DNA of 64,000 bases from Squalus acanthias (lineage: Eukaryota). A program made the translations under genes and the position numbers. The notes below the pieces were generated by a model. It was not told where the DNA came from. It saw only the letters and a program-made list of their open reading frames with translations, and searched no databases. The DNA lies in contig CM059430.1 in the NCBI GenBank assembly GCA_030390025.1, positions 72,540,001 to 72,604,000 of the forward strand, in the 5' to 3' direction. Positions within the stretch are counted from its first letter, which is position 1. Each line of letters starts with the position of its first letter. This document shows, one piece after another, positions 1 through 64,000 of this stretch.

Positions 1-842
1 GTGAAGGAGAGATATGTGTGTAAAGGAACAGGGAGTGAGAGATTGGTGTGTAAAGGAACAGTGAGTGAGAGATTGGTGTGCAAAGGAATAGTGAGTGAGA
101 GATTGGTGTGTAAAAGAACAGTGAGTGATAGATTGGGTTGTAAAGGAACAGTGAGTGAGAGATTGATGTGTAAAGGAACAGTGAGTGAGAGATTGGGTTG
201 TAAAGGAACAGTGAGTGAGAGATTGATGTGTAAAGGAAGAGTGAGTGAGAGATTGAAGTGTAAAGGAACAGTGAGTGATAGATTGGGTTGTAAAGGAACA
301 GTGAGTGAGATATTGTTTTGTAAAGGAACAGTGAGTGAGAGATTGATGTGTAAAGGAACAGTGAGTGAGAGATTGGGTTGTAAAGGAACAGTGAGTGAGA
401 GATTGATGTGTAAAGGAAGAGTGAGTGAGAGATTGAAGTGTAAAAGAACAGTGAGTGAGAGATAGTTGTGTAAAAGGGCAGTGAGTGAGAGATATATGTG
501 TAAAGGAACAGTGAGTGAGAGATTGGTGTGTAAAGGAACAGTGAGTGAGAGATTGGTTTGCAAAGGAACAGTGAGTGAGAGATTGGTGTGTAAAAGAACA
601 GTAAGTTACAGATTGGGTTGTAAAGGAACAGTGAGTGAGAGATTGTTGTGTAAAGGAACAGTGAGTGAGAGATTGATGTGTAAAGGAACAGTGAATGAGA
701 GATTGGTGTCTAAAGGAACAGTGAGTGAGAGATTGATGTGTAAAGGAACAGTGAATGAGAGATTGGTGTGTAAAGGAACTGTGAGTGAGTAATAGGTGTG
801 TATAGGAACAGTGAGTGAGAGATGCGTGTGTAGATTCACAAT
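1..842. repeat. 30-bp tandem minisatellite (GTGAGTGAGAGATTGGTGTGTAAAGGAACA); degenerate units continue at 1603-1784 and 5381-5590
   Basis: Clear 30-bp periodicity. The array is interrupted by a MITE and a Penelope insertion and resumes after each. A related array at 29890-30530 sits at the equivalent position of gene B. Confidence 0.95.
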
Positions 843-1602
843 GGCCCGAAAATTAGACCTAATACGCGAGAGTACGCACTGTGTACTCTCGCGTATTAGT
901 TCCCGAATTGCCCGTTTCCTGCATGCACTGTGCATGCGCGGGAAACCGGCACTTCGTGTATTGCAAAGGGGGCGGTTCCTAAGTGAACCGCGTGTGCACT
1001 ACAGGTTGTGCGCACGCAGCACACTTAGTTTTTTTTCAGGTTTGAACGCGCAGGTAAGTGGTGAAGATTTTACACATAAAGAAAGCAGGCGTAGGACCCC
1101 CTTTTAAAAAGGTAAGTAGTTAATTAAGTGTTATTTTAATTTTTTTTCAACAGGTTAATCTTTTTTAGAGACTTTAAAGAAAAGTAAGTTTATTTTTATA
1201 ACTTTTAAAAAGATTTTAAATTTTTTCAAAAATAATTTTTTGTTTAAAGTGGTTAATTTATTTAACTATAGTTATTTTATTAATGTGATGGATTTTTAAA
1301 AATTTAATTGAGGTTTTGCTGTTCTTTTGGGGGCTTGTAGTATTCATAGCTTTGACAGCCATTGCTGTCAAAACTATGAATGAAAGATGGTGTGCTGCCA
1401 TTGGCTCTAACTGAATCACGTGATCCCAGAGCTCGCACGAACTAATTGCGCCTCTGGACCACGCAAGCACTGCACGCTGGCAACAGGGAGAGGCCCTGCA
1501 ACTGAAGTTCGTGTGGGCCCAAAACAAAAACGTGGGCGTGGAGTGCGATATCGCGGGGAATCCTTACCCCCGTGGGAACCATCGATGTTTAATTTCTGGG
1601 CC
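843..1602. mobile_element. Non-autonomous DNA transposon (PIF/Harbinger-like MITE)
   Basis: Imperfect TIRs GGCCCGAAAATTA / TAATTTCTGGGCC, 3-bp TSD AAT (840-842, 1603-1605), AT-rich core, and a second copy at 50822-51585. Confidence 0.75.
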
Positions 1603-1874
1603 AATGTCTGAGAGATGGGCGTGTAAAGGAAAAGTGAGGGAGACATGCGTGTATAAAGTCAAAATGTGTGAACGATGGGTGTCTAAAGTCACAGTGAGTG
1701 AGAGATGGGTGTGTGAGTCACTGCGAGTGAGAGATTGTTGTGTAAAGTAGCAGTGAATGAGGAATGGATGTGTAAAGTAAAAGTCATGATGCGGAGTTAC
1801 CGGTGTTGGACTGGGGTGGACAAAAATGAGAAGTCGCACAACACCAGGTTATAGTCCAACAGTTTTATTTGAAA

Positions 1875-1915
1875 TCACAAGCTTTCGGAGCTTACGTGGC
1901 CCCTTCCTCAGGTGA
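1875..1915 (-). ncRNA. Minimal type I hammerhead ribozyme in the Penelope terminal repeat
   Basis: Reverse complement reads TCAC-CTGAGGA-aGGGGC(loop)GCTCC-GAAA-GC-TT-GTGA: stem I TCAC/GTGA, intact core, palindromic AAGCTT stem III. Confidence 0.7.
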
Positions 1916-4900
1916 AGTGAAGAAATACAGAATCGACAAATCATATATAGATAGAGAACAATGCATGTGTAACTTACAATGGCAGACAACTACATTTAAA
2001 CATCCTGACTGTTTATCTGCCGAGGTGTGACAAAAGGCAATCAGGTCAGCCAGGAAGATGCCACATCAAAGACATAGCAAGATACAACTGAGACAATGAG
2101 GTGGAGTTACAGGGGGTCTAACGTGTCAAAATCTGCAGTCGGAATGTAAAACGATAAACTTTAAAATGTTTACTTTTTTACTGGGAATCACATCTGTGAA
2201 CAAGCCAACGACAACTCGAGTTTGGATCACGTCATGTATCGTGACATAAACCCAAGATCCCGGTTGAGGCCGTCCTCATGAGTGCGGAACTTGGCTATCA
2301 GTTTCTGCTCGATGATTTTGCGTTGTCGTGTGTTTCTAAGACCGGCTTGGAGAACGCTTACCCGCAGATCCGAGGATGAATGTCCTTGACTGCTGAAGTG
2401 TTCCCCGACTTGGAGGGAACACTCCTGCCTGGTGATTGTCGCACGGTGTCCATTCATACGTTGTCTCAGTGTCTGCATGGTCTCGCTGATGTACCATGCC
2501 GCGGTGCATTCTTTCCTGCAACGTATGGGGTAGACAACGTTGGCTGAGTCACATGAGTATGTACCATTTACCTGGTGGGTAGTATCCTCACGTGTGATGA
2601 TGGTATCTGTGTTGATGATCTGGCATGTCTTGCAGAGGTTGCCGTGGCAGGGTTGTATGGTGTCGTGGTCGCTGTTATCCTGAAAGCTGGGTAATTTGCT
2701 GCGAACGATGGTACTTCTGAGGTTAGGTGGCTGTTTGAAGGCAAGTAGTGGAGGCGTGGGGATGGCCTTAGCGAGGTGTTCGTCGTCATCGATGACATGT
2801 TGAAGGCTGCGAAGAACATGGTGTAGTTTCTCCGCTCCGGGGAAGTACTGGACGATGTAGGGTACCCTGTTGGTTGTGTCCCGTGTTTGCCTTCTCAGGA
2901 TGTCTATGCGATTTTTTGCTGTGGCCCGTCGGAACTGTCGATCGATGAGTCGAGCGTGATATCCCGTTCTTACGAGGGCGTTTTTCAGCGTCCGTAGGTG
3001 TCCATCGCGTTCCTCCTCGTCTGAGCTGATCCTGTGTATTCGCAGGGCTTGTCCATAGGGGATGGCTTCTTTAACTTGGTTAGGGTGGAAGCTGGAGAAG
3101 TGGAGCATCGTGAGGTTGTCCGTGGGCTTGCGGTAGAGTGAAGTGCTGAGGTGTCCGTCTTTGATGGAGATTCGTGTGTCCAGGAATGAAACCGATTCTG
3201 AGGAGTAGTCCATGGTGAGTTTGATGGTGGGATGGAACTTGTTTATGTTATCGTGTAGTCTTTTCAGTGATCCTTCGCCATGGGTCCAAAGGAAGAAAAT
3301 GTCGTCGATGTATCTGGTGTACAGCGTTGGTTGGAGCTCCTGTACAGCGAAGAAGTCTTGCTCGAACTTGTGCATGAAGATGTTGGCGTATTAGGGTGCG
3401 AATTTGGTCCCCATGGCTGTTCCGTGTGTTTGGGTAAAGAAATGGTTGTCGAAGGTGAAGACATTGTGGTCAAGGATGAAGCGGATGAGTTGTAGGATGG
3501 CGTCTGGAGATTGGCTGTTGTTGGTGTTGAGTACTGAGGCTGTCGCAGCAATGCCGTCATCGTCGGGGATACTGGTGTAGAGTGCCGATACGTCCATCGT
3601 GGCAAGGAGTGTTCCTGGTTCAACTGGTCCGTTGGTGCTAAGTTTCTGTAAGAAGTCTGTGGTGTCACGGCAGAAGCTGGGGGTTCCTGTACGATGGGTA
3701 TCAGGATGCCCTCGACATATCCAGAGAGGTTCTCACACAGGGTTCCGTTGCCTGATACGATAGGACGTCCGGGTGTGTTGGCTTTGTGTATCTTTGGGAG
3801 GCAGTAGAAGTCTCGCACGCGGAGAGTACGTGGGATGAGAGCGCGTAGGATGCTTTGAAGGTCTGGATCGAAGGTCTTGATCAGTCTATTGAGTTGGCGG
3901 GTGTGTTCTTTGGTCGGATCTGCGGGTAACTGTCTGTAGTGTTCCAGGTTGTCCAGTTGTCGGTATGCTTCTTTGCAATAGTCCATTCTGTTCTGTATGA
4001 AGATGGCTCCTCCTTTGTCCGCTGGTTTGATGACGATGTTGCGGTTGGTCTTGAGAGCGTGGATGGCGTTGCGTTGTGCTCGGGTGACATTCTGGACTGT
4101 CTTGTGAGTGCGGCTGATGAATCTGGCGTTGATGCATCTCCTGACAGCTTGAGCATACACAGTGCGAATACACAGGATCTGCTCAGATGAGGAGGAACGC
4201 GATGGACACCTACGGTCGCTGAAAAACGGCATCGTAAGAACGGGATATGACGCTCGACTCATCGATCGACAGTTCCGATGGGCCACAGCGAAAAATCGCA
4301 TAGACATCCTCAGAAGGCAAACACGGGACACAACCAACAGGGTACCCTACGTCGTCCAGTACTTCCCCGGAGCGGAGAAACTACACCATGTTCTTCGCAG
4401 CCTTCAACATGTCATCGATGATGACGAACACCTCGCTAAGGCCATCCCCACGCCTCCACTACTTGCCTTCAAACAGCCGCCTAACCTCAGAAGTACCATC
4501 GTTCGCAGCAAATTACCCAGCTTTCAGGATAACAGCGACCACGACACCACACAACCCTGCCATGGCAACCTCTGCAAGACATGCCAGATCATCAACACAG
4601 ATACCATCATCACACGTGAGGACACTACCCACCAGGTACATGGTACATACTCATGTGACTCGGCCAATGTTGTCTACCCCATACGTTGCAGGAAAGAATG
4701 CACCGCGGCATGGTACATCGGCGAGACCATGCAGACACTGAGACAACGTATGAACGGACACCGCACGACAATCACCAGGCAGGAGTGTTCCCTCCCAAGG
4801 GGAACACTTCAGCAGTCAAGGACATTCATCCTCGGATCTGCGGGTAAGCGTTCTCCAAGGCGGCCTTAGAAACACACGACAACGCAAAATCATCGAGCAG

Positions 4901-5290
4901 AAACTGATAGCCAAGTTCCGCACTCATGAGGACGGCCTCAACCGGGATCTTGGGTTTATGTCACGATACATGACGTGATCCAGACTCGAGTCGTCGTTGG
5001 CTTGTTCACAGATGTGATTCCCAGTAAAAAAGTAAAAATTTTAAAGTTTATCGTTTTACATACCGACTGCAGATTTTGACACATTTAGACCCGCTGTAAC
5101 TCCACCTCATTGTCTCAGTTGTATCTTGCTATGTCTTTGATGTGGTACCTTCCTGGCTGACCTGATTGCCTTTTGTCACACCTCGGCAGATAAACAGTCA
5201 GGATGTTTAAATGTAGTCGTCTGCCATTGTAAGTTACACATGCATTGTTCTCTATCTATATATGCTTTGTCGATTCTGTATTTCTTCACT

Positions 5291-5331
5291 TCACCTGAGG
5301 AAGGGGCCACATAAGCTCCGAAAGCTTGTGA
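5291..5331 (+). ncRNA. Minimal type I hammerhead ribozyme (inverted Penelope arm)
   Basis: TCAC CTGAGGA aGGGGC cacataa GCTCC GAAA GC TT GTGA. Confidence 0.7.
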
Positions 5332-5817
5332 TTTCAAATAAAACTGTTGGACTATAACCTGGTGTTGTGCGACTTCTCATTAAAGTAAAAGTGGGTGAGG
5401 ACTGGGTGTGAAAAGTAACAGTGAGTGAGAGGTTGGAGTGTAACGTCACACTGAGAGGGAGATTTGTGTGTAACGTCACACTGAGAGGGAGATTTGTGTG
5501 TAAAGTATTAGTGAGTGATGGGTGTGTAAAATAACAGTTAGTGAGAGATGGGTGTGTAAAGTCACAATGAGTGAGAGATGGGTTTGTGTATAACATTGAG
5601 CGACACTTTCACAGGCTGCAATATGATTTTATTTTCTTGCTGTGTATACTCGGATGGATAAGAAAGTGTAGAATGAATGAGTTTCAGCCAATGTCCAGGG
5701 AAGAAATGCACCCAGATATCATAATTCACAAAAGAAGGATTCTATCCTTTTGTTTCCTGCGAGTTATTGCTATAATTCTGCGGCGATTATCTGCTTCAAG
5801 GAATGAACTTCTTACCT

Positions 5818-5930
5818 TTAAATTGAGACTGATTTCAAATGATCCACGATGAAGGTGGTCCCCACCAGAATCACCATTATCCCCAATAGTAAACGGCACA
5901 GGTTAATGATTTGGAATCCCCCAATAGTAT
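5818..5930 (-). CDS. Gene A TM exon: (D)[36 protein letters not shown]
   Basis: Acceptor ...gcccaccag, phase 1; hydrophobic stretch with an N-terminal Arg; TAA followed by AG|gtaaga donor; near-identical to 30763-30875. Confidence 0.8.
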
Positions 5931-6029
5931 CTGGTGGGCAGAAACAGAAGGGACATTTAAAAAAGTGTAGTGAGAAAAATCTGAAAAACAAAGAAGGAAA
6001 AAAATGAGGCTGAGTAAGGGAGATGGCGA

Positions 6030-6235
6030 GAGGGAGAAACAGGTAGAAAGAGAGAGACAGCGAGCGGCAAAACAGTTAGATATAGACATACGGACAGAGA
6101 GACAGAGAGAAAGAAAGACACAGAAATAGAGTGTGAGAGATAGATAGACAGACAGACAAAGAGGGAGAGGAGAGATAGATGGGCAGACATAGACAGAGAG
6201 AGAGAGAGAGAGAGAAATAAAGATGGAGAGAGACA
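6030..6235. repeat. GA/GACA/GATA-rich microsatellite
   Basis: Purine-rich simple repeats; the paralogous tract is at 30955-31004 and 32191-32435. Confidence 0.85.
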
Positions 6236-8123
6236 ACTGATGACATTCAGTATGTTGAATGCAATGGCTGTTGTTTAAGGGTTTATTTCAGTGTCGCTGC
6301 ATTTACATGAACATCAGTGAGATTAGATCACAGGCAGATACGAAACATTAAAATTGAGGTACATATAAAGAGTTTGAATGTCTGCAGCACGGTGACCTCT
6401 CGGGTCTTCCCATAGGGCCTCAGCCTCTCTGCAGATTCCACTGTCTGACAGCGGTGTCAACAACGCCTCTCAGCCACACCACTCCACTGACATCACTTCC
6501 TGTCTGCCTGCTGTCGACTCAGTTGGATTTGCTCCATTGATGAAGGCTCTATGATTCGACTGATTCCTGAATGTTAGAACTGACTTTCTCCACTCGTGCT
6601 CAGAAGCTCTGAATCCTTGGAGTCAGTGCTATAATTACAATCTGGGTAGACTTTACCCGGTGTAGGGTATTTATTATATGGGACAGGAGGGCTGATCTTT
6701 GTTCGCTCGGAAAATTTGATTTATAGAATTTTTTGTTCCATTTTGTAGTAAATTTTATTGATGTTTGTACATATTTTGCTTTCTTTATCACTTGAAAATC
6801 ATTTTAACTTCTCTCATTCTATCACTCGACACTTTTTGCCTCAACGTTACTGTTGGCGATTATATAACTCTGGACAAATCCGTTGTCTCATTGTGTCTTT
6901 CCGACGTTCCTTTGTTCCCTGTTTTAATGCAGCTGTTGAGCGGTTTATTATAAACAGGTTAACAGACCCACTAACTAGCAGCCAAACCCCGCAGAAATTC
7001 TCCTCAGGTTAGTGTTTTAGTGAAGTAGGGTTCTAGGCAGGAGTTGATTCTACCAAGGGCAGATAATATTCAGTTCCCATCTGTAAGTCATACATTCTTG
7101 TATTTATTTTAATATCACATAAATATTTGTTGATTTTAGGGGCAGAATTAAAGCTTTTCACGCCCTATCTCCAGGGGTTTGCGGATCTTCCACCGAAATT
7201 AAGGCGAAAAATGGGGAGAATCCCGTGAAAATTCCACCCATTATATTATTAATAGCCACAATCCCTTGGTGTTGCCCAGGGGGTTGTAAACTAAATGTAG
7301 TCCTGGGGTTAACTTGCAATATAGGGCGGGGTGTTACCTGGACTTAGGTGAGGGAAGGCGACGACCATGGAGTCGAAAGGAACCCAGAGGGGACGGCACA
7401 GTGGCGAGGGCGGAGGTAGACTGCCGGGAAGAAGGATGGGAGGATGGCGGATGATTTTGGACGGAGGAGAGAGGGTAAAGAGATGCGGAGGAGGAGGGGA
7501 AGAATCGTGCGAAGAGGAAGGAGCTGGATAGACAGGGAAGAATTAGATGTTTGTGGGAACCAAGAGGACATTAGATGGGCTGGAGGGGAATGGGGAGGTG
7601 GAGGGGTACAGTGAGAGAGAGAGCGTGCAGGGCCAGTATTCGCGAGGACAGCGAGGAGCCTAACAGGTGCCCTGAAGGGGCGAGTGGGTAATGGGCTGCT
7701 AGAGGATGGTTATGAGCAGCGGATGGAAAGCAAGTCAGCAGCAATTGATGGGCTGAGAGCCAGGCGGGGCTTTGAGCATGGAAGGACAGAGGAGATCCTG
7801 GGGTGAAATTTTACTTCGACTGGGGCGGAAAACGGCCGGTAGCGGATCGGTCGCCTGTTAAACACGATTTTCGGAAAACTGAATGCGGGTACTTTAACTT
7901 TGGGTAATAGTGTTAAACAGGCTAAAAGGATTCCGCCCTCGTCATGCATCTCTCTGGATTTTCATTTCCAAGGTCAAAATCGAAAGCCTTTTGAGATTGA
8001 AATGAGCGCAGTAACCCCTTTACCCACTCACCGCATCGAGAATGTTCTGGTGCGGATCAATGGAGACAGAAAATCCCCAACAGGCCCCAATTCAGGGCAG
8101 TATTGCGAATCTGAGCCTCTTAC

Positions 8124-8236
8124 CCTTATAGCTGTCGCAGGCTGGACCCCTGAGAGAGACATGAGACACCTGACAGATATAAACCGACCCGCTCTCTACA
8201 GGGTTGAGGGAGCTGGAATCTTGATACAATCCAACC
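8124..8236 (-). pseudogene. Truncated second C1 exon of gene A ([37 protein letters not shown])
   Basis: Matches the 3' half of the gene B C1 exon. Donor G|gtaaga is retained; no 5' half or acceptor was seen, and TE sequence and an N-gap lie upstream. Confidence 0.8.
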
Positions 8237-8249
8237 TTTGAACATGTAT

Positions 8250-8548
8250 TGTACCTTTACAGCCTAGAAGGACAAGGGGCAGCAGGCGCATGGGAACACC
8301 ATCACCTCCAAGTTCCCCTCCAAGTCACACAGCATCCTGACTTGGAAGTATATCACCGTTCCTTCGTCATCGCTGTGTCAAAATCCTGGGACTCCCTCCC
8401 TAACAGCACTGTGGGAGTACCTTCACCACACGGACTGCAGCTGTTCAAGAATGTGGCTCACCACCACATTCTAAAGGGCAATTAGGGATGGGCAATAAAT
8501 GCTGGCCTTGCCAGTGACGCCCAGATCCCATGGACGAATAAAAAAAAC
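8250..8548 (+). mobile_element. 3' tail fragment of a CR1/L2-group LINE
   Basis: Same 3' end (GGCAATTAGGGATGGGCAATAAATGC, A tail) as the element at 35545-36890. Confidence 0.7.
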
Positions 8549-8549
8549 G

Positions 8550-9848
8550 TGCTACACCAGTGGCTGCAGCATGGCTGAGGTGGAAGGCTGCTGACTTCCA
8601 GTGGTGGTCATTGCAAATGGCCTTGCAGTTCGACCTTGAAGAGTTGCTGGCTGTGCGTGTGAAATCNNNNNNNNNNNNNNNNNNNNNNNNNNNNNNNNNN
8701 NNNNNNNNNNNNNNNNNNNNNNNNNNNNNNNNNNNNNNNNNNNNNNNNNNNNNNNNNNNNNNNNNNNNNNNNNNNNNNNNNNNNNNNNNNNNNNNNNCCC
8801 TCTTCCTGGTCAACTACTGGCTGGCCAGGCTGCATTTCTTGGCTGTGTGAAACGAGGACGTCACAAAGGTGGAGTTGTGGTCAGGGGAGGTCAGGAAAAT
8901 AATAGGTGCATGCGAGAAGGAGGATAACGTATGAGGATACCAACATCGTGTATCCTTTAAGCCTCCCTGCTAGCCAAGTGTTCAATCATGCCCCTGCCAA
9001 GAATGGTCTACACCGTCTCCTTCAACGGGGTGATGTGAGGCTAGGAATGGGAGCTGTGCCTCGTCATTGGTGCAGCTTGTTGTTAGGTCAGTGCCTGGGG
9101 GTTGTGCATTGAGCAGTGTGTGATGCTAGTGGTGCAGTTGGTAGGAGATGGCTTTTGAAGATGCATTTACTGACTTTGACCAGTGGTCTGCGTTCATGAA
9201 GCTTCTTTGGGCACTGGGGCCAAGTGGTTGGGGGCAACACTGCTGGCAGTGACGGCCTCGGTGATCTGGTCCCATATCCTTCCTTCTGGAAGGGCTCCTG
9301 GCCCCTGTGGGTAGAGAACCTCGATGCAGTGTTGATCCCCCTGCATTAAGCTGGGGTGCTGCGTGCGAGACCAGGGTGCCCCTTCCCTGATTGTTGTTAG
9401 TGCTGAAGCACTTTTCCCATTTGTTTAGCTGCAGAAGGCAATTCCGCTTTAAGAGCTGAAGCCTCATATTTGGAAATTCTTTTTCATACATTTTTTCAAA
9501 GGCATTTGAGCTGTACGGGCTAAAACGTGCCAATTTTACATGATTTTTAGTTTTTTCATTTCAGAAAGCAGATCCCCTTTAAGAGACCGAATTACTCTCT
9601 GAAATGAGAGCCTCGCTTTAACAAGATGTTGTTCTTGCTGCAATGATGCTACGGCAACGCTACATTGGGGCCTACTGCCAGGACGAACGCCACCACAACA
9701 GCGTTGCACTGTAGGTTCAGTGCTGGGCTAATGTTAATTAACCATCAGCGCCAATTTACCAGACCGGCCAGCGCCACCATTTTCGGCGGACTTTAAAACC
9801 GGCTTGCATTGGCACAGGCAGATTTTTACCACTATTGAATTTTTAGCC
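8550..9848 (-). mobile_element. Degenerate PIF/Harbinger-type transposon remnant (Myb/SANT-like ORF)
   Basis: Minus strand ~9170-9280 reads IWDQITEAVTASSVAP/TWAQCPKKL, resembling the Myb/SANT accessory protein of Harbingers; TIR-like GAATTTTTAGCC at the right end. Confidence 0.5.
8667..8797. other. Assembly gap
   Basis: Run of N. Confidence 1.
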
Positions 9849-9849
9849 T

Positions 9850-11806
9850 TGTGGTCTTAAATCTGAACAAAACAAACTATGCAGGTATGAAGGGCGAATT
9901 GGCTAAGGTAGATTGTGAAACTGAATTAAAAGATGTGAACATTTAAAGAATTAATTCATAATTTGCAACAAATATACATACCCTAAGGAATAAAAACCCC
10001 GTGGAAAACGTGATCCGACCGTGTCTAACAAGAGAAGTTAAAGATAGTATTAGATTAAAGGAAGAGGCTTATTATGTTGCCAAAAAGCATAGTAATCCTG
10101 AGGATTGGGAGTATATTAGAATTCAGCAAATGATGACTTAGAAATTGATAAAGAAAGGGAAAATATGTTATCAGAGTAAACTAGCAAGAGACATAAAACC
10201 TGATTGCAACAGCTTCTATAGGTATGTAAAAAGGAAGAGATTAGCGACAGTAAACATCCCTTAGAGGCAAAAATTATAATGGGGAATAAGGAAATGGCAG
10301 AGACATTAAACAAGTACTTTTTATCTGGCTTCACGGTAGAAGACACAACAAATATTCCAGAAATAGTGGGGAACCAAGGGTCTAGTGAGAACGCAGAAAC
10401 TTAAATAAATCAGTATTAGTAAAGAAATAGTGCAGGAGTAATTAATGGAACGAAAATCCAACAAATCCCCTGGACCTGATGGCCTACACCCGAGGGTTCT
10501 AAAAAAGGTGGCTACAGAGATAGTCCATGCATTGCTTTTGATCATTCAGAATTCCCCAAATTCTAGAATGGTCCCAGAGGATTGGAAGGTAACAAATGTG
10601 GGGAGATAAATAGGGGTCCAATTGATGTAGTGAATTTGGATTTTCCAAATGGATTCGATAAGGTGCCACACAAAAGGTTATTACACAAAATTGGGGCTCA
10701 TTGGATTGGGGAGGTAATATAATAGCATGGATTGAGCATTGGTTAACGAACAGAAAACAGAGAATAGCAACACATGAGTCATTTTTGGGATGACAGGCTG
10801 TACCTAGTGGGGTACAGAGTGGATCAGTGCTTGGCACTCAGCTATTTACAATCTATATCAATGACTTAGATGAGGGAACCGAGTGCATTGTATCCAATAT
10901 TGATAATGATACAAATTTAGGTGGGAAAGTAAGCTGTGAGGAGGACGCAAAGAGGCTGCAAACGGCTATAGATTAATTAAGTGAATGGGCAAGAACATGG
11001 CAGATGGAATATAATGCGGAGAAGTGTGAAGTTATCCATTTTGGTAGGAAAATAGAGAAGAATATTTTTTTAATTTTGAGATATTGGGAAATGTTGGTCT
11101 TCAGAGAGACCTGGGTGTCCTTGTATACGAATCACAGAAGGTTAATATGCCGGTACAGCAAGCAATTAGGAAAGCAAATGGTATCTTAGCCTTTATTACA
11201 AAAAGCATTGGAGTAAAAGAGTAAAGAAGATTAGTGCAATTATATACGGCCTTAGTGAGACCACACCTGGAGGACTGTGTACAGTTTGGGCCTCCTTACC
11301 TAAGGAAGGCTATACTTGCCTAAGAAGTTGTACAAACACGATTCCACTAGACTGATTCCTCGGATGAAGGGATTGTTCTTTGAGGAGAGATTGAGCAGAC
11401 TAATTCTATATTGCCTAGAGTTTAGAAGAATGAGAGGTTATCTCATTGAAATACATAACATTCTTAAGGGGCTTGACAGCGTAGATTCTGGGAGGGTGTT
11501 TCTTCTGGCTGGGGCTCTAGAACCAGGGTCAAAGTCGCAGAATAAGGACTCGGCCATTTAGGACTGAGATGAGGAGAGATGTCTTCACAAAAAGGGTTGT
11601 GAATCTCTGGAATTCTCTACCCCAGAAGACTGTGGATGCTAAGTTGTTGAGTATATTCAAGACAGAGATCGATAGATTTTTGGATACTAAGGGAATCAAT
11701 GGATATGGGGATAATTCGGGAACGTGAAGATGAGGTAGGAGATCAGCCATGGTTGACGGAGCAGGATCGAATGACATGTTTCTGCTCCTATTGCTTATGT
11801 TCTTAC
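9850..11806 (+). mobile_element. CR1-clade LINE, 5'-truncated and degenerate
   Basis: RT-region remnants (KSPGPDG-like, [20 protein letters not shown]) and a CR1 3' tail ending in CTTATGTT repeats. Confidence 0.88.
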
Positions 11807-12828
11807 GTTTTTATATACCAAACTCACCAACTCGGTTCATTTCCGAGATAATGCTCAAGTCCTGACCCCCATAATTGTGAATTATTTCAATCCTTCGCGC
11901 GTGTTCAGGTACAAAGTGCAAACAGATGGAGCGGGTAAATTCATAAGAAAATAAACAGCTAAAAATATGAGGGATAAGGTGAAGCTTCTGCATTTACAGA
12001 GATCCGTTTCGCTCACATCATAGGGAACAAATAAATCCAGGAGACAGCGCTCCCGGCATGAAGCCTTGAGGGACGAGATTGCGGGCTGAAATCTGACCCT
12101 ATGAAATGGCCCATGTTTGACCCGCACTTTGATCGGACTAAGCTGGGTACCCCGATGCCCTGCATCGCTCAATTTCTCCGCGAGCAACTCCCTTTTCCTC
12201 CTTTTTCTCGAGTGAAATCATAGAAATGTAAGCACAGTAGGAGCCAACGTGACCGGCCCACCACAGTCTCGCTCCCAGCTCTCTAACCAATATTTTCCAT
12301 TCCCCTTTCCCACGCATTTTCTTTATTTGTTTTTCTAATTTCCCTCTAAACCGTCAGCTCGATTCCCTTCACTAGCCTCTTGTGCCGGTATATTCCATGC
12401 ACTAAGCGCCCGTTGATTGAAATGTTTTCTCTGCCCTCACCTTCCTGTTTCTGGAGCTGATACTAAGTTTATGACCCCTTGTTGCTCCTAATGTAGTCAG
12501 TGGAAATAGCCTCTCAAACCTCTGAAACCACTTCTCAAACCTTTCTAATGAGACTCCCTCGAACTTTCTCAACTGGACAGAATATATTCTGGGTTTTTCA
12601 AATCGCTCATAAAAAACATCTTCTCTCATTCCTGGGATAATCGCAGTGAAGTCGGCTTGTACTTTCTTGTTCAAATTAATCCCCTTTCTCTTATGGAACT
12701 CTCAATATAACATGCACTCCTCCAAGTGTGGCCTCGTCAACGGCTTGTTAAAGGGCACACTGGAATTCAAACCTACTCTGAACGTCATTGTGCAACTTAC
12801 ATCGACTGTAGACCAAGAGGTAAGATTT

Positions 12829-13476
12829 CAAATAAAAGCAGAAAATGCTGGATACACTCAGCAGATCAGACAGCCTCTGTGGAGAGAGAAACAGAGTTAA
12901 CGTTTCAGGTCGATGACCCTTCGTCAGAACTGGAAAAAAGCTGGAGATGGAACAGGTTTTTAAGCAAGTGTAGGGGCAGGGAGAGGGGGGAGGGGAGGAA
13001 AGATCAAAAGGGAAGGTCTGTGATCGGATGGAAGGCAGGAGAGATTAAGAGTCATTCGGAAAGATTAAGAGATGATGCAAGGCAAAAGGAGATGGTAATG
13101 GGACAAATTAAGAAACAAAAGATGACTCTAGATGAAGTGTAAATGGCACTGGCAGAATGAAAGACAGCTGCCATGTGAGAGAGAGAGAAATAAATAAATA
13201 AATTAAAAAAAAAGAGGAGCAGAGGTTATGATCTGAAATTGTTGAACTTTATGCTGAGTCCAGAAGGCTGTAAAGTGCTTAATCGAAAGATGAGGTGCTG
13301 TTCCTCGAGCTTGCGTTGTGCTTCATTGGAACAGTGGAAGAGGCCGAGGACGGTGAGATCTGAGTGGGAGAGGAGCGGAGAATTAAAGTGACAAGCGACC
13401 AAAAGCTCGGGGCCACCCTTATGGACTGAACGGAGGTGTTCCGCAAAGCGGTCACCCAATCTGCGTTTGGTCTCCC
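12829..13476 (-). mobile_element. Penelope-like element (family 2), 3' fragment
   Basis: GIY-YIG C-terminus (GDRFAEHLRS..KLEEQHLIFRL); imperfect TSD AGGTAAGA(T/A)TT; hammerhead at 12895-12931; absent from the paralogous site (~41785). Confidence 0.88.
12895..12931 (-). ncRNA. Minimal hammerhead ribozyme
   Basis: AGTT CTGACGA agGGTC atc GACCT GAAA CG TT AACT. Confidence 0.7.
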
Positions 13477-14033
13477 AGGTAAGAATTAAACATTATTTCT
13501 CATTAGGAGAAGTGTATTATTTGTATTGTTTCGGTTTGTGTCAGTGACAATGAAGGATTTCAGACGAACCTCCGATTACTCGCTAACCACGGAAAAAACG
13601 GCCTAAATCCTCGCGGAAACTGCAGGCATTAGGGCCTGAATTCTCGGGGGTCACCGGCGAGAGATTTGTAGAATCCACCGGTGTTTAGGGACCAGGACGG
13701 CACAAGTTGAAGCATTTCCGTTACTTGCTCATTATCTTATTGGGAAGGAAAAGGTACCTATATCCGGGCTGGAAAAGGGACAGTAATGTAGAAGTCGTAC
13801 TTCTGATAAATGTACAAATGTACCTGCTGAGGAAGGGCCCAGATCGTCTTGACTGTAAATGGAATGTTTTCCCGAAATTGGTTACCCTCGCACATAAACA
13901 ATAGAAGCAAAGGAAGCGCAAAGTGACGCCCGCAGTCCATGGAGATGAATCTGAGTTACTATTAACAGTTTTTCTATTCATTATATAGAATATATAGACA
14001 TAATTTTATTTGAGAAACATGCACGCCACTTAC

Positions 14034-14339
14034 CTGAAAAGTGAATAACGTGATATACACGTGCGCCAGTGTGAAGAGAGACGTGTGATATCTGACAGGT
14101 ATAATTCGTTCTGCTCTGCAAAGAACCTGTTTCATGGAGATAACTGGAAACTTCATACAGTCCCGCTGTGTTCTGTGTTTTATTTAGTTCCATACCGCTC
14201 TGAATTTCGGATCCATTTTTAAACCAAGTGATGTTCAGCTTTTCCGGGAAAAACGCAGCCGTTTTACACTCAAGAGTCAAAGAAGTCGATGACACAGTTC
14301 TAAGCACAGAGGCGAAGATCTGTAAAGGCGTCGGAGGAA
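14034..14339 (-). CDS. Gene A Ig C1-set exon (C1a), intact
   Basis: 306 bp, phase 1-1, ccacag| and |gtaagt splice sites; C1 hallmarks LECKTAAFFPEKLNITWFKNG, LYEVSSYL, YTCQISHVSL. Confidence 0.9.
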
Positions 14340-14905
14340 CTGTGGAAAAATAGTTAGACATTTTATCTTCAGTTCATTTGATAACCAGTGTGGACTGAAA
14401 TCCAAACAACAATAAGGAAGTCAACAATCAGCTGAAATAGAACCACGTCCAGTTTCACATTAACACGGTTATTATATAAAGTTGGCGCTTATATTTTCAG
14501 TATGTTAACTACGGAACTATAAGTAATGTCAAGATAAAATGTACAGGCTCATGATATTTTATAAATATGATTGTCAGTTAAAGAAATCTTCTGCTGTATA
14601 GTTAACTCTGTTGTCAAAAGTTTCATAGAGCTCATCTCCATTTGACTTATGGTTAAAGTCGGTTTATATTTGCGGCAGTTTAAAAATGTTCTCAGTCAAC
14701 TATTGCTGTTTCTTTACTCGAAATAAAATATTGCATAATATAAAGACATGGTCCAATGATAAAAGCTCTTCTGCACATTTGATTTCCACCTCTATAATAC
14801 TAATCGAACCGTATTTCCTTTAAGCATCTCTCTGTTTTCCAAATGTGCCCAGTAATTGATCAAGCCGATATGTCAAATTTTCGAAACGAACAATGGAACT
14901 AAAAT

Positions 14906-16370
14906 AACAACAGAAAACGCTGGAAAAACTCAGCAGGCCAGGCAGCATCCGTGGAGAGAGAAAGAGAGTTGACGTTTCAGGTCGATGACCTTTCATCAGA
15001 ACTGGGAAGAGCTGGAAATCAAATAGATTTAAGGCCAGGGTAAAGCTGGGAAAAGGGGGAGGGGATAAAGGAACAAAGGAGGAGATGAAGAGACATTAAG
15101 AGACATTAAGAGATATGCAAGGCTAGAGGTGGTGTTAATGTGACAGATTAAGGCTGAATGAAGTGTGAAATCCACTGGCAGAATGAAGGACAGCTGCCAG
15201 CTTCTAGGAGGAAAAAAAAGGTGGGGGGGACAAATAAAAGGGTGGATAAAATAAAATATAAATGTGATTGGAGCTGAGGTTATGATCTAAAATTGTTGAA
15301 CTCGATATTGAGTCCAGAGGGCTGTAGCGTGCCTAAACGAAAGATGAGGTGCTGTTCCTCGAGCTTACGCTGAGCTTCCGTGGAACAGTGTAATAGGCCG
15401 AGGACGGTGAGGTCAGAGTGGGAGTGAAGCGGTGAATTAAAGTGACAGGCCACCGGGAGCTCGGGGTCCCCCTTACGGACTGAACGGAGGTGTTCCGCAA
15501 AGCGGTCACCCAATCTGCGTTTGGTCTCCCCAATGTAGAGGAGTCCACATCGTGAGCAGCGAATACAGTATACTAAATTGCAGGAAGTACAAGTAAATCG
15601 CTGTTTCACCTGGAAGGGGTGTTTGGGGCCCTGGACAGTGGGAAGAGGGGAGGTATAAGGGCATGTGTTGCATCTCCTGCGCGTGCACGGGAAGGTGCCG
15701 GGCGAAGGGGAAGGGGTGCTGGGGGTGGTAGAGGAGTGGACTAGGGTGTCGCGGAGGGAGCGGTCCCTGCGGAATGCTGAAAGGGGAGGTGAGGGGAAGA
15801 TGTGTTTGGTGGTGGGATCACGCTGGAGGTGGCGGAAATGGCGGAGGATGATCCGTTGAATGTGGAGGCTGGTGGGGTGAAAGGTGAGGACAAGGGGAAC
15901 CCTATCGTGGTTCCGGGAGGGAGGGGCAGGGGTGAGGGCAGATGTGCGGGAGATAGAACGGACACGGTCGAGGGCCGTGTCGACCACGGTAGAGGGGAAT
16001 CCTCGGTTGAGGAAAAAGGAAGACATGTCGGAAGCACTGGTATGGAAGGTGGCATCATCAGAGCAGATGCGGCGGAGACGGAGAAACTGGGAGAATGGAA
16101 TAGAGTCCTTACAGGAGGCGGGGTGGGAGGAAGTGTAGTCCAGGTAGCTGTGGGAGTCGGTGGGCTTGTAGTGAATGTTAGTCAATAACCTATCCCCAGA
16201 GATGGAGATGGAGAAGTCGAGGAAGGGAAGGGAAGAGTCGGAGATGGACCATGTGAAGGTGAGGGAAGGGTGGAAATTGGAAGCATAGTGAATGAAATGT
16301 TCTAGTTCAGGGCGAGAGCAGGAGACGGCACCGATACAGTCATCAATGTACCGGAAAAAGAGGTGAGGGA
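14906..16370 (-). mobile_element. Penelope-like element (family 2), 5'-truncated, apparently young
   Basis: RYIDD near 16345; 301-aa ORF 15280-16185 with RT thumb and GIY-YIG (NLVYCIRC..LYIGET..RFAEH); 11-bp TSD GGAACTAAAAT (14895-14905, 16371-16381). Confidence 0.92.
14967..15003 (-). ncRNA. Minimal hammerhead ribozyme with a canonical GUC cleavage triplet
   Basis: AGTT CTGATGA aAGGTC atc GACCT GAAA C GTC AACT. Confidence 0.78.
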
Positions 16371-17027
16371 GGAACTAAAATTCCGCGCAAGTCCCACCAG
16401 GTTAGCGCTATTACTTCAAATGGGAAACTTGCAGAAACCTCAGAGGCGTATATAACCGTCCGTTGTCATTCATTTATCACGTTGCTATGGAGCTTTTGAC
16501 GGTGTCCTCGTGGCAGCCCCACTTTACTTCGAGACCGTAGAGATCTTATCGCCAGAGAATGTTACATGGATTTTTTTTGGCTTTGCTGAATTTTGATCTG
16601 AAACGGGACTGATGCATTCCTAATTTCCTCCTTCTCCCAACATCTTAACATCATTTACCTTTAATCATTTTTCAGTAGTGTTTCAAATCTTGTAATCGAT
16701 TTAGCATTGAGCACTTGCTGTGAGCAAGTATTCCCTATTCCAAAAGAATCTTTGCGTGTAACATTATTCTTCCAATTCCCGCCTTTTAATTTTCATCAGA
16801 AAAAAGTCAATATGTCCCCTTTATATTAAGTAGCAGAAATTTACAGCAAGAAAAAAAACATACGGACTTCACATTCCCGACGAGTTTTCCCTTTCTTCCA
16901 CCGTAACCGCGACTTAAAATAATTTCAAATCCTGGAGAAACCGCGCTTTTAGTACTTGCGCTGATTGTCCGGCGTTACTAGAATCTCCCTTTGAATATCC
17001 TGGGCATCAAGTATCCTTGTATCCTTA

Positions 17028-17355
17028 CAGGTGATGGTGTTACCACGCGCCTGCTGTCCTTGTCCTTCAAGTTGGTAGAGGTCGCGGGTTTGGCAGGTGC
17101 TGCCGCAGAAGCCTTGGTGAGTTGCTGCAGTGCATCTTGTAGACGATACACACTGCAGCCACGGTGCGCCGGTGGTGGATGGAGTCAATCTTTAAGGTGG
17201 TGGATTGGGTGCCAATCAAGCGGGCTGCTTTGTCCTGGATGCTGTCGAGCTTCTTGAGTGTTGTTGGAGTTGCCCTCATCCAGGCATTTGGAGAGAATCC
17301 CATCACAATCCTGACTTGTGCTTTGTAGCTGGTGGACATGCTTTTCGGAGTCCAC
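17028..17355 (-). mobile_element. CR1/L2-group LINE 3' ORF fragment
   Basis: [27 protein letters not shown], matching 35735-36250. Confidence 0.8.
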
Positions 17356-17373
17356 AAATCTGCGTTATTGAAT

Positions 17374-17534
17374 NNNNNNNNNNNNNNNNNNNNNNNNNNN
17401 NNNNNNNNNNNNNNNNNNNNNNNNNNNNNNNNNNNNNNNNNNNNNNNNNNNNNNNNNNNNNNNNNNNNNNNNNNNNNNNNNNNNNNNNNNNNNNNNNNNN
17501 NNNNNNNNNNNNNNNNNNNNNNNNNNNNNNNNNN
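17374..17534. other. Assembly gap
   Basis: Run of N. Confidence 1.
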
Positions 17535-17583
17535 TTATTTCTGAGTTTTATCGACATTTAGATTGGTATAGAACGACACTTAC

Positions 17584-17903
17584 GAAATACAATTAGTTCT
17601 ATGCCGTTTCCATCAACAAATTCGGATGTCCCAACTTGCACTCTGCTTTTATAGACTCCAGAGTCCTGGAATGTCACATTCTGCAGATGAAATAAACTGT
17701 TTCATTCTGTAGAGCTTCAAATTGTCTACGGTTGTCAGGCGTTACTCTTATCAATTTTTTGTCTACGACCTTGCCCCAGAAAACATTTATTTCCTCGTCC
17801 TTCTTTAATCCAGATACCGTGGCAAGTAGGGTAACGTTTTCACCCCTTTTCATCGCTACAGATTCGGGGAACTGAGTGCATTTCAGGGAAACATCTTCGG
17901 CAG
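17584..17903 (-). pseudogene. Gene A VJ-type Ig exon, frameshifted and lacking both canonical cysteines
   Basis: AEDVSLKCTQFPESVAMKRGENVTLLATVSGLKKDEEINVFWGK..PDNRRQFEALQNE/SLFHLQNVTFQDSGVYKSRVQVGTSEFVDGNGIELIVF. The exon is 320 bp versus 321 bp in gene B, with one base missing near 17700. Confidence 0.85.
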
Positions 17904-18120
17904 CTGTCGGAAATAGATATCATTGCAGAATGATTACTTGATAAACAGAAGAATATGAAGAGTTAAAATGCAGAACAAAGCAGTGATGAGCACAATACGG
18001 CAATGTAAAGAACAATGTTTAATTCGTGACTATTAAAACAGGACAAAGAGAAATATAAAGCTTGATCAATTTCCGATATTTTGCTACTGCAGAGCCTCTT
18101 ATATGAAATCGGTCACATAC

Positions 18121-18186
18121 CTGTGCAGAAAATCCCCAGCATGGCACAATGCTGAAACGCAATTTCCGAAACAAACTTAAACCCAT
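18121..18186 (-). pseudogene. Gene A leader-like exon
   Basis: Ends ..LGIFCT G|gtatgt, like gene B's ..LGIIYT G|gt, but the ATG at 18186 is out of frame with that reading. Confidence 0.55.
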
Positions 18187-19299
18187 CACTGAGTTTAGCG
18201 TTTTCGAAACTCCAATGTGACTACAGTTACAGTGACGTGTAAGATGTTAACATTTCTGAAGAGATTTGCAGCCCGCTGAGGAACTGGGCTGGGCAGGGTG
18301 AAAGCTCCGCCTACAACGCGCAGTGCATCGGTTCGCTGATCCGCTCCAGCAACTCTCACTCAGGAAATATACAAAACACAGGTTTGTTGAACGCACGAAC
18401 AGAAGAAAATTACTTCAGAAAGTTTCGTACCTTACCGACTTTCAATATTCTTCGTCGTCTTCAGAAACTTATAATTTGAATTTAGATCTACTGCTGCTCT
18501 TCTGGAAGGTTTGTGCACACATGTGAGATAACGCTAAATATTGCAATTAAAACATCGCAATACGTCCAGCCCATCTGGTGCGTGGCTCGTAGGGGAGTCA
18601 GCTTAAGGTTAATCTGAAATAGACCAGGCCCAGGCCATTAACTGCTGGGGAGGGGTGTAAATTCACACAATATGTCACTGATGAGCTGTAGCGGTGTGAA
18701 AAGTACCCATTGTTGGAGGTAAAGTAGCTACTATGGGGCTGGTAGAACTCAATCACAATACAGATTGTATACCGGAGAGAATGGATTACGGAGGAGGTAA
18801 GTGTAGTGAATTCTCCCAAATACCATGGAAGGTAAGAAAGGATATCGCGCACCATTATAATTGCTGAGGAAGTACTCTGTAACGTAGCCTGTCAGTCGCC
18901 TTATTTAAAGGTTGATGAGCCCAGTTTCTATTATGTTCATCACAATCCTTGCATTATAACCTCACAACAATGACTTATAATATTCGAGATAACTCAAAAG
19001 ATTATTAAAGGTTTCTGAACTTCTAAAGTCACTCATCAAATTTAACTAAATAGTTTTATTTTGACAAAGAATATTTTCACACATATTTTCGTGTACAATA
19101 TTTGCAAACCAATAACATTCTCAAAACCTTGCGGTTTTGACCTCAGATCACCACTAGATTATGAGCTTATTTTCCTTTGTGTCGCTTGGTTGAGCAGCTT
19201 ATGTTGCACGACATGCTTTTGTCACACATTCTTTGCGGTTGATATTCTTTATTCCAAACAGTTACTGCTGGCTGCTGCGTTTTGCACTTTTAGCAAGTC

Positions 19300-22070
19300 A
19301 TAGGATCATATAGCACAGAAGGAGGCCATTTGGCCCATCGTCTCTAAGTCGGCTCTCTGAAACAGCTACCAATTAATTCCACCCTATACACTTGCACAAT
19401 ATCCCTGCAAATGGCCTTTTCAAGTATTTAACCAATTCTATTTTGAAATTACTATTGAATCGAATTCCACCATCCTTTCAGTCAATGAATTCCAGTTCAT
19501 AACAACTCCCTGAGTAAAATAAATTCTCAGCATCTCCCCCCTGGCTTTTCCCGCCCCAATTATCTTAAATCTGTGTCCTGGTTACCGACCATCCGTCCTG
19601 TGGAAACAGTTTCTTCCGACCTACTCTATCAAAAGCGCCTCAATTTTAAACACCTTTATTACATCTCTTCCCTTAACGTTCTTTGCCCTAAGGAGAATAA
19701 TCCCAGATCCTCTAGTCTCTCTAGATAACTGAATGTTCTCCATTCCTGCTAATATTCTGGTAAATCTCCTCTGCACCGTCCCCAGGCCTTGACATCCTTT
19801 CTAAAGTCTGGTGCCCAGACTTGAAAACAAATACTCTAAATGACGTCTAACCAGTGAATTATTATCTTTTACCATAACTTCCTTGTTTTTGTACTCTATG
19901 CCTCTACTTAAAAAGCCCCGTATGTTTTTGCAACGCTTTTGAACTTGTCCTGCCATCTCCAGAAATTTGTATATGTGAAACCTTAGGTCTCGCTGTTGCT
20001 GCAACCCATTAACATTTTACCATTGCGTTTACATTGCCTTAACCTCGTTTTTCCATCCAAAATGCATCAATTCACAAACCTCTGCATTAAATTTCATCTG
20101 GCTCGCTTCTGCCCATTTCACAAGTCTGTCTATGTCCTCCTAAATTCAGCTATTATAATCTTCGCTGTTTTCTACACTTACAAGCTTTGGGTCATCCACA
20201 AAATTTTAAATTATGCACCTAACCAAGTCCAGGTAATTATTATATCAAAAGAGCAGTGGTTCTAATACCGACCCCTGCGGGACACCACTGTATACGTCCC
20301 TCCAATGTGAAAAAAACCCGTTCACCGCTGCTCTCTGCTTTCTGTCTCTTAGCCTTTTGGTGTCCGCGCTGCAACTGCCCCTTTACTCCCATGGGCTTTA
20401 ATTTTGCTAACAAATCTATCATGTGTTGATTTATTAAAGTTCTTCTGAAAGTCCATATACACAAGATTTGTCTTCAAGAAATCCGTGTTGGCTGTCGTTT
20501 ATTAAACCATGTTCTCCAAGTGACAATTAATTTGTTTCGGATTATTGTCTCCCGAAGTTTTCCCAATAGCAATGCTAGGCTGACTTGCCAATAGATATCT
20601 AGTTTACCTCGCTCCCCTTATTTTGAACAGGCGTGTAACATTTGCAGCCTTCCAGTGTTCTTTATCCGCTCCCATTTACAAGGGGGATTGAAATATTGTG
20701 ACCAGAGCCTCCGTTATTTCCACCCTTACTTTGCTCAGCAGTTTAGGACGCATCACATCCGTACTGGGTACCTATTCTACTTTGAGTGCTGCTAATCGTT
20801 TCAGTATCTGCTCTTTATCTATTTTTATCCCATCCAATCTATCTAATCCCTCTCTCTTTACTATAACATTGTTAGTATCCTTTTCTTTAGTGAAGACAGA
20901 AGCAAAATACTCATCCATTGCCTCAGCCATGCCCTCTGCCTCCACGTGATTTCCTCTTTGGCCGTTAATCGGCCCCACGTCTCCTATGACTATCTTTTTT
21001 ATCTTTATATGATTATAAAAAATACTTCAGTGTTTCATTTTATGTTTCATGCTATTTTATTCTCATAGATTCCCTCTGCCCCTCTTATTTCCTTTATCGG
21101 TCTCTTTTGCACTCTCAAGTTACAGTTTGATTCTCTACTGTACTATGAACTCAACATTTATCTTAAGCCTCTTTTTCGGTTTCATTTTAATCTCCATTTT
21201 TATAATGATGCCCTTCCTTACCCCCTGATCGGAATGTATCTAGTCTGTACCCGAACCGCCTCAACTTTGAGGGCCTCCCATTGCGCATTTATTGTTTTTC
21301 CTGTTCATCTTTGCTTCCAATCTTTCTTTCCAATTTACCTGGCCCAGATCCCGTTTTAACACAATCACATTAGCCCTCTTCCAGTTGAGCATTTTCGCTC
21401 TTGATTGTACTTAGTCCTTTTCAATAATTATAAAACTAAAGAGATTATGATCATTTATTCCCAAATTCTCTCTCACTGAAATTAGCTCCACTGCCCCACT
21501 TTATTCTCCAGCATTAGATCCAACAATGCTTCCTTCCTCGTTGGGCTGGAAACATACTGATCAAGAAGATTCTGCTGTACAGATTTCAGAAATTCCTCCC
21601 CCTCTTTGCCCTTTACACTGTTTGTTCTCAGTCTGAATGAGGATCATTGATGTCCTCCAATAACACTTATCTGCTGAAATTCGACGACAAATTACCTTGT
21701 GTCTCCTTCCTACTATTTTGTGGTCTATAATATACAGCCAGCAGCGTAACAGCTCCTCTTTTGCCCCTTAACACGAACCAAATAGATTCTGCCTTTGAAC
21801 CCTACAGCACATCATCCCTTTCCAGGGCTGTAACAGTATATTTGATTAATACTGCCATCACCCCTCCTTTACTCCCTTATCTATTTCTCCTGAATATATT
21901 GTAGCCAGGAAAGTTAAGATCCTATTCCTGCCCTTGTATGAGCCAGATCTCCGTATTGCTGCTGTATCATAATCACATGTGGCAACTTCTGCCTGCAGCA
22001 CTGCAAGCTTATTGGCCAATCTCTGTGCATTTACGCACATACACACCAAACACGCCTAGATTTGCTTTGT
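19300..22070 (-). mobile_element. CR1-clade LINE, long degenerate copy (endonuclease to 3' tail)
   Basis: Fragments CMCVNAQ (APE start), EYFASVFTKE, RGIEYKNKEV; 3' tail at the left end. Confidence 0.85.
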
Positions 22071-22184
22071 AATACTCCTCTGTCTTTATGCTCCTATTAC
22101 TGAACTAATCTTTATTCGATTACTGCCCTGTCCTCTGTGTACCTTATTTCTCCTCTCTTCATCATGGTTCCCTTCCACCTATCA

Positions 22185-22418
22185 CTTTCTTCACTCAGCG
22201 AGTGTTGAATCTTTAGAATTCTCTACCCCAGAGGACTATGGAGGCTCAGTAGTTGAATATCTTCAAGACAGAGATCGATAGATTTTTGAATTTTCAGGAA
22301 TCAAGGGATATGGGGATAGTGCAGGAAAGTGGAGACGGGGTAGAAGATCAGCCATGATCTTATCGAAGAGCCAAATGGTCTACTTCTGCTCCTTTTTCTA
22401 ATGTTCTTATGTTCTTAT
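22185..22418 (+). mobile_element. CR1 LINE/SINE 3' tail
   Basis: Same tail as 11580-11806, ending TGTTCTTATGTTCTTATG. Confidence 0.75.
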
Positions 22419-23347
22419 GTCATTGGTTCCAACATGGATCATGACTTATAATTGTTCCCCTGCTTTCCTTCCCCAAGGATTCAGTTCCTTACTGCCCGCA
22501 ACATCATTTTATATAGATAACTATCAGTGCATATGTTTTGAACATGGTGTATACCTGTTCACGCCTTTTTCCTGCATTTCTGCTGCACTTTTCCGCCGAA
22601 TTTACGGCAAAGGAGCGACAGCGCCCTCGTTACAATCCGTCTCATGACTTTAATTATGCTAGTTTTCATGATCCTGGATATTGAGTGCTTGTTTTTACTA
22701 AATATGTAGAATGTCCCTGGCATTTCCATTTATATAGAGTATTTTAAGTAGATGGGTTGCATAATTGTTGCTTGCAATGTACCGAAAGAAAAACAGAGTG
22801 CAGAATTAATCTCTTACTTGGAGATAATCCGCATGACATGTTTTAGGGAACCTTTTTTCTGAACAGTGGGAATGTTCTGAAATAAAACTGAACACCACTA
22901 CTCACCAAGGTTCCGATCCATCTGTGCAGTAATGGCGGGTTGTTCTGGTTAAGAATCAAGGCTCAATCCCTGGAGGCTGAAGGCCGCTCGCGCTGTAACT
23001 ACTCTCAGAGGACCTGACTGCCAGTGTGAAAGAAGAGTGAAGATCCTAAGAGTAAGCCAAGGCAACGTGACCTAATAGTTTCTGCAGGATATATCAGTCT
23101 TACGTATGTACGTCAAATATGTGTCTTCTGAACTGTTGCTTTATTATATATAAATCTCCTTCGACATTTTACTTACAACTTTACAGGCCATCGGATGTTT
23201 CCCAATCATTATTAGTTTCAGTGTTAACCATCGATGGCCATACAGTAACTTGACACACATACAGACTGCACCATCTTTCTATACAGTTGCCCTATGGAAC
23301 ACTTTAAAAAGCGTCACTTGCAAATCCTTGGACCACAGTCTAGCTGA

Positions 23348-25428
23348 TTGATGATAAGTCGACTGGTCCAGATGGCTTGAATCCCAGATGGCTTAGGGAC
23401 TTGGGGGAGGTGATAGCAGAAGGGCTTGCCATAACTTTCCAATCTTCCCTAGATGCAGGGGAGGTGCCTGTGGATTGGAAAGTGGCATATGTGACACCAT
23501 TGTTCAAGAAAGGGTGTAAGGACAATCCTAGTAACTACAGGTCGGTCAGTTTAACATCAGTGGTGGGTAAAGTTTTAGAAACAATAATCAAGGAAAAAAT
23601 TAACAGGCACTTGGAGAGGTTTTAGCTAATTAAGGAGAGCCAACACGGATTTGTAAAAGGCAGATCATGTTTGACTTACCTTATTGAATTTTTGATGAAG
23701 TAACAGGGATTGATGAAGGGATTGCAATGGATGTCGTCTACATGGATTTTAGGAAGGCGTTTGACAAAGTACCACATAAAAGTCTGGTTAACAAAATTGA
23801 GGCTCATGGAATAGGTGGGTCAGTGGTAGCTTGGATAAGGAATTGGCTTAAGGACAGAAAACAGCGAGTTGTGGTAAATGGCTGTTTTTCAGACTGTAGG
23901 ATGGTAGACAGTGGTGTTCCCCAAGGGTCAGTGCTGGGGCCACTGCTTTTTTTGATATATATATAAATGACCTGGATATTGGAATACAGAGTAGAATTTC
24001 TAAATTTGCCGATGACACCAAACTTGTGGGTGTGGCAAACAATGAGTATGACACCAATCGAGTGCAACAGGACATAGAAAGTCTAGCAGAATGGGCAGAG
24101 AAGTGGCAGATAAAATTTAATACAGAGAAGTGTGAGGTTCTGCATTTTGGCAGAAGGAACAGTGAGAGGTAATATACACTTAATGGCACAGTTTTAAAGA
24201 GTGTGCAAGGACAGAGGGACCTGAGAGTTAATGTGCATAGGTCCCTGAAGGTGGCAGGACATATTGAGAGAATGGTTAGCAAAGCATACTGGACCTTAGG
24301 CTTCATAAATAGAGGTGATGAGTACAAAAATAGAGAAACTTATGATGATCCTTTATAAAGCGCTGGTTAGGCCACAACTGGATTATTGCATCCAGTTCTG
24401 GTTACCACACTTTAGGAAGGATATGAAGGCCCTTGAGAGGGTGTAGATGAGATTTACCAGAATCGTTCCGGGGATGGGGGATCTTAGCTACAGGGGCAGG
24501 TTGGAGAAGCTGGATTTGTTTTCATTAGAGCAAAGGATGTTGAGGAATGATTTGACAGAGGTGTACAAGATTATGACGGGTTTGGATAGGCTTGACGGGG
24601 AAAGGCTGTTCCCACTACTTGATGGTACAAGGAATAGGGGACACAGATTTAAGGTTTTGGACAAGAGATGCAGGGAGGATGGGATGAAAAACTTTTTTAT
24701 GCAGCGAGTGGTGAGGAACTGGAACTCGCTGCCGATGGAAGTGGTGGAAGCGGAGAGACTCAGACCACCTGCGCGCGCAGATTGTGACGTCATTCCATGG
24801 TGCAACGCCCTTGTGGCGCCCCGGAGCGGAAATTAAGTGGCGCCCCCTGCCTTACCGCCTGGCTCATCCAACGACCAGAAGACTGGAACGCTATCAATCG
24901 CTGTGGGGCTGGGGGGGGGGCGCTATTTAAAGGGGGCCTCTTCCTGTCTTTTATTGTTGGTGGCATTTTTGAACTACGCATTCTGAGAGAGAGAGGGAGA
25001 GACTTCTGGAGAGATTCAACGTTGTGTGAAGGAGTTTTGGGTACTGAGCAGCACTTTGCAGGTTCATTTTGATTTGCCATTCCTTGTATCGATTTAGCAG
25101 AGACTGTGGGAGCTGCACTCTGAGCTCTTTGCCTGGTACTCTCCATTGTTCTTTCCAGCACATTTGATGTGCAAGTCTCTCCAGGCCGAGATTCAAGGCT
25201 GCAATGAACAGGATGTGGATGGAAAGCAAGATTAACCATCCCCTTTAAGAACTGGCCCGTGCCATGTTTTCAAGGGGAGACTGGATAGGCACTTGAGGGA
25301 AATAAACTTGTAGGGCTACGGGGATAGAGCGGGGTAATGGGACTGACTGGATTACTCTGCAGAGAGCTGGCACGGACTCGATGGGCCAAATGGCCTCCGT
25401 CTGTGCCGTTATGACTCTATGACCTTAT
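23348..25428 (+). mobile_element. CR1-clade LINE with an unrelated ~500-bp insert (~24760-25262)
   Basis: [33 protein letters not shown]; the CR1 3' tail resumes at ~25265. Confidence 0.88.
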
Positions 25429-26169
25429 GATACATGGCCAGTTACTTCTCTCTAGGAGGGGCACCCCTATTACTGTAATGAAAGAGGTTATATTTATATC
25501 GCGCCGTTCACGACCTCAGGACATCGCGAACGACTGTTGTAATTTAGGTAAACACGGCAGGAAGTGGTTTTGTTTCGGTTCACATTGAATAACAGAATGA
25601 CATAATTTACAGAAAATCACTTACCACACACTGATTCCTTACCCTTAACTCACATTTAAGCCGCATTTCGGGTGTTTGTGTCCGGCAGGGATAGGATCAT
25701 GAAGGGATGGCAACACATACACCCCAGATCGTGGAGACCACGGCCACCGTTACATAAAAGGAACCCCCTTATTTAGGACGTGTTACTCTCCAGTGACTGC
25801 AGGAGTTGGTAAGGCGGTTTGTCAGCTCAGTGCCGTTTTACATTTGAGACATGAGTCTGGATTCACACCGCCTGTGTCTGGGTGACTGCTGTTAATGGTT
25901 GTGAACATTTTAATAGAGATGCACTTTAACAATTACATCCCAGTTCTCATTGGATTTATTTCCTATTTTAAAATTGGGAGGTAGCGGTTGGTGCTCCCAT
26001 ATAACTGAATAGTACATGGTCATCATCATGGGCGACGAGATAGGGAACGGATAAGGACTATGAACGAAGAAAAGGGAGGGCGGGTGTCCTCATTGGAGGG
26101 ACTATCGCCGAAAATTGGGAACCAAATAAAGTCTAAAAGGAAATAAGATAACAAAATGACTACCAATGA

Positions 26170-27133
26170 TTTGGACTAGGGTGTACAGGGCACACTTTCA
26201 AAATTTGCAGATGACACAAAACTTGAAAGTGCAGTGAACAGTGAGGAGGATAGTGATAGACTTCAAGAGGACATAGACAGGCTGGTGAAATGGGCGGTCA
26301 CGGGACAGATTAAATTTAACGCAGAAAAGTGCGAATTGATACATTTTGGTAGGAAGAACGAGGATTGCCAATATAAACTAAAGGGTACAATTCTAAATGG
26401 GGTGCATGAACAGAGAGACCTGGGGGTATATGTGCACAAATCCTTGAGTGTGGCAGGGCAGGTTGAGATAGCGGTTAATAAAGCATACGGGATCCTGTGC
26501 TTCATAAATAGAGGCATAGAGTACAAAAGCAAGGAAGTTATGATGAGCATTTATAAAACACTGGTACGACCGCAACTCGAGCCTTGTGTCCAATTCTGGG
26601 TACCGCATTTTAAGAATGGTGTGAAGGCCTTAGAGAGGGTGCAGAAAAGATTAACAAGAATGGTTCCAGGGATGAGGGACTTCAGTTACGTGGATCGACT
26701 GGAGAAATTGGGGTTGTTCTCCTTAGAGCAGAGAAGGTTGAGAGGAGATTTGATAGAGGTATTCGGAAAAATAAGGGGTTTAGACAGAGTAGATAGAGAG
26801 AAACTGTTCCAATTGGCGAAAGGGTCGAGAACCAAAGGATACCGATTTAGGGTGATTGGCAGAAGAACCAAAGGTGACATGAGGAAAAAAATTGCTTTAC
26901 GCAGCGAGTGGTTAGGAACTGAAATGCACTGCCTGGAAGGCTGGTGGAGGCAGATTCAATCGTGGCTTTCAAAAGGGAATTGGATAAGTACCTGAAGGAG
27001 AAAAAATGCAGGGCTGCGGGGAAAGGGCGGGGGAGTGGGACTAGCTGAAGTGCTCTTGCTGAGAGCCGGCACGGGCTTGACGGGTCGTAAGGCCTCCTTC
27101 CGTGCTGTAACCATTCTCTGATTCTATGATTCT
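26170..27133 (+). mobile_element. CR1-clade LINE 3' fragment
   Basis: FADD start, ORF 26234-26995 (RT C-terminal region), tail ending ATTCTATGATTCT. Confidence 0.9.
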
Positions 27134-28311
27134 AAAAAGCTATTGGGTCAAAAAAACTGAATACAAATGATGAGCTTTAGTGATCAAGCGGTTAAAGGTG
27201 CAGTGCGGGACAGCTGTGACACTCCAGGGCCTCTAATAAAATTGCTCTCTTCATTGGATGGGTAACAGGAAGTATCATTCAGAATCTCCTGAGAGGCGGG
27301 ACCCCTGATCCCCTTCATGATCAGGGGGCTCTAACTGGAGTGTGCGGAGCCTGTAACTGGAGTGTGTGCAGCCTATAACTGGAGTGTGTGGAGTAGATGC
27401 CAGACTAAAGGACGACCCGACTCATCAGACTGAGTCGTTTTCCTCTTCAGTCCCCGTCACCTTCTTCCACACTGACGATGCAGCATTCACTAGAAATTCA
27501 CCTGACTTTACAAGGACAGTGTGTCGCTGACCTGCGCAAACGGGAACCTGTTTAACACAGTCCACGATTGCTCCCGGTAAGACCCCTTCACACACTTGGA
27601 GAATGGAGTGTTCTCGGTGCACTAGTCCCCAGGATGATGCTGTGACTGGGGCAAGACCCGGGTATTTTTCCCCAGGAGATGCGAGTGGTTTCTCTTTCCC
27701 CGCTGACGCGGCCAGTTTGACTCCAATGTTTGCGATGCTTCTCCAGCCCCTCACTGTATCTGAGCAGGGATTCCACTCCTGTCCTTGCTCTCAATATTAT
27801 TCTGCTGTCATTCGAGCCTCACATTCCTTCATTGCTGTTAATATTTTATAACATTAATGTTCTTGTTATTCGTCTGATGTGAGGATTTGTTAAAACAGTT
27901 TGTTCCTTATAGTGAAAATAAATGTGTCATTTGCCGTGTTTATTTAAACGTTTCTACAACAGGCAGCTAAATCTCGCGAGTCACAATCTTCAAAGGCCGG
28001 TCAATGGCTCCCAATGTCCAGGGCCCATGTTTAGAAATACCGCTTCAATGCCGGGCAAAACCTTTGCAATTTAGAGGCAGGCACATGACCATTGACGAAT
28101 GCCTCCAATACTCTGCATTCCTGACAGCCCACCGCCCCCCTCCCCCCAGGACCATATATTCCTGATATCAACCACTCTTTTATACAAAAAATATAGGAAC
28201 AGATATTACTCAGCCTCCAATAACGTGTAATTTACACTTTGTCAATGAAACTGTCTCGAGATCAAGGCGAACAATTGAAACTGACGCGAAACTGACCCTA
28301 TACATATTTGA

Positions 28312-28445
28312 TACAAAAGCAAAATACTGCGGATCCGGGAAATTTGACATTAAAACAGAAAATGCTGGAAATACTCAGCAGGTCAGGCAGCATCTGTGGA
28401 GAGAGAAACCAAGTTAACGTTTCAGGTCGATGACCCTTCGTCAGC
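28312..28445 (-). mobile_element. Penelope family 2 terminal fragment, truncated at the hammerhead core
   Basis: Matches 12835-12927; CTGACGA..GAAACGTT is retained but the 5' strand of stem I is lost. Confidence 0.75.
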
Positions 28446-28763
28446 CGGGGCAGGGCAATTGGCCGTGGAGTCCCTGGGGTAGGAAAGGGCAGCAATCCAT
28501 TTGATGACTATTTCCGGTGGGTTCTGAAACGGGGAGAACTTCACTCTAACCTACTGTCACATTGAAGTGTGTGATTATTATCAAATCGAATTAGTGCCCA
28601 GGACCGTGTGTTAGACAATTACAAATGGGCGCATGGCTACTTGTACTCAGGAAACTTAAAATATATTGGTTCCTCGTTATATCTAATGCAGAATGAACTT
28701 CTTCAAATCGACTTGCTACTTTACATTCCCATTCAGCACCGTCGTTACACTGATTCATTGACG

Positions 28764-28833
28764 TTAATTCGCTGCTTTCCTGGAGTCGGTGAGATCGGGA
28801 TCAGCTTCTGCCAGTCTGTCATCAAGTGTGTGA
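28764..28833 (-). other. Candidate last exon of gene B (now untranslated; ancestral cytoplasmic frame HTLDDRLAEADPDLTDSRKAAN*)
   Basis: Strong acceptor ctttctttttaacag|; phase matches the TM-exon donor; the paralog at 49616-49685 has the same frame length and stop. Confidence 0.5.
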
Positions 28834-29889
28834 CTGTTAAAAAGAAAGGAGTTTTCAGAATGACCCGGAAGCGGTCGGTGCTTAAAAAAATGAGCACCAA
28901 ATCCCAGATCAGAATCACCAGTCACTTTTAATTAATCTGCCAGCGAATCTCATAATGCTGCTTTCTGCATCAAGCCAGGGATATAAGAGAGATCAGGATT
29001 ATTGATGTTTGTTTTCCACCCTCATGTAATGCGACAATCTCCCAAAATTGACCAGGTTAAATGGGTCTGAATTTTACACAACAGGGTCAGACACAGGAAC
29101 CAGCTGCTATTAGGCTGGAAGTGGAGATAACGGAGCAAGTGTCCAGGAACACAGGAACAGACCTGTAGCTCAGCGCGGCGCGGCTGGGATCGAACAATTA
29201 CAGCGGAAGGTCCCAGGTTGCATTGCTGTTCTGTTGAGTTAGCTGATCCCAACCGGGTTAGTAGCAATTGGCTGTGGAGTCCCAGGGATAGTTAAGGACA
29301 GCGATCAGCCAACGTTCCTGCCAATGATTCTATCCACTGATATGCGCATGTGTCTGGACATGGATGAGCCCTACGTCCAATCACACGCAGACGCAGACAC
29401 AGACACACACGAATCGTCATGTGTCGCGCATTATTTATTCTGTTCATTGAATAAATTGAATTCTCCAGTAATGTCACAATTAGCTTATGGGCAGGTCAAA
29501 CAGAGTAAGGTGCCCGTCTGCCTCCTGCTATCTGTGCTCTGGGAAACTGCCAAGTTGTTTCATTATATGGAGAATATTAAACGACTAATACTTTCATCTC
29601 TGGAGATGCATTGCATCGGGACATTATTCAGAATCAGTCTACTAATTCCTCAGTAAGTGAGAAATGGATGTAGGTGAGTAACTGAGCGTGAAGTAAGTGT
29701 GAAATATTGAGCTGGGGGTGATTTAAACTATCGCTGGGAGATAAACAGGTGATAACGATTCGGCAGAAGTCAATACAAATGAAAATAGATCAATGTGTAA
29801 TCCAAAATATTGATTCGCTATCATCCGATTTTCACCCGCGGATAAAAAATAAAATTTTTCTCGACTGAGATAGGCGCTGTTGTTTAACG

Positions 29890-30530
29890 GTCAGTGAGGG
29901 ATGGGTGTGAGAGTCACGGTGAATGAGAGATGGGTGTGTGATTAACAGTGAGAGAGAGATGGGTATGTGATTAACAGTGAGAGAGAGATAGGTGTGTGAG
30001 TAAGAGTGAGAGAGAGATGGGTGTGTGATTAACAGTGAGTGAGAGATGGGTGTGTGATTAACGGTGAGTGAGAGATGGGTGTGCGAGTAACAGTGAATGA
30101 GAGAGGATTGTGTGAGTAACAGTGAGTGAGAGATGGGTGTGTGAATAAGAGAGAGTGAGAGATGGAATTGTGAGTACGAGGGAGTGAGAGACGGGAGTGT
30201 GAGTAACAGTGAGTGAGAGATGGGTGTGTGAGTAACAGTGAGTGAGAGATGGGTGTGTGAGTAACAGTGAGTGAGAGATGGGTGTGTGAGTAACAGGGAG
30301 TCAGAGATGGGTGTGTGAATAAGAGAGAGTGAGCGATGGGTGTGTGAGTAAGAGAGAGTGAGAGATGGGTGTGTAAAGTAACAGTGAGTGAGAGATGGCT
30401 GCTTGAGTACCAGTTGTGTGAGTAACGGGGAGTGAGCAATGTGTGTAGGAGCAATAGTGAGTGAGAGGTAGGTGTGTAAAGTAAACGTGCGTGAGAGATG
30501 CGAATGTTCGGTAACCACGGATGTGAGATG
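29890..30530. repeat. Degenerate ~28-30-bp minisatellite (GTGAGTGAGAGATGGGTGTGTGAGTAACA)
   Basis: Tandem units related to the array at 1-842. Confidence 0.9.
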
Positions 30531-30762
30531 GATGTGTCTATAACACTGAACGACACTTTCACACTGTGTAATATGATTTTCTTGCTGTGTATAATCATAT
30601 GGATAAGAAAGTGGAGAATTAATGAGTTTCAGCCAATGTCCAGGGAAACAATCCACCCAGATGTCAAAAGTCACAAAAGAAGAATTCTATCCTTTTGTTT
30701 CCTGCGAGTTATTGCTATAATTCTGTTGCGATTATCTGATCCAAGTAATGAACATCTTACCT

Positions 30763-30875
30763 TTAAATTGAGACTGTTTTCAAATGATCCACGATGAGGG
30801 TGGTCCCCACCAGAATCACCATTATCCCCAATAGTAAACGGCAGAGGTTAATGGTTTGGAATCCCTCTGTAGAAC
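30763..30875 (-). CDS. Gene B TM exon: (G)[36 protein letters not shown]
   Basis: Acceptor gcccagcag|; hydrophobic helix with Arg; stop lies 2 nt before the gtaaga donor. Confidence 0.85.
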
Positions 30876-33800
30876 CTGCTGGGCAGCAACGGAAGGGACA
30901 TTTAAGGGAGTGTAGTGAGAAACATCAGAAAAACAGAGAAGGAAAGAAACGGGACAGAGAGAGAGAGAGAGAGAGAGAGGGAGCGAGAAATAGATAGATA
31001 GAGAGAGAAACATAGAAACATAGAACATAGAAAAATAGAAGATAGGAGCAGGAGTAGGCCATACGTCCCCTCGAGCCTGTTCCACCATTTAATGAGATCA
31101 TGGCTGATCATCCAAATTCAGTACCCTGTCCCTGCTTTCTCCCCATATCCCTTGATCCCTTTAGCCTTAAGAAATATATCTAACTCCTTCTTGAATATAT
31201 TTAATGAATTGGCCTCAACTGCCTTCTGTGGTAGAGAATTCCAGAGGTTCACCACTCTCTGGGTGAAGAAATTCCTCCTTATCTCAGTCCTAAATGGCTT
31301 ACCCCTTATCCTTAGACTGTGACCTCTGGTTCTGGACTCCCCCGCCATCGGAAACATCCTTCCTGCATTTAGTCTGTCTAGTCCTTTTAGAATGTTTTAA
31401 GTTTCAATGAGATCCCCTCTCATTCTTCTAAACTCTAGCGAATATAAGCCTAAACAACCCAATCTCTCCTCATACGTCATTCCTGCCATCCCAGATATCA
31501 GTCTGGTGAATCTTCGCTGCACTCCTTCCATGGCAAGAACATCCTTCCTCAGATAAGGCGACCAAAACTGCACACAATACTCAAGGTGTGGTCTCACCAA
31601 GGCCCTGTACAACTGCAGCAAGACATCCTTGCTCCTGTACTCGAATCCTCTCGCTATGAAGGCCAACATACCATTTGCCTTCTTAACCGCCTGCTGCACC
31701 TGCATACTTACCTTCAGCGACTGGTGCACAAGGACACCCAGCTCTCGTTGCACTTCCCCTCTTCCCAATCTCTTGCCGTTCAGATAATAATCTGCCTTCC
31801 TGTTTTTGCCATCCAAGTGGATAACTTCGCATTTATCCACATTATATTGCATCTGCCGTGCATCTGCCCAATCACCCAACCTGTCCAAATTATACTGGAG
31901 TTTCTCTGCATCCTCCTCACAGCACACACGCCCAACCAGCTTTGTGTCGTCGGAAACTTGGAGATAATACATCTAGTTCCCTGGTCTAAATCATTAATAT
32001 ATATTGTGAATAGCTGGGGTCCTAGCACCGATCCCTGCGGTACCCCACTAGTCACTGCCTGTCACTCGGAAAAGGACCCGTTTATTCCAACTCTTTCCTT
32101 CCTGTCTGCCAACCAGTTCTCTATCCAAGTCAGTACCTTACCCCCAATCCCATGTGCTTTAACTTTGCACGCCAATCGCTTATGCGGGACGAAATAGATA
32201 GATAGAGACAGACAACCCGAGAGTGAGCGAGAGAAGACACATAAATAGAGAGAACGTTATAGAGACAGACAGACAGAAAGAGAGATAGAGGACAGATATA
32301 AAGACGTACATAGACAGAGAGAGAGGGACATAGACATAGCCGAAGAGCGAGAGAGAGAGACTGAGACAGAAAGAGAAACACACTCACACACACATAGAGA
32401 GAGAGAGCGAGATAAAGGGGAAGATCGAGAGCGAGACAACTGATGACAGAGAGTGTGTTGGATCCAAGGGCTGTGTGTTTTATGGTTCATTTCAGTTTAT
32501 TTACATGAACTTCAGTGAGCTTAGATCACAGGCAGATACGAAATATTAAAATTGAGATACATATAAACAATTTCAATGTCTGCAGCACGCTGACCTCTCG
32601 GGTCTTTCCACAGGCCCCTCATCCTCTCTGCAGATTCCACTGTCTGAAAGCGGGGTCAACAACTCCTCTCAGCTACATCACTCCACTGAAATCACTTCCT
32701 GTCTGCCTGCTGTCGATTCAGTCGGATTTGTTCCAATTGATGAAGTCTCTATGATTCGACTGAGTCCTTAATATTAGGACTGATTATCTCCACACCTGCT
32801 CCCTAGCACTGAACACTTGGACTTAGTGCTATAGTTACAATCTGGGTAGACTGTACACAGTGTAGGGTATTTTTTTATTTCGGACAGGAAGGGTGATCTT
32901 TGCTCCGAACGGAAAATTTGATTTATAGCATTTTTTTTGCATTTTGGAGTAGATTTTATTCATATTTTACATATTTTGCTTTCTTCATTACTTCATATTG
33001 TACCCCAGCGGGCTGGGCAGAATAGAAGTCGGATGCCAATCATATACCTTCTGAATACCTGTGAGCCAAATAACGTTCTTATTGATTGAAAATCATTTCA
33101 ACTTCTATCTTATTCTATCACTCGACACTTTTTGTTTCAACGTTACTGTTGGCGATTATATAACTAGGGGCAAATCCTTTATCTCAAGACGTTCCTTTGT
33201 TCCCTGTTTTAATGCAGCTGTTGAGCGGTTTATTATTAACAGGTTAACAGACCCACTAACTAGCAGCCAAACCCCGCAGAAAATCCTCCCAGGTTAGTGT
33301 TTTGGTGAAGTAGGGTTCTAGGCAGGAGATGATTCTACAAAGGGCAGATATTATTCAGTTCCCATCTGCAAGTCATAAATTCTTGTGTTTATTTTAATAT
33401 GACATAAATATTTGTTGATTCTTAGGGGCAGAATTAAAGTTGTTCACGCCATATCTCCAGGGGTTTTGCGGATCTTCCACCGAAATTAAGGCTAAATATG
33501 GGGAGAACCTCGTGAAAATTCCACCCATTATATGGGCCCAGAAATTGTGGTTGTACTTTGTAAAACTAACAGAAACTTTTGGCGCCCGCACATGTGCAGT
33601 TAAACGCGGAAATCCGGAACTTGTTGTCAGTGATACCCTGCCCCGCCACAGGGTGCGATGTGACAGTCTTCACAGATGCAAACAGCACATAATCATTGAT
33701 TTGACGTAAACTTGAACTTTTGACGCAATCTTCTCGTTGAAAAACTGATGAAAAATGTAAGCCTTGTTGAATGAAGTGTAATTGAGGTTTTAACGGCATA

Positions 33801-36800
33801 CTAAGTCATAATTAATGCTAAACAACCTCTCTGACCCTGTAAAGTTAATTAATAATTCTGTACTCTCATTCCCTCCATGCCATGATAAACATTTCATAGA
33901 TTTTCAAATATATTTTTAAGTTTGTTTACGATATTTCAGCTTCTGTTATGTGTATGTTCCAATATTTATTTTGCTCCCTGTAAAATGATTAAAAAGTAAT
34001 GATAATCAGTGCTTTTTACGTCCTGGTTTTGCTGTCTGTTTGAATGCGTCAATTTGATTGGCTGCTCAGCCTTCTTGAAGACTTCACTGTTCCTGGAAGC
34101 CACAGATGTTTTATAGATGTCACCATAATGAAATTGGCGATGTAATTGGTGACATCAACGTCACAGATCCCACTAAATCTTTTTGGCCTGCTTTCTTCGA
34201 GGTCAGCGGCGAGTGCCGTCCGGTCACTACGGACCACAACATCCGGGCATCTATTATTAGTCATAATCCCTTGGTGTTGTAGATAAGGGTGCAAAACTAA
34301 ATGTAGTCTTCGGATGAAATTCCAATAGAGGACGGGGTGGTAACTGAACTTAAGAGGGGGAAGACGGCAACCAAGGAGTCTGGAGAAACCCACAAAAGGA
34401 CGGCAGAGTGGCGAGGGGAAGGTAGAACTGGGATTGACTTCCGGGAAGAAGGATGGAGAGAACATAAGAACATAAGAAATAAGAGCAGGAGTAGGCCATA
34501 CGGCCACTCGAGCCTGCTCCGCCATTCAATAAGATCATGGCTGATCATCGACCTCAACTCCACTTTTCCGCCTGATCCCCATATCCCTTGATTCCCCTAG
34601 AGTCCAAAAATCAATTTATCTCAGCCTTGAATATACTCAATGGGTGGAAGATGTTGGATGGAGGAGAGAGGGTGAAGAGATGCAAAGGACGAGGAAAAGG
34701 AGTGTGGGGAGAGGAAGGAGTGGAGAACCAACTCGAGGGATAAACCTACTTGACCTTGTCTTCGCCAATCTACCTGTCACAGATGCATCTGCCCATGGCA
34801 GTATTGGTAGGAGTGATCATTGTAATGTCCTTGTGGAGACAATGTCCTGTCTGCACACTGAGGACACACGTGTTGTGTGTCACTACCAGCGTGCTAAACG
34901 GGATAGATTCAGACCAGATCTATCATCTCAAAACTGGGCATCCATGAGGCGTTGTGGGGCATCAGCAGTAGCAGAATTGTATTCCACCAGAATCTGTAAC
35001 CTCATGGCCCGACATATCCCTCACTCTATGATTACCATCAAGCCAGGGGATCAACCCTGGTTCAATGAGGAGTGTATAAGATCATGCCAGGACTAACACC
35101 AGGCATATCTTAAAATGAGGTGCCAAACTGGTGAAGCTGCAACACAGGACTATATGCATGCTAAACAGCGGAAACAGCATGCTATAGACTGAGCTAAGCG
35201 GTCCCACAAACAACGGTTCAAATCAAAGCTCTGTACTGCAGTTACAACCCGTCATGAATGGTGGAGGTCAATTAGACAGTTCATGGGAGTAGGAGGCTCC
35301 ATGAACATCCCCATCCTCAATGATGGCTGAGCCCAGCACGTGAGTGCAAAAAAAAATGAATCTTTTGCAAACATCTTTATCCAGAAGTGCCTAGTGGATG
35401 ATTCATCTCGGCCTACACCTGAGGTCACAACAATCACAGAAGCCAGTCTTCAGCCAATTCGATTCACTACATGTGACTTCCAGAAACCGCTGAGCGCACT
35501 GAATACAGAAAAGGCTATGGGAACAACATAATGTTTTAAAATTCGGTTATGGGATGTAGGCGTCACTGGCAACGCCAGTATTTATTGCCCATCCCTAATT
35601 GCCCTTGAAAAGGAGTTGCTGAGCCGCCTTCTTGAACCTTTGCAGTCCGTTTGGTGAAGGTACTCCCACAGTGCTGTTAGGGAGAGATTTCCAGGATTTT
35701 GAAACAGCGACGATGAAGGATCGGCGATATACTTCTAAGTCAGGATAGTGTGTGACTTGGAGCGGAGTTGGAGATGGTCGTGTTCCCATGCGCCTGCTAC
35801 CCTTCTCGTTCTAGGTGGAAGAGGTCGCGGGTTTGGGAGGTGCTGCCGAAGAAGCCTTGGGGAGTTGCTGCATTGCATCTTGCAGATGGTACATACTACA
35901 GCAAAGGTATGCCGGTGGTGGAGGGAGTGAATGTTTAAGGTGGAGGATGGGGTGCCAATCAAGCGGGCTGCTTTGTCCTGAATGGTGTCGAGCTTCTTGA
36001 GTGTTGTTGGAGCTGCACTCATCCAGGCCAGTGGAGAGTATTCCATCACACTCCTTACTTGTGCCTTGTAGATTTTGGAAAAGCTTTGGGGAGTCAGGAG
36101 GTGACACACTCGCCGCAAAATACCCAGCCTCTGACCTGCTCTTGTTTCCACAGTATTTATGTGGCTGGTCCAGTTAAGTTTCTGGTCAATGGTAACCCCC
36201 AGGATGTTGATGTTGCGGGATTCGGCGATGGTAACGCCGTTTAATGTCAAGGGGAAGTGGTTAGTCTCTCACTTGTTGGAGATAGTCATTGCCTGGCACT
36301 TGTGTGGCTTGAATGATAACTGCCACTTCTCAGCCCAAACCTGAACGTCGTGCAGGTCTTGTCGCATGCGGGCATGGACTGCTTCATTAACTTAGGAGTT
36401 GTGAATGGGACTGAACACTGTGCAATCATCACCGAACATCCCCATTTCTGACGTTATGTTGGAGGGAAGATCATTGATGAAGCAGCTGAAGATGTTTGGG
36501 CCTAGGAGACTGCCTTGAGGAACTCCTGGGCCTGTGATGATTGACCTTCAACAACCACAACCATTTTACTTTGTGCTAGGTATGACTCCAGCTAGTGGAG
36601 CGTTTAACCCCTGATTCCCATTGACTTCAGTTTTACTGGGGCTCCTTGATGCCACACTCGGTCAAGTGCTGCCTTGATGTCAAGGGCAGTCACTTTCACC
36701 TCACCTCTGGAATTCATCTCCTTTGTCCATGTTTGGACCAAGGCTGTAATGAGGTCGGGCCGAGTGGTCTTGGCGGAACCCAAACTGGGCATCAGTGAGC

Positions 36801-39800
36801 AGGTTATTGGTGAGTAAGTGCTGCAAGATAGCACTGTCGATGACACCTTCCATCACTTTGCTGATGATTGAGAGTAGACTAATGTGGCAGTAATGGGGCG
36901 GGAAGGCGCCGAACACCTCAAATCTCTTCGCTGGGAGCCAGCGGAAGCCAAACACAAGCAGCGCAAGGAGCGCACCTGAACTCAAGCACCCCACACACCC
37001 GGCCCTTCAACCACCATCTGCCCCACCTGTGAAGAGACTGTAGGTCCCGCATTGGACTCATAAGTCACGTGAGAACTCATTTTTAACGTGGAAGCAAGTC
37101 ATCCTCGGTTCCGAGGGACTGCCTAAGAAGAAGAATTGGCCGGATTGGATTTGTCCTGCTTTTTGTGGACAGTACTTACCTGGGCAGTTTTCGACATTGT
37201 CGGTTAGATGCCAGTGCTTTAGATGTACCGGAACATCTTGTATCCATAGTGTTTATGTGGCTGGTCTAGTTAAGATTCTGGTCAATGGTGACCCCCAGAA
37301 TGTTGATAGTGAGGGATTCGGCGATGGTAATGCCGTTAAATATCAAGAGGAGGTGGTTAGGCTCTGTCTTGTTGGAGATGGTCATTGCCTAGCACTTGTG
37401 TGGCGTGAAAGCAAGTTGCCACCTATCAGCCCAATCCTGATTGTCATCCAGGTCTTGTTGCATGCAGGTACGGACTGCTACATTACAGAACGAAACTAAA
37501 CACTGTGCATACATCAGCAAACATCCACACTTCCGATCTTATGATGGAGGGAAGGTCACTGATGAAACCTTCCCACCACCCACAAGGCACAAGTCAGCAG
37601 TGTGATGAAGTTAATTTTGACTTCGCATTATTGTGTTAAATGGGCAATATGGATTTTGCCGCCCATTATACATCTGTCCGGATTTTCATTTACAAAGTCA
37701 AAATCAAAAGCTGTTTGAGATTGCAATGAGCACAGTCACCCCATACACACTCACTGCATTGAGAATGTTCTTGTGCGGATTAGCGGTGACAGACGGTCCC
37801 TGACAGGATCATATCCATAACAAAGATGCAGTTCAGGTCAATACTGAGAATCTGGGCCTCTTTCCCCGACCACGGAAATGTAGTAAACAATTAGAAGGAT
37901 AGTAACAGACTTCAAGAGGATATAGATTGGTAAAATGGGCAGAAACGTGGCGGATGAAATTTAAGGCAGAGAAAAGTGAAATGATACATTTTGCTAGGAA
38001 GAATGAGGACAGGCAATATGAACTAAATGGTAGAATCTTAAAGTGGAGCCAGAACAGAAAAGCCTGGGGATATATATACACAAACATGTGTGGCAGGGAA
38101 AGTTGAGAAGGCTATTAAAAAAGCATATGGGACCCTTGGCTTTATTAATAGAGGAATAGTATACAAGGAAGTTATGCCAAACCTTTATAGAACACTGGTT
38201 ATGTCTCAGCTGGAAATTGTATTCAATTCTGGACACCACACTTTATGAAGAATGTTAAGGCCTTAGAGAGGATGCAGAAGAGATTTACTAGAATGGTACC
38301 AGGCTTCAGTTACGTGGAGAGACTGGAGAAGCTGGGGTTGTTATCCTTCCAGTAGCGATGGTTAAGAGGAGATTTGATGGAGGTGTTCAAAATCCTGAAC
38401 GGTTTTGATAGAGTAAATAAGGAGAAACTGTTTGCAGCGGCAGAAGGATCGGTAACCCGAGGACACAGATTTAAGGTGAATGGCAAAAGTACCAGAGGCG
38501 ACATGAAGAAAACATTTTTTACGCAGTGAGTTGTTGTGATCTGAATCGATAATAACATTCAAAAGAGAATTGCATAAATACTTGAAGGAAAATCATTTAC
38601 AGGGCTATGGGGAAAGTGCAGGTGAGTGGGACTAATTGGATCGCTCTAGTAAAGACTTACTGGTCCAATGGACCGAATAGCCTACTTCTGTGCTGTATGA
38701 TTCCTTGATATCCACCTCCTCCAGGAACTCGTCTGGCTTTTTTTAAACATTTGCAGCGAAAGCGCGCTCACTGCACAAGCCTTCGGCTTATTCCAAAGGT
38801 CAGTGGCATTCTGGGAAAGACAAATCAACTGACATCTAAACTAGTTCTGTGCTTACATGACATGTATTCATGTCCCCTCCTTCTCCCTAATTCACCGAAT
38901 TCAAATAATCTATCCACGTGTACACAGTCTAGCCCTTTCACCGCTCAATTAAATATCCCGAAGTCAACGCTTTTCTAATGTAGAAATACCCAGATCTTTG
39001 AACCTATCGTGCTAACTGAGGGTTTTTAAACAAGGCACCAGTCTAGTGGCTCTCCTCTGTTCCGTTTCCCAGTGCCTCTATACCTCTCACCATATGAGTG
39101 ATCAGAATTGGACACAGTGTTATAGATGAGGGTTGACAAAGTCAAGGATATTAGAGCACTATCTGTTTATAGTGGTTTGTTTTTGCTATACACCCCAATT
39201 CTGTATTGGTTTGGCTTTTACCTCTGGGCACTGGTCATGGACCTTTAGAGATTCATACACTATAACACCCCGGTCTCTTTCCTGCTCATCATAGTTTACT
39301 TCAGAACCCAGCCCACTATACACATGCTTGGCAATAGCCCTACCCACCTGTATTGCACTACGTATATCTACGTTAAATGTAATCTGCCACATGCAAGCAC
39401 ACTCCCCCATCGCATCTAGGTCAGAGTGTAATCTATTTTTTTTGCTGCACAACGGTTCTGACATCAGCGCAGATATTTGTACCAGCAGTGAACTTGCTGC
39501 GCCTTCATCCAGATCATTGATACAAATCGTGAAGTGTAACGGCCTTTACTTCGATCACGAATGGATCCAACTAGTAGGCGGCATCCACATTACCATTAAT
39601 GACAGCACTCTATCTATGACAATGTAACCAATTCACTACTGAAACCAAGATCTGCCCTCTAAACACACAGCGCTCTATCTTACATAGTGACATAATACCG
39701 GCCCATCGTCAAAAGCTTTTTTGGACACTGCAATGAGCACTCAGACTCACTCCATTGATAATGTTCTGGTGCAAGATTAGTGGAGACAGAAAGTCCGTGA

Positions 39801-42800
39801 CAGGCCCCTATATATAACACTGATACAGTTCAGGTCAGTAATGAGAATCTAAGGCTCTTACCCGGATCACAAACCGTGTAGCTGTCGTAGGCTGGAGCCC
39901 GGAGAGAGACATGAGACACCTGACATATATAAACGGACCAGTTCTCCACAGTGTTGAGGGAGCTGGAAACTTGATACAATCCCACCTCGTTCCGTCTTCC
40001 CGTCGTGTTTATCCCAGATGTAATTTCGGTGACATTTTTATACCAAGTGAGGTTAAATTCCTCCGGGAAAAAGTCAGCCGTTTGACAGAGGAGTGTGAGG
40101 GATGGAAAGGGCAGGCGGGTAATCTTCACAGGTGTTGGCGGCACTGGAAAGCAGTAAAAGGAAATGAGCTGACATCGTTATTCTTACATTACATTGGAGA
40201 TGGGAAGGGGCAGAAGGCCAGAAGGCTGCAGTGCAGTGTCTCTTTAAGAGGAATTTTTATCGCCATATTAATATTAATAATGAACGCTTTGTTTGCTTAC
40301 AACAGCAAATTGCAATATTTCTTTCGTTCTTGTCTTTATCCAGGACCCGATGACGGGAATGCCCTATATCTGTGGACTGAAACGAATTAAAGTCCTAATT
40401 AAACACACCCGCTCCAAGGGGCGTCTGAAAGCTCCCGCTACTCCTTTCTGCATGTGTATCGCTGTGACTGAGCTCCGGTGTTTAAATAGGTTTCAGGGTC
40501 ACTAGCAGAGAGACAACGTATTGTCATAGAATGCCATAACAGTACGATGAATGATAGGGCTAGATCTTGACTTTGTGCAATAGTGTAAATAGGCGATAGC
40601 AAATCGGTCGCCGGTTTTACATCTCTCCCGATTTTCCAACGAATAAAAATCGGGAGAGAAGTAAAACGGGCTATCACTAGTTTTACATTATCGCACACAG
40701 TCAAAATCTACCCAATGTCTCTGTTCGATTCTGGGAGTTGTTGCCAGGGTCTAATAAGAGTGAAGCTGCCCTGTACCATAGCTCACCCACTCGGTTCATT
40801 CACTCAAGTCCGGACCCCTATAATCGATCTGCGTAAATTATTTCAACTCTTCGCGCGTGTTCAGGTACAAAGTGAAACCGATGGAGCGGGAAAATTCATA
40901 ACAAAATAACCAGCTAACACATATGAGGGATAAGGTGCCGATTTTGCAGTTACAGAGATCCGTTTCGATCACATTTTAGGGAACAAAGAAATCCAGGAGA
41001 CAGTGCTCCCGGCATGGAGCCTTGAGGGACGAGATTGCGGGCTGAAATCTGACCCTGTGAAATGGCCCATGTTTGACCCGCACTTTGATCGGGCTAAGCT
41101 GGGTACCCCGATGCCCTGCCTCGCTCAATTTCTCCACGAACAGCTCATTTGTCCTCCTTTTTTCCGAGTGAAAGCATAGAAATGTAAGCACAGTAGGAGC
41201 CAACGTGCCCGGCCCATCACAGTCTCGCTCCCAACTCTCTGCCCAATATAATCCATTGCCCTTTCCCACGCATTTTCTTCATTTGTTTTTCTAATTCCCT
41301 CTAAACCGTCAGCTCGATTCCCTTTACTAGCCTCTTGTGCCGCTATATTCCATCTATATATCACCCGTTGAGTGCAATGTTTTCTCTGCCCTCACCTTTC
41401 TGTTTCTGGAGCTGATACTAAGTTTATTACCCCTTGTTACTCCTAATGTGGTCAGTGGAAATAACCTCTCAAACCTCTGAAACCTCTTCTCAAACCTCTT
41501 CTAATGAGACTCCCTCGAACTTTCTCAGCTCGACAGAATATACGCCGGGTTTTTTAAATCGCCCATCATAACCATCTTCTCTCATCCCTGGGATCATCAC
41601 AGTTAATTCGTCTTGCACTTTCTTGTTAACCTCAATGTCCTTTCTCTTATGGAACACTCAATATAACACGCATTCCTCTGAGTATAAACTGGTAAACTGG
41701 CTTGTCAAAGGACCAGTTGGAATTCAATCCTACTCTGAACCCCATTGTGCAACTTACATCGCCTGTGGACCATATAGTAAGATTTAAATATTGAAGCATA
41801 TATAATTCCCCTATAATCTTGACACAGAGAAACTATCAGACAGCGGTTAACATCTGACACCCCATTCTCCCCAGGAGAGAAGGTTCTCGTTAAAAACACT
41901 CCCCCATTATCCCTCCGATTGTTGGATTTAACGCCTAAATTTCCAGCGAGAGACAGAGGGTCGGATTTACGCTGTAACCGACAAAAAGTTTGAGAATGGG
42001 ACTGGGTTTATAAAACGGGCCCAGACGATACTATTGGTGACACAGACTGAGTTGGAACAGAAGATGACCGACGCACCGGCCTAGTGGCACGCAGTTTAGT
42101 AGTGTTTCATGGAAATGTTCCTCATCCAATGCTTGAAAAACCCTATTCCCAACTATGACGATCCTCATAACAATCTCACCTCTTACCCTCTGGTATCGAT
42201 TATGCAATTATCCATTTTAAAGGTCGAGCTTTTTCCTAACCAGGTCTGTGATATTTGGAACGGATCCACAGTTTGGATAAAGTGCTTCCAGTGCACATCC
42301 CTGCACTAATCAGAAGTCCAGCAGAGTTCTACAATATTCCCTCACTGTCCCTTCTTGCTCAGAGACTGATCCCACTGACTAACCTGGGTAAAGTGCACAG
42401 AAAGCGTATTCACTTCTTCAGCAGGATAAGAGGCGAGATCAAATCTATAATCAGTGTAAGTAAATCTCACCGTGTAAGTCAAATCGATAATCTGAGTCAA
42501 TATATCGCTGCGTGTAATCAAATCTATGTCAGTGTAAATAAAATCTATTACCTCAATAAAGAAATCTCACAGTGTAAATGAAATCCAACATTATTGAAAT
42601 AAAATCTAGGATTTTTTGCAGTAACATGTTGTTCAGAGTTTATCCCGTCACTCCTCTTTGTCCCGTTGATTAATTATTCGCTAGCTCTTGGTTTTGCTCT
42701 GCTCCCACCGTCCTTTATTTCTGTCTGTTGGCAATGCTTGCATCTATTTCCTAATAGTTGCTGATAATCTCACTGTAATATCCCCAGGTTTGAATCGCCA

Positions 42801-43782
42801 GGCCTTCGGGAAAAGTCCTTAGATTCCGGAGTGCCGGTTTGAATCGGGTCGGGAGGAGGACCTCAGTGATTAGAGGGTTGAAGGATTTTAATCCAGGCTG
42901 GATTCTATTCAGACCCAAATACAGCTTTCATTTTTCGATAATTGTTTAAAAGTAAACAAAAAACTTATTCAACACTTTCTATTTGTAAATATGTGATGTA
43001 AAGCAGATTTAAATAAATGATACAGACTAAGAGAACAGTGATTGACTGCAATCAGACAATCTGAGTTTCATTGTCCCGTGTTGGCTCATCGGTGCTGCTC
43101 GGTGAGAACAGACAGGATTCACTGCAACTAGGGAGAAAGCAACTACACCGAACCGAACAGAGGGAAAATACCTTGCTGCTCTTTTATTCAATATTCTCTC
43201 ATCTGCACCTGTATAATTTTACCGTGCACCACTATCCCCTCAGTGACACTCACCATGTACTGTAAGCTCAGTCCCATTCCCGTTGGAAATCTTTCTGCTC
43301 CCGTCTCTCACGCTGCAATAATAGACTCCGGAGTCCTGGAAACTCACATTCAGCAGATGGAACTCGGCAGATCCTTGCTTGAAAGGTATCATTTTTTTCC
43401 TTTTGTCTGCAGTCGGATCCAAAGTCCGATCCTGGCCAGCTCTCCGCCAATAAACATCCACCAATGCGTTGGGATCGAAAAGCGGGGCAGAGCAATACAT
43501 GGCCACATTTGCGCCTTTAACCGGAGTCAGCAGGGCGGGGAACTGAAGCACGGAGAGAGAGGCTCCGTCAGTTACTGTCAGAAATAAACACAAACACGGG
43601 TTATAGGCAGTGATAATGATCGGGAGGATGAAAAGGGAGGACATTATATGGGAGAAACATTACGAAAGAAAACGTTGAGTTTTTATTCACACTTTCCGAT
43701 TTATGAGACAGATATAAATATATAAACCTGTGTAAATAATGCCCAGCGCTGAGAGGTACGGCAGCACATCAAGTACAGGCAT
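30763..43782 (-). CDS. Gene B: spliced Ig-superfamily receptor, leader-VJ-C1-TM(Arg), ~256 aa; SIRP/NKp30/B7-H6-like domain types
   Basis: join(43728-43782, 43254-43574, 39862-40143, 30763-30875); all junctions are phase 1, GT-AG and in frame with no stops. The leader donor (GTTTAT) is weak. Confidence 0.82.
31005..32190 (-). mobile_element. CR1-clade LINE 3' fragment inserted in a microsatellite
   Basis: [10 protein letters not shown] and RT C-terminal ORF; 18-bp TSD GAAATAGATAGATAGAGA (30987-31004, 32191-32208); absent from gene A. Confidence 0.92.
33533..34248. mobile_element. GGGC-ended MITE
   Basis: Imperfect TIRs GGCCCAGAAATTGTGGT / ACCACAACATCCGGGC; absent from the paralogous site (~7245). 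Confidence 0.6.
34460..34642 (-). mobile_element. CR1 3' tail / SINE-like fragment
   Basis: Begins AACATAAGAACATAAG; reverse complement of the CR1 tail; absent from the gene A paralogous site. Confidence 0.75.
34722..37575. mobile_element. Cluster of CR1/L2-group LINE fragments (+ 34722-35520; - 35545-36890 and 37136-37575)
   Basis: [13 protein letters not shown] (endonuclease end), [37 protein letters not shown]. Confidence 0.8.
36900..37135 (+). mobile_element. RTE-clade LINE 3' end nested in the LINE cluster
   Basis: CPTC..CRSRIGL.SH.RTH-like C-terminus followed by an (AAG)n tail. Confidence 0.6.
37870..38703 (+). mobile_element. CR1 LINE 3' fragment splitting a relic C1 exon
   Basis: Homologous to 26230-27130. 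Confidence 0.85.
38705..38810 (-). pseudogene. Relic 5' half of an extra C1 exon in gene B
   Basis: Acceptor context gatgtcag..ctttcccag as at 40143; degenerate LSLQ-C..FLEEVDI versus LTLLC..FPEEFNL; a duplicate of the post-C1 intron with a mutated donor at 37725-37868. Confidence 0.45.
38985..39730 (-). mobile_element. Old CR1-like LINE fragment
   Basis: [29 protein letters not shown] resembles an RT C-terminal region. Confidence 0.6.
39862..40143 (-). CDS. Gene B Ig C1-set exon
   Basis: 282 bp, phase 1-1; [40 protein letters not shown]. Confidence 0.9.
43254..43574 (-). CDS. Gene B VJ-type Ig V-set exon
   Basis: 321 bp; B-strand Cys (AMYC), Trp (DVYW), DSGVYYC and a J-like GNGTELTV in a single exon. 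Confidence 0.92.
43728..43782 (-). CDS. Gene B leader exon ([18 protein letters not shown])
   Basis: 55 bp, phase 1, hydrophobic; 153-bp intron to the V exon. Confidence 0.7.
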
Positions 43783-44629
43783 TCTGAGCAAAAGCGATGA
43801 ATTCGATCACTCGTTTGTTGTAATTCAGCGGGAAACGCTGAAGGGTGCGGGGAGGGAGAGATCTGAGGACCATCTGGGTGTCGCAATAAGGCGCGCCACA
43901 GGATATCTGAGGCGGCAGCTTCAATGCTCTGGTTTCCCTTTATGGTAGATCTGTGAACACAGGTATGACAACACGTTGAAAGTTACCGTGATCCAGATCT
44001 CATTGGTGGCCAAGAGAAACCGGAACATATTTGCAACACGTGAATGATTCCGAATTGCAACAACTCTTGACTTAGCCGAACGCTGTCCAACCTGTTGCCG
44101 ATACCTAAGTGCAGGTGCCGTGAATGTGGTCTGTATCTGACTCTTTCGCCACGCCCCCATGTATCGCCCGGAGAAGTGTTGAGCCACAAAGTGCAGAAGA
44201 TCGTACGTCCCAACCCTGCTCGTTTTTTGAGTTGGCTGAACTGAGTTTTGACCGTTTGCTACAACTGCCCAGAGACCCGGCGATATGGAGGGGAAAATCG
44301 GGCAGAAAATTTCCTTGTTGATTAGACTGGCCCCTTTGCACCGAGGCAGGCGCACAGCGACTGACGAGAATGACTCTTTCAACAGAAATTAGCTGTAGAA
44401 ATTGATGGGCTCTCGTGACACCAGCCGATTGCACAGAGATTATTAACTGGAGTCTAAACACTAATTATAACATATGGTTCTCAAGGTTTAGTCGCCATTT
44501 ACTAACAGTTTCGAAGGTGCGACTACTTGGTCGAAACTAATGCAGTTGGTGACTGGTTTCAGAGCCTTTCGGGAGATGAGATAGTTAGCCCGAATATTTG
44601 AATTGGAACAAGTCAGACCGACTGCAGAA

Positions 44630-47600
44630 TTTGGATTTATATAGCGCCTGTAACGTAGGAAATTGTCCCTAAGCACACCGAGGGGTGACTAAGAGCTTTG
44701 TCCAAGAGTTAGGTTTTAAGGAGGATCTTAAAGGTGGACAGAGAGGTGGCGAGGTTTACGGAGGGAATTCCAGATCTTAGAGCCTAGGTGAGTGAAGGTA
44801 CGACAGCCAATGGTGGTGCAAGGGTGTGATGAGTGGACAAGAGGCCAGCAGATTTGGAGAAACGCAGGATTATCAGAGGGTTGTCGGGCTGCAGGAGGTT
44901 ACAGAGATAGAGAGGGGCGAGGCAATGGAGGGAGCTGAACACGAGCATGGTAATTTTGCATTTGAGGTGTTGGTGGACCGGGAGTTAATGACGTCTGCGA
45001 GCACAGGAGTGGTGCATGACTGAGATTTGGAGTCTTAGGATAAGGAAAGCAGAGTTTTGGATGAGCTCAGGTTTGTGGAGGGTGAAAGATTGGAGGCTGG
45101 CCAGGAGCGCATTGGAATAGTCGAGTCTGGAAGTAACAATGGCATGGATGTGGGTTTTAGTATCAGATGGGCTGAGGCAGGGGTGGATATGGCAATTTTA
45201 CCAAGGAGGAAGTAGGTGGGCTTTGTGGTCGGAAGCTCAGCTCAAGGTCAATTAAGGCTCCAAGGTTGGTAACAGTCTGGTATATCCTTAGACAGTGGCC
45301 AGCGAGAGGTATGGCATCGACAGCTAGAGAACAGGTTTTGTGGCTGGAGATGATTAAATGCCTTCAGTCTTTCGAATGTTCAATTGGAGCAAATTGCGGT
45401 CCATCCAGGACTGTATGTCAGACAAGCAGGCTTACAACACAGAGGCAGTGGAGAGTTGGACAGAGGTGGTGATGAGGTAGAGCTTGTAGGGGGTGGTGTG
45501 TCGGGTCAGCCTTCACCTCTGACTCAGTGAGCAGTTCGAATCGCTCCCACACCCCTGGTTCTAGACTTTGGACTTATTTAGGGGTTGCGAACTAAGCTGC
45601 AGTAGACAACAGGTTCTGATGAAAGAATTTTTACTTTATTAGAAGAAAAAGGTAACAAACTTAAAACACACTTAACACTTAAACACAGGTTGGGGAGCAC
45701 ACGGTACATGCGAGGGAGAATGACGATATACAAAAAAAGCCTTATCCCTCCCAAAAATGCCACTATCTAGCTAGGTTTTGGTTTCAGGAGATCAGGGATA
45801 ATGCTCACCAAACGAATCCTTGAAAGTTGAGAGTTAGGGTTGAGGGTTAGGGTTTAGAGTCTTTTGAGTAAAAACTTTCATAAGGCCCTTGTTGCTGCGA
45901 GGTGTCCGATGGTCACTGAGGCAGTTGCTCTGGTTTCTTCTTGCGTGTTGGTCTGCTTGTGAAGTTGTTGGCCTTCTTTCCTCCTCCTGCTCGTGGCTTG
46001 TGGTGTCTTGCTGTAAAAGAGCTGAGAGAGAGTTGTGCGAGGGTTGAAAGCGTTGTCAGAGAGTCCAGACAGACTGTCTTGGGGATTTCGGCACCCAATT
46101 ATACTGTTCAGGCCCTTCGTCCTTTTCGCGCCCAAAACCCCTTACTAAATCGGTTTCCTTTAGATTTCAATTGAGCCCTGTTTATTCCATTGTCTTAGTT
46201 TTGGCGGGCTTGTAAGTTTCGATGGCTTTAACTTGGTGTTAAACATGACCTGATGGCTTCCGTTGTTTCCCATTTAGGCAGGGCCTTTATCTACACGCCA
46301 AATCTTGTCCCTATTGCCCTAGGTTTTTGGCGGGCTTGTAAATCTGTCCCTGTGGATTCCTGGTTAATTAGTTTTTGATGAAGTAATCGGGGTACAAAAT
46401 GTTTTATTGATTTCAGGCTTCTGGTATCCTGTTTGGGCCTGGGAATTTCAAAAGAGGGTCTTGGATTATTCATATTTCGAAGTGAGTGTGAGGCTTTGGG
46501 TTTGTCTCTTCCTCCTTGGTAGGATTGCAGTGTAAACAATTCCCAGACAGCTTGATTGGACCCCAAGATCCAAAGCTGTCCACTGCCTGGCCACGCACTT
46601 CTGCAGCCTGTCTTGTGTCTGTGAAAGGTGTCTTTCCTAACAGTGAGATTCAAAAGTCATTTTCCTCTGGGTTTTTCTTCCCTGATCTTTAAAATGTCTA
46701 AAACTGTGGTTTTTACCTCAAATCACTTCACGTATGTCCCATCATCCCATGTTTGCATGAAAGGTCCAAAAATCACTCCCTTTAGGGTTCTGTTCGAGTT
46801 TCTGGGGGATTTTGCGAAGCCTACAAGCTGGATGTCGTCAGTGTACATGTGGAACCTAATGCCAAGTATTTGAATGATGTCACCGAGGGACAGCATGCCG
46901 ATAAGAAATAGGGAGGGGGGGGGGCAATGATCGATTCTTGCGGGACTCCTGATGGGATTCTCTTGCAATGATTTTATAAGTAAGAGTGGAACCAATAGAG
47001 GGCAGTCCAATTCAGCTCGACATTGGAGGAGAGAAGTTAAAGGAGGATGACCTGCTCGTCACTGCCAAAGTCTCAGAGAGATCGAGAAGAACGAGGATGG
47101 ATAGTGCACCATGGTCACAATCACATGGGATGTCCATTGTGACTTTGATTAGGGTCATTTCAGTGCAGCGTGATGGGTGGAAATCTGATTGGAGAGGTTC
47201 TAACATGGAGTTGCGGGAAAGACGGCATGGGTTTGGCTGATGACAAAATATTCAAGGCTTTGGAGATGATATGGAAGTTTGCAAGTACAGACGAGTCAAG
47301 GGTGTTTTGTTTAGGAGTAGGTGATGACGGCAGCTTTGAAAGGGAGGGGATTGATGCAGAGGAAAGTGAACAGGATACAATATCATCCAGCATGGGCCAT
47401 AGGAATGGAAGTTGAGTTGTCAGCTGTTTAATGTTAATCGGGCTGACAGAGCAGAAAGTGGGTCTCGAAGATAAGATGAGAACGGAAATGGGAATGAGGA
47501 GAGATAGGACAAAAACTAGAGAAATCTGTGGCTTCAGAGCTGGGGTGCGGAAATCTTGGGGGACATTTTATTTGGTGGGCTAGCGGAAGGGAGGGATACA

Positions 47601-48420
47601 GCAGAGACAGTTGACTGGACGGTCTCAATCTTAGTGACATAGAAGTCCCTGAGCTCCATACACCTGTTGGAGGTGAGGGTGGAGGAGGCAGGGAAGAGTG
47701 ATTTCTGAAGACGGATTCTGGTGGAGAAAAGAAGTAGGGGTTATATTCGCATTCCAGGATGATCCTGGAGTAGTGAGCAGATTTGCCAGATGAGAGCAGG
47801 GCCCATTCGTACTTTAGGTGTTCCAACTGAATCTGGCGATGAATTGCTAAAACTGTTGTGCAACAGATACATTGAAATCTGCACCTTTTTGATTTGAGGA
47901 ATCAAAGACGGGGGACGTACCAGGGGGAACTACCAGGGTGGGAATGAATAGGAGTTTTATTGGAGACAAGGGCATCAAAAACAAAGGTGAGGGATTGAGT
48001 GAGAAAATCGACAGCCGCAGAACTATCATGAGGAACAGAGGGTCAAAGGCTAGATTGTTGGAATTTTGAAGGGGCAATTTTAGACGACAAGGGGAAGAAT
48101 ATTTTTTACAGGGCGGACACAGAAGGTTTGGGGTTGAATGGGGAATATGAGTGGTGTGAGATACAAGGAACTGATCATAAATTGCCTTGTCTGGGCTTGA
48201 GATATTGGGAATTAAGAAGCCACATGAGATGGATTCGGTCGACGATGTGATCATGATTATAAGTAGGAGAGTTTATGTGAAAGGAAGGGTTAAGGGAGGA
48301 CAGGAGAGAAGTGAACTCAGAGGACAGAGGGCAAGGTGAGTTGAGATGTAGTGTGAAATTAGCAAGAATGAAGAATCTCTCAGTGCAAAGGCTGAGGGAG
48401 GAAAGGAAGGAGAGTATCTC
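44630..48420 (-). mobile_element. L2-clade LINE remnant split by a solo LTR
   Basis: LQSDFHPSRCTEMTLIKV..LVLLDLS and FHMYTDDIQL; sequence is continuous across the 45485-46825 insertion. Confidence 0.8.
45485..46825 (-). mobile_element. Solo LTR (1341 bp)
   Basis: TGTAGG...CCTACA termini, 4-bp TSD AGCT (45481-45484, 46826-46829), no coding capacity; strand inferred from a minus-strand AATAAA near 45635. Confidence 0.8.
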
Positions 48421-48857
48421 AGTGAGAAACTCGGGATAGATCTTGAGTGGGCTTTAGAGATGTCGGATTTTAAAGGAGGCGAGAGGGGTGGAACATGGCA
48501 GCACACACAGCAGGCAGACAGGAAATGATGCCAGTGATTGTATAGATACAGAGATTGGCTGTTCTGGGACATATGAACTAAAATCGTTTCCTATCAGGAG
48601 ATTACACAGAGGTGATTATGTTATATGTTCTCAGAGTAGTAGATGACCTCACTTCCTTACAGAGTGTGTAAGTTGCCGAGAGGCTGGGGACTCTTAGAAA
48701 AGAACTAGGACGTGAGTTTCAGTGTTTGGTATATACCTGTGACTAAATTTCATTGAAATTGAAGCGGCTTAGAATAAACCTTTATAATCGTACAGATCTT
48801 TTATCCAACACACTCACTATCTTCAGTTAACTCATAGGTAAAATACTTGGTAAACAC

Positions 48858-49298
48858 CATTGTTCAGTTCGTAAGCTTGACCCGGAGCTTCCGGTCGCTT
48901 GCCAATTTTCCCACTCCCACTCTGACCTCTCTGTCCTCGGCCTCCTAATCTGTTCCAGTGAAACTCAACGGAAGTTCGAGTAACAGCCCTCATCTTTCGC
49001 TTAGGCACTTTACAACCTTCCAGACTCAACATCGAGTTCAACAATTTAAGATCATAACCATTGCTCCCACTTTTTCGCCAGCAGCTGGTAATGATTCTGT
49101 TGTTCATTTCATCATGCCTGCCTTCCACACTGTCACAGACCTTTCCTTTTGTTCTTTCCTCCCCTCCCCCCTTTCCCTGCCTCTGCACTTGCTTAAAACC
49201 TGCTACATCTCTAACATTTTTCAGTTCTGTCGAAAGGTCATCGATCTGATACGTTAACTTTGTTTCTCTCCCACAGAGGCTGCCGGACCTGCTGAATA
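48858..49298 (+). mobile_element. Penelope family 2, degenerate 3' fragment
   Basis: Homologous to the reverse complement of 12840-13440; hammerhead core is mutated (CTGTCGA..GATA). Confidence 0.8.
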
Positions 49299-49454
49299 TA
49301 CCCACCTCCACTAATGTTTGTACACTCACACCATTCTCCCACTGATTGCTATACGTCCACTTCTCTCACTGATCATTATACACACACCTATTTGATGTGG
49401 TCACTTTAACGGAATTTGTCACAGTACATAAGAAAGAAACACGATTGACATCGT

Positions 49455-49715
49455 TTATATTCTGGGTTTCATTCACAAACCAGCACGCTGTCACTATGAG
49501 TCTCCCCAGCAGATTAATTTAAACTAACCAGTGATTCTGTTCCGGGGTTAAGTACTCACTTTGTTTAAGCACCGACTGCTTCCAGTTATTCAGAAATCTC
49601 CTTTCTTTTTAACAGTCACACACCTGAAAAGGCACTGGCATCAATTGCTCAAAATTTTAATGACTGGATGAAATCAGCTAATTAACATAAACGAATAAGT
49701 GCAGAGGCTGTGCCG
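49455..49715 (+). pseudogene. Inverted relic of a third receptor-gene copy (last intron and terminal exon)
   Basis: Aligns by eye with the reverse complement of ~28733-28985, including the acceptor ctttctttttaacag|tcacacac. Confidence 0.6.
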
Positions 49716-50110
49716 ACAGGCATTGGAAAGACGAAACTCCATTAATACATGGTTCTGTTGCATTATCTGGAACAAAACGCCAATAGCCTTGAAATTACGG
49801 TGCCTTTGATGGCGTACACCGTCGCAATCCTTCTGAAAGGCCCTGCGACTTCCAAGTTTCCGCATGCACTTGCGTGAAAACCCGGGACTTGCGATCTTAC
49901 AAGGTACGCATTGACAGATCACCCAAACCCAAAGTAAATTCAGTTTCGCAGGTGCCGTGTTGGGCTATTTACCCAACAACTGCACAGCAATTGCCCACAA
50001 AAGTCTTACGGCTGGAAAAAGCAGGCGTAGCGCTTGCTTTCATCAGTGTAAGGGTTATTATAAATCTTAAATTAAACATTTAAAATAAAGAAATGATGCA
50101 CAAGCACTTA

Positions 50111-51644
50111 GGGCCGTAATTTGCAGCCCCCACGGGTGCGTCCGAGGTGTGCACGTGCCCATAAGGGCCGCGCAAGTTCCAAATTCAAGCATGTGAGGCC
50201 CATGCGCGAAAACCCGGTACTTGCGACCTGTCAAGAATTTTCTTGACAGATCGTAAGAAACCCCGGGAAAAGGGCCTCGGCGAGCATCGAGTTGGTTTAT
50301 TTGCCCAACTTCTGCCCAGCGAGTGCCCATGAAATTATTACGCCTGGTAAAAGCAGGCGTAAGGCCTGTTGTTACCAGCCTAAGAGTATTAAAACACAGA
50401 AAAATAAAATTTTACCAATAGTTTATAGACTTAAAAATCTGTGAAATATGTTAAGTTTATTTTTATCCCCTTTAAAACATGTAAATTTACATTACAAAAA
50501 ATATTTTTTTGTTTTAAATATTTAATTAACTGTTATTTTAATTAATTTTAAATATGTGACTCTTTTTTATTTATTTGAAGTGTAGAAGTATTTTTTTGGG
50601 TATTCCCATTCATTCTAAACTGATTTCCGTACATACGGAATCCCCAAAAGTATGAATGGGGACCCCCTTCTGTCATTCATTCAGCCGAACCACGTGAGCC
50701 CCGGGGCGTTTGTGAACCGCTTGCGCTCCTGGGATATGTGGGCCTCTGCCTGCACGTACCCGGAGAGGCCCAGGTTTGCGAGTCTCCGTACCTCCCGGAC
50801 CATCAGGTACGTGGACATACTGGCCCGAAAATTAAACCTAATACCCGAGAGTACGCACTGTGTACTCTCGCGTATTAGATACCGAATTGCCGCTTTCCTG
50901 CATGCACTGCGCATGCGCGGGAAACCGGCACTTCGTGAATTGAAAAGGGGGGGGTTCCTAAGTGAACCGCGTGCACACTACAGGCTGTGCGCACGCAGTG
51001 CACTTAGTTATATTTTTGCTTTGAACGCGCAGGTAAGTGGTGAAGATTTTACACATAAAGAAAGCAGGCGTAGGACACCCTTTTAACAAGGTAAGTAGTT
51101 AATTAAGAGTAATTTTAATTTTTTTTCAAGAGGTTTATCTTTTTTAGAGACTTTAAAGAAAGGTAAGTTTATTTTTATAACTTTTAAAAAGATTTTAAAT
51201 TATTTCAAAAATTTAATTTTTTGTTTAAAGTGGTTAATTTATTTAACTATACTTATTTTATTAATGTGATGGCTTTTTAAAAAAAATTAATTGAGGTTTA
51301 GCTGTTCTTTTGGGGGTGTGTAGTATTCATAGCTTTGGCAGGTCTTCTTGTCAAAACTATGATTGAAAGATGGTGTGCTGCCATTGGCTCTAACTGAATC
51401 ACGTGATCCCAGAGCTCGCACGAACTAATTGCGTCTCTGGGTCACACAAGCACTGCACGGTTCCAAGAGAGAGAGCCTTTCAAAGTAAAGTTCGTGTGGG
51501 CCCGAAGCAAAAAGGTAGGCGCGGAGTGCGATATCGCGGGGAATCCTTACCCCCGCGGGAACCCTCACTGTTTAATTTCTGGGCCTTTATTTGCGGATCG
51601 GAGGCATTTCCCCGCGGGAAGCCTCCTACCGCAAATTCAGGGCC
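50111..51644. mobile_element. GGGC-ended MITE containing a nested copy (50822-51585) of the 843-1602 MITE
   Basis: Outer imperfect TIRs GGGCCGTAATTTGC / GCAAATTCAGGGCC; the inner copy aligns end to end with 843-1602. Confidence 0.65.
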
Positions 51645-52159
51645 ATTAAATTAGTTTATGGAAATATTGGCCCGGATTAAAATGTGTAAAATGATTTTAT
51701 TAAATTACATTTTTATTGTATTTGGTGTAATGAAGGAACTTTTAATTACATTTGAAAATCGGAATATTTATATTTGTTAGAATTGCGTAAATGGTTTAAT
51801 TGTTTAGGGATTCCATTGCATGTCATTAGGGGATTTAGTTCGGAACTGCAATGGAATCCTCCTTTGTGATTCGAGGACCGGGCCCAAGTGATCCCAGGGA
51901 GGCGTACGAACCGCCTCCATCCCTAGGATACGTGGGCATTTGCACAGGCATATACCTGGAGTCCCATGACCCAAACTCTCCACAGTCTGGGAGTCTGGAG
52001 CTAAGTTCAGAAATGTTTCGTGGGTTAGAGGTGTACTCTGGAGGTACACCTCCGACAGCAATTTCAGGGACAATGTGTTTGTCGACGTTAACCAATTTGC
52101 AGTTGTCCGAGACACGTTGCTGTGATTGATGTGGCAAGAATTTTGTTTGACGTTAATGA

Positions 52160-55100
52160 TAGGAATAGGACCCATATCTGGAATGTAGATTGATGGGGGA
52201 CCCACATCAGGAATGTAGGTTCATGGGGCCCATATCAAGAATGTAATTTGAAGTAGACCATATCAGGAATATAGCCTGATGCGTCCGTTGACATGATTGT
52301 AAGATGATGGGGTCCCATATCAGGAATGTAGGGTGATGAGGACATACTCTATAATATAGGTTGACGGAGGAATGTAGGGTGACAAGACACAAATGAAGGA
52401 AGTAGAGTGATTGGGCCATTTCAGGAATGTAGGTTGATGGGGCCTGTATTAGGAAATTAGGTTGATGGGGGCCCATATCAGGATACACAGTGATGGGATC
52501 CCATATCAGGGATGTAGGGTGATGGGGTCCCAGAACAAGAATGTAGGGTGATAGAGTCCCATATCAGCAATGTAGGGTGGCAGAGTCCCACATCAGCAAT
52601 GTAGGGTGATAGAGTCCCATATCAGGAATGTAGGGTGATAGAGTCCCATATCAGGAATGTAGGGTGATAGAATCCCATACCAGGAATGTAGGGTGATGGG
52701 GTCCCACAACAAGAATGTAGGGTGATAGAGTCCCACATCAGCAATGTAGGGTGATAGAGTCCCATATCAGGAATGTAGGGTGCTGGGGTCGCACAACAAG
52801 AATGTAGGGTGATAGAGTCCCACATCAGCAATGTAGGGTGATAGAGTCCCATATCAGGAATGTAGGGTGATAGAGTCCCACATCAGGAATATAGGGTGAC
52901 AGAGTCCCATATCAGGAATGTAGGGTGATAGAGTCCCACATCAGGAATGTAGGGTGACAGAGTCCCATATCAGGAATGTAGCGTGAAAGAGTCCCATAGC
53001 AGGAATGTAGGGTGATGGGGGTCCATAACAGGAATGTACGGTGATGGGGGACCAATATCAGGAAGTTAGGGTGATGGGGGCACATATATGGCATGTTTTG
53101 TGATTGATGACGATAAAACGCATGTGGGGTGATGGGGCCCATATAAGGCATCTAGCGTAATTGGGACCTATTTCAAGTATATGTGGTAATGTTGCCCTGA
53201 TCAGGAAGGTAGGCTGATGGGGCCCATATCAGGATTGTAGGGTGATGGACATATCAGGATTGTAGGGTGATGGGGCCAATAGAAGGATTGTAGGGTGATG
53301 GGGCTCATATCAGGATTGTAGGGTGATGGCCATATCAGGATGGAGGATGATGGGGCGAATATCAGGATTGTAGGGTGATGGCCATATCAGGATTGTAGGG
53401 TGATGGGACAAATATTAGGAATGTCGGCTGCTGTGGCCCATAACAGGAATGTACGCTAATGGGGCCCACAGCAAGAATGTAGGCTGATGGGGCCAATATC
53501 AGGATTGTAGGGTGATGGGGCCAATATCAGGATTGTAGGGTGATGGGGCCAATATCAGGATTGCAGGGTGATTGGGCCCATATATCAGGAATGTAGCCAG
53601 ATTGGGCCCATATCAGGAATGTGGGCTAATGGGGCCATATATCAGGAATGTGGGTATATGGGCCCATTTCAGGAGTGTAGGGTGATGGGGCACATATAAG
53701 GAATGTGGGCTATTGGGTCTCATATCATGAATGTGGGCTAATGGGGCCCATCTCAGGAATGTAGGCTGATGGGGCCCATATCAGGAATGTAGGATGATGG
53801 GGCCCATATCAGGAATGTAGGCTGATAGGGCCCATATCAGGAATGTAGGATGATGGGGCCCATATCAGGAATGTAGGCTGATGGGGCCCATATCAGTAAT
53901 GTGGGATAATGGGGCCCATATCAGGAATGTAGGCTGATGGGGCCCATATCAGGATTGTGGGGTAATGGGGCCCATATCAGGAGTGTAGGCTGATGGGGCC
54001 CATATCAGGAATGTGGGCTAATGTGGCCCATATCAGGAATGTAGGCTGATGCGGCACATATCATGAATGAAGGATAATGGGGCCCATATCAGGAATGTAG
54101 GCTCATGGGGCTCAATTCAGGAATGTAGGGTGATGTGGCCCATATCAGGATTGTAGGGTGATGGAGCCCATATCAGGACTGTAGGGTGATGGGGCCCATA
54201 TCAGCATTATAGTCTAATGGGGCCCATGTCAGGAATGCAGGCTAATAGGGCCCATATCAGGATTGTAGGCTAATGGGGCCCATATCAGGATTGTATGCTG
54301 ATGGGGCCCATATCAGGATTGTAGGCTAATGGGGCCCATATCAGCAATGTACGGTGATGGGGCCCATATCAGGATTGTAGGCTAATGGGGCCCATATCAG
54401 CAATGTAGGGTGATCGGGCCAATATCAGGTTTGTAGGCTAATGGGGCCCATATCAGGAATGTAGGGTTGATGGGGCCCATATCAGGATTGTAGGGTGATA
54501 GGGACCATATCAGGAATGTAGGGTGATGGGGCCCATATCGGGATTGTAGGGTGATGGGGCCCATATCGTGAATTTCGGGTGATGGGGCCCATATCAGGAA
54601 TGTAGGGTGATGGGGCCCATGTCAGGAACGTACGCTGATGGGGCCCATATCAGGATTGTAGGATGATGGGGCCCATATCAGGATTGTAGGCTGATGGGGC
54701 CCATATCAGGATTGCAGGCTGATGGGGCCCATATCAGGATTGTAGGCTGATGGGGCCTATATCAGGAATTTAGGCTAATGGGGCCCATATCAGGAATGTA
54801 GAGTGATGGGGGCCAATATCAGGAATGTCGGCTGATGGGGCCAATATCAGAAATTTAGGCTGATGAGGCCCATATCAGGAAAGTAGGCTGATTGGGCCCA
54901 TATCAGGAATGTAGGGTGATGGGGCCCATATCAAGAATGTAGGGTGATGTGGCCCTTATCAAGAATGTAGGCTGATTGGGCCAATATCAAGAATGTAGGG
55001 TGATGGGGCCCATATCAGGAATGTAGGGTGCTGGGGCCCATATCAAGAATGTAGGGTGATGGGGACAATATCAGGAATGTAGGGTGTTGGGGCCAATATC

Positions 55101-58100
55101 AAGAATGTAGAGTGATGGGGCCCATATCAGGAATGTACGGTGATGGGGCCCATATCAAGAATGTAGGGTGATGGGGCCCATATCAAAAATGTAGGGTGAT
55201 GGGGCCCATATCAGGAATGTACGGTGATGGGGCCTAATCAAGGATGTAGGGTGATGGGGCCAATATCAGGAATGTACGGTGATGATGCCCATATCAAGAA
55301 TGTAGGGTGATGGGGCCCATATCAAGAATGTAGGGTGATGGGGCCCATATCAGGAATGTACGGTGATGGGGCCTAATCAAGGATGTAGGGTGATGGGGCC
55401 AATATCAGGAATGTACGGTGATGGGGCCCATATCAAGAATGTAGGGTGATGGGGCACATATCAAGAATGTAGGGTGATGGGGCCCATATCAGGAATGTAA
55501 GGTGATGGGGCACATATCAGGAATGTATGGTGATGGGGCCCATATCAAGAAAGTAGGGTGATGGGGCCCATATCAGGAATGTACGGTGATGGGGCCCATG
55601 TCAAGAATGTAGGGTGGTGGGTTCCATAACAGGAATGTACGGTGATGGGGCCCATATCAAGAATGTAGGGTGATGGGGCACATATCAGGAATGTACGGTG
55701 ATGGGGCCCATATCAAGAATGTAGGATGATGGGGCCCTTATCAGGAATGTATGCTAATGGGGCCCATATCAGGAATGTACGGTGATGGGGCCATATCAAG
55801 AATGTAGGGTGATGGGGCCCATATCAGGAATGTAGGGCGATGGGACCCATATCAAGAATGTAGGGTGATGGGACCCATATCAGGATTGTAGGCTGATGGG
55901 ACCCATATCAGGGATCTAGGCTGATGGGACCCATATCAGGAATGTACGGTGATGGGGCCCATATCAAGAATGTAGGGTGATCGGGCCCATAACAGGAATG
56001 CATGGTGATGGGGCCCATTTCAAGAATGTAGGCTGATGGGAACCATATCAAGAATGTAGGGTGAATGGGCCCATATCCAGCATGTAGGGTGATGGGACCC
56101 ATATGAGGAATGTAGGCTGATGGGCCCATATCAGGAATGTACGGTGATGGGGCCCATATCAGGAATATAGTGTGCTGGGGCCCATATCAGGAATGTAGGC
56201 TGATGGGACCCATATCAGGAATGTATGGTGATGGGGCCCATATCAGGAATGCATGGTGATGGGGCCCATATCAAGAATGTAGGCTGATGGGGCCCATATC
56301 AGGAATGTAGGGTGATTGGGCCCATATCAAAATGTAGGGTGATGGGGCCCAAATCAGGAATGCATGGTAATGGGGCCCATATCAATAATGTAGGCTGATG
56401 GGACCCATATCAGGAATGTAGGCTAATGGGGCCCATATCAGGAATGTAGGGTGATGGGGCCCATATCAAGAATGTAGGGTGATGGGGCTCATATCAAGAA
56501 TGTAGGGTGATGGGGCCCATATCAAGAATGTAGGGTGATGGGGCCCATATCAAGAATGTAGGCTGATGGGACCAATATCAGGAATGTAGGGTGATGGGGC
56601 CCATATCAGGAATGCATGGTGATGGGGCCCTTATCAAGAATGTAGTGTGATGGGGCCCATATCAGGAATGCATGGTGATGGGGCCCATATCAAGAATGTA
56701 GGGTGATCGGGCCCATATCAGGAATGTAGGGTGATGGGCCACATATCAGGATTGTAGGGTGATGTGGCCCATATCAGAATTGCAGGGTGATGCGGTACAC
56801 ATGAGGAGTTTGGGCTGATGGGGCACTTATCAGCAAAGTGGGCTAATGGGGCCCATATCAGGAATTTGGTCTGATGGGGCCCATATCAAAAATGTAGGCT
56901 GGTGGGGCCCATATCAGGAATGTAGGCTAATGGGGCCCAGATCAGGATTGTAGGGTGATGGGGCCCATCTCAGGAATGTAGGGTGATGGGTCCCATATGA
57001 GGATTGTAGGGTGATGGGGCACATATCAAGATTGTAGGGTGATGGGGCCCATATCAGGATTGTAGGGTGATGGGGCACACATAAGGATTGTAGTGCGATG
57101 GGGACCATATCAGGATTGTAGGGTGATGGGGCCCATATCAGGTTTGTAGGGTGATGGAGCCCATATCAGGAATTTGGGCTGATGGGGCCCACATCAGTAT
57201 TGTAGGGTGATGGGGCCCATATCAGGCTTGTAGGGTGGTGGGGCCCATATCAGGAATGTAGGATGATATGGCCCATATCAGGAATGTAGGTTGATGGGGC
57301 CCATATCAAGAATGTAGGGTGATGGGGCCCATATCAAGAATGTAGGGTGATGGGGCCCATATCAAGAATGTAGGCTGATGGGACCAATATCAGGAATGTA
57401 GGGTGATGGGGCCCATATCAGGAATGCATGGTGATGGGGCCCTTATCAAGAATGTAGTGTGATGGGGCCCATATCAGGAATGCATGGTGATGGGGCCCAT
57501 ATCAAGAATGTAGGGTGATCGGGCCCATATCAGGAATGTAGGGTGATGGGCCACATATCAGGATTGTAGGGTGATGTGGCCCATATCAGAATTGCAGGGT
57601 GATGCGGTACACATGAGGAGTTTGGGCTGATGGGGCACTTATCAGCAAAGTGGGCTAATGGGGCCCATATCAGGAATTTGGTCTGATGGGGCCCATATCA
57701 AAAATGTAGGCTGGTGGGGCCCATATCAGGAATGTAGGCTAATGGGGCCCAGATCAGGATTGTAGGGTGATGGGGCCCATCTCAGGAATGTAGGGTGATG
57801 GGTCCCATATGAGGATTGTAGGGTGATGGGGCACATATCAAGATTGTAGGGTGATGGGGCCCATATCAGGATTGTAGGGTGATGGGGCACACATAAGGAT
57901 TGTAGTGCGATGGGGACCATATCAGGATTGTAGGGTGATGGGGCCCATATCAGGTTTGTAGGGTGATGGAGCCCATATCAGGAATTTGGGCTGATGGGGC
58001 CCACATCAGTATTGTAGGGTGATGGGGCCCATATCAGGCTTGTAGGGTGGTGGGGCCCATATCAGGAATGTAGGATGATATGGCCCATATCAGGAATGTA

Positions 58101-58225
58101 GGTTGATGGGGCCCATATCAGGATTGTAGGGTGATAGGGGTCACATCAGGAATGTGGGCTAATGGGGCCCATATCAGTAATGTAGTGTGATGGGGCCCAT
58201 ATCAGTAATGTACGGTGATGGGGCC
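52160..58225. repeat. 28-bp satellite (ATCAGGAATGTAGGGTGATGGGGCCCAT) with an 812-bp higher-order duplication
   Basis: Roughly 200 tandem units, divergent at the left edge; identical variant blocks at 56914 and 57726. Confidence 0.97.
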
Positions 58226-61200
58226 TGTCGTAAGAATGAGCCTTACGCGTGGTGAACTTAAAGTAAGCTTTAATCAACTAAAACGGTGCTACATACAAAA
58301 GAGGTCTTACTGTATGCCTCTCCTGGATCCAACTGATCAGCCCAGTATTTATCCTGGACTAATCACAGGAAGTGATGTAATAAAGTTCGAGTCACAGGAA
58401 GCTGTATTGTGTTACCACATTCTCCCCCCCAAAAAGATTTGGAGGCCGGGATGAAGTTCGAGTCACAGGAAGCTGTATTGTGTTACCACATTCTCCCTCC
58501 ATTTCGTAGCCGCTGGACGAGGGAGAGCCGCACCCGTTTGGGTTCTCGTAGCGGTAGGGGCCCCTAGCCCGTTTACCCGCCACGGGCCGTGGACCAGAGT
58601 CCGAGTGATCCAGCCCGCTCTGTGAGGGGTCAGGACGATCCTGACTGTGTACTGGTGCCCGAACGGGTGTCGGGCAGGGCTGTGGCAGATCCGTTTCCGA
58701 GCGTAAGATACGGGGTGGATCGTGGCTGCGCGTGCGAGCCCCGACGGGCTCATAGTCAGTCTGCCCCAGGTCGGCACGCTGGAGTGAGGTACCAGCCAGC
58801 GTCAGATCCAGATCGTGATGAGAGGCACCTGGCGAGCCCAGAGATGTGCCTGGTACAATATCATCCCCTGGTGTCCCTCTATGTTTCGGCGGGCAGGGAG
58901 CCAGATCCCGCAATTACACGGTAGATTCCCGACCGTCAGGATACCGAATATAGGCGTAGGTAGGGTTGACGTCAGTGAGCTCAACCTCATCTACCAGGGG
59001 GTCATTCTTAGATGCCCGAACATATCTTCGGAGTAGCACTGGTCCCGGTGCAGTCAGCCACGATGGGAGAGATATCCCATAGGATGAGCGACGCTGAAAT
59101 CGGAAGAACCGTTCATGAGGCGTCGTATTTGTGGCGGTCAAAAGGAGGGACCGTGTGGAGTGTAATGCATCTGGAAGTACTGCTTCCCATTGCTGGTTGT
59201 GTAGGCCCCGAGATCTCAAAGCCAGACGTACCGCATTCCAGATGATAGCGTTAAAACGCTCGACTTGCCCATTCCCGACCGGATGATAAGGCGTCGTTCT
59301 GCTGGCAGCAATACCCCATTCCGAGAGATAGGCCTTGAGTTCTGCTGACATAAAAGAAGGGCCCCGATCCGAATGAACATAGGATGCCATGCCACAGAAA
59401 GCAAATACCTGCTCAAGGCAGCTGATAACCGTGGTCGTCAGCATATTGGGGCAGGGAAAGGCAAATGGAAAACGGGAATACTCATCGACCATGGTCAATA
59501 GATAAGTGTTGCGAGTTGAAGAGGGCAATGGCCCCTTAAAATCGATGCTAAGCCGTTGCATTGGCTGGGTCGCATGTATGAGTATACCACCCGAGGGGCG
59601 GAAAAACTGAGGTTTCAATTCCGCACAGACTCTGCAGTCTGAACACATCTTCGTTACATCCCCGGTAGAGAATGGGAGATTTCGGGACCGCACGAAGTGT
59701 AGCATGCGAGTAACGCCCGGATGACACAACCCATCATGGATGTCTACGAGCGTAGAGGGTGCCATGGCGGAGCAGAATGCTCGTGTGAGGGTATCCGGAG
59801 CCACATTCTCCTTGCCAGGTCGATAGTGGATGGTGTAACCAAAAGAGACCAATTCCAGCCGCCAAAGCTGGATTTTATTATTTTTAATTTTGGTCCGTTT
59901 TCGATTATCGAGCATGAAGGCGACCGATCGCTGGTCCGTGATTAAGGTAAAGTGCTGGCGAGCTAGGAGATGAGTCCACTTCCGTACTGCCTCTATGATG
60001 GCTGTAGCTTCTTTCTCGACTGGAGGATAATGTAGCTCAGCCCCTTGAAAAGTCCTGGACAAAAATGCCACCGGACGCCCTTCCTGATTCAGAGTGGCCG
60101 AGATTGCCACCTCCGAGGCATCACACTCAACAACAAAAGGAAGACTCTCATCGATGGAGTGAAGAGCCGCTTTCTCCAACTGTTTTTTCAGGAGGTTAAA
60201 GGCTGCAACAGCCGCTGTGTCTAGTGGGAATGTGCTGGCCTTCAGTAGAGGTTGGATTCGGTCCGAGAAGTTAGGAATCCATTTAGCATAGTATGCAAAC
60301 AGGCCGAGGGCCCGGCGCAAGGAGGCCGGATTCTTAGGTGGCGGGAGTTCTTGGAGTGGGCGAAGCCTTTCAGGGTCAGGTTTAATGATGCCATTGCCCA
60401 CACAATAGCCAAGGATGTTGATGGTTGGTTGTGACTCAATGGATTTAGCCGCATTTAATGTCAAATTACGGTGCTGGAGTGCATCCCAAAATCGTTGGAG
60501 ATTGGCGTCATGTTCCCGCTGATTGCGACCTGCGACAGTAATATTGTCCAGATAAGGAAACGTATACTTTAAGTCTTCCTGTTTGAAAAGGTCATCCATT
60601 GCTCGCTGGAAGACAGCCACTCCATTAGTGACCCCAAAGGGGAGGCGACGAAATTGATACAGCCGTCCATTGGCTTCAAAGGCCGTATACTGCTTGTCTG
60701 AGACCTTCAAGGGTACCTGATGATAGGCACTTTTCAGATCATATGTTGAGAACACCGTGTACTCAGCCAGTTTATTAACCATATCATCGATGCGCGGCAA
60801 TGGGTATGCGTCCAAGTCCGTATATTGATTGATGGTCTGTGAATAGTCAATGCACAGCCGTTTCTTGTGAGGTTGTAGAGGGTTCTTAACAATAACGACC
60901 TGGGCGCGCCATGGCGACGAACAAGGCTCGATGATATCCTCTGCTAAAAGCCGAGAAATCTCAGCCGCAATAAAAGACTGGTCTTCCTGACTGAAACGTC
61001 GTGACTTTGTTATAATCGGTTTGCATCGAGGAGGGATACTGGTAAACAGTGAGGGTTCATCCAGTGAAGCTGCTGACAATGCACAGAACGGTAATCGAGG
61101 TCGTATATTAGAAATAGTGAGTACAGGTTTGGATCCGCCGAACTCAATGGTGAGCTTCTTATGCTGCTTTTGAAAATCTAGCCCTAAGATAAGATCACTA

Positions 61201-62705
61201 CATAAGTCCTTGAGCACCGAAAGCCGGGTGGAGGGATACCTGTGACCATTAAGTGTTATTTCAACCATACAAAAGCCAGAAATTCTGGTATTAAGTGATG
61301 ACTGAGCCATCGCAATTGCCTGGTCCGATGGGAAAACATGTAGCTTTAACTGTGCAACAATCTGTTCCCTAATGAAACTATCAGTGCTACCTGAGTCAAT
61401 TAAGGCATCTAAAGTATGTCCATTAATTGATGCTTTTGTAGCTGCATGGAATAGGTTCTGAGGACAAGCAGCTGTAATTGGTGTCGTTGCACAAAGAGTG
61501 GCTGAAACTCTAGGTGTGTTTCTTCGAGAGAAAACCCGAGAGGAAGCACGATAGATTTTAGCCGGAACATCTTGATAGGCCCTTACCGGGGCAGTTTGGT
61601 AGGACTTAGCTTGATAAGCCCTCGTAGAGGCTCTTGATAGGCAAACCTTTGCAAAATTACCCTTTTTGTTGCAATGACTGCAAAACGCATTGCGAGCAGG
61701 GCAGAATTTCCGAGGGTGAAACTCATCACCACAAAAGAAGCATTTCTTAGATTGCCAAGAGGCTGCCACAGTGGGGTCATCATCCTCTTCATCAGTGAAG
61801 TCATCAGATTGATCGTCAGGGATAAAGTCCTCCCTAATAGAGTTCACCTGTGGCCTCTTAAATTGCCTGACTGTAGTTAAGGCAGCAGACCGAGGTCTGG
61901 GCACTGTATAAAGGACTGCATTTCTTTTTGCCAGATCTAGAGAGCAAGCCATGTCATAAGCTCTCTGAAGCTCAAGTGTCTTACTTTCCAGAAGACGCTG
62001 GCGTATAAATGGGGAGGCAAGCCCGCAGATGAAAGCATCACGGATCATTTCTTCACGGTGCAGCTCAGCTGAGGCCGCCTGAAAGTTACAGTCCATACTA
62101 AGTCTGCGAAGCTCTTGGAGGAATTTATCAATGGATTCCTCCGGCCCTTGTTGGGCTGTAGCTAGTAGATGTCTGGCATAGACCTCATTCGGTGTCTTAG
62201 TATATAGTCTTTTAAGCGTCCGAATTGCCTCCTCGTAACTGCCCCATTCCTCGACATACTGAAATACATTCGGGGTGACACAGTTGATGAGTATCCGCAA
62301 TTTTGAGTCAACATCAGCCTTGCAATATTCGAGAAAATTGTCAAACGTGCGATACCAGTGTTTCCACACCTTACCGGCTGCTGGGGTGTTTGGGTCCAAG
62401 TCAAGACGCGACGGTTTAAGGATGTTTTCCATGATGGGTGATTCCCTGGATCCTTAGTTCCGAGTTCGTCCAAAATTGTTTGAGTGCGAAGTTTTTCAAA
62501 GTTGATTAAATTGTCGTAAGAATGAGCCTTACGCGTGCTGAACTTAAAGTAAGCTTTAATCAACTAAAAAGGTGCTACATACAAAAGAGGTCTTACTCTA
62601 TGCCTCTCCAGGATCCAACTGATCAGCCCAGTATTTATCCTGGACTAATCACAGGAAGTGATGGAATAAAGTTCGAGTCACAGGAAGCTGTATTGTGTTA
62701 CCACA
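58226..62705 (-). mobile_element. Full-length Ty3/Gypsy LTR retrotransposon
   Basis: 194-bp LTRs at 58226-58419 and 62512-62705 (TG..CA), 5-bp TSD GGGCC, PPT GGGGGGGAGAA, single gag-pol frame. Confidence 0.97.
58392..62432 (-). CDS. Gag-Pol polyprotein (CCHC, protease DSGS, RT YLDN, RNase H, HHCC-DDE integrase), with one in-frame TAA at 58914-58916
   Basis: The 1172-aa ORF continues in the same frame into ORF 58392-58913 (STV*LRDLAP); domain order PR-RT-RH-IN. Confidence 0.93.
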
Positions 62706-63942
62706 GGGCCCATATCAGAAATGTAGGGTGATGGGGCCCATATCAAGAATGTAGGGTGATGGGGCCCATATCAGGAATGTAAGGTGATGCGGCCCATATC
62801 AGGAATGTATGGTGATGGGGCCCATATCAAGAATGTAGGGTGATGGGGCCCATATCAGGAATGTACGGTGATGGGGCCCATATCAGGAATGTACGGTGAT
62901 GGGGACCATTTCAAGAATGTAGGGTGATGGGTCCCATATCAGGAATGTACGGTGATGGGGCCCATATCAAAAATGTAGGGTGATGGGGCCCATATCAGGA
63001 ATGTACGGTGATGGGGCCCATATCAAGAATGTAGGGTGATCGGGCCCATATCAGGAATGTAGGGTGATGGGCCACATATCAGGATTGTAGGGTGATGTGG
63101 CCCATATCAGAATTGCAGGGTGATGCGGTACACATGAGGAGTTTGGGCTGATGGGGCACTTATCAGCAAAGTGGGCTAATGGGGCCCATATCAGGAATTT
63201 GGTCTGATGGGGCCCATATCAAAAATGTAGGCTGGTGGGGCCCATATCAGGAATGTAGGCTAATGGGGCCCAGATCAGGATTGTAGGGTGATGGGGCCCA
63301 TCTCAGGAATGTAGGGTGATGGGTCCCATATGAGGATTGTAGGGTGATGGGGCACATATCAAGATTGTAGGGTGATGGGGCCCATATCAGGATTGTAGGG
63401 TGATGGGGCACACATAAGGATTGTAGTGCGATGGGGACCATATCAGGATTGTAGGGTGATGGGGCCCATATCAGGTTTGTAGGGTGATGGAGCCCATATC
63501 AGGAATTTGGGCTGATGGGGCCCACATCAGTATTGTAGGGTGATGGGGCCCATATCAGGCTTGTAGGGTGGTGGGGCCCATATCAGGAATGTAGGATGAT
63601 ATGGCCCATATCAGGAATGTAGGTTGATGGGGCCCATATCAGGATTGTAGGGTGATAGGGGTCACATCAGGAATGTGGGCTAATGGGGCCCATATCAGTA
63701 ATGTAGTGTGATGGGGCCCATATCAGGAATGTATGGTGATGGGGCCCATATCAGGATTGTAGTCTGATGGCGCCCATATCAGGAATGTAGGCTAATGCGG
63801 CCCACATCAGGAATGTGGGGTGATGAGGGCCATATCAGGTATGTAGGCTGATGCGGCCCATATCAGGATTGTAGTGTGATGGTGCCCATATAAGGATTGT
63901 AGGGTGATGGGACCCATATCAGTAATGTACGGTGATGGGGCC
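62706..63942. repeat. 28-bp satellite, continued
   Basis: Same monomer; the block near 63247 matches those at 56914 and 57726. Confidence 0.97.
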
Positions 63943-64000
63943 TGTCGTAAGAATGAGCCTTACGCGTGGTGAACTTAAAGTAAGCTTTAATCAACTAAAA
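63943..64000 (-). mobile_element. Start of a second copy of the Gypsy LTR (cut by the window edge)
   Basis: Identical to 58226-58283, including the left-LTR-specific base and the same flanking satellite variant. Confidence 0.92.

Follow-up and report, generated by a model that had tools for sequence, protein, structure and literature searches.

Gene A of Squalus acanthias, a candidate activating member of a paired VJ-C1 receptor family in cartilaginous fishes

A four-exon gene of Squalus acanthias, here called gene A, was analysed in a 64-kb window, which is the whole stretch of DNA under study. In the reading that we favour and hold to be fairly likely, gene A is intact and belongs, as an activating-type member, to a large germline-joined VJ-C1 family that exists in paired activating and inhibitory forms across the cartilaginous fishes. 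Judged from its sequence, gene A is a real and probably functional activating member. Cartilaginous fishes are the oldest lineage to have Ig, TCR, and MHC, and to our knowledge very little has been learned about innate paired receptors in them. With its antigen-receptor chain plan and its ITIM as well as charged-TM members, such a large family would be an obvious candidate for an NK or myeloid receptor system in these animals. Gene A is one ordinary member, and the interest lies in the family.

Results

Gene A begins with a split leader and continues with one VJ-type V-set domain and one C1-set domain; a stalk then leads into an Arg-containing TM helix and a short tail (Table 1). The four phase 1 exons described in the earlier note are indeed present on the minus strand: all four are open, all six splice sites are canonical (AG/GT), and the exon lengths place every junction in phase 1. 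The introns measure 153 nt (leader), 3110 nt, and 8983 nt. The V exon contains a Cys in MYC, a Trp in YW, and YYC, followed by the J-like strand NGNGTELTV, and it matches the Pfam V-set model with an E value of 9.1e-10 (39.2 bits, cutoff 26). As a single exon holds both the V segment and the J-like strand, the gene is non-rearranging. The C1 exon matches the Pfam C1-set model with an E value of 5e-12 (46.4 bits, cutoff 21), contains YICQVSH, and carries a stalk Cys at its end (YTVCDP). Translations and Pfam matches agree with the earlier proposal of a V domain with a germline-joined J-like strand and a C1-set domain next to it. Both Cys/Trp cores, the YxCxVxH motif, and the J-like GxG are retained. 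Intron 3 holds no second C1 exon, leaving a single one between V and TM. In the TM helix the Arg is located close to the outer end and an Asp-His at the inner end, with the C terminus DHLKTVSI made up of this Asp-His and the six-residue tail LKTVSI. No coding exon was recognised 3' of the consensus donor that follows the stop codon. The exons were searched one by one, never as a joined sequence, and the leader exon (18 residues), which gave no tblastn match, was likened by eye to the leaders of homologues such as P0153.

Table 1 Gene A and related features in the window (slashes in splice sites mark exon boundaries).
Feature	Position and length	Strand	Remarks
Gene A, whole	43782-30763	-	four exons
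Gene A exon 1, 5' part of split leader	43782-43728, 55 nt	-	ATG at 43782; donor CAG/gtttat, phase 1
Gene A exon 2, leader end and VJ-type V-set	43574-43254, 321 nt	-	acceptor ...ttctgacag; donor ATG/gtgagt
Gene A exon 3, C1-set	40143-39862, 282 nt	-	acceptor ...ctttccag; donor CGG/gtaaga
Gene A exon 4, stalk, Arg TM, and tail	30878-30763, 116 nt	-	tandem cag/cag acceptor; stop TAA 30765-30763
AG/GT consensus donor (AGgtaaga)	30759-30762	-	2 nt past gene A stop codon
Short leader-like exon near decayed V	18121-18142	-	sequence reading
Decayed paralogue V exon	17584-17903, 320 nt	-	lacks both canonical Cys; interrupted by a frameshift; tblastn match in two pieces, each in its own frame
Paralogue C1 exon, open, phase 1-1	14034-14339, 306 nt	-	more distant subfamily
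Third C1 exon, 3' half only	8124-8241	-	unrelated sequence in place of 5' half
Second Arg-TM exon copy	5818-5930	-	stop and AGgtaag ending as in gene A (donor 5814-5817)

The similarity of the predicted V exon to other proteins is far above chance. Among 1.84 billion proteins it matched 227 with E<=0.001, 47 with E<=1e-10, and 5 with E<=1e-30, and its homologues occur in many chondrichthyans, as expected for the multigene family that had been postulated. These homologues, which we cite by P number, are automatic gene models. The V exon is 56-70% identical to P0001-P0009 from sharks, rays, and a chimaera, and 79% identical to P0156/P0157 from Heterodontus. Chondrichthyans account for 28 of the 30 clusters that were looked up, including three from Callorhinchus, with the remaining two from Latimeria and Vipera, and for 37 of the 37 matches to the family profile. 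P0154 and P0155 from the sevengill shark Heptranchias read V-C1-...LNFCRFLLGLMVILLGTTIIVDHLKSVPF, the same V-C1-Arg-TM-short-tail plan as gene A, and in tblastn they are collinear with gene A, with identities of 70% (V exon), 70% (C1 exon), and 63% (TM exon; against P0154 over 38 residues, E 6e-14). Compared with P0154 alone, the C1 exon is 73% identical. An AlphaFold2 model of P0154 (pLDDT 90.6) shows V and C1 domains as well as a helix (residues 230-255) that contains R234. The Arg TM with its short tail, also recognised in the earlier note, proves to be a conserved module, with the TM pattern R...[D/E]H recurring in P0007, P0012, P0019, P0051, P0130, and P0154. P0154 lacks a counterpart of the gene A stalk Cys.

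Other members of the family have long tails with four conserved Tyr motifs, xSYAxL, TVYAQT, LTYAxL, and xEYAxI (alignment A1), and are its inhibitory siblings. Within Heptranchias, P0154 and P0158, the latter with a TM free of charged residues and an ITIM-type tail that carries four tyrosines, are 84% identical over 231 residues; ectodomains this alike, joined to an Arg TM in one protein and to an ITIM tail in the other, are the signature of paired activating and inhibitory receptors. P0007 and P0153 are 80% identical over 206 residues. In the V tree, P0007 and P0153 are joined at 100, as are P0154 and the inhibitory P0182 at 81; the trees are quick builds of about 100 columns that have many unresolved forks. 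Near-identical ectodomains on ITIM-tailed and on charged-TM, short-tailed forms thus occur within one species, in species other than Squalus acanthias, and the 64-kb window contains no inhibitory partner gene. With the Arg-TM, short-tailed form standing opposite ITIM-tailed siblings, the term 'activating' that had been applied to gene A is its natural reading. The databases predict a large paired-receptor family in sharks, rays, and chimaeras, in which gene A is not an isolated oddity. Inhibitory partners, absent from the earlier note, are the main context of gene A.

The 64-kb window contains only gene A family sequences and transposons. The open paralogue C1 exon is 46% identical to the C1 exon of gene A and 47-49% identical to P0012/P0017, and matches the Pfam C1-set model with an E value of 1.3e-13. 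Over 38 residues the C1 fragment shares 79% identity with the C1 exon of gene A, and over 33 residues the second TM copy shares 91% with the TM exon of gene A. Just downstream of the decayed V exon is a run of Ns (17374-17534).

Three of four transcript runs, the type of run being a guess, gave a contig on the V exon of gene A. Contig X1 (43205-43577) runs into intron 2 and ends 3 nt beyond the 5' end of the V exon, and contig X3 starts at 43205 and likewise continues into intron 2; since both run on into the intron, they represent unspliced sequence. Contig X2 (43298-43497) is wholly within the V exon and is uninformative on splicing. The four runs contained no spliced contig for gene A and none on its leader or C1 exons. 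A related contig differs from the V exon by 7 non-synonymous and 3 synonymous changes among 10 listed exon differences, and the variant frame has no stop.

Discussion

Several of these observations could also be explained if gene A, despite its intact look, were silent or dying and without present function, one more unit of a tandem array that transposon insertions are eroding, a reading that we consider unlikely. Its neighbours in the window are decayed, and this section of the cluster may therefore be dying: within 40 kb are a V exon that has a frameshift and no canonical Cys, half a C1 exon, and an orphan TM exon, and intron 3 contains reverse-transcriptase-like ORFs. The lack of a spliced contig in the four runs and the excess of non-synonymous differences in the related contig point the same way. 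However, a 7:3 ratio is equally expected of a fast-evolving receptor V domain, the variant frame is free of stops, and gene A has kept its open exons, its splice sites, and the core motifs of both domains.

By sequence comparison, the family ectodomain is about equally like those of Ig lambda, UrIg2, SIRP, and TCR, and fits the defining architecture of none of them. Against the PDB, the family profile matched a lambda-bearing chain at 2e-40, UrIg2 at 5e-36 (the second-best match), and SIRP-alpha at 1.2e-30, these being whole-chain scores that sum several domains. Searched alone against the PDB, the V exon matches a TCR-alpha V domain best (6e-5, J strand included), and UrIg2 is not among its top 60 matches there; TCR-beta chains are among the Foldseek matches. 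SIRPs, whose hallmark is CD47 binding, have a non-rearranging VJ-like V domain followed by C1-set sequence, as well as paired ITIM-tailed and basic-TM, short-tailed members with similar ectodomains, and like them gene A has at its N terminus a V-set domain whose G strand is J-like. The family might accordingly be a cartilaginous-fish branch of SIRP proper, with gene A a SIRP-beta-like activating SIRP. 'SIRP-alpha-like' is the commonest automatic name, the SIRP-alpha match spans V and C1 collinearly (positions 24-216 of the family profile), SIRP-gamma (1.9e-9) and SIRP-alpha (4.1e-9) belong to the top non-antibody matches of the C1 exon, and the four-tyrosine tail is reminiscent of that of SIRP-alpha. 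Nevertheless, gene A has one C1 domain rather than two membrane-proximal ones, its Arg is near the outer TM end whereas the Lys of SIRP-beta is mid-TM, an Ig lambda chain and UrIg2 outscore SIRP-alpha with the family profile, and the 60 best PDB matches of the V exon include no SIRP, making a SIRP assignment improbable. NKp30 (NCR3), with its hallmark location in MHC class III, is another activating receptor that has a germline VJ-type V domain and a TM Arg, and it uses CD3-zeta or FcR-gamma; framework genes were not found in the 64-kb window, and shark NCR3 genes have reportedly been studied. If the family were part of the shark NCR3 family, it would already be known under that name, and the Pristis isoform P0100 is automatically named 'NCR3-like'. 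In NKp30, however, a single V domain is joined straight to the stalk and TM, in contrast to the conserved C1 domain that intervenes in gene A, and the 60 best PDB matches of the V exon, like those of the V profile, include no NKp30 chain. PMC12227049 lists NCR3 genes of the nurse shark (MT914154-914161), but none of the 37 family matches is from nurse shark or bears a submitter's NKp30/NCR3 name, and we judge membership in the NCR3 family to have a low probability. It is very improbable that the V-C1 unit is a secreted Ig-light-chain-like product to which the distant TM exon does not belong, even with a lambda VL-CL as the best single PDB stretch of the family profile (71 bits), Fab light chains at the top of the Foldseek ranking, some members automatically named 'Ig lambda-1 light chain-like', shark lambda genes described as germline-joined in PMC12227049, and a read-through of the C1 donor that would stop 10 codons on, just past a Cys. 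A germline-joined lambda V-J-C stops at the end of its C exon and has no TM, whereas the C1 exon of gene A has no stop of its own and ends in a strong phase 1 donor. The phase 1 TM exon is conserved with P0154, in which C1 passes directly into TM, and the second TM copy sits 2.2 kb below the C1 fragment.

The reading of gene A as an activating member of a paired VJ-C1 family can also be set against three other groups of receptors. TCR chains have the same order of V(J), C1, stalk, and TM with a basic residue and a very short tail. Unlike rearranging TCR and Ig chains, though, gene A has V and J contiguous in one exon and its family includes ITIM-tailed siblings; the stalk Cys, moreover, is not conserved. 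Activating LRC receptors (LILRA, KIR-S, NKp46, GPVI) are similar in outline, with ITIM-form partners, a TM Arg near the outer end, in an NLxR-type context that may resemble that of gene A, and a short tail, but are built from C2/I-set domains rather than V and C1. UrIg and UrIg2 (PDB 9dmx) are elasmobranch non-rearranging antigen-receptor-like genes that, according to PMC12227049, have a single-exon VJ after a split leader with C1-type domains next, as in gene A, and UrIg2 also has a TM, 9-11 C domains, and expression in gill and liver. The gene A family differs from UrIg2 in that its members have a single C1 domain and either an Arg TM or an ITIM tail, and in forming a large multigene set of paired receptors.

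If gene A is an activating member of this paired family, its protein would be a type I surface glycoprotein with a V domain that binds a ligand common or related to that of the inhibitory siblings, and its buried TM Arg would have as its partner an acidic residue in the TM of a dimeric adaptor that bears ITAMs. Ligand binding could then lead to activation of a Syk/ZAP70-type kinase, while the inhibitory siblings would recruit SH2 phosphatases via their ITIMs. The pairing with FcR-gamma suggested in the earlier note is doubtful: Akula et al. 2014 (PMC4016189) report that the FcR-gamma chain and C2-only LRC homologues were not found in cartilaginous fish. This analysis documents only one adaptor of the required kind for a shark, a CD3-zeta-family chain, which may be considered a candidate partner; cd247 (CD3-zeta) serves as a T-cell marker in bamboo shark (PMC11372145). 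The family may have evolved by tandem duplication, decay, and exchange between ectodomains and TM/tail modules.

On a broader view, the pre-RAG antigen-receptor chain could have a living relative in this family, and not in UrIg/UrIg2 alone. The family would then combine the TCR-chain plan without rearrangement, CD3-zeta-type assembly, and hundreds of copies, interleaved with germline-joined Ig lambda clusters and acting as the cartilaginous-fish counterpart of KIR/LILR, which these fishes reportedly lack. We regard this combination as decidedly unlikely; if true, the TCR signalling assembly would be older than rearrangement and open to study in a living non-rearranging receptor. The family would also add a second non-rearranging VJ-C1 gene set, besides UrIg/UrIg2, to models of Ig and TCR origin. 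The earlier description of the family as possibly uncharacterised holds in that no published study of a VJ-C1 paired family in cartilaginous fishes was found in the literature searched, but automatic models with the exact architecture (P0154/P0155) are already public under misleading names. Members are scattered over at least nine automatic product names, which hides the family from comparative studies: besides 'SIRP-alpha-like' and 'NCR3-like', these names include 'SIRP-beta-1 isoform 3-like', 'tapasin-related', 'NCR3LG1-like', 'Ig lambda-like', 'CD276', 'H-2 class I-like', and 'HLA-DO-beta-like'.

Structure of gene A

An earlier note on this DNA had described gene A, a four-exon receptor gene on the minus strand of the Squalus acanthias sequence (43782-30763), as joining a leader, a V domain with a germline-joined J-like strand, a C1 domain, and an arginine-containing transmembrane (TM) segment with a short tail. 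When the exons were re-read and translated, its coordinates, motifs, and exon phases were all correct, and the observation as a whole is confirmed. Gene A forms one open reading frame with canonical splice sites, introns of 153 nt, 3110 nt, and 8983 nt, and phase 1 at every junction (see table). The J-like strand, NGNGTELTV, lies in the same exon as the V domain, whose G strand carries a sequon. Pfam detects a V-set domain (E 9.1e-10) and a C1-set domain (E 5e-12), both exceeding the curated cut-offs.

The stop codon of gene A (TAA, 30765-30763) is followed by AG/gtaaga, placing a consensus splice donor 2 nt past the stop (30759-30765), and a second copy of the Arg-TM exon at 5.8 kb has the identical stop and AGgtaag ending (5814-5820). 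Neither the tails of seven activating homologues nor a frame scan of 28700-30762 revealed a credible coding exon beyond the stop and donor. Because there is no recognisable downstream coding exon, the donor probably either serves a 3'-UTR intron and exon or survives from cytoplasmic exons that have been lost.

Two cysteines lie near the membrane. The stalk cysteine in YTVCDP (39862-39872) falls where P0154, a Heptranchias (sevengill) protein and the closest activating homologue, has RDP and no cysteine, and the cysteine adjoining the TM arginine (30840-30850) is present in P0154 too. Gene A may form an interchain disulphide.

Features of gene A and of the rest of the window
Feature	Position	Strand	Remarks
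Gene A exon 1 (leader 5' part)	43782-43728, 55 nt	-	ATG start, phase-1 donor
Gene A exon 2 (leader end and V domain)	43574-43254, 321 nt	-	MYC first Cys, YW Trp, DSGVYYC
Gene A exon 3 (C1 domain)	40143-39862, 282 nt	-	YICQVSH, C-terminal YTVCDP
Gene A exon 4 (TM, stop)	30878-30763, 116 nt	-	Arg in TM, TAA stop
Leader-like exon, seven codons	18121-18142	-	Decayed relative, downstream of gene A
Decayed V exon	17903-17584	-	One base short, causing a frame shift; both canonical Cys lost
Open C1 exon	14339-14034	-	46% identical to gene A C1
3' half of further C1 exon	8241-8124	-	79% identical to gene A C1
Second Arg-TM exon	5930-5818	-	91% identical to gene A TM exon
LTR-retroelement pol ORF, open, 1172 aa	58917-62432	-	Protease, RT, RNase H, integrase domains
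Transposon-derived ORF	15283-16185	-	
Transposon-derived ORFs	2230-4869, 26234-26992, 31400-31972, 35738-36250		

A receptor family of cartilaginous fishes

Gene A belongs to a family that is real, large, and poorly annotated. The exons of gene A were searched singly, and in a collection of 1.84 billion representatives the V exon alone matched 227 proteins at E≤0.001, of which 47 reach ≤1e-10 and 5 reach ≤1e-30. A V-exon search among short proteins gave one candidate and no scored match, its length window making it uninformative. Taxonomy and names were looked up for 30 of the 150 V-exon matches listed, and 28 of these 30 come from cartilaginous fishes: sharks (Scyliorhinus, Cetorhinus, Heterodontus, two species of Chiloscyllium, Mustelus, Carcharodon, Heptranchias, and Hemiscyllium), rays and skates (two species of Mobula, Hemitrygon, Pristis, Leucoraja, and Amblyraja), and the chimaera Callorhinchus. 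The other two are a Latimeria protein with a V domain, TM segment, and ITIMs but no C1 domain, and a viper multi-Ig protein. A family profile built from 28 members retrieved 37 proteins at E≤1e-8, all 37 of them chondrichthyan. The family is present across all cartilaginous-fish groups sampled. The highest V identity to gene A is 79% (Heterodontus) and no match is marked as the window's own, so the gene A protein is not in the searched collection.

All names in the family are automatic or 'hypothetical'. SIRP-alpha-like is the most frequent, and the others are SIRP-beta-1 isoform 3-like, tapasin-related-like, NCR3LG1-like, NCR3-like, Ig lambda-1-like, CD276 homolog, H-2 class I-like, HLA-DO-beta-like, and uncharacterized. 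In some automatic isoforms (P0001, P0004, and P0005) the C1 exon is skipped, so that the V domain runs directly into the TM segment and ITIM tail; if such isoforms are real, the family would also yield NKp30-like single-V forms by alternative splicing. Four further models (P0088, P0135, P0173, and P0174) make up a conserved shark and ray branch in which V, C1, and TM are followed by a Lys-rich, proline-containing tail without ITIMs, and this branch may differ in function from the paired members.

An antigen-receptor-type ectodomain

Among solved structures, the V exon is most similar to TCR-alpha and antibody V domains, in alignments that take in the J strand (6e-5 and weaker). For the C1 exon the matches are antibody constant domains, MHC class II beta, SIRP-gamma (1.9e-9), UrIg2 (2.7e-9), and SIRP-alpha (4.1e-9). 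A lambda VL-CL heads the ranking obtained with the family profile, its best stretch reaching 71 bits. UrIg2 follows in second place at 5e-36, with 56 bits for its best stretch over V-C1, and SIRP-alpha, which aligns collinearly over V-C1, comes seventh at 1.2e-30. NKp30 is absent from the best 60 matches of both the gene A V exon and a V-only profile searched against the PDB, the latter ranking being dominated by multi-Ig proteins and informative only on this absence. An AlphaFold2 model of P0154, calculated with the family alignment, is confident (pLDDT 90.6) and contains V and C1 domains and a TM helix spanning residues 230-255, R234 among them. In a Foldseek search the top ranks go to Fab light chains and TCR-beta chains (E ~1e-15), with TM-scores kept low (0.33-0.45) by differences in the elbow and the TM helix; the search establishes a light-chain/TCR-like V-C1 fold and nothing more specific. 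Together, the sequence, profile, and fold comparisons lead to a generic antigen-receptor-type VJ-C1 ectodomain that cannot be shown to lie nearer to one named family than to another.

Gene architecture separates gene A from each of the families that its domains resemble. SIRPs have two C1 domains and UrIg and UrIg2 have many C domains (PMC12227049), whereas gene A has one C1 domain; NKp30 lacks the C domain that gene A possesses; and Ig light chains lack a TM segment, for which gene A has an exon. In rearranging chains V and J are split, but in gene A they share one exon, which rules out a rearranging Ig or TCR segment. Identification as tapasin/TAPBPL, MHC class I or II, or CD276 was rejected, these being merely automatic names on single models, and the family sequences that were read by eye showed no N-terminal tapasin or peptide-binding domain.

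Activating and inhibitory designs share the ectodomain

The family sequences follow two designs built upon one shared ectodomain. In the inhibitory design, an uncharged TM segment (e.g. FLYSLVSGCAAGGLIILVLVILV) precedes a tail of ~110 residues with four conserved tyrosine motifs, xSYAxL, (E/D)RTVYAQTKQG, LTYAxLD, and xEYAxI, a tail that can be likened to that of SIRP-alpha with its four tyrosines. In the activating design, an arginine lies 3-5 residues into the TM segment, Asp/Glu-His is found at its inner end, and the tail has 6 to ~40 residues; examples are P0154 and P0155 (Heptranchias), P0007 (C. plagiosum), P0051 and P0167 (S. canicula), P0130 (C. punctatum), P0019 (Carcharodon), and P0012. 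The Arg-TM module is conserved across shark orders, and that of gene A may resemble the NLxR-type TM segments of LILRA, NKp46, and GPVI. P0154 is collinear with the V, C1, and TM exons of gene A in tblastn (70%, 70%, and 63% identity, respectively), and its C-terminus, IVDHLKSVPF, is the counterpart of gene A's last 10 residues.

Within a species the two designs have the ectodomain in common: P0154 shares 84% identity with its ITIM-tailed sibling P0158 over a span of 231 residues, and for a second activating and inhibitory pair, P0007 and P0153, the figure is 80% over 206 residues. In quick maximum-likelihood trees, the V and C1 domains of gene A fall in a shark subfamily containing both designs, with C1 inside a 21-row group with support of 100. 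The designs are interspersed, with at least six state changes on the V tree (7 activating and 27 inhibitory rows) and at least four on the C1 tree, in counts that leave out the 27 of 60 labelled proteins that a motif rule could not classify; with ~100 columns and 23-24 of ~51 forks unresolved, the trees serve the qualitative point of interspersion only.

By analogy with paired IgSF receptors, the arginine of the activating form would pair with an acidic TM residue of an ITAM adaptor dimer, so that ligand engagement would lead to cell activation, and the ITIM-tailed twins would inhibit through SH2 phosphatases. The earlier note had proposed an adaptor of the FcRgamma or CD3zeta type. Akula et al (2014; PMC4016189) did not find the FcR-gamma chain in the shark data of the time, and bamboo-shark T cells express cd247 (PMC11372145).

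Gene A is probably a functional, activating member of the family. The broader interpretation in the earlier note, of a multigene and possibly uncharacterised receptor family, is supported in part. The kind is already known, both as paired activating/inhibitory IgSF receptors and as non-rearranging VJ-C1 receptors. The particular build combines a single C1 domain, an outer-leaflet Arg with inner Asp-His, and an antigen-receptor-like gene structure in a family of this spread. No description of it was found in the literature searched, which excludes most subscription-journal papers, and an earlier account may exist, for example in studies of NCR3 or B7H6 genes in sharks. The Discussion of PMC12227049 presents UrIg and UrIg2 as the non-rearranging antigen-receptor genes that elasmobranchs have kept, and it mentions neither SIRP nor ITIM nor gene A's family. 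The family is of moderate to high interest, with gene A itself an ordinary member.

Sequencing reads on the V exon

The V-exon run search gave three runs from two studies, none on record as RNA. Four runs were placed on 39700-43900, three of which (X1 and X3 from one study, X2 from another) each contain one V-exon contig, ~95-98% alike; the remaining pieces, at 40553-40713, are short matches to repeats. Both the X1 contig, which ends 3 nt past the 5' end of the V exon, and the X3 contig extend 49 nt into intron 2. Because both continue into the intron they are unspliced, and represent DNA or pre-mRNA of a relative. The X2 contig lies wholly within the V exon and hence is silent on splicing. 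The X1 contig has 18 differences, and among the 11 listed, 10 fall within the exon, of which 3 are synonymous and 7 change the residue, with no stop.

Remainder of the window

The window is for the most part transposon sequence. Decayed relatives of gene A lie downstream of it on the same strand, with runs of N at 8667-8797 and 17374-17534 adjoining the remnants. The open C1 exon at 14339-14034 is nearer to a second subfamily (47-49% identity to P0012 and P0017). A tblastn search with 12 family proteins found no inhibitory-type (uncharged) TM or ITIM exon in the window at E<0.01. Tandem peptide-like repeat ORFs at 29832-30674 (minus strand, HTHLSLTV...), just downstream of the gene A TM exon, and at 1-465 (plus strand, KGTVSERL...) look like satellite or low-complexity DNA rather than genes. 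One of the transposon-derived ORFs at 2230-4869, 15283-16185, 26234-26992, 31400-31972, and 35738-36250 weakly matches GIY-YIG (E 2.4e-4, narrowly below the Pfam cutoff) and the rest have no Pfam match; several of them resemble a transposon-derived N-terminus fused onto the model P0012.
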